Notes under the pieces: model-generated | Databases searched by the model: none | The model's input: the letters and a program-made list of their open reading frames with translations, nothing else | What the model was told of the DNA's origin: nothing | Shown: piece by piece, positions 1-64,000 of the stretch | How the letters are laid out: each line of letters begins with the position of its first letter | Position numbering within the stretch: the first letter of the stretch is position 1 | Program-made: the position numbers and the translations under genes | Assembly (NCBI RefSeq): GCF_964355755.1 | Contig: NC_092671.1 | Coordinates: 558,001-622,000 of the forward strand | Source: Antedon mediterranea | Lineage: Eukaryota; Animalia; Echinodermata | Direction: 5' to 3' | DNA: 64,000 nucleotides

Positions 1-1116
1 TGTAATGGTATATTGAAACCTGTGTGGGTTACAAATCTGTGATTTACTGTACATGCCTACTCGGTGTAATGGTATATTGAAACCTGTGTGGGTTACAAAT
101 CTGTGATTTACTGTACATGCCTACTCGGTGTAATGGTATATTGAAACCTGTGTGGGTTACAAATCTGTGATTTACTGTACATGCCTACTCGGTGTAATGG
201 TATATTGAAACCTGTGTGGGTTACAAATCTGTGATTTACTGTACATGCCTACTCGGTGTAATGGTATATTGAAACCTGTGTGGGTTACAAATCTGTGATT
301 TACTGTACATGCCTATTCGGTGTAATGGTATATTGAAACCTGTGTGGGTTACAAATCTGTGATTTACTGTACATGCCTACTCGGTGTAATGGTATATTGA
401 AACCTGTGTGGGTTACAAATCTGTGATTTACTGTACATGCCTACTCGGTGTAATGGTATATTGAAACCTGTGTGGGTTACAAATCTGTGATTTACTGTAC
501 ATGCCTACTCGGTGTAATGGTATATTGAAACCTGTGTGGGTTACAAATCTGTGATTTACTGTACATGCCTACTCGGTGTAATGGTATATTGAAACCTGTG
601 TGGGTTACAAATCTGTGATTTACTGTACATGCCTACTCGGTGTAATGGTATATTGAAACCTGTGTGGGTTACAAATCTGTGATTTACTGTACATGCCTAC
701 TCGGTGTAATGGTATATTGAAACCTGTGTGGGTTACAAATCTGTGATTTACTGTACATGCCTACTGTGGTGTAATGGTATATTGAAACCTGTGTGGGTTA
801 CAAATCTGTGATTTACTGTACATGCCTACTGTGGTATAATGGTATATTGAAACCTGTGTGGGTTACAAATCTGTGATTTACTGTACATGCCTACTGTGGT
901 GTAATGGTATATTGAAACCTGTGTGGGTTACAAATCTGTGATTTACTGTACATGCCTACTGTGGTGTAATGGTATATTGAAACCTGTGTGGGTTACAAAT
1001 CTGTGATTTACTGTACATGCCTACTGTGGTGTAATGGTATATTGAAACCTGTGTGGGTTACAAATCTGTGATTTACTGTACATGCCTACTGTGGTATAAT
1101 GGTATATTGAAACCTG
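1..1116. repeat. Tandem minisatellite, 64-65 bp unit, about 17 copies, intronic in the LRP gene and truncated by the window edge
   Basis: Unit TGTAATGGTATATTGAAACCTGTGTGGGTTACAAATCTGTGATTTACTGTACATGCCTACTCGG recurs every 64 bp (1, 65, 129...). From about 705 on a 65-bp variant ending CTACTGTGG takes over. Confidence 0.98.
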
Positions 1117-1250
1117 CTCTAAAGTGAGATGTTACTTTAGGGTTCCATTTTGTTAAGAAACAATTATTTCATATGACATAAAGATATTTATTTATAATTA
1201 AAAAATTCTTGAAGTTGAAATAAGTAAATGAACTTGAGTGTTTATCTTAC

Positions 1251-4200
1251 CCTTTTGCTGGATTCACCACAATAGAGAAAGGTTTATCAAGATCTTTGTC
1301 AATAAGAATTCTTGCATTTTGTCCATCACTATTAGCAACAGTGATACTTGGGTCGGAGGACAAAGCACGACGTCTACGTCCATCAAACAGATTTTGATCT
1401 CCCCAGTCAGTCCAGTAAATGTTTCTGAAGGAAATATTGAATTGCTTTTTCTATAAATATTTTGTGCACAAAATGTCATTTTTAAAAATAAATGTCACCC
1501 TTTGCACTAAATGTCATTGTTTGCATTAATGTCATTTTTTAATGTCATACTAACCCAGCGACCCAATCACATGTTATTCCTCTTGGTTGTTTTAAATCCC
1601 TCTGAATTTCTTGCAAAGCACCCTCATTTGAACCTCCTAATACAGCTCGTTTGATTTCAAATTCTTGTGAATCAATCCAATATACGTAATCTAAATTAAC
1701 AATGAAAGATTTATTATAATTAATTGATTTGTTATAATTTATTTAATGCACTGGCTTATTTCCATTGAAATTACACCAATTATTATTTATATTATAAACT
1801 TGAAAAAAAAGTGATGTGCCCTTATATAGACATGATGATGTCATATGACTACCAAATTTGGGCATATCACTACCATATTTGGGAACATTACACTTTTTTT
1901 GTCAAACTAATTGGATAGTGTAGACAGAGCTTTATACTGGTTGGACAGCTTTGAAAGTTCATGCCCACCTCTTCCCAGTAAAATTAAATCCATGTGATAT
2001 CAATGATTTTCAACCTACTGTTTTGAACATCCACATCCAAGTCTTCAATTCTCCCTTGTTCTTTTATAAATACATCAACATTTTTAGTTGAGAAATAGTA
2101 GCGTTTTATTGTAGGTCCATCAGAAAAGATAAGGTATTCATTTCCATCTGAAAAAAACCCAATAAGGTGAGGTAAATGCATATGTCAGTCAATGACGGCC
2201 TGATGTTCTGAGGACGGTTAACAAAACAGGTAACGCTAAAGCGAAACCTACCTTCTGTTTGGCAATCTCTTCCATCCCCAAAAATGTCAAAGTACCCTCG
2301 TGCACATTCACATGTGTAGTTACCTTTGGTGTTCACACATACCTGGGGACAAGGGTTGTCATTGCACTCATTGTAATCTAAGAAAAGAAATAATAGGCTT
2401 TGATAAAAATGTTATTGAGTATGGTTGTCAATCTTCAAATGCTTTCTTATGCTCTGCTTTATAGTAGAACCAAAAAAATAACAATTTTATAATCAAAGAT
2501 AATCTTTTTTGCAATAAACCAATCAAAAGATGTGTTATAAATAATAACTAACCAGCACAGCTGAACTGATCAACCTGGCTGAGTGTATAGCCTTCTCCAC
2601 ATGAACAAGCAAAACCATACTCCAAGTCTGTGCAAACTCTCTCACACATTGCTGCACCAGTCACGCATTCATTTACATTTTCATCTTCTTTATCTACAAA
2701 AGAAAAGATAAATCTGTACATTATCAAACTAGTTTGACAAAAAAAAAGTGTGATGTGCCTAAATTTGGCAGTGATATGCCCAAATATGGTAGTGATATGA
2801 CATCATCATGTCCATATATGTACACATCACATTTTGTTGTCACATAGTTTGATAGTGTAGACAGAGCTTAAAAGCTAGGCTAAAATTAAATCAAGAATAT
2901 TTATTCTTCTGTATTATATTTCATTGTGAATTGTTATAGCATGACATAATATGACATGACATGACATAATATGACTTGACATGACATAATATCATAAAGT
3001 CCATCAGTTTTATTAACAAACCATAGCATTGTAATAGGTTCAGTCACCAGTTATAATACTGAAACTGATGTGTCCAAGATGTAGGTTTAATAGTGCAATG
3101 AATAATTTGTTTTTAAAATGAGATGATTCACTTACGGCAACCATGCTCATCAGAATTGTCGTTACAATCATCAAAGCCGTTGCAAAGTTTGGTGACAGGC
3201 ACACAGATTGAGTTCTCACATTTGAATTCATCATATTTACACAATTCTGGCTGAGGTGTACCTAAACAATACAAATTAAACATTTAATAAAAATAAACGA
3301 GTTCTTATAATATAGCGCCGAATTCCAATGAATCTTGCTCATGGCGCTGTGGACTCAGATGTTACACTTTTCAATTACATATGTCTCCCCTAAGGGTCAC
3401 GTCACGTCCTCTCTAAGGCGCTCTCTCATCTGTCCACGACACAGTGGTTGTGTGTTAACTAGTACACCGGGGTAATTCCCTACTCATCTTGAAAGATGTA
3501 CTAGGTTCTTTAAAGTGCACACGAGCAATGTGTGTACACTGGACTTACTAGTAATAGTTCGCTGGTAAGAACAAGTTGTTTCTCTTTTTGCCTTATAAAA
3601 TTAAATAAATAAAAGTTGACTTACAAGATTTGTCAGTTTCATCAGAACTGTCTGGACAGTCTTGATATCCGTTACACATTAAAAAACTGTGTATGCAGAT
3701 AGTTGTTGAATTACACTGAAATTTATTTTCAGGACACGCACCTAAAAAAACATAATTGTAGCACATAATCTACAGCAACTTTCTATGACATTATAGCTTG
3801 TTGTAGTATGTATTTTTGTGTAGTATGAATTTAACAATAAAGTGATATACTGTATAATAACTCTCCCAAAACTGGACACTCTAGCCTGGTTTCAGAATGT
3901 ATCTTAAATAGAAAGAATTGGGCCTTTGGAACTTCTGGTTTTGGTAGAGTTTTTGGGAAGTCTTGGTATAATATAAAATACCATATGTTAATGCAAGTTT
4001 ATACCTATTTGGTAAAATGATTCAGATACGTTTAAATAAATAACAAACAATATTCTCAAACAGCTGGGACTTTGAGATTACACTCAAGTATCAAATGAGT
4101 TAAAATTCACCCTACGATATCTTTATGTACACTAGAGAGTGGTGAATCCAGGATTTTGAAATAGGGGAAGGGGGTGGGGGGTTAGCAGGGCCTAAAAGAG

Positions 4201-7200
4201 AAGTATAATAGAAACCAGAAATTTTATTGGATCTGATATAAAACTTACCACAATTTAGTTCATCACTACCATCTCCACAGTCATCCTGACCATCGCATTC
4301 ATAGTCTTTTGGAACACAAACATTGTTCCTGCAGCTCAATTCATCCTCTTTACAGTTTCTGTCATCTATAAATAAAGTACTTGGTTAGGCCAACACGAAA
4401 CTCATCGAGCAACTCAACACAACTGATCATGAAGTAACACAAAACAAAATGTGCAGCCAGGAAGGCAGTGTCGCACATGTTAAAAGTAGTGTTTTAGTTC
4501 CAATACAAATTTGAAAATAAACTTACTACAACCGTCAGTTTCATCATCCCAATGGTAACAGTCAGGGAACCCATCACATCGGTAATCCTCAGGAATACAA
4601 TGACCTGAAGTACACTGGTATTCTCCTACATCACATCTAGGTTCATCTTAAGATATAAAAACAACTTGCTTTGTAAACTTTCTGTATACAGTCAACTCAA
4701 ACAAGATTGATAATTCTGAATTTCTAATATAACTTAAGACTATTTAAATGCAAATAGATGTGTATAATATATATTATAGCAAGCATTAATTGGTATACTG
4801 TGCTGTTTAATTCTAGATATCATGTGCAAAAAAAAAGAAATGAGATTGAACAGGTGTCTACAATATGAAACTGCAAAAACATCTTTGAAAAATACCATAT
4901 GTCTAAATGTATGTCTACACTATCAAACATTATGTTACAAAAAATGTGATGTACCCATATATAGACATGATGATGTCATATCACTACCATATTTGAGCAT
5001 ATCACTACCATATTTGGGCACATCACACTTTTGTTTTAGTGTAGACTGAGCTTAAGTCTTTATATAGAATTTAAAACTATATTTACTTACTGCATTTAAA
5101 TTCATCTGATCCATCATTACAGTCAACAGTTATATCACAGATTTTATACCAAGGAATGCATTTCCCAGAAGTACATCGATGCTCACTCTCACTACAGGGT
5201 CTATATGCTGAAGAGATGATTTAAACATCAAAATATCAATAAGTATTTATTTATTTTCAGTCACATTCAACAGTGGGAAACCTGCCACTAATAGAAAGGA
5301 TTAAAAATATTTAAAACTATATAACATATAATAACATATTATAAAAACTTTAAACAATTTAATGTATCTTATTACAAAAATATTGATCAAAAAGGGTCAA
5401 TGGAATTATCTTTTTCAATACAATTATTAAAAAGTAAACTGATACGAGAAATAAATCCATTTTTTGTAGAATTGAAACGGCAAAAGGGAACAGATAAAAG
5501 ATTACATTTATAATAAATGTACAGTACTTGTGCACCTTTTCAATAATAAACTAAATTTGCTAAAGAGGGTGTATTGCTCATTTTTTTTAACATGCTTAAC
5601 TGCCTATCAATAAAAAAAAACAAAGAACTAATAGCATATAGTTCACAACTGTATTTTCTTTGTATTAAGGAGTGCATGAGAAAAACATGAGAAACACATA
5701 CACTGTGTTAAGCTCTGTCTACACTATCAAACTTTATGTGAGAAAAAAATGTAATGTGCCCAATATGGACATGATGATGTCATATCACTACCATATTTAA
5801 GCATATCACTACAATATATGGGCACATCAGACTAATTTGATAGTGTAGTCAGAGCTTTAGGGGTTGTTGGCAGGTATTCACTTACTAGAACATGATGATT
5901 CATCGGAATAGTCTCCACAATCATTATCAAAATCACATCGCCATCGTAGCGGGATACATTTTTTATTATTACAGCGGAATTCACCTGGGCTGCATGTTCT
6001 ATCTCCTAAACAACATAATCAAATATTACAATTATGTTTCATGTATATCAAATAAAATCACTTTATTTCGTCCTCAATTGGAAAATATTTTGAGTGTATT
6101 TCATAGTATAGTACATACAAATATTTAAAACATTTGGTTAAAAGATATTAAAATACTTATATTTTGTAATTTTAATAAATTCTAGCCAATCATAAGATTT
6201 GTATTCTGGAATTTAAATGCATGTTAGCCAACAATAGAGTTGTATTTGTTCATATTGTACTGTACATATACTAATAAATCTAAAGGTGCTTTGTTATTGT
6301 TGTACATTTTAGCTAACAAACAAAGAGTATCTGTTCATGTGAAAGTGTTAAGATTAATGTCAATCTCATTTATATTCTAATTAAGTTAACACTAACGGCA
6401 AAGACTATAGAATTCATCTGATCCCCCTGTGCGACACTGGTTCAATCCATCACACACGGCATACTCTGGTATGCAGCGATAGTTATTGAGGCATGAATAC
6501 CAACCAGTGGGACATGTCACACTTTCTGTAAGAACAACAAATTAATGAATTTAATGCAACAACTATTTAATGTAAACCAAAACTCTCTTTTTTATACCAC
6601 AATACATTCCATCATAAATAGGTTTAAACTATTATCACATTGCGAGCGTTGAGCGTGTTTTCACATCAAGCACAAATTTAATTATCCGTTGTTAAACAAG
6701 GTAGGTCATTTATGCCCACTGCTTTGACTAAAGAAAAAAATTGTACAATTTCAGAAAACAAATGGCTTCTTGATCCATCACTACAAAGTCGGAGCCCGAA
6801 TCATGTACGGATTTGAATCGTAAGAATTTGGTGTGAACAATCATATGCTTTACCACTGAACCCATTTTCCACGATTTTTTTCTCAGGGTGCCGGACCGAA
6901 TCAGGGGCGCGATGTGAAAGCAGCTTTATCCTGTATCGCTTTGGTAATGACACATGTTACTCCATAGCAAGAGGTTAAATACAGACGAGGCAAAGATGCT
7001 TTAAATATAATTTTTCAGGCAATGAGAGGGTCTCGTCTCCCTCATGCTTATTACGGCCCTGTGTTACTAAATAAGTGCTAATGAATGTTTAACATACGAC
7101 ACTCAGTTACAGGTTCATCACTGAAATCACCACAGTCATTATCAAGATCACAGCGCCAGTAGTCTGGGATACAGTAGCCATTGTCACACTGGAAGTAACC

Positions 7201-10200
7201 TTCAGAACACACATGGTCACCTACAAAAGAAATTGAAATCTTAAATAGTATTTTGAAAGTGTAATGTAAACTTATGATGGTTATCTACGTTACCCTTTGC
7301 AGATAACTGAAATAAGTACCAAACACCTATCGATCGATCAATCAATATTAATAAGATTGTATTTATTTATTTATTAGAACATTAGAAAAAGGTATACCGT
7401 TTAACAGAAGTTAGCAATAGTAAAATTCTAACTTTTTTAATTAATGTAATATAGTTAAATTGATCATTTTGCTTTCTCTAACACCCCACACAAGTACACA
7501 GCTATAGTACAGTAGTGTCTTAGCCACTGTAATGTGTGGCAGTAAAGCTCAAAGACATATTGGCCAGGCCTAGAAAATGGTAATATTCAACAATTTAGAG
7601 TAGGGAGAACAAATTATGTTATCACTTTCTGCTGTTGAAAACAATGCTTCTCTATTATCAAATCAAAACATCTGGGGTTGTACTTAGTACACAACTCATG
7701 TCTAACCCTAAACGAAAAGTTCAGCGTCTTGTCTACGACACTATAGAGAACACTGAGTGGTGTGAAATAATAATACAAATGATAACTCTTACTACATGTG
7801 ACAGCATGCTCATCTGAGCCATCAGCACAGTGCTCTCGTTGCTGGCATACTAGGTCCACGTCAATGCATTGACCACTGTCACAGCGGAACTCCCAGGGAT
7901 TACATTCAGCCGTTGCTGTCAAAATGAAGAATACATAATTAGCATTAGGCAAACTTGGTTCATGACAATACATTGACAATTGCAGGAAAATGGATTAAAT
8001 TCAGTCGATGCAATGAAATGAAGAATACATAATTAGTTTTTTAGAAAAAAAAAACGTTTTCATTGATTAACTATATATAAGTAGCATTTGTTGGCAAACA
8101 TGTCAATATATTGATCATTATTGTAGCAAAATTAATATGAATTAAATTCAGTCGATGCAATGAAATGAAGAAGGTAATTAGTACTTTAGAAAATATCCAT
8201 ATTTTCATTGATTTTTCCTGATTTATATTGTATAAATCATACATTTTAGTAAAGAAAGTGAATTAGCTTAATATCTAAATTATCATGTTGTACCACAATG
8301 ACAAGACACCTAAATAAGACAAATTTTAAAATGGTTTAAAGATAGCAGAATAGTTTCAATTTACTGTAAAATAATACTCATCAAAAATTGTAATATAATG
8401 TGTAAAGATATACTTACAACAATGGCTTTCATCTGAGAAATCTCCACAATCATCGTCACCATCACATACAAATTGAATTAAAGTACATGCAAGATTATCA
8501 CACTGGTATTGACCTGATGTGCACACCCTCTCGGCTATAATAACAAATGAATAATAGTCAAATTAAAAGGTTATTTATGATGATTGCTAAAGTTGGGAGA
8601 AGGAATGACAGTTCTATTATTCAAAACAATAACATACAATATATAATATATAGATAAAAAATGCTAGGGGCAGCTTAAGCAAAATACATTACTGTAACTG
8701 TAAAGAGCCAGCTATACCCCTTGTATATTAATTCTACTCTAAAAGCCCTCTATAGAAAACAATACAAAAATAGATTAAAACACCACAGATTCAAAACGAC
8801 AACTTACGACATGCATCATATTCATCTGATCCATCATGGCAATCCACTTCTCCGTCACATTTCCAATAATATGGAATACATCTATCATCATTCGCACATT
8901 TGAACTGCTGGTTAGTACACTGCGCTTCACATGTTTTCAAATCAGTTTTTAAAATAAAGTTATTTGGACATGCACATTTGGCTGTTGGAAATCCAAGGCT
9001 GTAAGATTCTCCTAGTAGACACAAATGACTACATCCTGCGTTGTTTACACCACAGGGGTTAGAAATACCTACCAAAAAAAAAATCAATCAAAACACCATT
9101 TAAAAAAAGTTTCATTATATTTAAAGAAAAAAAAAACAGAAAAAAATGAACTCAAGCGAAGTTAAATTTTCTCTGCTCATCTTAAGCTCTCTCTACACTA
9201 TGATGTGCCCATATATGGACATGATGATGTCATAGCAATACCATATTTAAGCATATCACTACCATACCTGTATATGGGCACATCACATTTTTGTTTGATA
9301 AGTGTAGTCAGAGCTTTAACAATCCAATAAATATATTACGTTTACAGCAGATTTTAACAGTTCTGTAGATTTAACAGCTTTACTATGTATAAAAGGAAAA
9401 AAAATAATTACTTGAATCTTGACGTAGAGGGTGCACTACATGTATGTCAAAAGGTCGGTGAAGTGTGGTCTGCATGACCTCAGCACCTTCACCTGTCCAT
9501 TTATTTGCCCTGTTGATAGTCTTCACGTTCCAGTCTGTCCAGTAGACATAATCTTCAAAGACAGTGACAGCAAATGGATGGCCTACTCCCTCATCAAGAA
9601 GAAGAGTAACACCAGATCCATCTAAATTAGAATACCTAAAGACAAATTTATAATGTACCTTGTAAAAGCAATAACATATAATATAACGTATACAGAATAA
9701 TACTGGGCAGTACAAGAAAAGTACATTACTTTAATGAGCCTACACCTTGTAATAAATAATATACATATAAAAATAATTAATTTATTATTTATTCAACTTT
9801 GCTACCATGGTAGCTCTGAATACAGAATACAGTATATCTCTATTATGGGCACGTCATGTTTGTATACAAAATTCTTTATTGTCCTAAAAAATGAAAATGC
9901 TATTGCCGATTACTGACAACAAATAAGCTTAATTTATCTGTACTTTAAATTTCCAATATTTAAAATTTATGTTATAATTAGTTATGTAAGGCTTTTGTTG
10001 CTGTAATGTATTTCTTATGGATTTTTTATTTTTTTAAATAAAGTGTACCTGAATATAACTACAAAGACCCTCATTTCAATTTTAAGCTATGTCTACATCC
10101 ATCAAATTGTACGTGACAAAATATGATGTACCCATATATGGACATGATGATGTCATATCACTACCATATTTGGGCATATCACTACTATATTTGGGCACAT

Positions 10201-13200
10201 CACACTATATTTGTTAAACTAGTTTGATAATGTAGACAGAGCTTTATACTTACACAATATGATCAAGATGTGCGTCTGCCCAATAGAGTTTATCAGTTTC
10301 AAAACAGATAGTAAGTCCATTAGGCCAACCAACAAGATCATCATGAAATTCAGTGGCACCTGTACCATCCATACTGGATCTACCAATGTATGGTCTTAAC
10401 CCCCAGTCAGACCAGTATAAGTAGCTGCAAAGTAAACAAATATAAATATATTATCAACTGTATTATACTTCTTTATTTCTTTCATTAGGCACGTTCATAT
10501 AACATTTTTTTGGAAACATACTCCCATAATGCAGCTAGTAATCAGAGCAAAGTTGTGTCTTGATGTAACCGGATTCACATTTATACACCTGGGTGGAGAG
10601 AGGCAAATGTAATGCAGCTAGTAATCAGAGAAAAGTTGTGTCTTGATGTAACCGGGTACCCATTTATACACCTGGGTGGAGAGAGGCAAATGTAAGTATA
10701 GTATCTTGCCTAAGGATACAAGCAATGCGACGAGAGTTGGATTCGAACCTCGATCTCACAATCAGTATTCGAACGTCCAACACACTGCGCCACACGCCCT
10801 TACTCAGTAAAATGACTGTCTTGATCATGATCAGTGCAAATTTGTTTAAATATGAATATTAATTTATATATATATCAGGATAGTTGTATTATATTGACTG
10901 TGTGTTAGTGTCTTTTTCAAATTTACTCACCCGTTTCGTGGATCTACAGTAATACCTCTGGGATCAAATAGATTATCTCTTATAATTGTCTTTCTGGACG
11001 TGCCATCCAAATTTGCAACATCTATTGTATCCAAGCCTCGGTCTGTCCAATATATTTTCCTATTTAAAAAAACAAAATATTTGTCAATGGATAAAATGTT
11101 TGTTTTCTTTTTAACAAATACAAAGAGAGTCTAAAAGGTAAAGATAAATTCATTTATAGAATAGTATTTTTTTTTTTCATCAAATGATTTGTTAGTTTAA
11201 ATTTTTTCAGAAGCCAATAGATCAAATAATTTATGTTTTGAAGAATAAGAATCTAGTTTATGACAACATTCTATGCACATATAGCTATATATCTGTATTG
11301 TAGTATCCTTCATAATCTATTAATAATTACGCCGCACAAAACCAAATCTTTAAATGTAATGTACCTGCCAATCCAATCAATAGCTATGCCTTCTCCTTCT
11401 TCTATATCATTTGCAACGATAGTTGTCTTAGCTGAGCCATCTAACTTTGATCGTACAATTTGTTTAGCTAGGTAGTCTATGCTATACATCTCTTCCCGCT
11501 CCAAATCAAAGTCAGTTGCTGCCACAAGATAAAACCCATCAGACAAAAGTTGATAATCATCTCCAGTGAGACCAATGCGTCGAATGTAATGATTATTACT
11601 GAATAGTAAGTAAGGATCAATGTCTAAATTATGAAAGAAAATAAATTCAATTAAAGTTAATATTTATTTCTATACATAAAGATATTAGATTAAACACTGT
11701 AGAGTATTAAATGTTTTGCCCTACTGTGATGTAATTGTACTGTACAATATATATTGAAAACTTGAATTTGCTTTGGGACTTAATACTATAGTAATACTGT
11801 AGTTGAATTATCATCATGAAAATAATAACGTACTAAAAACAATACAATGTACATTAAATTCTTCAAAATCAAAACACTCTGCAACATATTGTCTGTTGGA
11901 GTGGAAGGCAAGGATTGGCAAGAGTGACGATTGCTGCCAGTGCTCTCTGTTTTCTTTAATTTATTGGTTAAAATATTTGAAAAGGTTCTTAAAGATGCTA
12001 GTCACCCGTTCTAAAAATATTTTACCATCCAACCAAGTGGTAGTTTCCGGGCTTCTGCAGCTTGTACCAATCCTCTCTCCTGCTCTCCTCATCAAATATT
12101 TTAACGTAACCACCCTTTTTGTGTTTCACTATCTGTACCTTTATACTTTGTATATTGTTAATTTGAGATTAAAATTTCACAAAAATGTCTTATTTTTGTG
12201 AAACTATAAATGTCGTATTTCAAGTGGTAGCATGTTAAATCACATTTGGTTTGAAAGCTTTAGGGCACAATGTTGTGGAAAACCATGCATTATAGTATGA
12301 GTTTCTTACCATCACTATGTATACAGCTACCAGCTGCATTTTGTGTATAGCCACTATTGCAATAACATATATATGATCCATCAGTATTAGTACATCTTTG
12401 ACTACACACCCACGGCTGCTCTGTGCATTCATTAATATCTAAAGAATAAACATATTCCGTTATAATACATTTCCTTATATACTGTTATGTTACTTTGAAC
12501 AGAACATGTTAAAAATAAAAAATATTGGTTTTTAATCTGTCAGCTTTTGTTTTTCATTAACAAATGAATTATTCACTTTTAAATTGTTTTTTTTTTTAAA
12601 TTTTCTAAATGTATTTCCAATGTTTTCATATGAAAAATAAAAATTATCAGTATCATTATGAAGCCTTAGTGCCTCACCCTTTGGATGAAATGTTAAGCAG
12701 TTTGTCTTATCATGGAGATGCCTCTATGGTAGGTATCATGTGTATATAATGTAAATGAGACTGGGTATACTAAAGATAGAAGCTTGGGAACACATAAACA
12801 CTTGTTAAGTGGAAATGTTGTTTAATCCCTTGTGTCAGACCTCAAATCCACATCTAGTTCTTACCTTCACATGTAACTGAATCTTCTTTCAACTTCTGGC
12901 CACTTAAACAGCCACATTTAAAAGAATTTGGTGTGTCGATGCATAGTTCTGTACAACTATTTTGTGTTAAACATTCATTTGTCCCTGTATATCAAAAAAA
13001 AGCAATAGAAAATTAATTTCATATCATTTATTTACATACTCTTGAATACTGAAGGAAATGTCCAGAAATATGATCTCCTGTGTTGAAGATAGGACATCAA
13101 ATTAAGCTCAGCCCTTCATTTCACCGTTAGGCCCTGCCCCTCCCTATTTCAAAATCCTAGATCCGCCACTGGGGTTTATAAAGTTGTCCATCATTGATTA

Positions 13201-16200
13201 ATGCTTGATTGACTCATTCATTCAAAACTAAAAAGTTTCTTTCAAAATGAGTATTGTTGAAATGAAGCGTAACATGTCTGTAACCTAGACATTGTGCTGT
13301 ATGTTCTTGCAGGTTCCTTTTTCTGTTTATTTGTTTATTGTTAGATGTATCTAAACTCACCACAATTGGATTCATCTGTTTTATCCGCACAATGATTAAA
13401 ACCATCACAGAGTTGTTGCTCACCTACACACGTCCCATCACCACACACATAATCATTTGGATCACATCCTAAAAGTTTTATGATAAATTAGGCTAATAGT
13501 AGACAGACATACTTTATTATTATCACATAATAAATATAAAATGTGAGACTCGGCTTGACTCCCATTTTAATCTTATTAAAAACATAATACAGAAAAAAAA
13601 AAACACTTAAAGACAAGAAAGAGTTCATTGAGCTTTTGTCCAATTCTTGATTGTACACACATTATTTTTTAATTTACAAATGCATTAAAACATCATAGGT
13701 CATAGGTCAAATCTCAGCTGCTGCCAAGGGCCTGATAGAAGTAATAGTAATCCCTTGGTATATTATTTAGTGTCATCAATGTACAATACTCTAGTTGATG
13801 TCATTAAATGACATTATACAACTAGTGTATAATCAGTAGAGACATAGTGATAATGATTATTGCTGATTAATGTTATAATCAAAATGTATGCTATGCTAAT
13901 GTTATCCACAGGAGGTTGTTGTAAATTTACATATTCTCACTATTACAGTCATGTCATGATTTAGAATTATAGAAATGTGCGCTAACTATACAGAATAAGT
14001 GCTAATGTTAAGCCACATTATAGTTAATCGCAAAGGCTATGTCAAAAGTATTTAGAATAGGAACATTATATTTTAAAACATAAAGTGTTGTCATGTACAC
14101 TTACCACAGTCAGCTTCATCAGAATTATCTCTACAATCATCTTTACCATCACAGGTTAAACTAGTTTCTATACAGCGGCCATTACCACAGGTGAATTGTG
14201 AGGAATAACATATTGGATATCCTGAAAAATGAACATCCAATCAAGTCAAATATAACATTAGATTGTATAGTGTTGTTGTATACAAGAGATACAGATGTCA
14301 TGTTAAACAGCCAGCACAATCCTATTAAAGAAAAGGAGAGGGGGAGGGGGGGGGGGAGTGTCTGGAAACAAGAGATACAGATGTCATGTTAACGTTAAAA
14401 ACAGCCAGATAACAATCCTATTAAAGAAAAGGAGAGGGGGAGGGGGTGGGGGAGTGTCTGGAAACAAGAGATACTAGTTGCTTTTATGATAACAATACCT
14501 GTAAAACACATGAATAACCAAAGTAGACGTAACAAATAAAAGCTTACCACAAAAGTTTCCTTCATCAGACCCATCCCCGCAATCATTGTTATGGTCACAT
14601 TTCCCTGACAACGGAATACACAGTCCATTACTGCAACTGAAGTCTGTTAATGGACACTGATAATTTGCTGTGAAAAGAAAAAGAAATATCATTTCATGTA
14701 CAAAATCTCTTGTTTTTTTTTCTTTAATTATAATGTATTATTTATGTTAATTCTCAGGTGTGGAAACTAAGTAAGATTTATATTTACATAATTTACAGGT
14801 GCTGATAATCATACGATTCATTATCAAATCCTTCTATTATCTAGTTTTATTACTTTCAGTGGATGACTTTCCAATGTCTGTCATTTTAAAATATGGTACA
14901 ATAAGCTTGGATTACATCCAAAGAAAGCTTTTCATATAAATTTGGCATTTTAATATCAATCATCACATACCATAACTCATAATAAACAACATGTTCCTGG
15001 TTAATCAACCAGGTATTCCGTCCTTCCCATTTATATACCCTTTTAGTCTGAAAGCCATTTGTAAAGTTTAGGAAAAAACCCCTATATTATCAATAATAAT
15101 AATTTATATTATATATATAATAATATTATAGTACAATTGTTGTATTGTATTGTTAACGTAATATTTGAAACTGAGGGTTTTTTCTTTCACAAAACTATAA
15201 AGTATAAGATAAAAAACAAATTTTTGACAAAATGAGGATATAGTGAATGAGCAGGTTGACAGTATATTCCAATACATTCCAATACATTCTAACTTGCAAC
15301 CATTTGAGATTTGATAAAAGTGTACTATTTCAATTAAATGGATCATCACCAACCAAGGTGAATAGTCTTTGCAAGTAATAAACCGTTTATACTAATTGCT
15401 ATTTAACTATCAAGAATAATAGAAACATTCCTCAATTTTAATCATAATTAAGCAGGACACCATCCAACCATACAGTAATATTTCTCATGGTTAGGCCCTA
15501 AATAGTTTTCAAGATACTGTAAGGCTATGAGAAATACAATGACTCTCATCAGTCACCAAAATGTGAAATTCGGCCCTGAATAAACCATGGAGGTTTTCCT
15601 CCATGCATAAACAAAGTTCATCTTTCATCTTAAATAAATACTGAGAATGAATTTGATGTAAAAAACAACAAATCTAGCGAATTCATTCCATTCTGTATAT
15701 TTTACATTGTGTTAATGTAAAGGTTTATGCTAACATGGTCTAGGATTTATGTTTATGATCTGCTAACATTGAGTTTTTAAACAATAGAAGATTACAATCT
15801 GATGATGACATTTTATGATGAAAATCCCGCACTAAAATTGAGACCATTGCAATGTATTTCCCCAGGCTTCTTCAATTCACAAAATGTCATCTCAAACAGA
15901 TTGCAAAATATGATGCATCATCCCTTTCTGCACTCTCATTCTTGTTATTTGTACTGTATTTTTTTTTTCTCAGTTTGTAGGAAAGCGCTTAGAGGTTTCA
16001 CAACATTAAGCACTTTATAAATCCAGGATTTTATTATTTATTATGTTAAATAAAAAGTTTTTTTAATAAAGTGAGTGATGTAAATATCATGTGCTTAATA
16101 TTTTGACAAAACAGCATCATATGACTAATCATTTGTATTGTAATTTACCAATTTACCTTTTTACCTGAATACCCATACAAAATAAGCCAATTGCTTGAAA

Positions 16201-19200
16201 CCAGTGAACCCTGACCTCAGTCAACCCACTGAATACAATCAAACGTAAATAACAAGCAAGGTTCACACTTGGGTGCTTGAATTATGCATCAAGTTTACCT
16301 TACCAAATTTGGATATTAAAATTTATCTGTTGCGACATAAAAAGGTAAACAAATTACAGACCTGTAGACTAGCTTTCCACACCAGGATATTGGATAAAGA
16401 GCTTTCTACAGAATACGGGTGATGATTCTTGATTATGGACTAAAGCCGACTTTCCACTAGGCAAATTTGTTTACGCAAATCAAGAGAGTGATTTGGAAGA
16501 CAGAAACATGAAGGCTCTTTCGATTCGCGCGAACAAATTCACCTAATGGAAAATCAGAGCTTAATTACTATATGGGTGCTACTGCTCGCTTATAGACCAA
16601 CCAGTTTCTATACCATAGAGTAGTTTTGTTTCTTATATAAAGAATGAAAAGTTCAATGAAAAAGGAGTGCTAAACCAGGGGCCTTATCCTCCTACGTTAC
16701 GGCACCACTGACCAGGTTGATTTAATCTGTTTATCGTGATTACAAAGCTAATCAAAAATAAAACCACAAGTATATTGTCTATAGACAAATGAATCAAAAA
16801 CCCCAAAAATAATAGATATTTCAAATGAAAGTGAAACCCATTTAAATTTACAGATCAATGACAAATAATGGATAAAAATAGATTAAGATGAATAGAACTT
16901 GTTTTGAAAGTGGAAGTTTCAAGCTAGGAACAAGAATTTAACCACCGCACCAGACTAGTGTTGCACATGCAAATTCAAATTAGGAATTCTTCCGGTTATT
17001 GTTAAACAATTTCTAATTCTCCAAGACAATACTGGAGTCCAGGTGTATTGGTTTGTTTCACAATATTAAGAATTTATCCAGTTATTGTTTTTGATTCAGT
17101 GATTCAGTAATTTCAGCATGGAGACTCGGTCACTGAGTGCATTTGTCAGATAATGCAGTATGTATTGCGCTTCTGAAATTTTCCTTAATTATGTTATTTG
17201 ATAAGCATTGTTAATGTTATGATATTCCAAAATAAAAGGAAATTATTTGGCTTTGTATTTAAACCATTCTAAGTAAATGTAAAGGTATAAGAACTAAAGG
17301 TATTAATCATAGAACAAATAGAAATTACTTTGACAGTCTTCTTTCCCTTCGTCTTCAGCAAACTCACAATCACTGATTCCATCACAGACCTGGTCAGGTG
17401 GAATACATGGGCTTTTACCTGGCTTTGCTTGCTCACATTCAAAGTACCCTGGTATACATGCTAAACAGGAAGAAAAACAATCATTTTATGATTTTATATG
17501 AAATAACTTTTTTCCTACGTTGATTCTGCTTTAAAATAATGAATATATAATTGGTATAAAACATCAAATAAATCATATTTGTTTGAAGTACTATTTAATA
17601 GTATTAAACAATCATGATGTCGAAATGCTAAATGCAATTTTAAAAATGTCATTGAATTTCCATTGCCTGTACCTATAGGGCCTAGTAGTAACTAATTAAT
17701 AATGGCATATTTTGGGTAAACCATTTCTTGTGTACAGACTACAGTAAATGATTGGGATACGCATAGACATAACCCTTGCACCATTGCCTGTACGCCTGCC
17801 CATCACGCCGGTCACCGCCACCACAACCTAAACTAAGCCTTTTAGCCTCCTATAGGCCTAGAAAGGCATAGATACCTCTCACCTTCTAAAACTCATTAGG
17901 CCTATCTGAATGAAGAGTTAGGCTAGGACCTAATTCGAAAAGCTTAATATTATCATTCATATTATTCTCTAAATTACATCAACTTCTAAATAACTAGGGC
18001 CTAGCCCTGAACACATTTCAAGAGCCGCGCGAACTGTCTGTAGATGTTGTTGTTGTGTTGGGGAAATTCCTGGGGAAAAACGCCCTCTTTTTTTCTTGGA
18101 GTTCCCGCGCGGCCGAATAATGTATTAATTTCAGTGAAGAAAAAAGTTTGCTGCCTGCAGAACAGTTTACTGTAAAGACTCCTAATATGGTAATAAGTGG
18201 TATTTATCTTTAAAAGTGCAATGCGCTTTTTTTTGTTATTGTCAGATTGAAAAAATATGATGACAAAATTAGCAACAGCACACTTTGTTCACAAATCTGT
18301 TCTAGGGAAAGGATGATTGTATTCAAATTGTGTGGTGATGTACTTAAGTCTACTCTTCTTTGATTCTATTATTTAACAGTTTACATAGTAAATACTTCTA
18401 TTGTGACATGCTTTCTGTCGTCGTGTCTAGGTTCTGTCTTTTGTGTAAGCATAACCTGAGTCTCAAATAATTGCCCTCACTCCAACACCAAATCAATATT
18501 AGGAAATATACCTTTAATATTATATAATGATTTTAAAAAGGCCTACGGGAGTTAATGTTGTTTTTGCCATACTGTTGTTATTATTATCATCATCATTAAT
18601 AGGATAGACATTAGGCCTATTTATTTCACGTTAAAACAATGTTTGCAATAGTAACATACACTTTTATTTAAAGACCAATTGTCACAAGCCGATATACGAT
18701 TTTAGAACTTATGAAAAACGCCCAATTTTAGGTCAATTTGTACTGTGCAAACGAATTTGAGCTACTTATAGGGACTATGTCACAGAGCAAGCTTTTAGAA
18801 AAAAATCAATATAGCGTATCAAAAGAAAATATTGATCGTTTAATTGTAAGATCAATGTTATATTTCTAAAGTAAACAGTCCTGTTTAGCCTTAAAGCGAA
18901 AACAAGGCTCAAGTTGTCTCAGCAGTCTGGTCACGATATATTATATCTATAGGTATAATTATAAGTATAAGATCAAATAGGCTCTACATGTATTTAAACA
19001 AAATAATAACAATATTTCCAACAATAAACAGCAAACAAAGCGTCCAAGGCACCTTAGTTTTTACTGTATTCAATTTTTACTATTATGAAACGAGTAAGCA
19101 TTATTGTTCTATTAATTTATTCAAACTAGTCTAGTCTAGTCGACAATACACAGAACATAATCAACATTACTTATTGATTACAGTATAAAAGGGCGGTTAC

Positions 19201-21017
19201 GAGCTCATATTGTATAGAGAAAGGCAAATGACAAGAAACTGGGAAATGCAAATGTTTTGAACAAACCCGGATAGGCCCCTATATACATTTTGTTCATGTC
19301 AAATATACATTTTGTACCATAAATCTACGTTAATGCAAAATTCAAAGTAAAAGAATAAAGTAAATATTGTGACCATAGATATGACTTGCAAATCTACTAA
19401 ATGACGTCATTGTTTTGTCCCAAAATAACAGGTATTGCCAGCAGGTGTTTGGTACATAACATAATACAATTGCTTGTGTAACAGGCTAACATAACCGGTA
19501 TCATAAGTGGGGCCCTGAAGAAACAGACAATACAATTAAACATATGTACCACAGCTGCACACACCATGCACTGCCAAAAAACAACTAAATCCGGTAATAA
19601 TTTATGTTATACTTACATACTTACATTAAGAACTAGTTGTATATTTGGTTAATATCTTATACCAACTGATATTCACTACTGTATGTTTGTAACAAGCACA
19701 TAAAGTGAAAAACGATTTCCAAAATTACATTTTTTCTTTTTATTGATGTTTTAGTTTTCCTACACTTTTCCTTTCCTTTAATTCTATTTCAACAATAGCT
19801 TACAGTAAGGACTAATATGGGCCTATAGCTGTCAAACATTACATTTTAGAAATTAGAGATTTATCAGAATAGTATCGGAAAGCAATATAAGTCAACATAA
19901 CAGTTTTGAAAATAACAGTTTAAATAAATTTAATGCAAATGCATGCTTTTAACAATGGAGGTATAATTTATACCTTTTAACCGTACGGGTCCGATTGACA
20001 TTTTAACAAGCAATTCCGCAATATTTTATTGGTTTTAGTGTTAAAGAGCTTTACTTAGACCATACTAGAAAACTAATGTTATTTTGTAAAGGACCTTTTT
20101 GAACACAACATTAATATGTTTGGACTTCAATTCCAAATAATTACTATTTATTGATCATAATTATTTATTAATTTTTTTTAATTGATTGATACTTACGGTA
20201 GCATATAGACCATTATATAAATTATAGCTAATGTTAAATATTTAGGCCTACAGTACATGATTATTCGTGTATTTGAAAGTAAGACCTTCAAACCAATCGA
20301 TACAAGGACATGGTATAACAAGAAGCAAGTTGACCATCATTGAACAAAGAACCAAGACGTTCTACAAATAGTCTGTTATTACAGTACTTTTTCTGTGATA
20401 TATATAATATATATATTTCATGAACATCAAAACAGGATTATCGAACCCGAGAGGTATAAAATAAGTTTTTACCTTTTGATCGAACCATCGAGATATACTA
20501 TTTGAGTTATAAGAATTCAGGTTTTGGAAGATTATGCCATCTTACATAGCCTACACATTAAATAACCACCATACGAATTGTGACGCAGCTTCGCGCGTTT
20601 CCCATAAATCTCATTAAAAAATATCGACTTTACAATAATAAATTTGTATTATTATAATGCCAATGCCATCTATAAAACCTACGAAGTCTATATCATTCTA
20701 TCAAAACAATCACTCGATGGATGCTTCACTTATAGATTAGTTTTATAGGCCTACAGGATGGCGTGTCCAATAAAATTCGGTTTAGTTGAAGTGGAAATGT
20801 AACTATCAGATATATTTTGCAAAGATATAGGACATTTTAAGAAATAAAATACTAAATGATAACAGATTTAGGTCTATGTTACACAATTGTAATATCTCAG
20901 TTTGACAAGCCAATGTCATATTCTAACGGAATATTATTTATTATTTTACTTACCTCCTTGACAATTTGAGCAAGTTATCAGAGCAGAAAGTGTTGCAAAT
21001 ATTAAAAACTCCTTCAT
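1251..21017 (-). CDS. LDL receptor-related protein (LRP2/megalin-like, LRP1/2 family), 5' portion; continues beyond the left edge
   Basis: 27 phase-consistent GT-AG exons. Signal peptide [21 protein letters not shown] at 21017-20954. LDLa: 17460-17329, 14667-14548, 14221-14105, 13468-13361. EGF: 12984-12865, 12438-12310. YWTD propeller: 11623-11365, 11059-10931, 10424-10254, 9635-9412. EGF+LDLa: 9068-8808. LDLa: 8534-8418, 7915-7793, 7220-7098, 6525-6397, 6005-5886, 5207-5091, 4646-4527, 4365-4249, 3741-3625, 3261-3136. EGF: 2693-2553, 2377-2252. Second propeller: 2147-2019, 1690-1555, 1424-1251. Motifs DCxDxSDE, YWTD/YWSD and DINEC are present. Confidence 0.93.
1790..1932. mobile_element. 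MITE copy, family A (left end degraded)
   Basis: Internal GTGATGTGCCC...GACATGATGATGTCATA and right end GATAGTGTAGACAGAGCT followed by TTA, matching the copies at 5711 and 10085. Confidence 0.7.
2712..2871. mobile_element. MITE copy, family A
   Basis: TCTGTACATTATCAAACT...GTGATGTGCC...TTTGATAGTGTAGACAGAGCT followed by TAA. Confidence 0.75.
3295..3550 (-). mobile_element. Probable SINE 3' fragment
   Basis: GC-richer block with CCCTACTC...GGTTCTTTAAAGTGCAC and TATAGCGCC, resembling SINE body and tail sequence as I recall it. No tRNA head seen. Confidence 0.35.
4910..5055. mobile_element. MITE copy, family A
   Basis: TGTCTACACTATCAAAC...GGGCACATCAC...AGTGTAGACTGAGCT followed by TAA. Confidence 0.75.
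5240..5520 (-). mobile_element. Degenerate LINE 3' fragment (CR1/L2-like)
   Basis: Minus-strand reading [25 protein letters not shown]...IDPF resembles a LINE ORF2 C-terminus and is followed by an AATAAATAAATA tail. Confidence 0.4.
5711..5855. mobile_element. MITE family A, full copy (PIF/Harbinger Tourist-like)
   Basis: TIRs AGCTCTGTCTACACTATCAAA and TTTGATAGTGTAGTCAGAGCT, with TTA on both sides as a 3-bp TSD. Confidence 0.85.
9185..9315. mobile_element. MITE copy, family A
   Basis: TTA-AGCTCTCTCTACACTA...AGTGTAGTCAGAGCT-TTA. Confidence 0.8.
10085..10243. mobile_element. MITE copy, family A, adjacent to an LRP splice donor
   Basis: TTA-AGCTATGTCTACA...TGTAGACAGAGCT-TTA; ends about 10 bp from the exon boundary at 10254. 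Confidence 0.8.
10520..10800 (-). mobile_element. tRNA-derived SINE with an internal duplication of about 83 bp
   Basis: Minus strand has A-box TGGCGCAGTG and B-box GGTTCGAATCC, then TCCTTAGGCAAG...CCTCTCTCCACCCAGGTGTATAAATGGGTACC, resembling a conserved central SINE domain (Deu/Nin type, from memory). Segment AATGCAGCTAGT...GGCAAATGT occurs twice. Confidence 0.75.
14283..14473. repeat. Two-copy direct repeat with a poly-G tract
   Basis: AACAGCCAG...CAATCCTATTAAAGAAAAGGAGAGGGGGAGGGGG...GAGTGTCTGGAAACAAGAGATAC occurs twice. Confidence 0.85.
16441..16563. mobile_element. Degenerate short MITE
   Basis: Imperfect terminal inverted repeat TTTCCACTAGGCAAATTTGTTTACGC versus GCGCGAACAAATTCACCTAATGGAAA. 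Confidence 0.45.
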
Positions 21018-22041
21018 AATGTTATATATTGTATCATCATCAGCTGTTATCTAATGAATACCCAGTGTTGCCAACGTCTATACCTTTTGTACTACAACGC
21101 TCTATTGCGTCCATTGTTCTGTCTCCTCTTTCAGGTTGTCGTTCTATTGGTGATTATATTTGTATGGACTGTCACAATCACAATAAATAAATAATCTTGG
21201 CACAAAAAGGGGAAAACACTTTCTCAATCAACAAGAGAAAACTAAAATACACGGGAATCCATTTTGATAATGAATTGCGGTATCCAGTTAACAAACAAAA
21301 CAAGCTTGAACAAGATAATGCAAAACTAGTAGTATTTAAATCACATATCTTATTTAAGTACTTATAGACAGATTTATTATTAAATACAATAAAAGTGGAA
21401 TATGGTACAGTGGGCTGAAGGAGTTGTGACAAGCAACTACTTCATTCTCAGTTTTAAAAAGATCAACAACGATGTATGTAACATCGGACTTCGAAACTGG
21501 ATATATTAAATCAGTGAGTATCCTGTGGAAAATAAAAATAATCGACAACGTTTAGTGCGCTAACTTCAGTAGGCATGAGTATAATATTGTTATATCGATT
21601 GCAACTCAACCATGGTCAACAACTTATTATTTATCTTTGATGAAGCGAAAAATTTGATTTAAATAATAATGGGACATAATGACGTGACGTTATTTTATTT
21701 AATAAATATAACTAAATTTTGAATGATTATTGTAGAGTATCACATCATTGAGACCAACTCGACAGAGTGCCGAGTGCCACCAGTAATCTTAGCAAACCTT
21801 GAAGGTTAAAAAATTATACATAAAATAGATATTAAATAAAACATTAATCTTCTCTATTCATTATGTTATGTTTTGTCAGTCCCTAATTTAGCTTTAGTAG
21901 CTAGATGACCACTTTGAAAGAATGTAATCTCCGTCCACATCCTTTCTAGTTCTACTTCAAACAAAAACTATCTTACTAGAAGACAGTTTACTTTTGTTCT
22001 TTTGTCTGTGCAGACCAAAATAAATATTTTAACACGTTATG

Positions 22042-25000
22042 TTATAAGTTATAAGAAAATAATTTAAAGTCCATCAAATATCTTTGATAAATCGAATACA
22101 CTAAATCTTCGGATAAGTTTGAATAATATTTTTCAACCATCATTTGACTTGAAGAATTAGTCCCATGGGTTGATTTAGGAGGCAAAACACCAGAAATGTT
22201 CAATAACTTCATTAGAGAATTGTATTCCTTTTTATCGTAAATATTTTCAAATTTTTCAATCACATCGTATTTAACTTCACACGGAAGACAAAGCTTATAC
22301 ATTTCTCGCCAGTGTTCTTCAAAATCATTTGGAAATGTGTTATCAAAATCGCTTACATACCGTACGAATTCTTTGAAAGAAAGGCTATTGCCTTTTTCAA
22401 GTCCATATTTATCTTGAATCTTTTCAATAAAAATTGATCTAGGAAAAAACTCATCGGCCCATTCTGGTTCTAATTTATCTCTGAATGCACTTAATAATCT
22501 CGTAAAGGGGTTTCTAACAACCATTATTTTGGTAGAATTTTTAAATATGTTAAGTATATCGGGTTTAGTCAAATCTGAAAGTTTAACAGAATGTTCATTA
22601 AACACCCTGTGAACGTCTAGTGGCATCGACTCTACATTTGCATAAATCTTGGAAGATATAAGTAATAATCGTTTGAGAGTGGTACTGGTCGCTTTTGGAA
22701 TGGCACAGAACACAATTCCACTTTTATTGACATAGTAAAGGTGATCAAACCGATGACGAGCGAAGTAGGAATTGTTTGTTTCTTTGTATTGATCTCCGTT
22801 GCACACTCTCCAGATGTTTAGTTGTCTTTCTCGTTGGACTTCCTCAAAGGTGCATTCTTCCACACTACAATTCTGTCAACAAAAAAGAAATGTTATACCA
22901 GAATATTAGGCTTACTATTCCATGCAGAACTCAACTTGTTTCTTTGTGCAACTTAATAAAGAAAATACAATATCAATTATTATTTGGGCAGATGCAAACA
23001 ACTGCAATTTGAAAACCATTCATTTAAAGCAAAAGAAAATAATTAGACTTTGTACCAACTCATCCTGGCTGGCCCATACTGCACCCTTATTTTTAAAATT
23101 AAAAACTTTCAATCTATGATATTCATAAATTACAAAAAGCAATTTTTATGTTTAATTTTGTTAATAATAATCTACCAAGTAATTTCAATACTTTTTGAGA
23201 TAGGGTAAAAGAAACACATTGTCACAATACAAGAACATTAAATGATTTGTGTCCTCATAATTTCAGAACAGACCTGGGAATGAATACCATTAAACGGCAA
23301 GGACCTATATTGTGGAATGATATAAGCAATTTTATTAAGAACCAATGTACCTTAAGTTTATTTAAGAAGACATTTATTCACAGTTTATTATCAACGTATC
23401 AGTAATATTATGTTATATTATTTAATTAGTAGAGTAACATTATTTAAGTTTACTTAAACAATATATATATATAAATGAGCTATGCTCGACGCGATTATGA
23501 GATCATGTTCCGAATATGAGCACTGTTTCTATAATTTACAGTATGATTTATATATATACATATATATGTGTGTGTATGTAAATCTATTACATTTTTTATC
23601 TAAAAGATGATATTCAGATTTTATTACCATGTACTAGTAAAAATAAAAATAACTATATGTAATCTTCATGTTAACCTTCTTAAGAAGTAAGTTAAAAATT
23701 ATCATTTTATGATCAAAAAGAAATATACTATCTAATTTTCTCCTTTATATAAATATATTATTTTATCCAAGGGGTTGCAAACACAAGTGTTCAATTGTCT
23801 TGTTATGTATTGCACCTTTATCTTGTCTTTATGTTGTCTGTAATGTCACTGCACTAACGGGTGACCGGCTAACGAGCTTCGCTCTTACGGTTATCCATCC
23901 ATATAAGTTGTTTATCTTATGTTCATAAATTGAAATGGAAAATAAACTGAAACTGAAACTGAAAATTGGACATTGTTTCTATATTTGTGATTTTCGAAAT
24001 CCAATGATTACCAGTGTGCTAGTTAATCTATAAAATGTAAAATGAAATGTATAGATTATCATCATTATCACCACAAATTAAGAGATAACACTAGACCACC
24101 ATTAACATTTATAAATAGTTAATGATCATACCTTCATAAAATGTTTAACAATAACAGGTGCGTTCTGTCTTTGTACAACCGGTTGAGGATGTCGTGATCT
24201 GTATCGTTTCTGTGTACCTAAAAAGTCAAGACCAATGCAAATTAATTTAAATTCTTTTATGTTTGAAGTTTTTAACATGATACCGTTAAGCTTTCGTATT
24301 CATAATCATCCGTTACCCTTTGGTAGTGTGTTAATACGCATAATACTTTTGCAAATCCTTAAATATTCTTTGATAATGCAACAGAGTAGTGGTAAGGCAC
24401 AAGTGGGCTAAACATTGATATTACCTGTATAAAATGTCCTTCATTTTATAAAATTAGATCTAGGAAACTAGGGTATACATCTATTGTTTAATGACCCATG
24501 CAATTAATAACCAACGTGAAATATATTTGGATTATCGATTTATTTGAATCAGAGGGCGCACTGTGAACTGGCTGCACAAGTTCTCTAGTAACCGAATTAT
24601 ATCTAAAGCCAGCTCTGTCTACACAATCAAACTAATTTGACAAAAAAAGTGTGATGTGCCTAAATATGGTAGTGATATGATGACTATATGCGCACATCAC
24701 ATTTTTTCCAAGTTTGATAGTGTAGATAGAGCTTAACAGGCTACAAAATGTATCTCGTAATCAAAATGTATTCATTACACTCAAATACCATACAATTTTG
24801 TAGGATCTTGGTCGTTAAAAGGAAATTAACTATTCGAATAATATACACTCTTTGATTTTTAATTAGATTTTACTATACGCCTACACTGTTAATTCACAAT
24901 AATGTGACAGTACACAGGATGAACATTAAGAACACCCTGATTGGCTATTACCTACATCAGTTACTTCCGATATTCGCTGAAATCAAATTAAAAAGTCGGT

Positions 25001-25270
25001 ACATACCAAGATCCTGTATATGAGACTTATGCAGAGTTGACGTTATAAACGTCGTAATGATTGCCGAGTGGAACAATAGCTGATGCATGGAGGTAACCCC
25101 ATGGCTGATGCCATACTATGGTATCACTGGCAATTAGGCTAATTATCGTATTTCTTACCTTTGTTCGACACAGAATTATTATATAAAAAAACCGACGAAA
25201 TTATCAGCAACACAACGAACCCCAATGAACATCTGATAGCGGATTGCTTCAACCTAATTATTTGAGCCAT
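22042..25270 (-). CDS. Carbohydrate sulfotransferase (Sulfotransfer_2 / HNK-1ST family, CHST11-like), type II membrane protein, about 342 aa
   Basis: Exons 25270-25159 (MAQIIRLKQSAIRCSLGFVVLLIISSVFLY, signal anchor), 24217-24132 and 22872-22042, phases consistent. PAPS-binding motifs FCAIPKATSTTLKR and VRNPFTRLLSAFRDK, plus EHW, LCxPCxxxYD and DFKLFSY. Confidence 0.92.
22975..23965 (+). mobile_element. 5'-truncated LINE (CR1/L2-like) in a CHST intron
   Basis: Frameshifted ORF2 C-terminus (IIIWA...QKKIIRL...AHTAPLF..L...YDIHKLQ...HNTR...GPILWN), then a 3' UTR ending AATAAA(CTGAAA)3. Confidence 0.8.
24612..24736. mobile_element. MITE copy, family A
   Basis: AGCTCTGTCTACACAATCAAACT...AGTTTGATAGTGTAGATAGAGCT followed by TAA. 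Confidence 0.8.
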
Positions 25271-25556
25271 GTTTCTAACAAGGGTCCTAAATGGTCCGTC
25301 TATTCATACCACGTATGTAAGAACAGTAGTAATTTGGTAATATCAACATCAAGTGAACAGCTAATATTGATTATGTGTTTCACCGGGTTGATTTCTCGTA
25401 ATTAACAAAGCCAAGCCAATGAGGATAGCATTGATTTTACAGACAGAGCTGTGAAACAATTCACTACGTTCCCTTTGTTTCATGTTCGACTTGTAGGCTG
25501 CCAACAGCATTTTCATTTTTCAAATATTTTGAGTTTATGGCATACATGTAAATACA

Positions 25557-25710
25557 GTTTGGTTCCCACTTGGACGCAACGACGTATGCTCAACGCAAGT
25601 GAGTTGACCAATCACAGTTCGGATGATCTATCGAGTCGCGTATTGGTGGTTAAATTACTTGCGCTTTCGTCTGGTCCTTGCGTTGTGTCGTCTCCCCATT
25701 GCGTCCCATA
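25557..25710. mobile_element. MITE copy, family B (degenerate)
   Basis: TTGGTTCCCACTTGGACGCAACGACGTA... is shared with 32501 and 34877. Confidence 0.6.
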
Positions 25711-26609
25711 CGCAAGGGGGAATGTAATACTGTGCTTAACGCGCCTACAATACCAGTTATTTCTATCACTAGATGGTACGCTCGCTTCGCTCGCGTACCA
25801 TCTGTGGTCGTGCCCACAGATGGTTCTCGAATACACAGTAATTTCAGGGTAAAAAATCTGGCGATTTCAAATGCACGTACCGCAGGACTATAATACATTG
25901 TCGTTTACAGAAACGAATAAGTAGACACAATGATTTATGTAGTCAACCAAAATTAGCACCCTGGGAATTACTTCCGAAAGAGAAACTTACCACAAAATGA
26001 GTCCAAATTGTTTATTCATTTAAAGAAACCCAATTAGGGTTGAGGGATGGGAAAGAGGAACAATTTTTAAATATATTCTTTATCCACGTCAGTAACGAAA
26101 TATTGTTTTAATTTTTTATAGGCCTATAAATAATATACCACTAGCGGTGACTAAATATAGTAAAACATTTGCGATTTAATACTTTGTTAAAACTGTCACT
26201 GTCATAGTCGATTGAAATGAATAGTAAAGTACATGTAACGATACACCACTACGACGTTTATATTTTTTGTAATTATTAATTAATGCAAACGTTGAGAAGC
26301 AACTGTCAGTAATAAAGTTTATTTGTATATTACTATTACGTGTTTATATATCTAACAGTAGAGCCTACCCATAATCACAGTAATAAAGTTTATTTGTATA
26401 TATTTTTTTTACATCTAACAGTATTCACAGTAAGAAATGTTTGTATATATTTTTTTACATCTAACAGTATTCACAGTAAGAAATGTTCGATTCAAATGAC
26501 GACCAAAAATGGTTAATAGGTATTTGCAGTACTGTATTGTCAAAGTATTGCAAGTTTATTCTCCAAGGGCTCATAAATTTACCTGCTTGTGTTAAACCAA
26601 ACTGGCAGA

Positions 26610-27070
26610 CTGAGAGATTGGAATGTTCCATTCATCGCAAATCAATACATTTGTAAAAACGTAAATTAAATCTATCAAAATAGTATTTTTAAAAGAAAAT
26701 CGGCCTGTCTTCAACATTATGATGCTGTACTCGAGCAGTTCAACCGGTTTTCAGCTATTAAAAACAATTATCGTAGGGGGAGATAGGAAAATGCGAAGCG
26801 TCCTCGTATTATTGTGTGCGGGTATTTTTCAAGTTGGACATCCATTAGACAGTGTATACCACGATCGGAAAACACCCCTATTTGGGGCAAATCGTTGAAC
26901 CTAAATTCGTTTTAATCGTCATTAACTAATTATCTAACTTAATTTAATTAGTAAACAGGGTTACATCAGGTGGTTAAAATCAGTACCGAAAGTACGAACC
27001 AACTTTATATACCATCGAGTAAAAATTCTAGAAGTAAGGCGCGATTTACCAAATTTTGCCCTTACGTAAA
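26610..27070. mobile_element. Dispersed repeat (transposon fragment); inverted copy at about 55797-56200
   Basis: AATTAGTAAACAGGGTTACATCAGGTGGTTAAAATCAGTACCGA...TATATACCATCGAGTAAAAA is the reverse complement of the block at about 55840-55915. Confidence 0.75.
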
Positions 27071-28477
27071 TTTATATATAGATTATCAATGTTTATCACA
27101 TCTCACTGTCAATGATAGTTGTACTTTTATTGTTTATCCAATCAAACATGATTAGGCCTAATATATACTCTCTTACTATATTACGTCACTATTACGTCAG
27201 AATTATCATTATCGTCAACAGAGGATGTTGAAATCACCGTAAAGAGGCGATTTATGTTTTGCTCATTCGGAAGTCATGGTCAAAGATAAAATGTTAGCAA
27301 TAACAAATGTTGTAATAATATAGAATCTTTTTGTTAGATAAATAGGCCTACTTTCTAATATAAGTTATGACAAACAAACAAACAGACGGTACTTCATTAC
27401 TTACTCCTCATCGAGTTCAAACATGTTTGTATCAATACGTTCGTAGATTTTCCTTAGGCGTATTGCAAAAGTTTATTTACCTAATTATACTAAAAATAAA
27501 TATTGTATTCATAATTCAAATTTTAAAAAGGTATTAAATTAACTTGTATCTCAACAGGAATGCCATTACATCAGGTCAGTACTTAAAGCCTCCATTAGCG
27601 AATCTTTCTTGTTGTCTGATTGGTTGCGCATTTTTTCACAAAGTAGATACAATTATTAATACACATTAGTTGTTGACTAATCTTTATTAATAATACTTTC
27701 GATTCGCGTAAGAATAAAACCGACATAATGGTTGCACGTGTGACTGATGAAGCAAACATGACACATAGGATGTCCGCAGATCTTCGGAATGGACCAGAGT
27801 TTATATTAAGGCATTATAACCTCTCTAATGTGTCTAATGTACTGTCTACCATTGTCCTCTGTACAAGGCCCAGGAGTAATGGGAAAGAGGGCGAGAAAGC
27901 AAATGAACGACAGAAAAAAATATGAATTTATAAATTCTCATCTAAAACAAGTCTTTGACAAGAGACGAGAAGATATTTGTTACCCAGACGGTTATTTGTA
28001 TAAATAGAAAGTATGTCATTGGCCACTGACACCATAATATAATATCCAATGAGTATTTAATATCCTGATCATATTATCTTAGTAAATGATTTTATCCTAG
28101 CTTTGATATCCACTATCTGACCCGAATATCTGTTATATTAGCTAGCTTTTCTTTAATGTTTACAATCTAGTCTAAAGTAATCCAAATCTTTGAAATCGAT
28201 GAATAAGCATAGATTGTATGGATAATGACAACAGGTGTGAACGTAATGTCTACTGTCAGTTAAACAGTTAAATGTATGTTCGTATTGTCATTTCCTTTTA
28301 AACTCTATAATTTGACAATACTCTTTACGTTATACAATAACTGATATGAGTAGATTAGATGTATTATTCCTGTAGAGAAACTATGTTGGCCTTATCAACT
28401 CGTCGTCAAGATAGGCCTATATAGGAAATATGAAATTGACATGGAATGATATAAAATACAGTATCAATTAAAAAACT

Positions 28478-29158
28478 TAGGGGTCATCGTGCATTCTGAA
28501 GAGTTATTTTCATTTTAAAAAGGCCTTATTTTTTACCATTTTTAGCACTTTTGTACAATTAATGTGTGCATTTTGTCATTTGTAATGTGCTCGTAGAGCA
28601 CTAATTTAAGTGGAAATGGACTCAAATTTGGTGAATGTACTAAGGATTGTGAGTAGAATGTGATTTATACATCAAATTTTATTTTTTACACTTTTTACGA
28701 ATCGCGTGCGCAATAATTTTTTGAAACACGCAAATGGCCTAATTCATGCTCTAAATTGATCAAAACCTAATTTTGAGCTTTTTAAAATTTTAACGCGCGA
28801 TTTCATGTGCATGACCTTGAAACTCGCAGGTTTTTATTTTCTAATATTTTTTACCTTGACCTGAAGTTTACATGTAGTGAATTTCATTAATATGTGATAA
28901 TGAATTATGGAGATATGATTGATAATGTGATTTCACAAAATGGCGTATACGTGTTGTCACGGATGAGTGATCACGCTGAAAAGCTTATTAGGACTAAGTT
29001 ACAGTATTTGAAAGACATTGTGAAATTTTGGTAATCATTGACATTTAACTTTTTGAGATATTTGTTAAACAAAAAGTGTACAGAAAGAAGAAGAAGAATA
29101 ATAAAGATTTGATACAATAACAATAGGTGATCATTTTATTCTAAATGATCACCTAATT
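28478..29158. mobile_element. Probable non-autonomous element (Helentron/HINE-like)
   Basis: Ends with (AAG)n followed by the hairpin TAGGTGATCATTT-TATTCT-AAATGATCACCTA. Left boundary uncertain. Confidence 0.4.
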
Positions 29159-29667
29159 AAAATTACTATTACAATGTTTATATATTAGAAAAGCGTACGG
29201 TATGCAGGAAGGGACGAATGATTTGCCATGGGAGGGATTTATTGTAGGTCTGTTTATGGAAATTATGTGTTCAAGTTCGTCTACTTGAACAAGTTATATA
29301 AACGTGAACATTCTACAGTTCAATAAGTACAAATCTTCAAAATGTTGACTCAAAATTTCCAGAAAAATTCAAAGATTCTGAAAATACCCATGGAATCCCA
29401 AAAAGCGTAGGCAAAGAGAGGAAGCAAAAAAATAAAAGCAATGATAATTTAATTTACTTAAAGGAAGATGATTTGACGGTGAGTCAGAGTGAATAATAAT
29501 CGTCATGCTATTGGACGAGAAACAAACCAACTACCAGGTACCACACTCGTTGTTGTAGCAGTTTACTCATTAACAAAGCTTACTCAAAGAAACACATCGA
29601 AAATAACTTTAAGAAGAAAAACTAACAAATGTAAATGTTATAGTGTTTTACTTAAAGACGCATCATC

Positions 29668-32600
29668 ATGTGGATGTTTTTACTGTTAGGTTTTTTAACA
29701 ATTAATTCCAGTTGTCATGGACAGGGTAAGTTTTTTAGATTTTTTTTAGTTTTCTTTCCATTATCATTGGCTGATTATAAGCAGCTTTTGATTCATTCAT
29801 TCGCTTTGGTTTAAGAATGGCATATTGAATGTGGAATATTTGAGAAAAACTTGATTTAAACTTACTTAACTCAATATATATTGATTTATGTATAAAATAT
29901 ATTATAATATCTAATATTTTACCCACCCACGTAATACATAGGCGTAAGTCATAAGAACTTACATCGAAGCAGCAGTGCCAAAGAGAATTCGTTCTTTATA
30001 ATTAAAATATCCTCTAACTGTTTCTATTTATCCATTTATTCACTTTAATTATAGTTATTCATATTTACGATAAGGATCACCCATTCATATAATTGATATT
30101 CTAACAAATACAAATTTATCTTTTTAAAGAAACTGTAGGAGGCCTATTTAAGTATTGTATATATTCCATTTCCCACAGGCTATGGATCAAAAACACCCGA
30201 TACAAGAGGACGCCAGTTCGTATTCGGAATTCCGAGTAATGTTCGGCAACCAGACAAAATTATTATGATAGTCACGGGACATGAACTGGGGGCTAACAAA
30301 ATAGACGTCAATATTCCAGGCCTCAGATTCCAAAGATCTCAAATGATAAACGGGCTTGAAGAAGCGCGTATACTTCTACCCCCGACAGCAGCAGCTCATG
30401 GATGTGCTATCCAAAATGGAACCGTATTGGTTTCTTCAACGAAAGACGTGTCCGTGGCCGTCTTAAACGATATTGCAAAATCAACAGAAGCCTTTCTAGT
30501 GATTCCTGTGGATGCGTTAGGAACGGAATACTTCGTTGCTTCGTACGACCCACTCCCGGAAGAGTTCTCAGAAGTAGTGATAACCGCGACTATGGATAAC
30601 ACAAGAATAAAGGTTACATTCCAGGCACCGGTCACATACAACGGTATGTCTTACTCGCCTGGTGATATATACACTTTCACACTTCCTCGATTGAGAAGCA
30701 TTCAATTTCAAAGTCATATGGATTTGACAGGAACAAGAATCCAATCAACCGCGCCCGTAGCAGTAGTTAGTGGCAACACGTGTACGCTTGTTCCAGGCAG
30801 ATTACCAAGATGTGACCATTTAGTTGAAATGGTACCACCTGTCCCCACTTGGGGAGGTATGTTCACGGTAATGCCATTTTTAAATCGTACATCTGGTTAT
30901 ATCTTTCGAGTTATCGCAGCACGTGCTAGAACAACTGTTCAAATCTCTGGTACATCAGTTTATCTCCAGAACCAAGGCGAGTTTCAAGAGTTTAATGTTC
31001 CGAGCGATACAATTACAACCATCAGTGCTAACCAACCAATTATGACAATCCAATTTTCAAAGGGACGAGATAGTGACGAAATCGGCGATCCGTGCATGAT
31101 ATTAATCCCACCCGTTGAACAGTACGTCAAAGACAAAGTTACTTTTGGTACATTCAACATGTCAGGTGGTGATTACTTTTCTCCTTATGTGAATATGATG
31201 ATATCATCTCCAGGTATAGTGAGTATGATTAACATCGCTGCTATTCCCTCCATGACGGGGACAACGTACGTCCCTGCTGCAGGAAAGATTGTGAGTTACG
31301 GAGGAGGAAGGTCAATGGCCTTGATGCAAGGAACACATACGATTGTGAATCCATCACCGGGCAATTCTTTCACTGCAATCACATACGGAATTGGTCCAAT
31401 GACGTCATATGGCTTTCCAACCGCTTACAACCTTAAAAAGTTGATATGTATTCGCAAAGATCCGACAACAGGTTAGACATTTCATTACTTTGATTTTGTA
31501 ATATCACATCATTCTAATGCTTTGTAATTTACTTTCCTTTCACTGCATCGGGCTATAATATTTCACGTGATCACTAAATACACGAAATGGGAAAATACAC
31601 ATATAGCGACAATCATTTATTATTTAAAATATTGTGGCAATTAACACAGAAGTTAGAATTTAGATCATTCGTATAAACCTTTTCGCCCAATTCTCACTAT
31701 TGGTTTTATTTCATAATAACTAATAAAAACATTGTTTAATTGCAGGTGGTGATGTCGAATACGTATGTCCTCAACCAGTTGACCCACCAATGCGTAATCC
31801 ATGTACCGGAACAAATGGAATACCGAGTCCAAGTGCACGGCAGGGCATGCAGAATCCAAATTCTAGGCCACCACCGAATCCTAATCCTAACCCAAATCCT
31901 AACCCAAATCCAGGTTCAAATCCTAATCCTAACAAACCAAATCCAAGAGCAGGAGAAGGTAATAATGGCGATCGGCCCGGGGAGCGGCCACCTGCACCCG
32001 GTACCCCCGGTGCAGGTATACCTGGTATGATGCCAGGTATGGGTATGCCAGGTATGGGTATGCCAGGTATGGGTATGCCAGGTATGGGTATGCCTGGCAT
32101 GGGAATGCCTGGCATGGGAATGCCTGGCATGGGAATGCCATGTAGTCCAGGAATGATGATGCCTGGAATGACAGGAATGGGAGGTTGCATGCCCGGCATG
32201 GGAGGGGCTGGTAATGCAGGTGTGGGTGTGCCTATTATGCCTGGAGTCGGTCTACCTGGACAAGCTGGTGGAGGCCCTGGATTCGGAGATGTGCCAGGAT
32301 ATGGATGGGCCTGGCGAACACCACCACCTCGGTTTCCAATCATTCCAACAATACCTGAAAGTAAGTCCTTTGAAATTATATGAGTATTTATTAGGAGCAG
32401 GATCCCGTTGCAAGGTCCGAGGTAAAAATTAAAAAAAAAACTGGTATTCAGAAGCTTTCTTTGTACTTCTGAAGCAAATAAACACAAATTACTAGTTAAT
32501 CTCGGTTCTTACTTGGACGCAATGACGTAAGCGCAACGCAATTGAGTTGAACAATCACGACGCGATCATCCGAACTGTTTTATGTATGTCTATTTTTAAT

Positions 32601-32899
32601 TTATTGCTGAACATGTTTATAGATTATATATCATATATTATGTTTTATTTTATCAAACCTGTTAGTGGCGGTTTTATCGCTGTTAGTTTTGAACAAATAA
32701 AATTACATTTTAAAAAAGGTTTTTTTTAAAAGCCATTAACTTCCACGCTTAATACTTGAACATTACATTTCCACTTCTTTGTTTAGATTGTTATTCAAAG
32801 AACCTTGTTATAGTGGTAGCAATCACACCAGCATTTCTGATCTTGCTGGTGATGACTATGGCCATGTGTATCGTTGTCAATCACATGAAACAATTGTAA
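29668..32899 (+). CDS. Type I membrane protein: signal peptide, IgGFc-binding protein N-terminal domain, Pro-Asn and Pro-Gly-Met repeat stalk, C-terminal TM helix; about 692 aa (P58-like by architecture)
   Basis: Exons 29668-29725 ([19 protein letters not shown]), 30179-31471, 31746-32360 and 32787-32899, all introns phase 1. Domain motifs [79 protein letters not shown] segment [25 protein letters not shown]. The 3' end could instead splice at GTAAGT (32896). Confidence 0.88.
32021..32140 (+). repeat. Coding 15-bp tandem repeat encoding (PGMGM)n
   Basis: CCAGGTATGGGTATG and CCTGGCATGGGAATG units in frame within exon 3. Confidence 0.9.
32501..32575. mobile_element. MITE family B fragment
   Basis: GGTTCTTACTTGGACGCAATGACGTAAGCGCAACGCAA matches the left arm of the 34877 copy. 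Confidence 0.55.
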
Positions 32900-34876
32900 G
32901 TAACATTATCTAACTATATTTCGTATGACAAATCGGGTGGTTTTGTGGACCTTTCCGTTCGGCAAATTTCCAAGAATAACTGCCAAGATACGAGAGATAC
33001 GTGGCGGCAATCCATGGAAAGACAGTTTCTCATTTCCAGCATGATTGGGACCAATTTATTTATGGAACTGGGATCAATAACATAAACATAAGGATTTACA
33101 CTTTCTGTAACTATTCTACTAATACTTGGTAACTAAAAAAAATGAACGTTGTGTTTAGTATTGTAGAATATGTTTTTGTAATAAGTACATATATATTTTT
33201 ATATTTTTTTAAACATAGTTCATCCGTTTTTTTTCCATATAAGTTCTTTTTATAATGTTTATATGAGGTCCCCTTGATTGTCAGCTTATGCTGTTTTGAG
33301 TCACTCTCACTAAATAAGGTTTAATAAATAAAATAAATAAACTAATTAAAACTACTAAGGCATACTAATAAAATTCGTTACAAACGAATTAAAGCGCTTC
33401 TACTTTTGTTCTTATTTCCTTGTGTTGTTAAGGCGCTTTTGATTCAGCTACCATAACAGCATGAAAATTAAAAATTTCATTTTCACTCATTCTTCAGGTT
33501 ATTTTCAAACAAAAACAATTAGGCCTAGTTCATATAATTTCATGTAATTGACGTGTTCCGAGTTCAAACTAATTTGGCAGTGGTTAATGTTTTCAAAAGT
33601 TCATAAATTGAGTTTTGCCAAAGTCTCTAATAAGTGTTGTTTGTTTTACAGGAAAGCATAACTGCACGGAATGCTGGGACATTTCTACACAGAGAAAAAA
33701 ACAAACAAGGATTGGATTTATCGATGTAAAAATATTACTGTAATAAGTAATTTCGTACCACATTAAAATAAACTTGCCGATGGACTGGGTCCTTTTCAAA
33801 TATTTAAATTAAGGCAATTAAATACAACTTCTTGACCAAAAACGCAATTCTCATTTGACGCAATTTTCATTCCTAAGGTAGGCATTAAGTAGCTTACTAC
33901 TCATACGCACTATCTTCTATTCTTTAATAATACATGTCTTTATGTTAAAAAAAAAAAGAACGAATATAGTATATATAAATGTATGTTATTTTGATTAATA
34001 TATTGTTTTTAAAAGAAGAAAGCGATTTATGTTTTAAAGAGTAATTTACCTTGATTGGTGAATTTCCTGTTATTACTAGCAGGAAACAAACATATTACTG
34101 CACTGCACGATTTAAATAGCTGAGCATAACAACAAATAAATCTACAAAACAATGACGTCACATCTACTTAATAAAAACAAAACTTAATTCAACCTTTTCT
34201 TTGTATTTATTGTCGAATTAAATTTCTTTTAAATTAAAATGTGCAGTGTATCTCTTTCAAAATGAATCTGTATTATATTAATGTTTAATTATTAGTTCCA
34301 AGATATTATGTAAATATTTATCCAAAGTTGATCTTTATGTCGATGATTCTAAAACATATAATGTATACGGTATTAACTTAGCTTGATGCTAGCTGATTGA
34401 AAAAAATTTGTTTAAAAATATTTTTAAGACTAATTTAGAATATTTTTTCTATATTTGTAAATATTATTTAAGGAATAAAATTGTTTGTTCTGATATTAAA
34501 AGTAATTGATACGTTTGAAGTTGATCTTTGCGAGATAATTGTTGTTATCTTAGTAGCGTAGCGACCATGACGTCACGAGCAGAACTATTAAACGATAATG
34601 CGCATGTTTGTTGTACGAATGATTGTGTACGTTTTAAATTGAAAGGTTCTACGTGATGAATCAATTTGTAAATTAGAAGTCTTTATTTAATTATCTCTTT
34701 CGGCATGGACTTACAAACATCGCACAAAGTGTTTCTTATTAAATTCTAAAAATTTTATTTAGGACCCAACTTTAAATCTGAGGCAACATGATGATGAAAA
34801 AAAAAATTGCGGTCAACAACAACATTATTTCGCTGAAAGTATGATACCGGTACTACCATTTCTCTGTCACTATAAA

Positions 34877-35029
34877 GCTTGGTTCCACTAGACGCCGCAA
34901 TGACGTAAGCGCAACACAAGTTAGCTGACTAATCGCAAGCAACAGTTCGATTGTCCATCGTGTCGCGATTGGTGGACACACTTTCGTTGCCCTTACGTCA
35001 TTGCGTTAAGTCTAGTGGGAACCAAGCTT
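34877..35029. mobile_element. MITE family B, full copy
   Basis: TIRs AAGCTTGGTTCCACTAGAC..CGCAATGACGTAAG and CTTACGTCATTGCG..GTCTAGTGGGAACCAAGCTT. Confidence 0.8.
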
Positions 35030-36892
35030 AGTGTTTTAAACTATAGGTTAGCTTATCGTCGTCGGCCGAAATAATTACGTTGAAGGAAATGAACTGCATT
35101 GCCCACGTTTAGGGCAAAACATTTGCCTATTTGGAATCGGAAATGTGTTTTATTGACGAATCATTAGCAACCCTTATATAGGGGAAAGTGAACTATAATT
35201 GTATAGCTTTTTGCTACGTCATGCTTCAACAACATGGCTATTTTTTGGAATTTAATCCTCAAACAGTAGGTGACAATAATATCGGCTCAAATTGTATATT
35301 GATCGGAGACCGGATCTAGGCTTATACAAAAGGGTGGAATAACAGGTCAATGCACTTTTTAAATAATATGAATACAGACGGATCAGTAGAACAAATAAAA
35401 TAATGCGAAAAAATAGGAATGATGATGCATCAAACATTTGCTTTCGAAAATTAAAAGTTCGCTAATTTCATAACTATACATTCTACACCTAATTGTTCTT
35501 GCGTGTCGAGTAACTGAAGTTTTAATGATCAAAGAGTCCAAAACAACTATCTAATCATTCCCTTACTTGTCTAGTAAATTGTTTTAAATTCAATTCTGGC
35601 TACTAGTAGAAAGGAAGCTAGTTAATTAAGATGACTTCATCAATTATTATTAATCATTATTATTATTCAAGTGGGAACCGATTTACAATGGAGAAAGGTA
35701 ATGCAGGCCAATGCAAAGATTAATAACTTCTTATAAAATCTTTAATTTTGTTATTGTTTTTTATTTTGTTTATTTTATATATTAAGGCAATTTGCAAAAG
35801 ATAACTATAACTATCCTGCTTAAAGGTGGCAATCCCGTTCAAAAGACAAACATATACACAAAATGCCCTACATAAACAAAGTCTTATTACATGTCTTTGG
35901 GAGTGGAGTTGTAAATTGTCATTAGAAAAAATCCTAACATATGACAGGACTTGAACGCTGGGATTAGTAGCCAAGCATCATAATCACCAAGCCACTACGT
36001 GAATTGCCCCAAATGTTAGGTTCAGCGAATGTCTATATAGCTTTCGATACATATTTTATAGACATTTGTCCTGAATTAGTAAAATATTTTTTGTTTGTTT
36101 CATCAATAAACAGTATGGAAAATAACACTAATTTTCAATAAATAAAATTCAGATTCAGACAAATTGGTTAAATATCGTTGTGTGAACATTTAGTATAGTG
36201 ACAACAAGAGCATAATAGCAACCAGATTATCTGTAACAAAATAATGGGCTGTCATATTGATTAATTTAAATGCTTACAATGGTATCGACAAGTTTCTATT
36301 CAAAAAACAATCCCAGATAGTCACATTAGAATATCTATGGTTAACGCACATTATCAGGCTGTATAGTGAGCATTGATTGGTTTTCTGTCCAGGGATAAAT
36401 TGTTTTGCTTGCAGAAGAGGAGTACACATTAAGTTATAGTCATTATATTTTCACTCTACTGGTCGATTAATTAACATAACATCTTGATTGTAATTTGACT
36501 GGTAAGTTAATATTTTCTTTAGTTAAATATTCCTTCATAATTCTGTGAGTATATTTGTCTCGCAAGTTTTGAAATTTGTTTATTAACTGGAGATGGTACA
36601 GAGTATAATGACTCAATTCATTGAAAGTGAAACATAGCATACTAAATTAAAAGGGTTTGAAGAATAAGCTGTAACACTGATGGACGGGAGTAGTGATTCA
36701 CTAGCACGGGTCGCATAATCATACAGAAAAATGGTCATATATCTACACTAGAATGGAGTATATGCTTTTATAAATTTTAATAGATTAAGAATAAATGATA
36801 CGGAGATAGATTTATAATTAGATTAAATCATTTAAAACTCTTTTGTTTACACAAATATGTATATTTTTATAATCACAGCAGTAAAACTTAAA

Positions 36893-37622
36893 ATGTCTAG
36901 AGGAAAAACAGAGAGCGGTGAAGGACTTTTCTCAAACTTATTTACCACAAAACCTACAAAGGGTGTAACTAAACAGCGAGGGAAATCTAAAGATCGGTAT
37001 CACGAGGACCCACCTGAGCCGCTCCCGGGTGAGTATGACTCCGACGAGGAAGGGCACTATCATAGTTCGTCAAAGGAAAAGTCATTTGGTTCAAAATCAA
37101 AAATGCAAAGCCTATTCACAACCCCTAATCATGACAAACCTGAACATCGTGCCAAGTCCAGTTCTGCAAAAGTCGAGTCGAGTCGGGGTCGAGAAACTCC
37201 CAAAAAGTCTAAACTACAGTCGCTTTTTGGAAGCGCTGACGATAGTAAATCAAGCAAAAAGAAATCACAAGATCGATATCATCAAAAGAATCCACATGAA
37301 AAGAAGCCTGAAAAGGGAGAATCAAAGGGAGGAAAAAGCAGCGGACTAGGCGAGGGATTATTTTCCAGTGGTAGTGGAACTATAGCCGGAAACAGCGGAA
37401 AAACAAAAGTTGGAAAATCAAAAGGTCACTCTTCTGGACGGGTAGGTTTCAATGAGTTACTTTGATTAAACATTAAGTAAATGAACAAAAAGATTGTGGA
37501 GCTGAAAGTGTAGATTTCGAGTCAATTCAAAGTAAGTTATTACAAATCATCTTAATATTTTTCTTCATTTTTTTCAGCAACAGCCAGCGAAAGGTGCTAG
37601 TTTCAGCTTCCCTTCATTTTAA
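36893..37622 (+). CDS. Uncharacterised Lys/Ser/Gly-rich, probably disordered protein, about 197 aa
   Basis: A long GC-richer ORF follows an acceptor; ATG at 36893 to donor CGG|GTAGG at 37441 (phase 0). Exon 37578-37622 encodes QQPAKGASFSFPSF*. Peptide repeats GEGLFS x2, KSK(M/L)QSLF x2 and KS(K/Q)DRYH x2 show synonymous divergence. Confidence 0.7.
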
Positions 37623-38672
37623 CGAACAACATCGATATGTATAACAGTATTTACTAACTTGAAACCAATGTACCAATGCTGTATACATTGTGTTCAACGG
37701 TGTACATATACAAATGCTTAGAATAGATTTTTACACTCGACCGGTACAAACTGAATAGTAGAAGTGCCACTTCTATTTAAAAGAAAATTACCATTCGTAC
37801 GTAGTGTCATTATTTGCTGCCGTGGGTGTTTGTAAGTGATGTAAACAAAGTAGAGGTTTCCTTAAAATACATTTTTACATGATTTAATAATTTTACTACC
37901 TTTATACTTTATTACTTATTTTTACGCGATTTATAATTGGTGAAATGTTTAGTAAATTGTCTTTATTATACTACAACGTTCATAAGAATGAAACCTTGAC
38001 GTTATTATTTATTTATTTTATTTCAATACTATCAGAATACTTACTTAATAATCTATTATTCATCACACAGACTATTTAAAAATGTATACTTTATCAGTAA
38101 TACAACATTCAAATACTTATTTTCTTGTTAATAAAAGTGCATATTGCGGAAAATTGTATTATTACAATTTGTATAATAAAAGTTCATTCTTATAAACGTT
38201 TGAAAAGTATACCGAGTAGTAATATACAAGTCATCCATTAGGTATACTCTTGATTAGAAATCATTTTGTAACAATGCAAGGCGACATTTAGTTTAATTTT
38301 CGAAAGTACTGTTTATAAGTTTATACTTATCTACAGTAATAACGTCAGGATTTCATAGAGGGTTCACTTTGAGAGTGTTCTAAAGTTAAAAAAGTCCACA
38401 GAGGGCTCACTTTAAAATTCTTTTAAAGTTAAAAAAGCCACAAATCCACAGAGGGCTGACTTTTAAACTACTTAAAGGCAACTTTTTGTATTAAAATACA
38501 AATAATTGTACTGTATAACTAAACTGTATTAAAAGTATTAAAATTAAGGCCTATTGGTATTTTTGTCACTCAGTATAAACATCTAATTCGAAAAGAAGTA
38601 AAAAAGGTTGATTGTCTACAGGGTCATACTTATTTCCACTGCTCTTGACCGGTAGAGAAAACTACCACCTAA

Positions 38673-41600
38673 TTAAGACCAGTAATTAGAAATTGCATCC
38701 ATAGCAGATTTCTTAAGATCAATTCCTGCATAATATTTGAGAGCACCAAGAGAGACACCAGTGATTCCCATAGCTATCAAAGCCTTTAAAGCCTTGGTAC
38801 TCAACCTGAAACCTGGTAATCTAAAAAAAGAGATGGATTATTGAGAATGTTATCAATCTCTCCAACTGCCTACATAGTACTAGGATGTTAACTATTAGTC
38901 ACAAGTCCCTGTTTTCTTTTTATATAGCACCACAAGCGGGAGTTTTTTTTAAATATGCGATTCTAGCTGAAGTATGGTTATGACACGCCAAGGTTGGCAA
39001 AAATGTTTATTTAATTAACTTAAGCTGTATCATTATAACTATATAGCCACCAGGATGTTTGCATATACAAGCAGAAAATTCTTTTCACAGGTTTCCTCAC
39101 CGTTTATAAATTAACTTTCCAATAGATCACCAGGCGGTTTTAAGTTTGTCTATGCCTACAAAATTTATATCTAGTGAGAAAATGATCATATCATACCTTT
39201 CATCAGTTTCATGACAGTACCCTTCAAAATACAAATGTCTTCCATAAATATACACAAGGCTAACCACACTGGCCGCAACTAGAAAAAGGGTTTCATTTAA
39301 ACATTATGTAACATCTAAATATAAACATGCATGTACTTTGAAATGTATTTTTTTATTTATTTTAATATATTTTAATAGATAAATGTAGATCTCAACAAAA
39401 GTTGTCATGATAAACCTCTGTCAACAAAAGATATTCTTGTTTATTTTGTTATGAATTTTTTAAAAAGGGTGCCCTATGCATACTAATAAATCAGTGATTT
39501 CAAAAGTAACATTTTTTACTTTATGATAATATTTAAAAAGTGTATGTACTTCCATGGTGTATTACTCCATGGCACTTCTTACCTGGATGAAAATATATGG
39601 ATGCAACAGTGTGACTAGTTAAGAAAATTGGTGCAAATTCAAGGCTGTTTTGGCTGTTTAATGAAACAAAACTTAATATCAGTATCAAAAATGTTTCTTC
39701 AATCTATGAGTTGTTAAAAATATCACAGGCATTTACAAATATTTACATTCAGGCATTAGAATTATTTAAAAGGAAAAATATTGAAGGGAAAAACAACAAT
39801 GCACAGGTAGCCTAAGTGACTGGATTTTAATTGCTATTCAAAATTAACATCATGCAGAGATTAAACCACAAACCTTGAATCATACCAATCAGACAAAACC
39901 ACAAACCTTGAATCATACCAATCAGACAAAACCACAAACCTTGAATCATACCAATCAGACAAAACCACAAACCTTGAATCATACCAATCAGACAAAACCA
40001 CAAACCTTGAATCATACCAATCAGACAAAACCACAAACCTTGAATCATACCAATCAGACAAAACCACAAACCTTGAATCATACCAATCAGACAAAACCAC
40101 AAACCTTGAATCATACCAATCAGACAAAACCACAAACCTTGAATCATACCAATCAGACAAAACCACAAACTTGAATCATACCAATCAGACAAAACCACAA
40201 ACCTTGAATCATACCAATCAGACAAAACCACAAACCTTGAATCATACCAATCAGACAAAACCAAAACTACTGTATATTGCAGTTTGTCATTTATTTCTAT
40301 GGGATAAATCCAATGTAACAACAATTTTGAGAATTTATTTAAATTTGTGGATCCACTTTAGGTAATTTGTTTTTAAAAATGGAATTATCAAGGTTATTTC
40401 AACAATTATTCTTATCATTGTAATTTATATTCCATGCAGACATTATCAAAATATGTGTTCTTACGTACTGTGCTCGAAAAGCTCGAATGAACCCCGGGTC
40501 ACCTTCAGTTGCCGGTGGCTTAACCTTGAACTTAGCCCGAGCTTTACCCACCTTCATCGCAAATTGAGCTAAAAATTACAACAGAAATTTAATAACAACA
40601 GTCAATATATGCGACCTAATATGTGTGTATTAAAATAATTATCTAGGCCTAAAATAATTTTTTAAAATGTGAAGAAATAAATGCATCTTCATTCATAAAT
40701 TGGCCAAACTAAACACTTAGTGCTTCATATCCCTTTTCTGGGTGGGTAGGACACACGTAATGATATTTATTATTTCCAAAAAATAAAATTATTATTAAAT
40801 GTATAGGCAGGCCTATAAAGAGTCAAATATAAGTTGCGCACGCTTTTTACGGTATTGCTGAATCTGAAATTTTGAATACCAACGAATCCCCCATACCGCA
40901 ATCTGCAACCAGCAGGGTGTCCGATGAAATCGGTCGCGCTTGAAATCGGTCGCGCTTGAAATCGGTCGCGATAAAATCGACTTCCGGTATTTTGTATGGC
41001 GCGCCGCTAGAGCTATACTTTTGATTATATCGGTCGCGTTTGAAATCGGTCGCGTTATTTTGTATGGATCGAGCGGGATGCATGCTAGAGCGGGATATAC
41101 ATTTTTCGTTTACATATATTTAATTGATATTTTTTAGGAACTAGATTATTTATGTGGATATTTTTTATTTGGTTAATAAATATTTATTGTTAATCATTAA
41201 ATTAATTTTTTTTTTGTATTTCACAGGTCTCGGAGAAGGACTGTGTATGTTCAAAATGGCCATTTATAAACACGTTTAAATATTATATTAGGCATAATAT
41301 TATATAAGGCATATAATAATTTACCTCTATTTATATGTACTGTAATTAATATATTATATAGAGAATATACGTCTGTCGTGTCTTTTATTAATAATTATGC
41401 AAACAATTACGTATGGTTTTAGGATATTAATAAAATATATAGATAATATGCCGTTATAAATCAATCTACCGGCCTACAGTAGGACTATGATGTACAATGA
41501 TTGATGTGAGAATAATAATGTATGGATAATAAAGGTGGACACGATTCTCAAAGACTGAGGTAATCTGCACTGATATTTAAACATTTATATTTACGAACGG

Positions 41601-42931
41601 CGTATGAATGTGAGACACTGAGTTGCACTTACTTAAATTTACATTAAATGATTACTGTATTATAAATGAAGAAATAAAAGATATTCAAATTAAAATCTAT
41701 AGTATCGCCGACGTATATACGTAAATTATATATAAATCATACTGTCAACTGTCATCTTTACCTCGCCATGGACAACGATCGTACATGTTTTGTCCATGAG
41801 TTGACACACTAACAAGTGCGTGTTTTTTAAAAGGGGGAAACCCCGTCAGCAAAATAACGTATTGTGTTAGAGGAAACAGCTGCACGATCATAGAAGGCGC
41901 ATCTCCGATATGGCTTATGTGGGGGTTATTTCAGTTACTCGCCTTTTAACCATCCGCATATAATGATCATTTTACTAACAACTATTTTAAACCTCAGAAA
42001 TAAAAATATACACGTGATTTGCCTCAACAATAATCATTATACACTTAATATTATCCTACATAACGGATAGAAATAAAAATAAGGTGATCGAATAGTATGT
42101 TGTTAACGACATGGATATGATATAATCTGCCACAGTATGCATAGGTATAAAAATGGATACGCTGACTTTACGGGCTATATTGTAAAAATAATTGTTTTTA
42201 AATAAATTGTTCTCTTTTACGTATTTGTTTGCATAATAAAAGACACGGCAGACGTATATTCTCTATATAATATATTAATTGCAGTACATATAAATAGAGG
42301 TAAATTATTATATGCCTAATATAACATTATGCCTAATATAATATTTAAACGTGTTTAGAAATGGCCATTTTGAACAGACACAGTCCTTCTCCGAGACCTG
42401 TGAAATACAAAAAAAAATAATTAATTTAATGATTGATAATAAATATTTATTAACCAAGTAAAAAATATCCCCATAAATAATCTAGTTCCTAAAAAATAGC
42501 AATTAAATCTATATAAACGAAAAATGTTTATCCCGCTCTAGCATGCATCCCGCTCGATCCATACAAAATAGCGCGACCGATTTCAAACGCGACCGATTTC
42601 ATCAAAAGTATAGCTCTAGCGGCGCGCCATACAAAATACTGGAAGTTGATTTTATCGCGACCGATTTCAAACGCGACCGATTTCAGACGCGACCGATTTC
42701 ATCGTAAACCACCAGCAGTACCTAACCTGCACTTAGGTGGCTCGCCCAGCCCTGTTCACTAAGACTGGTGGTGGAGCAGCTCAGTGCACCCGTAATCACT
42801 ATCGGGGCTAAATAGGCTAGTTATAGTAGTAAATATGCAATTCATGTTACGTATGTAAACTCACCAAGCTGATAGGAAGACAAGAGTGCAACTGTTGCTG
42901 GTAAAACAAACGGTAAAACATGTTCTTCCAT
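38673..42931 (-). CDS. MGST2: Microsomal glutathione S-transferase 2-like (MAPEG family), about 155 aa
   Basis: Exons 42931-42865, 40568-40469 (100 nt), 39653-39583 (71 nt), 39278-39197 (82 nt) and 38820-38673. Translation includes [34 protein letters not shown]...GRHLYFEGY...RLPGF, carrying the MAPEG FxRxxRAxxNxxE signature. MGST2 versus LTC4S/FLAP subgroup assignment is by resemblance. Confidence 0.88.
39863..40265. repeat. Tandem minisatellite, 33 bp, about 12 copies (MGST2 intron)
   Basis: Unit AAACCACAAACCTTGAATCATACCAATCAGACA. Confidence 0.97.
40916..42710. mobile_element. Non-autonomous foldback DNA transposon, TIRs of about 495 bp, 8-bp TSD
   Basis: TSD ACCAGCAG at 40908-40915 and 42711-42718. 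Ends GGTGTCCGATGAAATCGGTCGCG and CGCGACCGATTTCATCGTAAACC. Arms about 40916-41413 and 42218-42710, with subterminal TGAAATCGGTCGCG repeats. Confidence 0.92.
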
Positions 42932-43040
42932 GATTCACTTTAACTAGACTAGTAGAATGGACTTTGTATGCTAATAGAGGTACGGTACGGTTGCATTTGC
43001 GCATGCGTAGTATATCATGTCGTTGTACTTAATTTTCTGG

Positions 43041-43781
43041 TTTTTAGTCGCGTGGAATCGACTCTATAGTTCACTATGTCGGTCGGTCGGTCTGTCGGTC
43101 TGTCGGTCTGTCGGTCTGTCTGTCGGTCCGGTATCGCTATGCGTTTTATCGCTTTCTGACCTTATCTTGATATCAGTTTAATCTAGCTAAGTCAATTTTT
43201 CACAGTATATTCCTTATGGCCAGGAATCGATGTGGTTATGTTTTCACGGTGCGCAATAAAAAAATTACGCGGTCTACGCACGATTTAACGAAATCACGTT
43301 TGTAATCATATCTTCACAACCATGAATCACAATTAAATAAAATTTGGTACTCATAAATTACAGGGCATAAATCATCATTATGGCAATACAATTATGTGCG
43401 TAGCGCATGTAACGCATGCGTACGCGCGCCTAAAATTTTCAAAATTTATTTTCGATAAAATAAGAGTACGTTTCAGGCAATTTTAAGCGTTTACAAAATT
43501 GCCATGAGTGCGCAGATTTTGGCGCGCGCACTGCGCGTTAAATGTTATTGCGCACTCTTTTTGCCCGATTTCTGTTTTCTTGACTTACTTTTCAACTCGA
43601 AATTACGTTATACGAGCACGTCAAAAGTGACAGGCTACGCACGTGTAAATTAAAAAAATATAACTGTTTTTAAACATTTCAACATTTTTAAACATGTTCA
43701 GTAATTTCGGTCAGTTGGTAGGTTGGTCGGTCGGTCGGTAAACACTAAGCACGCGACTGCAGCCATCTATATGGCCTTGTT
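43041..43781 (+). mobile_element. DINE-1/HINE-like non-autonomous Helentron derivative
   Basis: 5' T-run, subterminal inverted repeats AGTCGCGTG (43046) and CACGCGACT (43750), a (GTCN)n microsatellite near the 5' end and a 3' hairpin GCCAT-CTAT-ATGGC. Confidence 0.75.
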
Positions 43782-44592
43782 ATTGATCATGTCTGAGGTA
43801 GGGGAACTTATTGGCTATAACTTTTTCAAGATTTGTGTAAATTGTGAAACAGATGCAGATTATTATCTTAAAAACAAAAATAGTGAATAATATTGAATAT
43901 TGTTATTCAAATAAACCAGAAATAACTGTTATATTAAATCATTAACAATGCTAAATCAATAACTTGTTTATTGTCGTGTGTAGGCCTATGTATGAAAAAA
44001 ACAACAATATTACTAATTGTAGGCCTGCATGAGAGACTATTAATAGGCTAATGAGAAGAACTCTTTTAAATCTTCAAGGTCTACTGACTATACAGTATTA
44101 TGACTACAAAAATATTATATATATTATATAAAGTTTTTCTATTTATAAACCTATAAATAATACAATTAAATATCGTTATATGAGTACATACAGGAAACAA
44201 TCTGTGAATTTGTAAATTCAGAGTCAAATCTGAGGAAATGTATTCCTCCAATGAATTCAAGTAACAACTTACAATTATTGTAGCTGAAGTGTGTATCAAA
44301 ATAGAATAACGGTATTAAATGTACAAAATGTTCTCCAAACTTTAATAAAATTGTTATAATTAGGGAAAAAATTATCATATTGACGACGTTCTCGTACAAA
44401 ATTATTAATTGCACAATATGTTGAGAACAATTCGAAATAAATATTCATTCTTAATGAAATGGTTTTAATGGAAGAATAACAATATCAAATTGACGGCGTT
44501 CGTACAAAGTAATTACATTTCTCCGAATTTAATAAATGGTTTTACATAAAACAGTTGTCATTTGTATAGATACCTCCATGATATTTGTATTT

Positions 44593-47500
44593 TTAAGGCG
44601 GTGGTAAATTATGATTTTCTAAGCCAAGAGGTGAAAGATTAAGTGGAACTAAAGAACAAACACAGCTGCTTGGTATTGCTACCCATTCTACAGATATTAC
44701 TGGCTTTGATGGGTCAGCACATGATTTGATTGTCACTGCTCGTCGCCATGCGTATTTCTGTTGACATTGACCAAATCCAAAGTTGCAGTATTTGAATCTG
44801 AAAATAAATAATTTTAGAATAAACTGATTATTGTTGCGGACAACACTCATTGGCTAAATAACTATGATCTTGATGAACCTATCTTTTTTAAACAACAGCG
44901 CCACCAATAATTGAAACATATGAGAGATATTTGCATGATTGAGAGTGGCAAAAGAGCACATGTTTATGTTTATCCACAAAAGTACGTTAAACTATACATT
45001 TTTTAACCAGGTGTCTAGACAATTATTTTTATTGCAAAAATAAAAACAGCATTGTGCCTTTCTAAAGTTATTATTATTGAAATAAAACTTACATGCATGC
45101 TTTGACTTGGAATGACTGTGCAATTTTCCCCGGTACTTGAAGCACTTGAACCACATCTCCATATTTATTATACGCTTTTGTGACAAGAATCTGGAAAAAG
45201 TGTTCTGGGCATGGCACACCAGGGTTGCGAAATGGCATAACAGGGATTGGTAGGGGCCCAAAACCTGGCATACCAGGTACACCGGGACTTCCATTGGGAC
45301 CTTGATCACCCGGAGGGCAATAATAAAACCCAACAACTTGTCCTCCATTATCTGTTGCTGGATTGAACGGAGTTGGTTCTTCTTCGGTTGCTGTAAGTAT
45401 ATTTAAACAATTAATATATAGCATTCTTTGTAATCCACCGTGTTGATGTAAGTATATTTAAACAATTAATATATAGCATTCTTTGTAATCCACCGTGTTG
45501 CTGTAAGTACATTTAAACAATTAATATATAGCATTCTTTGTAATCCACCGTGTTGATGTAAGTATATTCAAACAATTAATATATAGCATTCTTTGTAATC
45601 CACCGTGTTGATGTAAGTATATTTAAACAATTAATATATAGCATTCTTTGTAATCCACCGTGTTGATGTAAGTACATTTAAACAATTAATATATAGCATT
45701 CTTTGTAATCCACCGTGTTGATGTAAGTACATTTAAACAATTAATATATAGCATTCTTTGTAATCCACCGTGTTGATGTAAGTATATTTAAACAATTAAT
45801 ATATAGCATTCTTTGTAATCCACCGTGTTGATGTAAGTATATTTAAACAATTAATATATAGCATTCTTTGTAATCCACCGTGTTGATGTAAGTAGAAACT
45901 TCTTTTTTTAAAAAAACTTGATTTTTAAAGTATGAAGTTATCGTTTTCTAGTTATAACATAACAATCATTTAAACTTACGGGTTTTCTGACAAATGTACC
46001 CTAATTTTCGATTGCAGTTATAATCATCCCATTTATAATCATCAACGGATCGCAATCGAACGCAATTCTGATTTGTTCCTCCATTTCGGCCACCTTGTGC
46101 AAAATCATAAAAGGTTGGTTGCTCTCCAGTTACCCATTCGAAGTTGCGCTCGCGGCGTCTATCTGATAGCCCGATCCAAAGATCTCCCGCGTATAGGTCT
46201 CTGGCTCTCTGCTGGACGAAACTTCCGATATCTGGATCTGTCAAGACTACGAGGTTGCCATTGTCGTTTTCACAAGACCTTTGAGCTTCTTGGAATGTCA
46301 AAGCTGGACTCAAAGCGAAGCAATAGCACTTTCCACCATGTGATTCAAATGGTGGTCTACATTCTGAGTAAAATAATTAGTATCATAAAATAATAATTGC
46401 TTTTGAACTATGTAGTGTGCGAGAAACACCACTAAATATTCTCTGATCAGCTTGACTAAACTTTGTTTACAACTTACTTCCATCAAATTCTTGAGTGACG
46501 GATGACCCACCAGGCCCACCTACACCACCAGGTCCACCAGCACCGCCTTGTCCTCCCGCAGGAATGTCTAACCTCTCACCAACATACGTATTTCTGAATC
46601 CACCATGGAAAGCAAACGGTCTATATGTAAAGAAATATTGCTGCAATTATGTCTATAATATAATATTTTAAAAGTTTCTAATATAAATGTAGGTACAGGA
46701 GGTTTCGGTGTACTAAGCATTAGCATTAGAAATTATACATCTATTTATTTAGTTTATTCGTTTCTCCTCATTTTGTGAGACTTATCTCATTGCTCGTTTC
46801 CATGACGTAATCTCCATCTTGTGGTCTCTTGTTTGTTTGTTGATTTCTAATATCATTTTCCTGGTTATAATCTAATTGTTAAATCTCCTTAGTTAAAGTG
46901 AAAACATTTCCCACCCACATATGGATGAAATGGATGAAACATGCAAATTAATATACTTACGTCACCGGTTCTGGGCTTGCGTATGGCTCGTCATTGTTCA
47001 ATATACACTCGTAATCTTCTTTTATCTTTCTCAGGACATTATCTCCAAGTTTACTGAAAAGAATGAATGTAGATAACTATATAAATTTCGGTTGACATTA
47101 GTGTAACCTGAAGTTTCTCAAACCTGCTTAATGCAATATTGTTCAAGATGAATAAACTTACGCTATACATGACGACAAATCTTCAACTGCTCCCCAACAC
47201 GATACCACCAATAAACACGTGAAAATGGTTATTGCATTTACTCTCTGTGGAATGTTCAATTTACAATTAAAGGTAATAACATGAAAATGTTTTTGATTAA
47301 AGTTATCAGTAATTGTCAACTTTATACAACAACAAACTTTAAGTAAATATCTTACTTAAGAATAATTTAAGAAATATTTCTGATTCAAATATAATGTAAG
47401 CCAACATAAGCCAATTAATATTCATTTCATTTAATTTCATTATTTATTTGGTCTATTTAAGTATATGCAAAACAAAAAAAACTGAAATTGGGGAGACCAG

Positions 47501-49138
47501 GGTCAACCTAAGTGAACTTAATCACTGTAGCTGAGCCGGTGACGTAAAGCGGACGCATTGCAGATGGAATATTTTGATTCAGCAATTATTATATGTAGCT
47601 ATGTAGCGTTTGGAAGATGTATCATAATAATATTATTATGTAAGGAATGTTTATATGACAGATATTTATCATTCATAATAGAAATGGCATTATTCTATAT
47701 AAATTATGTTTCATTGTAACCACACGGCACGCCTAATAAAAGTTATAAGAGGTTTGAAGTAGACAACAGTACAATTACTCGCTAGCGTGTGCGTACATTG
47801 TTCAACAACACTTGTCTACCTCTAGTGTTTACAGATTCGTGCAGAGATCTCATTGCCCTTGTTTCACTAATAATGTATTCGGATTTTAAGTTAATTCTTC
47901 CATAAGTTAAACGATTATAGAAACCACATGACATGATAGAACATTATTTGTGTTTGTGTTTACATGGGCGTTTAACACAATGATTAATGAAAGCAAAGTA
48001 TTTCCGTTGAATATTCATTAATTCATTTGTTTTTAATAATTATTTTAGGTTAATACTCTAACTTTGCTGTATGTTCATTCATTCAATAGCATGTAGGCCA
48101 TTGGTGCAATAGCATGTAGGCCATTGGTCCAATAGCATGTAGGCCACTGTTCCAATAGCATGTAGGCCACTGGTCCAATAGCATGTAGGCCATTGGTGCA
48201 ATAGCATGTAGGCCATTGGTCCAATAGCATGTAGGCCACTGGTCCAATAGCATGTAGGCCACTGGTCCAATAGCATGTAGGCCGCTGGTGCAATAGCATG
48301 TAGGCCACTGGTGCAATAGCATGTAGGCCACTGGTCCAATAGCATGTAGGCCACTGGTCCAATAGCATGTAGGCCACTGGTCCAATAGCATGTAGGCCGC
48401 TGGTCCAAGTACAATAATATACATATATTTAAATTGGAGTAGTAGTAACAGCAAATATGCGAATATTAGTTTAATTTCTCGTTCAAAAACAAAATAGGGG
48501 TAGTATAAAGTAATTTATCAGCTAATTATGTCATTTTCCTAAATAAAAATTGTACAAATGTTACCAAAAAAGGTATCGCTAAACATGTGATAAACATTGG
48601 CATGTTCTCAACAACAAAAATAAATCAAGTAAGTCCAAGGAAGTTAGGTTTGAAACAAACTAACCATCGGCGTGGTATTTATGCAAGATTCTATACTAAA
48701 GTAAACTGTAAACTATTAAAAACTTAAGTATTTTATTAAGCTTCAACTGTCTATAAAAAATAAAAGATCTATATTTTAGAGATTCTCTAAAAGCAAAATA
48801 ACACACGGTAATATAAAAGCTAAAACGTTACGCCTGTTATTTTTATTATCTTTTATTGACAACTGGGAATAACAGTGTCCAACATGGCATACAAATAGTA
48901 GGCGATACAAGCATGAAAATAGCAATAACAAACTTAAATAATATTTTCACTAACTTTAAGAACTTCAAAAACAAATTTTGACAGTAATAAAGGTTCAATA
49001 GAGAATAAAAACACAAGGCTATGACAATGTGTGTGTGCAGTAAATGGGCATTCACATAATGCGTGAAATTTGCCGCATTTACAAAGAAGTTCATCAACAA
49101 CGATCTAAAAGTAAAATAATTTAAAAAAAACATACCAT
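44593..49138 (-). CDS. Secreted C-type lectin / Spaetzle-like cystine-knot fusion protein, about 402 aa (paralogue A)
   Basis: Exons 49138-49136 (ATG|GTATG, inferred), 47244-47162 (signal peptide RVNAITIFTCLLVVSCWG), 47053-46961, 46620-46478 (Gly-rich), 46363-45980 (CTLD: C..CY..A...C...L..WIGL..W..C..WDD..C..YIC), 45390-45093 and 44797-44593. Knot region reads CPEH...AYNKYG...Q.F....C....C......CQQKY......EWVAIPSSCVC. All phases join into one open frame. Confidence 0.85.
45391..45893. repeat. Tandem minisatellite, 55 bp, about 9 copies, built from a splice-acceptor region
   Basis: Unit (C/A)TGTAAGTAYATTTAAACAATTAATATATAGCATTCTTTGTAATCCACCGTGTTG starting at 45391, 45446, 45501 and so on. Confidence 0.97.
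45980..46363 (-). CDS. C-type lectin domain exon (symmetrical phase 1-1, 384 nt) of paralogue A
   Basis: Long-form CTLD cysteine pattern, WIGL motif and WDD in place of WND. Acceptor TTTTACTCAG, donor GTAAGT. Confidence 0.92.
48084..48407. repeat. Tandem minisatellite, 23 bp, about 14 copies
   Basis: Unit CAATAGCATGTAGGCCAYTGGTS. Confidence 0.97.
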
Positions 49139-49602
49139 GTCTTTTTTTGGTTCACAAAATCTAAGTTGAAATTGTTCGTTTTCAAGTCAATCAATTGATG
49201 GTGCGGCGGCCTACTGCACTAGAACATGTATCTGCAACAAGTTGACAAAGCATAGTAAGTACCGCCTTAATCTGACGGTTAGCATACGGTGTTGGGAGTT
49301 AAGTACCGAATGAATTCATCCAATCTATATCCCTCAAAGACTGTTCGATATACACTCAAGTGTTTGATGACCTGTTTCACTGTAACTTATCCATCTGGGA
49401 GAAGTTCATGGTAAATCTCATTATTAGTAAATTAATTAAAACTACTGGGCGTGATTTAAAAAATAGTTGAGTAGATGTTTGATATTTTCGTTCGCCTACG
49501 TACTGTATATTGTGGCAGTGTGTTATTTTCGTTCACATACGTACTGTATATTGTGAAAATTTCTTCTGAATTCAAAAATAAATGTAGTGATTTACTTGAT
49601 AC

Positions 49603-51188
49603 AATAAAAGTATTGCTAGAGTTTCTTACGCATACAAAAGTATTGCGAGAGTTTCTTGCGCATACAAAAGTATTGCGAGAGTTTCTTGCGCATACAAAAG
49701 TATTGCGAGAGTTTCTTGCGCATACAAAAGTATTGCAAGAGTTTCTTGCTCATACAAAAGTATTGCGAGAGTTTCTTGCTCATACAAAAGTATTGCGAGA
49801 GTTTCTTGCGCATACAAAAGTATTGCGAGAGTTTCTTGCGCATACAAAAGTATTGCGAGAGTTTCTTGCTCATACAAAAGTATTGCGAGAGTTTCTTGCG
49901 CATACAAAAGTATTGCGAGAGTTTCTTGCTCATACAAAAGTATTGCAAGAGTTTCTTGCTCATACAAAAGTATTGCGAGAGTTTCTTGCGCATACAAAAG
50001 TATTGCGAGAGTTTCTTGCTCATACAAAAGTATTGCGAGAGTTTCTTGCTCATACAAAAGTATTGCGAGAGTTTCTTGCTCATACAAAAGTATTGCGAGA
50101 GTTTCTTGCTCATACAAAAGTATTGCAAGAGTTTCTTGCGCATACAAAAGTATTGCGAGAGTTTCTTGCGCATACAAAAGTATTGCGAGAGTTTCTTGCG
50201 CATACAAAAGTATTGCGAGAGTTTCTTGCTCATACAAAAGTATTGCGAGAGTTTCTTGCGCATACAAAAGTATTGCGAGAGTTTCTTGCGCATACAAAAG
50301 TATTGCGAGAGTTTCTTGCTCATACAAAAGTATTGCGAGAGTTTCTTGCTCATACAAAAGTATTGCGAAAGTTTCTTGCGCATACAAAAGTATTGCAAGA
50401 GTTTCTTGCTCATACAAAAGTATTGCGAGAGTTTCTTGCTCATACAAAAGTATTGCGAGAGTTTCTTGCTCATACAAAAGTATTGCGAGAGTTTCTTGCT
50501 CATACAAAAGTATTGCGAGAGTTTCTTGCGCATACAAAAGTATTGCGAGAGTTTCTTGCGCATACAAAAGTATTGCGAGAGTTTCTTGCTCATACAAAAG
50601 TATTGCAAGAGTTTCTTGCGCATACAAAAGTATTGCGAGAGTTTCTTGCTCATACAAAAGTATTGCAAGAGTTTCTTGCGCATACAAAAGTATTGCGAGA
50701 GTTTCTTGCTCATACAAAAGTATTGCAAGAGTTTCTTGCGCATACAAAAGTATTGCGAGAGTTTCTTGCTCATACAAAAGTATTGCGAGAGTTTCTTGCG
50801 CATACAAAAGTATTGCGAGAGTTTCTTGCTCATACAAAAGTATTGCAAGAGTTTCTTGCTCATACAAAAGTATTGCGAGAGTTTCTTGCGCATACAAAAG
50901 TATTGCGAGAGTTTCTTGCTCATACAAAAGTATTGCGAAAGTTTCTTGCTCATACAAAAGTATTGCGAGAGTTTCTTGCGCATACAAAAGTATTGCGAGA
51001 GTTTCTTGCGCATACAAAAGTATTGCGAGAGTTTCTTGCTCATACAAAAGTATTGCGAGAGTTTCTTGCGCATACAAAAGTATTGCGAGAGTTTCTTGCG
51101 CATATAAAAGTATTTTGAGAGTTTCTTGCATATACAAAAGTATTGCGAGAGTTTCTTGCTCATACAAAAGTATTGCGAAAGTTTCTTC
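49603..51188. repeat. Tandem minisatellite, 30 bp, about 53 copies
   Basis: Unit CATACAAAAGTATTGCRAGAGTTTCTTGCK; it accounts for all four long ORFs at 49475-51395. Confidence 0.99.
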
Positions 51189-52893
51189 TGGAGAAAGAAT
51201 ACGTAAATTATTATTCGATTCTCCTTCTTCTGTTAACATATATTTTTGTTCCAATTTTATATTGTTGAATTTGAATTTCTTACAAGTTCTCACAACTGTG
51301 ACTGACAACATATTACACTGAGAACATATGCTATTCCAAGGGTTTAGCAACCATATATATTTTTTGAGTGACGTTACTATATTTAATTTGGTCAAGAGTA
51401 CTTCATCGAAGTTGGCTAATGAAGGTCAAAAGTGTATTTTATTATTTTCATTATTTATATACTTATTTCTTCATGGTCAACCAGTCAATGATTTGTTTAG
51501 AATCCTTTTCTAAATAACAGTATTGTACTATGCTATGGTTACACAGAGAAATGTGTCCAGAAGAATGTCCAGAAACAATAGCTTAAGAGAAGAAGAAATG
51601 GTGAAAAATGCTTTAGGAGAGTTTAAAATTCTGTAATATATATGATTTTTGATTAAAACTGATTAATATCATCTTCAAAATTACAATTCATTTCTTTTTG
51701 TATAATTAATAAAATACTCATAAAGCCATGATATGGTGTTAACACTAAAACAATGATAGGGTTACTGCTAATAATATAGGAAGCTTTCAATTTTGCCGAA
51801 TCTTAAGTGAATATCACCTTGTATAATATTAGGTTCTGTTGTACAAAAATAGAACGCTCTCAATGATAAGCAGGAAGAAAACATTAATAATAAACACAAA
51901 TCTGATAAATACTGTATTGTGTTTTTATTTCTATTGTGTATAAAGTGCGGCAACCATATTAAGCATGTTTTACAGAAACATGACAAGCACAAAATTAAAT
52001 AACAAACGTGCAAAGAGGATTGATCTTGTGAAATGGAAAGTTCCGTACAATTTAATTGATTGGATTTTAGTATAAACAAGATTAGATTGAGTCTTGAAGG
52101 AAAATTACTTTTTCCATTCACTTCTTAAGATATGGAAAGTTAATCAAGAAAGTACAATTAGGGTTTACCGGTTCTTTTACTCACTGGTGGTAAGTTTATA
52201 AGCAAGGATGTACTTAAATTTGGTACGAACTAGTTAAGTACTGACTTCTGACTTAACAAACAGCTTTGGAATATTATTATTCTTAGAAGAATACAATATG
52301 TAATTATTTTTATGGTTTTTTAACATACCACTTATGACTACCTTTGTACTAAGTTCGTTTGTTTCTTTACGAAGAGTCATTTTCTAAGTACCCTAAACCA
52401 GCTTACTTAAACACACAAGATATGTTAGTAGCTATCGACTCTGATTGTGTTTTGTTGATTAGATTATGCTATTTAGGTCGAGTACTCCTAAAGGAATTTG
52501 TTAATTTTAATTGTTACCACGCAAACCACATGACTTGATGAATGCTTAATGAGATAATAAAAGTTAGTAGATATTAGTTAATGATATAAAATAATTTGCT
52601 TAATCTTACCACATTCTTTACCAAAGACTGCAGTATGGTCAGAGTATTTACGTTAAAGATAAATTATAATGTTACATTTTGGTTAAAACAATTCCCCTCG
52701 TTTTAATAACTTTAATGAAAAGATATATAGGACTTATATATATATTAGCAATGAAATCACATTTGTATGCTTATTCATCTTACTGTTATTAAGTTTGTTA
52801 TATTATTTATGTATGTGAAACAATTAAATAAATGAATGAAAGAATTTTCAACGAAATGCTTTTTAAAAGTCCAATATACTATATATTACTTAA

Positions 52894-55527
52894 TTACCAG
52901 CTGTAAATTTCAGACCTTCTACGGTTTTCTTCCGCCAAAAGAAATAGATCTCTAAAAGATGGAGCTTGGAAGCATTCACACGAACATGGTAATGCAATCC
53001 ATTCGATCTTTAATACTGGAAGTAGACGATTGAATGTTGCATGGTGTTCACAGTTCTTGACGATCAAAGCTCGTCTCCAACAATACTTTTGAATGCAGCT
53101 TCCAACCCCTCGGTTACACCGTGCATTACTGTAAAAGAAGACATTACTGTAAAAGAAGACATTACTGTTTTCAGCATTCACGTTTTGTAACTCTCAATAC
53201 GAGATTTGTTTTAAATTTAAAAACAAATATCCCTTAGTAGAAGACACATTTGCTACAGTGTATAGTTGTTGAAAAAAACTCTTTCCTAACACATTTATTT
53301 CATGATTTGAAAGGACTTACCGACAAACGGTGATCCTTGGTTTTTGTAAAAGATTCATAGCAGGATTCGGATTATGAGATTGAAAGAGCCGAACCTTTTG
53401 TCCATATTGGTTAAATGCAGAGTCAATAGGTCTCATTCTTGTTCTACCAGGACACATTTCACCAGGGACATATCCGGGAACAAAGATACCAGCATTTCCT
53501 CCATTTCCACCGTTACCACCATCTCCACCTGCACCACCATCCATACACGGCGCTCCTTGTGCACCGGGTCCCCCAGCCCCTCCCGCTCCTCCGTCACCAC
53601 CACTGCCACCAAATCCGCCGAATCCTCCATTACCACCAGTTCCTCCCGTTCCTCCGCTTCCACCAGGAGCCGCCCCAGCACCTCCACTACCCCCGTTACC
53701 ACCACTTCCTAAAGAAAACATTCACATATTATTTTCTATTGTCGTAATATTTGTGGCAAATGATCCTGATTACATCATTTTATGATTGCTATATTTTAAT
53801 ATAATAATCATATGTGGTTTTACCTCCGTCTCCAAATACTCCAGCGTTTCCTCCATTACCACCGTTTCCACCCGTTCCACCTGTATCGCCTACTCTGAAC
53901 GCGGGGCCTGCATTACCCCCATTACCACCGTTACCGCCATTCATTGTATCAATCACATACTGCTCTGGCCTAAAGTAAATAAATAATACATTTAGAAAAA
54001 AAACTATTGGATTTGAAATCGATTCAATATTGCGACCTTTATCTCTAACATTGTAGTATTAATTAGAATTGGAGAGTGATTGATTTGGAAAAAAAAGTAT
54101 AATTTTACGTCACCGTTGCTAAACTTCAGTTGTTTTTAAAAGAAGAAAATAAGTAGTTCTTTCCAAAGACCTTTTTAACCAACAAGACAATGGTGTAATT
54201 AAAAGCAAGCATACGGTGTTCAATGATGAACCAAGTTGATATCGAGGCGTACGTAACTCAACGACTCTTGACAACATACGTGAATAGAAGTACTCAACGT
54301 TTTAAGTTTCGTTTTAAGTTTATCAAGTTTACTATCTTTTTTTTGTAATATCATCAGTATCAATAGTATTACTTGTCTTCGTTTTTATTGAACGATTAAA
54401 AAGGCACATTGCATAATAAGAAAGTCCGTCCTACATGAATGTGTGTCCCCACCACCACAAATTGAGGCATTATATACACGCACGTGTGGCTTGTGCAACA
54501 CACACAACGGTAACATTTTAACTACTGTATTAATCGAACTATTTATGTTAACCAATCAAATAAATTTTATAACTTACGATATAGTATCTGGGCTTTCAAA
54601 CGGTTCGTCTTCGTACAGACATCCATACCTTTCTTTAACATCTTGTATAAATTCTGCAGTTAATGATGTACGTCTAGATAAAACAAAACACGTACTTAAT
54701 TAATAATATCGGTAATAACACCTTTAATTTTATGCCGGACATAAATTATAATAATGACGAATACATATGACATAGAAATAGCCTGTAGATAAACTTTATT
54801 CGTCAAAAATTGAATTTTTTTTTTTTAAATTGTCTTCCTTGGCAAGATAGGATATGAAATATATTTAAAATACGATACAAAAATATAAACATTGCAACAT
54901 TTAAAATTCCGAATTAAAAGTTCTCTTAAATTTTGAATTAAAAGTTCTCTTAAATTTTGAATTAAAAGTTCTCTTAAATTTTGAATTAAAAGTTCTCTTA
55001 AATTTTGAATTAAAATTGTGTATTGGGTTTGGAATACAAATGATTAATGTTGTATGTTACCTATAATGTGTACTTATGAAACAAAACCAAAATGATATAA
55101 TACCAATAATAGCAACAACAACCAAGCAATACCAATCCCTTACCCTATACATAAAAGCAATGATTCAAACGTTGGGTTTCGTGGAGGCAAGTAACTGTAG
55201 TATGGGTCTGGGCCGACGGCTGCACCATTTACTTGAATACATAATATACATGTCAAGAAAGCCGACAAAATCTAATTTTAAAATCAGTAAAACAATATAC
55301 AATTAGCCTAAAAGTTTCAAATATATTTCATATTTACTTCAGCTTCCGCTATAATCCATATAGCAATAACATGTGATACTCGCGTGTATTATTTCGAGTA
55401 AACTTCGAGTTAAGCTAAATTTTATTCACAAGTTGAACTTAAAACTATAAAGCAGTTATACTTATCCAATAAATGAAAAAAATAAAACATTTATAATAAA
55501 ATAAAAATAATTTACCGTTTTAAACAT
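52894..55527 (-). CDS. Secreted Gly-rich Spaetzle-like cystine-knot protein, about 334 aa (paralogue B)
   Basis: Exons 55527-55516 (MFKT), 55271-55144 (ILSAFLTCILCIQVNG, signal peptide), 54673-54578, 53969-53824, 53708-53321 (GGx repeats, then CPGRTRMRPIDSAFNQYG...QKPRITVC) and 53128-52894 (CNRGVGSCIQKYCWRRA...EWIALPCSCEC). Phases are consistent and intron phases match paralogue A. Confidence 0.87.
54911..55015. repeat. Tandem repeat, 24 bp, about 4 copies
   Basis: Unit GAATTAAAAGTTCTCTTAAATTTT. Confidence 0.95.
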
Positions 55528-55796
55528 CGTAGATGGTTTATATTGCAGCAATGTTGTTTTCTAGAGTCGATCGTCAAGGAGACTGTTCAAAATGTACTTA
55601 GATATTTGCAGACAAACTTATTGTAAATATGAATTTGCATTACTTTCAATGAAGACTTATTATGATTTACTTGAAACGCACTTAACCTTGTCAGTAATCT
55701 TCTAACATCTGCTCAAATACCGAATCAAGCAATACGCATTATTATTTTTGATTGGTTGACAATTTGGGATTATTACAAGCATCTAGCCTACATTAT

Positions 55797-56200
55797 ACAT
55801 TTACATAAAGGTAAAGTTCGGTAAATTGCGTGTAACTTTTAGAATTTTTACTCGATGGTATATAAAGATCGGTACTGATTTTAACCACCTAATGTAACCC
55901 TGTTTACTAATTAATTTGAGTTAGATAATTAGTTATTGACAATTAAAACGAACTTAGGTTAAACAATTTTCCGCGAATTGGGGTGTTTTCCGAATATGTT
56001 ACACACACCGTCCGTGGTTGTTGACGCTGAAACATACCCGCACACAATAATACGAGGATACATCGCTGAAGTCTATCTGCGTTTACAGTCATTGTTTTTA
56101 ATTGCTGAATGTCGATTACAAGAACGTAATGGTAAACTATTTAAGTCATAGAAAATCATGTTTTACTTTGTAAAATGGAAAATGGAACGTTCCAACCTCT
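55797..56200. mobile_element. Dispersed repeat, inverted diverged copy of 26610-27070
   Basis: Reverse-complement similarity over about 400 bp, judged by eye. Confidence 0.7.
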
Positions 56201-56420
56201 CTTCCAATTGTCCATCAGACGTAATACATCAGTGCCCAACAAACCAGCACTCATGACAGATCCGGTTTTATTTTATTTATTCAGTGAATGCAGTTAGTTA
56301 ACAAATGTTCAACCGTTTCAGGAATTTAAACGCCGCAATCGATAAATAAAGATTTCTGTGTTGTTTTTTTTAAACCCTAACCATGCAGCATAGATAATTT
56401 GCATTTTGTGCCACACCAAA

Positions 56421-56866
56421 AGGCAATGAACTGTGTAGTTGTCTGGCTATAGCTGCCTATTTTTCTGCTGTAACCAGTCTCACATTAGCAGCAGTAGTAG
56501 AGAAGGGAACAATAGGCAATGAACTGTGTTGTCTGGCTAGCTGCCTATTTTTCTGCTGTAACCAGTCTCACATTAGCAGCAGTAGTAGAGAAGGGAACAA
56601 TAGGCAATGAACTGTGTTGTCTGGCTAGCTGCCTATTTTTCTGCTGTAACCAGTCTCACATTAGCAGCAGTAGTAGAGAAGGGAACAATAGGCAATGAAC
56701 TGTGTTGTCTGGCTAGCTGCCTATTTTTCTGCTGTAACCAGTCTCACATTAGCAGCAGTAGTAGAGAAGGGAACAATAGGCAATGAACTGTGTTGTCTGG
56801 CTAGCTGCCTATGTTTCTGCTGTAACCAGTCTCACAATAGCAGCAGTAGTAGAGAAGGGAACAATA
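56421..56866. repeat. Tandem repeat, 88 bp, 5 copies
   Basis: AGGCAATGAACTGTG...GAGAAGGGAACAAT starting at 56421, 56514, 56602, 56690 and 56778. Confidence 0.97.
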
Positions 56867-57312
56867 GTAATGCTGCAATGTGAAAAGTAAAGGAAAATTT
56901 TCGAAAAATGACCAAATTTCGACCTTTTTATTTTTTGATATAAATTGTTAATATGACACTATAAGATGATGATAATGCAATAGGCCTATATGTGCATATA
57001 TGGCAATATTATTGCATAATAATTGAATTTTAAAAACTGCTGTCTTTATAGTATGTCCTATGATTAGGGCTGTATTTAAAAAACCGTAAAGTATCAGACA
57101 ATACACAAGATCAACAAAGGAAACACAAATATTCCTAAATTGAGATTTATTTACATTTGGAAAAATACAGTTTTACTAGTTAATACAAATTGCATTTACT
57201 TAATTCACATCAAAATAAATCACTTCATTCGACAATCAAAACTTTTGGTTTATTTGGAATGAACAGTTAGATTTTCTTTCAGTTTGTGATATATAGTATT
57301 TATTTTCATATG

Positions 57313-57706
57313 TATATATATAAATCCAACTGAAAAAAAAATGACAATGCTGTGGGTATCAGTGGCTGGATCTCAATGGAGATACAAAAATAAAAAGCGA
57401 AAAGCTAAATCAAAACGATAAAGTAAACAGCCAGAAAAGTTAGCAGAGCTTTCGGGCAACACTAGCCCTTCATCAGTGCAAGTGAAGGAATTTATATATC
57501 GTTAATGACGTCAATGACGTTATCCAAATTCCTTCACTTGCACTGATGAAGTGTTGCCCGAAAGCTTTGCTAACTTTTCTGGCTGTTTTACTTATCGTTT
57601 TGATTTAGCTTTTCGCTTTTTTTTGTATCTGCATTGAGATCCAGCCACTGATACCCACAGCATTGTCATTTTTTCAGTAATTTGCCTTTGGATTTATATC
57701 TATATA
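57313..57706. mobile_element. Inverted pair of Penelope-like element terminal repeats (arms of about 180 bp)
   Basis: 57329-57492 is a near reverse complement of 57526-57678, and each arm contains a hammerhead-like core. Confidence 0.75.
57441..57482 (-). ncRNA. Minimal type I hammerhead ribozyme (Penelope-associated type)
   Basis: Minus strand UUGCA-CUGAUGA-A-GGGC-UAGUGUU-GCCC-GAA-AGCU-C-UGCUA: intact core, 4-bp stem II, palindromic AGCU stem III and short GCA/UGC stem I. Confidence 0.75.
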
Positions 57707-58634
57707 CTTATTCTGTTTGTGGAATTTTCTTGTTCGCTTTATTATGACTTTCCGAATTAAAGATGAATTTAATTGAATTGCATACTCTGCAGCAAATACA
57801 ACATTTTCAACACTGAAGTTACCTAATGTGGGACGTAATGCAAAATGTATTGAACAATTAATGTATAGTTAGTTTATCAGACACATACACGCCACCTATA
57901 ACGATCCAAAGATCTTGCATTTTATGCACTTAAACAATGCACTGTAGTGAAATTGCAGTTTGTTTACATAAGCTTAATAGGAAAAAATATATATACAAAA
58001 TAGGATAACAATATTTACCATTAGTTAATATTTAAAAGTTTAGAAACGTTTGACGTTCTGTGCGTTGAGAAATTTTACCGAAACAAAGAAAAAAGAAATA
58101 ACTTTCAGCCAAAAAAAAAAAAACAAATCTATGATAGAAAATTTATTTATTTTGAAATGTTTACTGTAACATGAATTTTAAATAATTTATGTACAAAATA
58201 TTTGATTTCATTTTAGTTTTAACGTTTTACACAATACTATAGCAGCTTTTTTTTAAATATAGAAGATAATTTAGTCTATAATTTAAAGATTGATTTAAAT
58301 TACATTAGTATTAATGATAAATAAACAAATAGATCACTATTATCTCTATACATTATCTTAAGTCATTATGAATTACCTTATTTATATTGATTTGCGCTTG
58401 CATTGTTTCAACATTTCACGAAAAATTATAATAATTTTTTTTCTTCTAGATTTTGCTTGGTATCTTTAACAGCTAGTTCCAATTACATTCTTAAAAAATC
58501 ATTTATTTTGGTGTTTGTGTTTTTGTTATGTTGGGAGAATCGCATATTAGATACAGTATATACCATAATGGATATTTGAAAGAGTGATGTTAATAGTAGT
58601 TAAACATAAAGATAAGGTAATATTTGTAGTTGCA

Positions 58635-60158
58635 TTATTGGCCACAACATCCTATTTTACTAGGCAATGTAACATCTCCAACTGGGGGTAGGATAGCAAC
58701 TTGTCCGTCTCGTTCTTTGTACTCTTCATATTTCCTAATCTTTAGTTGGTAGAACAACATGCCGATGCCAAAGACGGCGATTAATCCGCCAAAGAATCCC
58801 GCCCAAAGTGCTGCTACAGTCTCTGGCGTGAAACTGCTACCAGTTTGTTCTACATTTGTATCTGCAAGAGAGAATAAGTTCCAACATTACACGAATATTT
58901 TCATTCATTTCATTACATAATCCGTGTACAACAACTTCTAAATGAGTGAATTGATGGATTGAAGTACCCGGGAATAAGAAGATATCTTTTAAAATCTTCC
59001 TGGAATAATAGGACATAATTTGTTTTATTCGCCAATTTGTATTCCTATCGTGTTTATTTTTCTTTATCTTTTATACTGGACGAATAGTTAGAAACCTAAA
59101 AGCAAGAGCGGTATTTGTTGGATGGTGTGTTGTACTAGTAGTAGCTAGTGTGATAGTGTTATGGCGGAGTAGTAGTTTGAGGTAGTACAGTAGTAAACAA
59201 ATATGTAATCAATAGCATTACAAGTGATAGTAAACTAGTAGCATTGTTGTTACATATTAACTAGTGTCTGGCCATGAAATAACAGTGATTTATAAATAGA
59301 AATATTTGGAATTATGCCAACATATTACATAGAATACGTACAATGGAATTAAATCAACGTAGGCGTTTTGAGTTACTCGAGTATTGTAGTTGGTACCAAC
59401 AAATCTATCTCGTGCCATATGCTATACTGTTTTAAACCTGCTTTAAGCAGGAGGAAATTCCCTAATGTTTAATCAAATATGTATAATCATATTTTGGAAT
59501 AATGCCAAGAAATGGCGGTAACTTGAAACGCGAAATCATTTCCAGGATTTAATATCACAAGACGTAGTAGGCCTAAATGGATTAACAGAAAAGGATAGCG
59601 TCTTTCAAGCCATGCTTTGCAATGCATGCATTTGAAAGTGCTAGTGTATGTTACCCGAATGCTCTGCAAAATTCCTATCTGGGCGTTTTTATCGATTTGA
59701 TTAGATTTTTTTAAATTTTAGTTCTTTTCACCATTGAGAATCAAGCCACTGATACCAACAACATTAAATAATTTGCCTTTTGATGAATTGGCAGGATTAA
59801 AAGTAGATTATATGAGTCCTTAGGCCTATATGAACATTTTTGCCAATCTCTGCAATAGGGCTACACAACCTGTCGATATGTCTAGGCCTACATAGGCTAC
59901 AAATTTCTGTGCGAGGCTGTGAGCTAAAATTAAGTTTTGTTTTCGTTTTTCACAGACATTGTACATGTGTACCATAATTATTCACACAACCTGCGTGAGT
60001 GATAGGTTTAGCATTCAATAGAAGCAATAACCGTGTCTTTTATTAAATCAAGTAGAGTAGGCATAGTGGTTCCCATGCTTACCTTTGTCAGTCGTGTTGT
60101 TGGCTTCCACTAATAGTAACGTCCAACAGACGTATATGGTTCCCAGTAATGTTTTCAT
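58635..60158 (-). CDS. Uncharacterised small type I membrane protein, about 100 aa
   Basis: Exons 60158-60083 (MKTLLGTIYVCWTLLLVEANNTTDK) and 58861-58635 (DTNVEQTGSSFTPETVAALWAGFFGGLIAVFGIGMLFYQLKIRK...KIGCCGQ*), phase 1 junction. Signal peptide, N-glycosylation sequon, TM helix and basic stop-transfer residues. Confidence 0.75.
59620..59785 (+). mobile_element. Degenerate third copy of the Penelope-like terminal repeat
   Basis: GCTAGTG..TGTTACCCGAATGCTCTGC...CATTGAGAATCAAGCCACTGATACC...AATTTGCCTTT aligns by eye with 57545-57695; the ribozyme core has decayed. Confidence 0.55.
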
Positions 60159-63100
60159 TGGTTTAATTACCCTCCTGTCAAGACAGAACATAACATACAA
60201 TACAAGACATTAGTTTACACAGTCAAGGTATATGTAATAATATAACATTATTACCAATATAACAATGGTCTTTCTACAACAAGTAAATAATCATAAAACT
60301 CTCTTTTGTTCAAGTTACTTTTCTTTTACAAAAAGTGAACTTTTACCTAACAAATCAACTGTTAACGTTTAACAATGATTTAGTTTTAATAGTGTTCATG
60401 CCGGTTGAATAGTATCAGTCTTTTTAGAAGAGTTAATTCTCGTATTATGCCCAGTCGTTTTATTCTTTTACAATTAGTCACACAGTAACCACTCCGTATT
60501 ACTGTAACATTTCAAACTTTGTGTGGTCAACTATTATTATTACTTATTATTACAGTTTATACTGTGTTAGAAAAGCTGGGACTTTTATTGTACATGAGGC
60601 TACTGGCAGTATTCAAAATGTAAGTATTATGTCTGTGACAGTGTAGCAGTCGTAACAGTTAAAAGCATGTATCCGTCTAAAGTATCAAGATACAATTACT
60701 GTACAAATAATAATTAGCGGGACAGCACCATTTATATACTTCTTTATCTATATTGAAAAAATGTATTGCCTATAGCAAATGTAATCTTATTTTTACAATT
60801 ATTACCAACTCGGACTGGATTAATTGTATTCTTTTTTATAAACGCATTCCAATAACAATACGTCATCCAAAGTCAATAATGTTGTGGATGGTATGCTTGA
60901 CGTATTGATTATTTAAATTGTATTTCAACAAAAACACAGAAAATCATTAGGAATACAGATATTTACGCCCTATTATGATGAGGCAATGAATTATTCTTAT
61001 GTTTTTATATTAATATTAGAATTTCGGAAAAACCCAAGCGTCAGCTCAGTTATAAAGTGAACTTGATGAAATATATAATTCCTTCCCTTAATAATTACTT
61101 AATAACCTAATCTCACAATACAGTAACCAAAAGATTATATCAATACTTTAACTGGTTTACATCAAAACATCAAAGTTCTACAGTTATTAATGGTTTCTAA
61201 TGAATATTTTAATTGGAAGCACTGGAATAGCAAGAAAGATCAATTAATAGACTACATTACTATGTCCAAGAATAAGAAGAATGTTAAGTACACTAATAGG
61301 CCTATCTCTATTCGTTCTGGGTTACTCACACTTTAGTTGTATTGTTATATAATTAGTAGTAGTAAGGTTTAAAGATGTGCAGAACTTGATTACAACCAAA
61401 ATCAGCGGAAACTATCCACAGGTGTAAGGCATGGTAGACAACGTTACGATTTTAAAACGTGATATTTTGATTACATCTATAGGTGGCGCAAGTCATGTAC
61501 TCATAATTTAAATAAACACATTCACCAGTATTTGTATAACTGAGCATGCGCTTTAAAATAAGTAGTTCAGTTTTCAATAACAAAATTAATCTAGCATACT
61601 TTTGATGGTATAAGACCGTACGTTTGCAACATGTTCAAAGCAGGGAGTTGTAAAACAACTCCCTGTTCAAAGTCTGTGGTTTTAGTTACTTTTCCAATAC
61701 GATAAACTACTAGGCTTACAAATTAACTTCTGTTTCCCGTTTATGATCTCAGTAAATTTAATCGTTTCTATCATCCCAACGTCACATAAATCTCTCCGCT
61801 TATGTTACTTTATACTTTGCATATATCACAGAAAAATATATTCCGTTTATTTCTTATTATATAAACTGGATGAACTGTTTTAACTACATTAGGCCTACAG
61901 TACCCTATATAACTTTATGCACAAAGACGGTGGGCTACTGTACTTAATGCAAGGCGATTGTCATACTTTGACATTTGTAGGCCTACTCAATCAAATCAAA
62001 TTAAAATAACATCTTACTACCAGCAATTATATGATACTAAATAATGAAAAGCCATTTGTCCATTATCATGGTAAAATCGCGTTTTAGAACTTAAGTTTAA
62101 AACGCGATAATATCGTGTCGTAAAAAAAAACCAGTTTTGAGAAAATGAAAAACACTTTTGCTGTTTTATTTTATCCTATAGCCCCAATTAAGTAACTTTT
62201 AAACGCAATACCAATCGTGCAGACTTTTCGTGAAATTTAAAATACCTCAATAAAAGCCCCTATCATATGGACACAGTCAATTATAGAAATCCCCTATAAT
62301 GGATAATAACGCCCGTATTTTGGAAAGATTTCACCAACCCCACTCGAAATTTACGATACAGGAGTACAGTTGTAGATCCAACACTTAATCAAGGCATATC
62401 ACCAAAACTACTATGGTAAACCGATACCGTCTTAATACTGGTACACCCTTAACATTAATAAAGTTTCCTGTGTAGAATCAGCTGATAACCAGAACATAAA
62501 ATAAACTTACTGGTATAAAGACACTGGTATAAAGACAATGGGATAGGAGCGACGGCATCACCAAGAGTAATTGTTCTATAAAATATCATTATCCAGTTTG
62601 TAGATACTGTATTATGTAAAGTTCTTTATTATTTATTTATTTATTTCAACTATATTTATGATGGTGGTCCATCCAGCCGAAGCTAATCATTACTCTAGGA
62701 CATTTTTTTATTCCAATTCAACAATACAGTAAATAAGTAAAATTTCATGAAACAGGGTAACCACAAGTGTTACCACAAAAAAACGAAAATAAAGGAATAT
62801 TAGAAGGGATTTGAATTAAAATTTAAATGAAATTAATTGGACATTTAAAATGAAATCGTAAAGGAAATATAAAGGAAGAATATAGTTTAGTCAGATGTAT
62901 TGGTCCTTCGGAAATTCATGTCGGAATTGAAACAATAAAATTAGAGCACAACCAATATACACTGTACAGGATAAACATAAAAGTAACAACCAATACCGTA
63001 TACATATTTAGCGCACGAATAGAGTGCGTATTTATAACAAATAAAAAGATATAGGCCTAAAAATCTTTTTTTCTTCAGAAAATGTGTTTGATAGATTTGT

Positions 63101-64000
63101 GCATATTAGATAGCGAGAGTGATTCATTAACATGCCTTGATTATTGATTTGTGTAAATATGGCTAATTCAACGGATTAGATGCATAAAGCTTATCATCGA
63201 TAAACGTTGAATATGGTTGAATTGCATTTTTGGCGATTCATTCAACCAGTTACAAAAGGTAGAGACAACGGTTTGGATTAATTCTTCTCATATTGCTGAT
63301 AAAAATAATATTTTATGTCATTTGTACGTGAAACGTTGATTGATTTCAATGACATTTCTTCTGATAGTTTGCTAATAAAATACAATACTGTGTCAGTTTA
63401 TGCAAAACAGACGAGCAAAAAGTAATTTATGTGGGTAGGATGTTTGTAGTAGCATGGTTCGTAGTTGTTCACTGCCAGTCGACAGCTAGAGGAGATACTG
63501 ACAACCTGTTATATTCAGAGGCCTAGATTTACGAAATGTTAGCTAAGAAATGAAACATTTCTTTTACAAGAACAGCAGACATTGAGTCACGTTTTAACAA
63601 TCATTGATTCAAGAGAAAATGCAAGTATTATTCGTTTCTTCAGGTTAGAGTAAAAGAAATTCAACTCTTTCTTGTTTTTAGTTTCAAAATTTAGGCCCTA
63701 CCTTATTATCAAATCTGAACTACGTCATTGCACAATAGTAGGCCTAATGTCGACTTCGATATTAATTTATGATACCTGAATAGATCGAGAAACTTGTGAA
63801 ATTGTTGTATCTGTATTCGTGATATTCATGACAGGCCAAAACATTAGCTCATGAGTTCTAATAATCCCAGGGTACCTGGGTCATGTCATGTCAAGTTGAT
63901 CTCACAACGAACATTTACATATCATTTATGATTTACACGTTGGTCTTGTTACGGTTTGTTCTGCTTTCCATTGTATAATAATTTTATTCGTTTATTTTCT

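Follow-up and report, generated by a model that had tools for sequence, protein, structure and literature searches.

Within the analysed window (64,000 nucleotides of the forward strand of Antedon mediterranea contig NC_092671.1), a minus-strand gene at positions 44593–49138 encodes, in seven exons, a protein in which a C-type lectin-like domain precedes a C-terminal cystine knot. Conceptual splicing yields 1209 nt, corresponding to 402 amino acids and a stop codon, with no internal stops, and all six donors carry GT and all six acceptors AG. A preliminary description of the locus had joined these seven exons in frame, and the RefSeq model of this crinoid protein, XP_071943699.1, agrees with it from exon 2 to the stop codon, differing in exon 1. 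The coding part of exon 1 (49136–49138) consists of the ATG alone, followed by a phase-0 donor, whereas exon 1 of XP_071943699.1 (47797–47934, also on the minus strand) places 46 additional residues ahead of the hydrophobic stretch. The interval 47300–52800 contains 45 candidate donors in phase 0 that are accompanied by an in-frame ATG, and a generic donor matrix ranked the ATG-only exon first and the RefSeq exon fourth among them. Because of this rank, and because the neighbouring paralogue described below also has a short phase-0 exon 1 (12 nt), the ATG-only exon is likely to represent the true start.

The remaining exons all lie on the minus strand. Exon 2 (47162–47244) carries a predicted signal peptide, in line with the preliminary description and assigned from a hydropathy peak of 2.37 together with visual judgement, as well as Cys27, the first cysteine of an N-terminal motif; its junction after the residues CI is common to the paralogue. 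The remainder of this two-cysteine motif (Cys45), predicted to form a helical hairpin, is contributed by exon 3 (46961–47053), which is homologous to exon 3 of the paralogue. Exon 4 (46478–46620), a Gly-rich linker ending in a phase-1 donor, matches exon 4 of the paralogue (146 nt, identical phases), and the entire lectin-like domain resides in exon 5 (45980–46363, 384 nt), which is symmetric, with phases 1-1. Exon 6 (45093–45390), as defined by the gene model, comprises an acidic Pro/Gly linker with Cys260, six Gly-X-Y triplets, and Arg290, followed by the first half of the knot (Cys296 and Cys334). The second half (Cys339, Cys346, Cys361, Cys380, and Cys382), identified by the Pfam Spaetzle and NGF matches and by the fold model, is found in exon 7 (44593–44797), together with a short tail and the stop codon. 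In a full-length AlphaFold2 model built from three sequences, the N-terminal motif forms two helices (pLDDT about 72), although the mean pLDDT of 37.5 and the unfolded lectin domain make this model uninformative on contacts between domains.

The full C-type lectin domain claimed in the preliminary description is borne out by Pfam, where Lectin_C (PF00059) matches exon 5 alone with E 6e-21 and XP_071943699.1 with E 1.1e-19, at 71.6–75.6 bits against a cut-off of 22.6. The WIGL core and the conserved cysteines place the domain in the C-type lectin-like superfamily. The motifs of Ca2+ site 2 in sugar-binding domains (EPN or QPD, and WND) are absent, with GRN in the columns of EPN/QPD and WDD in those of WND, and QNC replaces EDC. 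Among 769 aligned lectin domains, none has GRN at this position, 244 have EPN, and 26 have QPD. The middle proline, present in 504 of them, is missing in the other 265; departures from the canonical motif are thus frequent, and sugar may still be bound at another site. The best single-domain matches come from acorn worms and the crinoid Anneissia; they are mannose-receptor-like repeats and, judging by sequence, a plausible donor class for the lectin exon.

The six knot cysteines (Cys296, Cys334, Cys339, Cys346, Cys380, and Cys382, the final two forming CxC) and the elongated β-strand fold predicted for this region are those of the NGF/Spaetzle/coagulogen superfamily. Foldseek comparison of the AlphaFold2 model of the knot (pLDDT 73.7) with solved structures places neurotrophins first, with TM scores of 0.63–0.76 and a probability of 1.00; they occupy each of the 16 listed positions among the top 17 matches at E≤0.001. 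Horseshoe-crab coagulogen (PDB 1aoc) follows the same fold with a TM score of 0.72 over 95 columns, and the sole Spaetzle chain among the listed matches (TM 0.47) ranks below both. The C terminus thus models as an NGF-type cystine knot, as had been anticipated. By family, the knot is closest to Spaetzle, since PF16077 is its best Pfam match (24.1 bits, E 5.8e-5 for XP_071943699.1 and E 5.4e-5 for exon 7 alone, under the curated cut-off of 27), Spaetzle is its best match in ESM features (0.91, with 196 of 256 features in common), and the corresponding Atlas structure gives a TM score of 0.80. The designation "Spaetzle-type" used in the preliminary description therefore holds for the knot fold and the best Pfam family, but is slightly too narrow, because neurotrophins and coagulogen outrank Spaetzle by fold and because PMC2772990 already reports multi-exon, Spz-like neurotrophins from a sea urchin and an acorn worm.

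Like the members of the Spaetzle family (insect Spz1-6 and crustacean Spz7-8), the fused protein is a predicted secreted precursor encoded by multiple exons, with a C-terminal six-cysteine knot and a proline just ahead of the fifth knot cysteine. It differs from them in the extra Cys361, in the lack of a conserved cleavage arginine, in the replacement of the Spaetzle pro-domain by the lectin domain and the Gly/Pro linkers, and in its deuterostome host. The residue beside the fifth knot cysteine, a cysteine through which some Spaetzles dimerise, is serine here and in both crinoid relatives introduced below. All three crinoid proteins retain Pro377 and Asn309, which were provisionally equated, by eye and from their spacing, with the Spaetzle proline close to the fifth cysteine and the asparagine of the first hairpin (columns 136 and 18 of PMC2772990, respectively). 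A homodimer prediction for the knot, run without use of an alignment, scored 0.02 against a mark of 0.32 and speaks neither for nor against a dimer.

The rank of the neurotrophins (PF00243; NGF, BDNF, NT-3/4, sea-urchin Sp-NT2, and acorn-worm NTa/b) among solved structures could be taken to indicate a matrix-anchored growth factor, in which the knot would signal through Trk/p75-type receptors and the lectin domain would anchor it to the matrix or the cell surface. Sp-NT2 is likewise multi-exon and has the Spz-like Asn and Pro, and ambulacrarians possess Trk/p75 beside such neurotrophins, according to the available excerpt of PMC2772990. However, the knot is only 15–24% identical to neurotrophins, and its profile matches none of the PDB sequences at E≤10. 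Pfam NGF reaches only E 0.021 on exon 7 (15.4 bits against a cut-off of 27) and is not listed for the whole protein. The loops connecting Cys II, III, and IV are short (4 and 6 residues), the protein carries extra domains, and no dibasic or RxxR (furin-type) site lies between the lectin domain and the knot. A growth factor of this kind thus appears unlikely.

The preliminary description had offered two readings of the fusion, namely a recognition domain linked to a ligand that can be released and a knot-dimerised matrix lectin. In the former, the lectin domain would bind microbes, a serine protease would cut at Arg290, and the knot would activate a Toll-like receptor, providing a shortcut of the insect cascade. 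The affinity of the knot to Spaetzle speaks for it, as does Arg290, the only Lys or Arg within the 60 residues ahead of the first knot cysteine. A precedent is the shrimp protein MjCC-CL, in which a lectin domain joined to a second, potentially receptor-engaging domain bridges microbes to a cytokine receptor (PMC5645147, in excerpt), although MjCC-CL has a coiled coil as its second domain and a canonical lectin domain shown to bind glycans. Against this reading stand the substitutions in the lectin motifs, the lack of an equivalent of Arg290 in either lectin-free relative, and the serine beside the fifth knot cysteine in all three crinoid proteins, by which it is weakened; in addition, literature searches turned up nothing on Toll ligands of the Spaetzle type in echinoderms. 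It is accordingly improbable that the protein combines sensor and ligand in a single molecule, in which binding by the lectin head would expose Arg290 and free the knot to signal via Toll-like or Trk/p75 receptors of echinoderms. Were the knot such a ligand, the chain of recognition, protease, and ligand would be shortened, and this gene would open a first route to an endogenous cystine-knot ligand of Toll-like receptors in this phylum, with the unfused parent as a built-in control.

The linkers of the fused protein are acidic (pI 4.1–4.8), and a linker of pI 4.05 has 14 prolines among 55 residues; no regular repeat was found. Neither the lectin domain (pI 6.8) nor the knot (pI 9.1) is acidic, and the whole mature chain has a pI of 5.4. 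The six Gly-X-Y triplets of exon 6 match Pfam Collagen with E 0.026, and a collagen-like role for them is a lead only. Outside the six-cysteine knot, Cys122, Cys260, and Cys361 are spare.

About 4 kb upstream of the fused gene lies a lectin-free tandem paralogue that the preliminary description had overlooked. This gene, identical to RefSeq XP_071943700.1 (52894–55527, minus strand, 334 amino acids), has six exons (55516–55527, 55144–55271, 54578–54673, 53824–53969, 53321–53708, and 52894–53128), which encode a signal peptide, a two-cysteine motif, a 123-residue segment with 52% Gly, a nine-cysteine knot, and a conserved tail. The alignment score between the third exons of the two genes was matched in none of 5000 shuffles. 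All five introns of the paralogue interrupt equivalent residues in the same phases (0, 2, 2, 1, and 2) as introns 1–4 and 6 of the fused gene. The only extra exon of the latter is the lectin exon, which has no counterpart in the paralogue and lies within the shared phase-1 intron. An orthologue of the paralogue in Anneissia japonica, XP_033107877.1, is 72% identical to it and also lacks the lectin domain. Both differ from the fused protein in a long GGx segment, in two additional knot cysteines, and in a conserved basic C-terminal tail, and share with it the N-terminal cysteine motif, the intron positions, and the knot, as the direct parent family. Their knots score 9.8 and 13.4 bits against PF16077. 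The Gly-rich segment, 123 residues with 52–53% Gly and 22 GGxGG matches in this family, contains a single, unconserved Arg distant from the knot, and from its sequence it looks structural, unlike a cleaved pro-ligand. In the databases, the two relatives bear the names "uncharacterized" and "co-chaperone protein p23-1-like"; the latter, given to XP_033107877.1, was rejected, since Pfam gives no such domain.

Lectin domains have been shuffled into many invertebrate proteins. A phase 1-1 lectin module within a shared phase-1 intron makes exon shuffling likely, and the adjoining lectin-free paralogue explains the origin of the fused gene, very probably a tandem duplication into which the lectin exon was subsequently inserted. 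The direction of the change would be a gain rather than a loss of this exon. With the parent and the derived gene adjacent, their introns matching, and one phase 1-1 exon added, the locus offers an exceptionally clear-cut example of exon shuffling, and it brings to light an uncharacterised crinoid family of Gly-rich proteins with Spaetzle/neurotrophin-type knots that fall under the Pfam cut-off.

Intron 5 of the fused gene is filled by a tandem repeat of 55 bp (45387–45894, 9.2 copies) that reproduces the acceptor region of exon 6; in one of the upstream units the AG survives (45500), out of frame. Over 45448–45809 the depth is zero and no short-read contig bridges the repeat, as might be expected if two unrelated genes, one for a lectin and one for a knot protein, had been welded together by the assembly at this point. 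Such a mis-join is nevertheless highly improbable, as a single paralogue is homologous to the sequences on both sides of the repeat, with order and phase preserved. Moreover, one short-read DNA contig spans 45865–47431 without differences and links the 5' exons with the lectin exon, showing that this exon truly stands behind the exons homologous to the 5' half of the paralogue; the two DNA read sets derive from one sample, possibly the source of the assembly.

A different objection is that the gene is a duplicate in decay or in rare use, or that splicing usually leaves out its lectin exon, in which case little of the fused protein would be produced. Skipping of exon 5 preserves the frame (274 amino acids), and the repeat has duplicated the exon-6 acceptor. 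The knot is 34–38% identical to those of the lectin-free relatives, which themselves share 72%; the fused protein forms a singleton cluster; and a knot profile search found no fused orthologue in Anneissia. In other reads, all three differences within the coding sequence are replacements, as against neither of the two in the paralogue, which is a weak hint of relaxed constraint. On the other hand, 402 codons remain open and none of the 12 splice dinucleotides has been lost, although the gene has diverged deeply from the paralogue; the lectin core and all six cysteines of the knot are kept, and exon 5 is present in the RefSeq model. Both of the additional knot cysteines found in the relatives are missing, as expected of a disulfide lost under selection if they are paired. 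Decay or skipping is therefore unlikely.

The preliminary description knew of no earlier account of this architecture, and our limited searches (word-based, profile, whole-protein, and Atlas) agree with it in that no second protein with both a lectin domain and such a knot was found. Word-based searches with the knot, reaching proteins of at least 119 residues with shared five-residue words, returned only the fused protein itself (one of 8 and one of 26 candidates), and the knot profile recovered it with its two relatives (three of 92). The best 150 of 7350 whole-protein matches are mostly multi-lectin proteins, and none of the 149 others matches the knot profile. In the ESM Atlas, no cluster among those of 50 or more members contains both families. 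To date, Antedon mediterranea is the only species in which the fusion has been seen.

Of the two readings in the preliminary description, the knot-dimerised matrix lectin is the better fit, with its matrix role and its dimerisation being what we infer. The product, predicted to be secreted, would act as an extracellular-matrix linker, with the knot joining chains and with protein or mineral, instead of sugars of microbes, as the likely target of the non-canonical lectin head; dimers or oligomers might form through the knot and the spare cysteines Cys260, Cys361, and Cys122. By analogy, this function is tentatively favoured, at slightly under even odds, and the best explanation as a whole, namely duplication, insertion of the lectin exon, and a secreted matrix linker, is given a probability of about 0.45. 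The skeletal-matrix lectins of echinoderms (SM50, PM27, and Ophiocoma SM20-24) are likewise secreted, with one lectin domain and an acidic Pro-rich low-complexity segment, whereas no knot is described for them in the available excerpt of PMC4336488, and the lectin domain of the fused protein is nearest to mannose-receptor-like repeats. In feather stars, skeletal lectins lack repetitive domains and number only two among 280 skeletal proteins (excerpt of PMC7351957), which argues against a matrix role, as does the fold of the knot, that of signalling ligands with neurotrophins first. The presence of coagulogen among the fold matches was counted in favour of the matrix linker, although coagulogen has neither a lectin domain nor a Gly-rich linker and is 21% identical to the knot. 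Coagulogen is a gel-forming, non-cytokine user of the knot fold. If the matrix linker is correct, the fused protein would be a further example of a cytokine fold put to structural use, here in an animal that regenerates and is heavily mineralised.

An RNA-containing run (one sample, tissue unspecified) covers both the fused gene and the paralogue with unspliced pieces only, at a depth of 3–5, and is uninformative either way. The same run contains a spliced joint at 58861–60083, with a depth of 1230, in an upstream membrane-protein gene.

The seven-exon gene on the minus strand (44593..49138) is a real gene. All exons of the preliminary description are present in the window and, as it had proposed, join in frame, giving 402 codons with a single terminal stop and six introns that are all GT-AG, with phases 0, 2, 2, 1, 1, and 2. 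Exon 7 (44593..44797), used as a protein-search query, returned one match with 100% identity, XP_071943699.1, an uncharacterised protein of Antedon mediterranea that forms a singleton cluster. Exons 2 to 7 of the model are reproduced exactly in this RefSeq protein; an independent annotation thus likewise links the lectin exon (exon 5, 45980..46363) with the exons encoding the knot (exon 6, 45093..45390, and exon 7); only its first exon (47934-47797) differs. When 45 candidate first-exon donors were ranked, that of the ATG-only exon came first and that of RefSeq fourth, and the ATG-only start yields an ordinary-looking predicted signal peptide (hydropathy peak 2.37; assessed by eye).

Exon 5, the sole lectin exon within the window, encodes a complete C-type lectin-like domain (profile match of 75.6 bits), in line with the initial assignment. 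Taken by itself, the domain most resembles, among the matches listed, mannose-receptor-like repeats from Glandiceps, Ptychodera, and Anneissia. The EPN/QPD and WND-type motifs are well established as the canonical Ca2+/sugar site (PMC5379193). When the domain is aligned with 769 others, taken from proteins among the best 150 of 7350 hits of an exhaustive search, its EPN/QPD column reads GRN, a triplet present in none of the 769 (EPN in 244, QPD in 26), with QNC in place of EDC and WDD in place of WND. As read from these three columns, the canonical site is changed, although the middle proline of EPN/QPD is also missing in 265 of the 769 domains.

The pairing of lectin and knot is real and apparently undescribed. 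No second protein with both domains was found by word-based protein searches or among the best 150 of the 7350 exhaustive hits, and the combination is absent from ESM Atlas clusters of 50 or more, though each of these searches has blind spots. Full-text literature contained nothing relevant, a weak result since subscription papers mostly lie outside it and the accented spelling of Spaetzle is unsearchable; the terms "spaetzle", "cystine", and "NGF" are absent from the accessible text of a paper surveying lectins of bivalves and other metazoans and from its one supplement (PMC10140915).

The origin of the pairing is suggested by a tandem neighbour. A tblastn search of the window with the protein found a second locus (52960-54699), where the N-terminal motif and the knot have counterparts and the lectin domain has none. 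It belongs to a complete six-exon gene (52894-55527, minus strand) of 334 aa, the same as RefSeq XP_071943700.1, to which Anneissia japonica XP_033107877.1 is 72% identical. The five introns of this paralogue fall at equivalent residues and in identical phases (0, 2, 2, 1, 2) to introns 1-4 and 6 of the fused gene, and the N-terminal two-Cys motif is homologous, its score being attained by none of 5000 shuffles with either relative. The fused gene has a single additional exon, the lectin exon of 384 nt and phase 1-1, which lies inside a phase-1 intron shared by both genes. Shuffling of lectin domains is common. Because the lectin-free form is kept in two crinoid genera, the simplest history would be tandem duplication of a crinoid Gly-rich knot gene, itself uncharacterised, followed by exon shuffling that brought the lectin exon into one copy and so accounts for the pairing. 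The knot of the fused protein is 34-38% identical to those of its two relatives, which, from three sequences, implies either that the duplication is older than the Antedon-Anneissia split or that the fused copy evolved fast. The paralogue family carries a 123-residue segment of GGx repeats (52-53% Gly), which may possibly form a polyglycine-II bundle. The paralogue knot has nine cysteines and lies below the Pfam Spaetzle cut-off, and its C-terminal tail includes three consecutive arginines conserved in Anneissia.

That a mis-join in the assembly created the fusion is very improbable. Contigs from X2, a DNA run possibly of the assembly's own sample, span 45865-47431 unbroken with zero differences, as well as 44319-45421; none crosses the 55-bp repeat of intron 5, but the sequence on either side matches one and the same paralogue, in order. 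This tandem repeat (45387-45894) is a duplicated exon-6 splice-acceptor region, in which eight of the nine upstream copies have lost the AG (reading AT); the one that keeps it lies out of frame. Skipping of exon 5 would preserve the frame (274 aa), so a lectin-free isoform is possible; the same property speaks for a decaying or exon-skipping duplicate, a reading that we consider rather unlikely. No spliced RNA of either gene was seen in X1, the sole RNA-containing run, which is uninformative on this point.

The C-terminus was modelled as a cystine knot by AlphaFold2 (pLDDT 73.7, pTM 0.56, all beta), resembling NT-3, NGF, BDNF, and NT-4 (TM 0.63-0.76) and coagulogen (0.72), a protein with a gel-forming role. 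The narrower claim of a Spaetzle-type knot stands in part. Spaetzle gives the top signal in Pfam (C-terminal 97 residues, E 5.8e-5) and in the ESM Atlas, both by features (Spaetzle and NGF clusters, 0.91 and 0.90) and by predicted structure (TM 0.80), but the Pfam score of 24.1 bits does not reach the cut-off of 27, and the only Spaetzle chain among the matches listed has a TM of 0.47. On these models the knot is of the NGF/Spaetzle/coagulogen type, branch-level placement aside. C296, C334, C339, C346, C380, and C382 fit knot positions I-VI, with C361 additional, the pairing being deduced from the fold against the known NGF disulfide topology; the two relatives have two additional knot cysteines, neither present in the fused protein. 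Spz-like knots were already reported from ambulacrarians, and a Cys adjoining the fifth knot Cys permits covalent dimers in some Spaetzles and Sp-NT2 (PMC2772990). In all three crinoid proteins it is replaced by Ser.

Arg290 is the sole basic residue in the 60 residues preceding the knot, where no dibasic or RxxR site was found; in both relatives, basic residues are lacking close to the knot. The sensor tethered to a releasable immune ligand, put forward in the preliminary description, is improbable in view of this unconserved arginine, the altered sugar-site motifs, and the Ser in place of the dimerising Cys. A matrix-anchored neurotrophin-like ligand is doubtful to a similar degree, there being no dibasic or RxxR site ahead of its knot. 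The altered sugar site, the lone Arg290, the Ser beside the fifth Cys, and the Gly-rich parent together favour a secreted structural or matrix protein (probability of roughly 0.45), which would be held via the knot and spare cysteines, with the lectin exon contributing a head that would bind protein or mineral, comparable to echinoderm skeletal lectins (PMC4336488). Against this structural reading, repetitive domains are reported missing from feather-star skeletal lectins (PMC7351957), and the knot is basic (pI 9.1). All three coding differences in contigs are replacements (S370A, in one contig of depth 4.2 and possibly an error, F300L, and P246T), compared with neither of the two listed for the paralogue; these also count against a matrix role but are too few to weigh.

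Elsewhere in the window, the plus strand carries, at 30139-32383, one long exon with an IgGFc-binding domain (Pfam E 1.1e-61) and after it a second exon that contains Pro-Asn and Met-Pro-Gly-Met-Gly repeats, a composition that recalls biomineral-matrix proteins, and a Lys/Ser/Gly-rich open frame of 209 codons (36836-37465) with no Pfam match. On the minus strand lie exons that encode LDL-receptor class A, EGF, and YWTD-like repeats and belong to an LRP-type receptor gene (about 2100-14740, Ldl_recept_b E 0.00064), a single-exon carbohydrate sulfotransferase domain (22042-22875, Sulfotransfer_2 E 3.7e-41), and a small gene (57832-60200), spliced in X1 (joint 58861-60083, depth about 1230), with no Pfam family above the cut-off and a last exon (58635-58886) whose hydrophobic product probably spans the membrane. 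Contig depth in the DNA runs marks high-copy dispersed repeats at 47423-47540, 48843-48976, 55584-56297, and 56655-57725, and several tandem repeats (units of 64, 33, 23, 30, and 88 bp) produce long spurious open frames, for example at 49600-51425.

What the first reader, a model, noticed from the sequence alone, without database searches (positions are those of the whole stretch)
44593..55527. Tandem Spaetzle-like paralogue pair differing by one shuffled lectin exon
Seen: both genes are on the minus strand with matching intron phases (0, 2, 2, 1, then 2 just after the second knot Cys) and similar exon sizes (93/96, 143/146). Their knots are alike (AYNKYG/AFNQYG, CQQKYAWRRA/CIQKYCWRRA, EWVAIPSSCVC/EWIALPCSCEC). 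Only A has the 384-nt phase 1-1 CTLD exon, at the shared phase-1 intron. Known: symmetrical phase 1-1 exons are the classic unit of exon shuffling. Inference: a lectin module was gained or lost after duplication; skipping it in A would give an in-frame B-like isoform, and A/B heterodimers through the knot are possible.
Basis: partly seen in the sequence, partly recalled or inferred. Interest (0 to 1): 0.8.

Follow-up and report, generated by a model that had tools for sequence, protein, structure and literature searches.

The report
Feather-star knot protein gained lectin exon
Two neighbouring feather-star genes encode old, very diverged copies of a likely secreted protein ending in a nerve-growth-factor/Spaetzle-type cystine knot, and one copy carries an extra one-exon lectin-type domain, most likely gained by exon shuffling, where its five relatives have a long glycine-rich stretch.

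Summary
Both genes are intact; my exon models match RefSeq proteins of the crinoid Antedon mediterranea (B whole; A from exon 2 on). Four introns sit at homologous codons, and only A has the 384-nt phase 1-1 C-type lectin (CTLD) exon. Three points need correcting. (1) The pair does not differ by one exon only: knots are 37% identical, and B's ~110-residue Gly-Gly-X tract is an 18-residue remnant plus a Pro-rich linker in A, so skipping would not give a B-like protein. (2) The knot belongs to the neurotrophin/Spaetzle superfamily but misses diagnostic residues of both families. (3) The CTLD lacks the usual sugar-binding motif. Searches found six family members, all from two crinoids; only A has the CTLD, and 8 of 9 root positions favour a gain in A (the ninth ties). 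No RNA data were available for the skipped form, and the A/B dimer job gave no verdict. Best reading: secreted, knot-dimerised extracellular scaffold proteins, with A given a new binding head; a protease-activated cytokine is the main rival. Exon shuffling is textbook; the family and the CTLD-knot fusion were not found in the papers searched.

The parts
55516..55527 (-). Gene B exon 1 (12 coding nt, phase 0 donor)
   Evidence: model identical to P0001
55144..55271 (-). Gene B exon 2: hydrophobic core of the likely signal peptide and start of the prodomain
   Evidence: hydrophobic 12-mer at residue 5, mean 2.75
54578..54673 (-). Gene B exon 3 (96 nt, phase 2-2): prodomain helix, homologous to A exon 3
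53824..53969 (-). Gene B exon 4 (146 nt, phase 2-1): first part of the Gly-Gly-X tract; ends at the intron where A has its CTLD exon
53321..53708 (-). Gene B exon 5 (388 nt, phase 1-2): rest of the GGX tract (predicted polyglycine-II bundle by one of two methods) and knot Cys I-II
52894..53128 (-). Gene B exon 6: knot Cys III-VI and a conserved C-terminal helix; a second in-frame acceptor lies at 53146
47797..47934 (-). Gene A exon 1 as in the RefSeq model (uncertain: puts 46 residues before the hydrophobic core)
   Evidence: maps P0003 residues 1-46; other candidates listed
47162..47244 (-). Gene A exon 2 (83 nt, phase 0-2): hydrophobic core of the likely signal peptide
46961..47053 (-). Gene A exon 3 (93 nt, phase 2-2): prodomain
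46478..46620 (-). Gene A exon 4 (143 nt, phase 2-1): 18-residue remnant of the GGX tract
45980..46363 (-). Gene A exon 5 (384 nt, phase 1-1): whole long-form C-type lectin-like domain, WIGL present, EPN/QPD and WND absent (GRN, WDD)
45387..45894 (.). 55-bp x 9.2 minisatellite filling the intron after the CTLD exon; the unit copies the exon 6 acceptor
45093..45390 (-). Gene A exon 6 (298 nt, phase 1-2): acidic, Pro/Gly-rich linker, a single Arg 6 residues before Cys I, knot Cys I-II
44593..44797 (-). Gene A exon 7: knot Cys III-VI and tail

Best explanation
A and B are an old tandem pair from a small crinoid family of likely secreted proteins that end in a neurotrophin/Spaetzle-type cystine knot and would act as knot-dimerised extracellular scaffold proteins, and A most likely gained its C-type lectin-like domain by exon shuffling into the phase-1 intron that splits the family's glycine-rich tract. 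Shown: exon structure, paralogy, the domain layout, the CTLD in 1 of 6 members, and the short Gly tract in A. Predicted: the knot has the NGF-type fold; the Gly-Gly-X tract of B forms a polyglycine-II helix bundle like mycobacterial PGRS domains (one of two methods). Inferred: the inserted 128-residue domain cut that bundle in two, after which the halves decayed to an 18-residue remnant and a Pro-rich linker; the knots pair as in all solved neurotrophins; the odd cysteine that A and B keep between knot Cys IV and V links chains covalently; B is not cut from its prodomain and stays full length; A's CTLD binds a protein, mineral or unusual glycan rather than mannose or galactose through the usual calcium site. 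Odds by step: architecture 0.95, gain in A 0.85, structural rather than signalling role about 0.5.
For: Models equal RefSeq proteins. Six members found, all from two crinoids, one with PF00059 (6 of 3,132 candidates; names); HMMER over 1.84 billion representatives gave 4 hits at E<=0.001, all among these six. Ancestral absence of the CTLD needs fewer steps for 8 of 9 root positions and ties on the ninth; midpoint rooting pairs A with B; A's prodomain matches B's (z 9.8 and 8.8) better than the other members' (z 4.1 or less). GGX runs cover 83-105 residues in 5 of 6 members and 18 in A. A's knot model (pLDDT 78) matches NT-3/NGF at TM about 0.7 and Z 9.8. The Atlas model of B aligns residues 88-200 at TM 0.92 to a 113-residue actinobacterial protein, with a PE/PGRS cluster among the rows; GGX motifs mark glycine-rich PPII bundles (PMC13243192, passages). 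Neither B orthologue has Lys or Arg in the 40 residues before Cys I or any RxxR before the knot. Knot Cys counts are odd in A (7) and B (9). Coagulogen, which polymerises (recalled), is the next fold match after NGF (Z 6.8).
Against: No expression, localisation or binding data. AlphaFold2 left B's Gly tract unmodelled (pLDDT 22-30 over residues 81-210), so the bundle rests on the Atlas model alone. Four of six members, A included, have a Lys or Arg 5-7 residues before Cys I, which a trypsin-like protease could cut as in Spaetzle. The B knot is well kept between genera (71%), which fits a receptor ligand too. The tree has six sequences and no outgroup; one alternative placement of A was not rejected (p-AU 0.11). 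No A orthologue from the second crinoid came up, so the gain is undated. A's start exon, and so its signal peptide, is unresolved.
Confidence: 0.5

Rival explanations
1. The proteins are protease-activated cytokines like Spaetzle or pro-neurotrophins: the knot is cut free and binds a Toll-like, Trk or p75 receptor, and in A the CTLD ties activation to recognition of a microbe or damaged matrix.
For: Pfam Spaetzle scores above NGF in every member that hits either (34.8, 24.1, 19.6, 13.4 bits; one of five scanned passes the cut-off of 27). Atlas first hit for A's knot is a Spaetzle cluster (0.91; structure row TM 0.80). Basic residue 5-7 before Cys I in 4 of 6 members. Three members have the extra Cys next to Cys V and four have Pro136, both tied to Spaetzle-type dimers in PMC2772990.
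Against: Both B orthologues have no basic residue near the knot, and no member has RxxR in the 40 residues before it. Spaetzle's Pro13 and aromatic 133 and the neurotrophins' Trp130 are missing in 6 of 6. The CTLD lacks the usual sugar motif. A long GGX tract kept in 5 of 6 members is not a feature of Spaetzle or neurotrophin prodomains (recalled).
Confidence: 0.25
2. A is a skeletal (stereom) matrix protein that has converged on the CTLD plus proline-rich layout of sea-urchin spicule matrix proteins, with the knot as its dimerising part.
For: A has a CTLD without the usual sugar motif followed by a 59-residue linker with 25% Pro. Spicule matrix genes are defined by a C-lectin domain plus a proline-rich domain (PMC5831733, passages).
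Against: The same paper found no spicule matrix genes in an adult Antedon arm transcriptome and calls them urchin-specific. No homology to those proteins was tested beyond the shared domain type; the Pro-rich linker is short; five relatives have no CTLD.
Confidence: 0.12
3. The family are coagulogen-like clotting or wound-sealing proteins: a protease cut exposes surfaces that let the knots polymerise, and A anchors the clot to cells or microbes.
For: Horseshoe crab coagulogen is the best non-neurotrophin fold match for A's knot (Z 6.8) and the first, weak, row for full-length B (E 0.0035). Basic residues lie before the knot in 4 of 6 members.
Against: NGF fits better (Z 9.8); the B match is above E 0.001 and rests on a low-confidence model (mean pLDDT 46); no coelomocyte expression data.
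Confidence: 0.08
4. The CTLD exon was ancestral and was lost once in the line leading to all other members, with A the earliest branch.
For: With the root on A's branch, gain and loss cost one step each; no outgroup was available; A's prodomain has a weak link to a third member (z 4.1).
Against: Only 1 of 9 root positions allows it; midpoint rooting does not; A shares its prodomain with B far more than with the rest; it would also need the long GGX tract to arise after A branched.
Confidence: 0.1

Closest known systems
Neurotrophins (NGF, BDNF, NT-3; Pfam PF00243), including the ambulacrarian 'NT2' type of Wilson 2009
   Same: Six knot cysteines, the conserved Gln, Ile/Val at position 133, no Pro13; modelled fold closest to NGF/NT-3. 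With NT2 it shares Asn18, Pro136 (4 of 6) and a knot split over exons.
   Different: No Trp130 in 6 of 6; no furin site next to the knot; extra Cys between IV and V; GGX tract or CTLD in front of the knot; no sea-urchin or acorn-worm protein reached E 0.001.
Spaetzle family (Pfam PF16077)
   Same: Best Pfam match; Asn18, Pro136, CC before Cys VI in three members; signal-prodomain-knot order; single basic residue before the knot in 4 of 6.
   Different: Pro13 and aromatic 133 absent in 6 of 6; A and B score under the Pfam cut-off; A lacks the Cys next to Cys V; solved Spaetzle knots fit less well than NGF (Z 5.5 and 4.2 against 9.8).
Horseshoe crab coagulogen
   Same: Same knot type (Z 6.8); a precedent for a non-signalling use of it (recalled).
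   Different: About 20% identity; no GGX tract or CTLD known in coagulogen (recalled).
Sea-urchin spicule matrix proteins (CTLD plus Pro-rich region)
   Same: CTLD next to a Pro-rich stretch in an echinoderm secreted protein (gene A only).
   Different: No cystine knot in the definition given in PMC5831733; reported absent from a crinoid arm transcriptome.
Glycine-rich polyproline-II bundles (PE_PGRS, ALK/LTK, snow flea antifreeze protein)
   Same: GGX runs of 9-15 residues broken by short turns; Atlas structural match TM 0.92 over 107 residues.
   Different: Likeness of repeat pattern, not shown homology; AlphaFold2 did not model it; here it is joined to a cystine knot.

Membership tests
Neurotrophin/Spaetzle cystine-knot superfamily | Six knot cysteines plus the conserved Gln | tested here: met
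   Invariant columns in 6 of 6 members; definition from PMC2772990 section 15
Neurotrophin/Spaetzle cystine-knot superfamily | NGF-type fold | tested here: met
   Predicted model of A's knot, pLDDT 78: TM 0.69-0.75 to NT-3/NGF, Z 9.8 over 89 residues
Spaetzle | Pfam PF16077 gathering score 27 | tested here: inconclusive
   A 24.1, B no hit, B orthologue 13.4, P0004 19.6, paralogue P0005 34.8; P0006 not scanned by me, no precomputed family
Spaetzle | Pro at alignment position 13 (five before Asn18) | tested here: not met
   I, I, V, Q, R, Q in the six members; both B orthologues have Pro one place earlier. Register inferred from the paper's text and the BDNF alignment; its Figure 3 was not seen
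Spaetzle | Phe/Tyr at position 133 | tested here: not met
   Ile or Val in 6 of 6; same caveat on register
Spaetzle | Binds and activates a Toll receptor after cleavage | not testable with these tools
   No receptor was modelled or assayed
Neurotrophin (NGF family) | Trp at position 130 | tested here: not met
   Ile or Val in 6 of 6
Neurotrophin (NGF family) | Pfam PF00243 gathering score 27 | tested here: not met
   Best 14.3 bits
Neurotrophin (NGF family) | Furin-type site just before the mature knot (recalled) | tested here: not met
   No RxxR within 40 residues of Cys I in any of 6
C-type lectin-like domain | Pfam PF00059 score, WIGL motif, conserved cysteines | tested here: met
   75.3 bits against cut-off 22.6; WIGL and 7 Cys
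Calcium-dependent sugar-binding C-type lectin | EPN or QPD plus WND at the calcium site (motifs recalled) | tested here: not met
   GRN aligns with EPN/EPS of solved domains; WDD replaces WND
Shuffled symmetric module | One exon, same phase at both ends, bounds equal to the domain's, at an intron shared with a paralogue | tested here: met
   384 nt, phase 1-1, first Cys to the end of the domain
Shuffled symmetric module | A donor gene with the same exon elsewhere in the genome | not testable with these tools
   No genome held; no second CTLD among 2,021 segments of the window
Glycine-rich PPII bundle | Folded bundle of GGX helices | tested here: inconclusive
   Atlas model matches; AlphaFold2 pLDDT under 30 there

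The most novel reading that the evidence does not exclude
Crinoids keep a third branch of the neurotrophin/Spaetzle superfamily, the closest thing to a deuterostome Spaetzle, whose prodomain carries a folded polyglycine-II bundle; in gene A a shuffled lectin-like exon replaced that bundle and made a one-chain sensor-plus-cytokine that is cut at the Arg before the knot and signals through a Toll-like receptor.
Probability: 0.12. Interest if true: 0.85.

Novelty: new variant of a known kind. Interest (0 to 1): 0.45.

Why it matters
It is a clean, polarised case of exon shuffling in which the new domain seems to have displaced an old one rather than just been added. It also brings out a crinoid family of neurotrophin/Spaetzle-type proteins that fits neither family. 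Wilson 2009 (PMC2772990) states that Spaetzle genes had not been found in deuterostomes; one member here passes the Pfam Spaetzle cut-off, so the family bears on when Spaetzle and neurotrophins split and on whether echinoderm Toll-like receptors have own-made ligands. If the role is structural, it adds a second case, after coagulogen, of this knot used to build material.

Tried and rejected
No whole genome is held, so synteny, a CTLD donor and the paralogues' introns could not be read. RNA: no RNA holder listed; the one run guessed as RNA (X1) has contigs that run unspliced through introns in both genes and no splice joint appeared in any run laid (4 of 5 listed runs laid: X1-X4), so skipping is untested either way. 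The stretches laid left out the minisatellite intron, so a 46478-to-45390 joint could not have shown as a joint. A CTLD-less form of A (319 aa) did not come up in three protein searches and P0003's cluster has one member: weak. A/B knot complex: no verdict, score 0.02 against a mark of 0.34, alignments not used, controls not folded; no evidence either way; AA and BB were not run. Metagenome scan: 142 pattern matches, none confirmed. Sequence search of solved structures with the three-knot profile: 0 hits at E<=10; with the six-row profile 5 weak hits, BDNF and NT-3, E 0.06-0.15. Atlas search by features for whole B: no usable hit. Full-length B model: low confidence, no Foldseek match at E<=0.001. 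The Pro/Gly-rich + strand gene at 30-33 kb was considered as a third paralogue and rejected: a knot profile finds only the four A/B exons in the window. The RefSeq names 'co-chaperone p23-1-like' and 'glycine-rich protein 23-like' of the Anneissia members are taken as low-complexity mislabels (inference; no such Pfam hit). Earlier scan findings: three look-ups, nothing shown. PMC3367398 (passages) and PMC2586362 (passages) added nothing specific.
Full report
Observation. I rebuilt both genes from the window by their splice sites. B has six coding exons from 55527 to 52894 and gives 334 residues. A has six sure exons from 47244 to 44593 and gives 401 residues plus an upstream exon. All introns are GT-AG and both frames are open. 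Phases are 0,2,2,1,2 in B and 0,2,2,1,1,2 in A; the exon sizes 93/96 and 143/146 are as stated; the four internal shared introns follow matching residues. The extra exon of A, 46363-45980, is 384 nt, phase 1 on both sides, and holds one whole C-type lectin-like domain (Pfam E 7.5e-21). Leaving it out keeps the frame. Contigs of public genomic runs match the window over A's 5' exons and CTLD and most of B.

Identity. A protein search with the last exons returned 3 proteins of 97 candidates. P0001 (XP_071943700.1) equals my B model and P0003 (XP_071943699.1) equals my A model from residue 47 on; both are named uncharacterised proteins of Antedon mediterranea, a feather star. RefSeq's first exon for A (47934-47797) puts 46 residues before the hydrophobic core, whereas in four of the five relatives it starts by residue 4-13 (the fifth, P0004, has none and looks 5'-truncated). 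A 12-nt candidate exon at 49094 has the size and donor of B's first exon. This is unresolved.

Family. HMMER with a three-knot profile over 1.84 billion representatives gave 4 hits at E<=0.001; a wider profile gave 6 of 3,132 candidates. The six are A, B and two more Antedon paralogues with consecutive accessions (XP_071941220.1, XP_071941221.1), and two Anneissia japonica proteins, one the orthologue of B (71% in the knot) and one of P0006 (68%). The four Antedon proteins list the same longest-contig length, as do the two Anneissia ones, which suggests linkage (inference). No non-crinoid protein was returned; two of the three kinds of search depend on shared words or on a small profile, so distant members can be missed. 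All six have a prodomain, a Gly-rich part and a C-terminal knot; only A has a CTLD.

How alike are A and B? Less than the title says. The knots are 37% identical, so the duplication is much older than the split of the two genera. The loci share no convincing DNA match (best E 0.083). GGX runs cover 83-105 residues in five members but 18 in A; after the phase-1 intron B continues with 84 residues of 52% Gly, A with 59 residues of 19% Gly and 25% Pro. In B that intron lies inside the Gly tract. A skipped form of A would lack the tract and so would not resemble B there.

Direction. The knot tree is ((B, B orthologue), A, (P5, (P4, P6))) with supports 92-95; midpoint rooting joins A and B. Of the two other placements of A, one was rejected narrowly (p-AU 0.045) and one was not (0.11). 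A's prodomain matches B's at z 9.8 and the others' at 4.1 or less. For 8 of 9 root positions a CTLD-less ancestor needs one step against two or three; with the root on A itself they tie. No rows were left out, but there is no outgroup. I put a gain in A at 0.85. No A orthologue from Anneissia was found, so the gain is undated, and no donor could be sought without the genome.

The knot. The AlphaFold2 model of A's knot (pLDDT 78) matches NT-3 and NGF best (TM about 0.7; Z 9.8, then coagulogen 6.8, IL-17 6.4, Spaetzle 5.5). Profiles lean the other way: Pfam Spaetzle gives 24.1 bits for A, none for B, 34.8 for paralogue P0005 (cut-off 27), while NGF never exceeds 14.3; the Atlas ranks a Spaetzle cluster first and a mixed NGF/Spaetzle cluster second. 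Wilson 2009 (PMC2772990; passages and sections 15-16 read, figure not seen) gives three sites that part the families. Using the BDNF alignment for register, the six proteins lack Spaetzle's Pro13 and aromatic 133 and also the neurotrophins' Trp130; all have Asn18 and four have Pro136, as in Spaetzle and sea-urchin NT2. They belong to the superfamily and to neither family as defined. That paper says Spaetzle genes had not been found in deuterostomes; PMC7056985 (passages) found them only in panarthropods among the ecdysozoans it sampled.

The other parts. The CTLD has WIGL and its cysteines, but GRN stands where solved domains have EPN or EPS and WDD replaces WND, so usual calcium-dependent sugar binding is unlikely (motifs recalled). 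For B's Gly tract the Atlas model aligns residues 88-200 at TM 0.92 with a small actinobacterial protein, beside a PE/PGRS cluster, and GGX runs are the mark of glycine-rich polyproline-II bundles (PMC13243192, passages). AlphaFold2 gave that region pLDDT 22-30, so the bundle is a prediction of one method. A has 7 and B 9 cysteines in the knot; the other three proteins have 8. All six keep one extra Cys between IV and V; B's two further ones lie at IV+5 and V-2 and may pair with each other (inference), leaving one spare in both A and B. Neither B orthologue has Lys or Arg in the 40 residues before Cys I; the other four have one at -5 to -7; none has RxxR there.

Mechanism. Most likely these are secreted, knot-paired, disulphide-linked extracellular proteins that display a module in front of the knot: a glycine bundle in most, a CTLD in A. 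The CTLD exon would have landed in the intron that splits the bundle, after which the two halves decayed. The structural role is a lean, about 0.5; the cut-and-signal reading has 0.25 and fits A better than B. Skeletal matrix (A has the CTLD plus Pro-rich layout that defines urchin spicule matrix genes, reported absent from a crinoid arm transcriptome in PMC5831733, passages) and coagulogen-like clotting are lesser rivals.

Novelty. Symmetric CTLD exon shuffling is textbook (recalled). Nine paper searches on the family (listings only, apart from the six papers named here and in Tried and rejected) showed no description of it or of a CTLD-knot fusion. The library is open-access only and the accented spelling of Spaetzle cannot be searched, so this is weak; no supplements were opened, and genome-paper supplements may list these genes. 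Verdict: real, a new variant of known kinds, interest 0.45.

Noticed in passing
window 45387-45894: The 55-bp minisatellite after the CTLD exon is made of copies of the next exon's splice acceptor; 8 of 10 copies have AT for AG, and one upstream copy (first base 45500) keeps AG but is out of frame by 110 nt.
   Followed up: partly
window 53124-53168: An 18-nt duplication gives B's last exon two in-frame acceptors (53146, 53128); the upstream one would add six residues between knot Cys II and III; RefSeq uses the downstream one.
   Followed up: partly
window about 30180-33800 (+): Gene with a ~1.3-kb IgGFc-binding exon (Pfam E 1e-61), a Pro/Gly/Met repeat exon and a likely transmembrane exon near 32790-32896: probably a type I membrane protein; no knot.
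   Followed up: partly
window 1-15000 (-): Exons with LDL-receptor class A, EGF and YWTD-type motifs (motifs recalled), likely the 3' part of a megalin/LRP-type gene.
   Followed up: no
window 22042-22875 (-): Single long exon of a carbohydrate sulfotransferase (Pfam Sulfotransfer_2, E 3.7e-41).
   Followed up: partly
window 47412-47555: Short very high-copy element upstream of A's exon 2 (summed contig depth 20,000-63,000 in runs X2 and X3 against 27-47 beside it).
   Followed up: no
window 49606-51187: 30-bp x 52.7 minisatellite between B and A, open in several frames over 495-599 codons; taken as non-coding repeat.
   Followed up: no
window 36896-37465 (+) and 58635-58886 (-): A Lys/Ser/Glu-rich open frame without a Pfam hit, and a likely transmembrane exon upstream of B, both of unknown genes.
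   Followed up: no
P0001 and P0002 C-termini (window 52894-52960): B and its Anneissia orthologue keep a ~20-residue C-terminal helix with a triple Arg that is missing or much changed in the other members.
   Followed up: no
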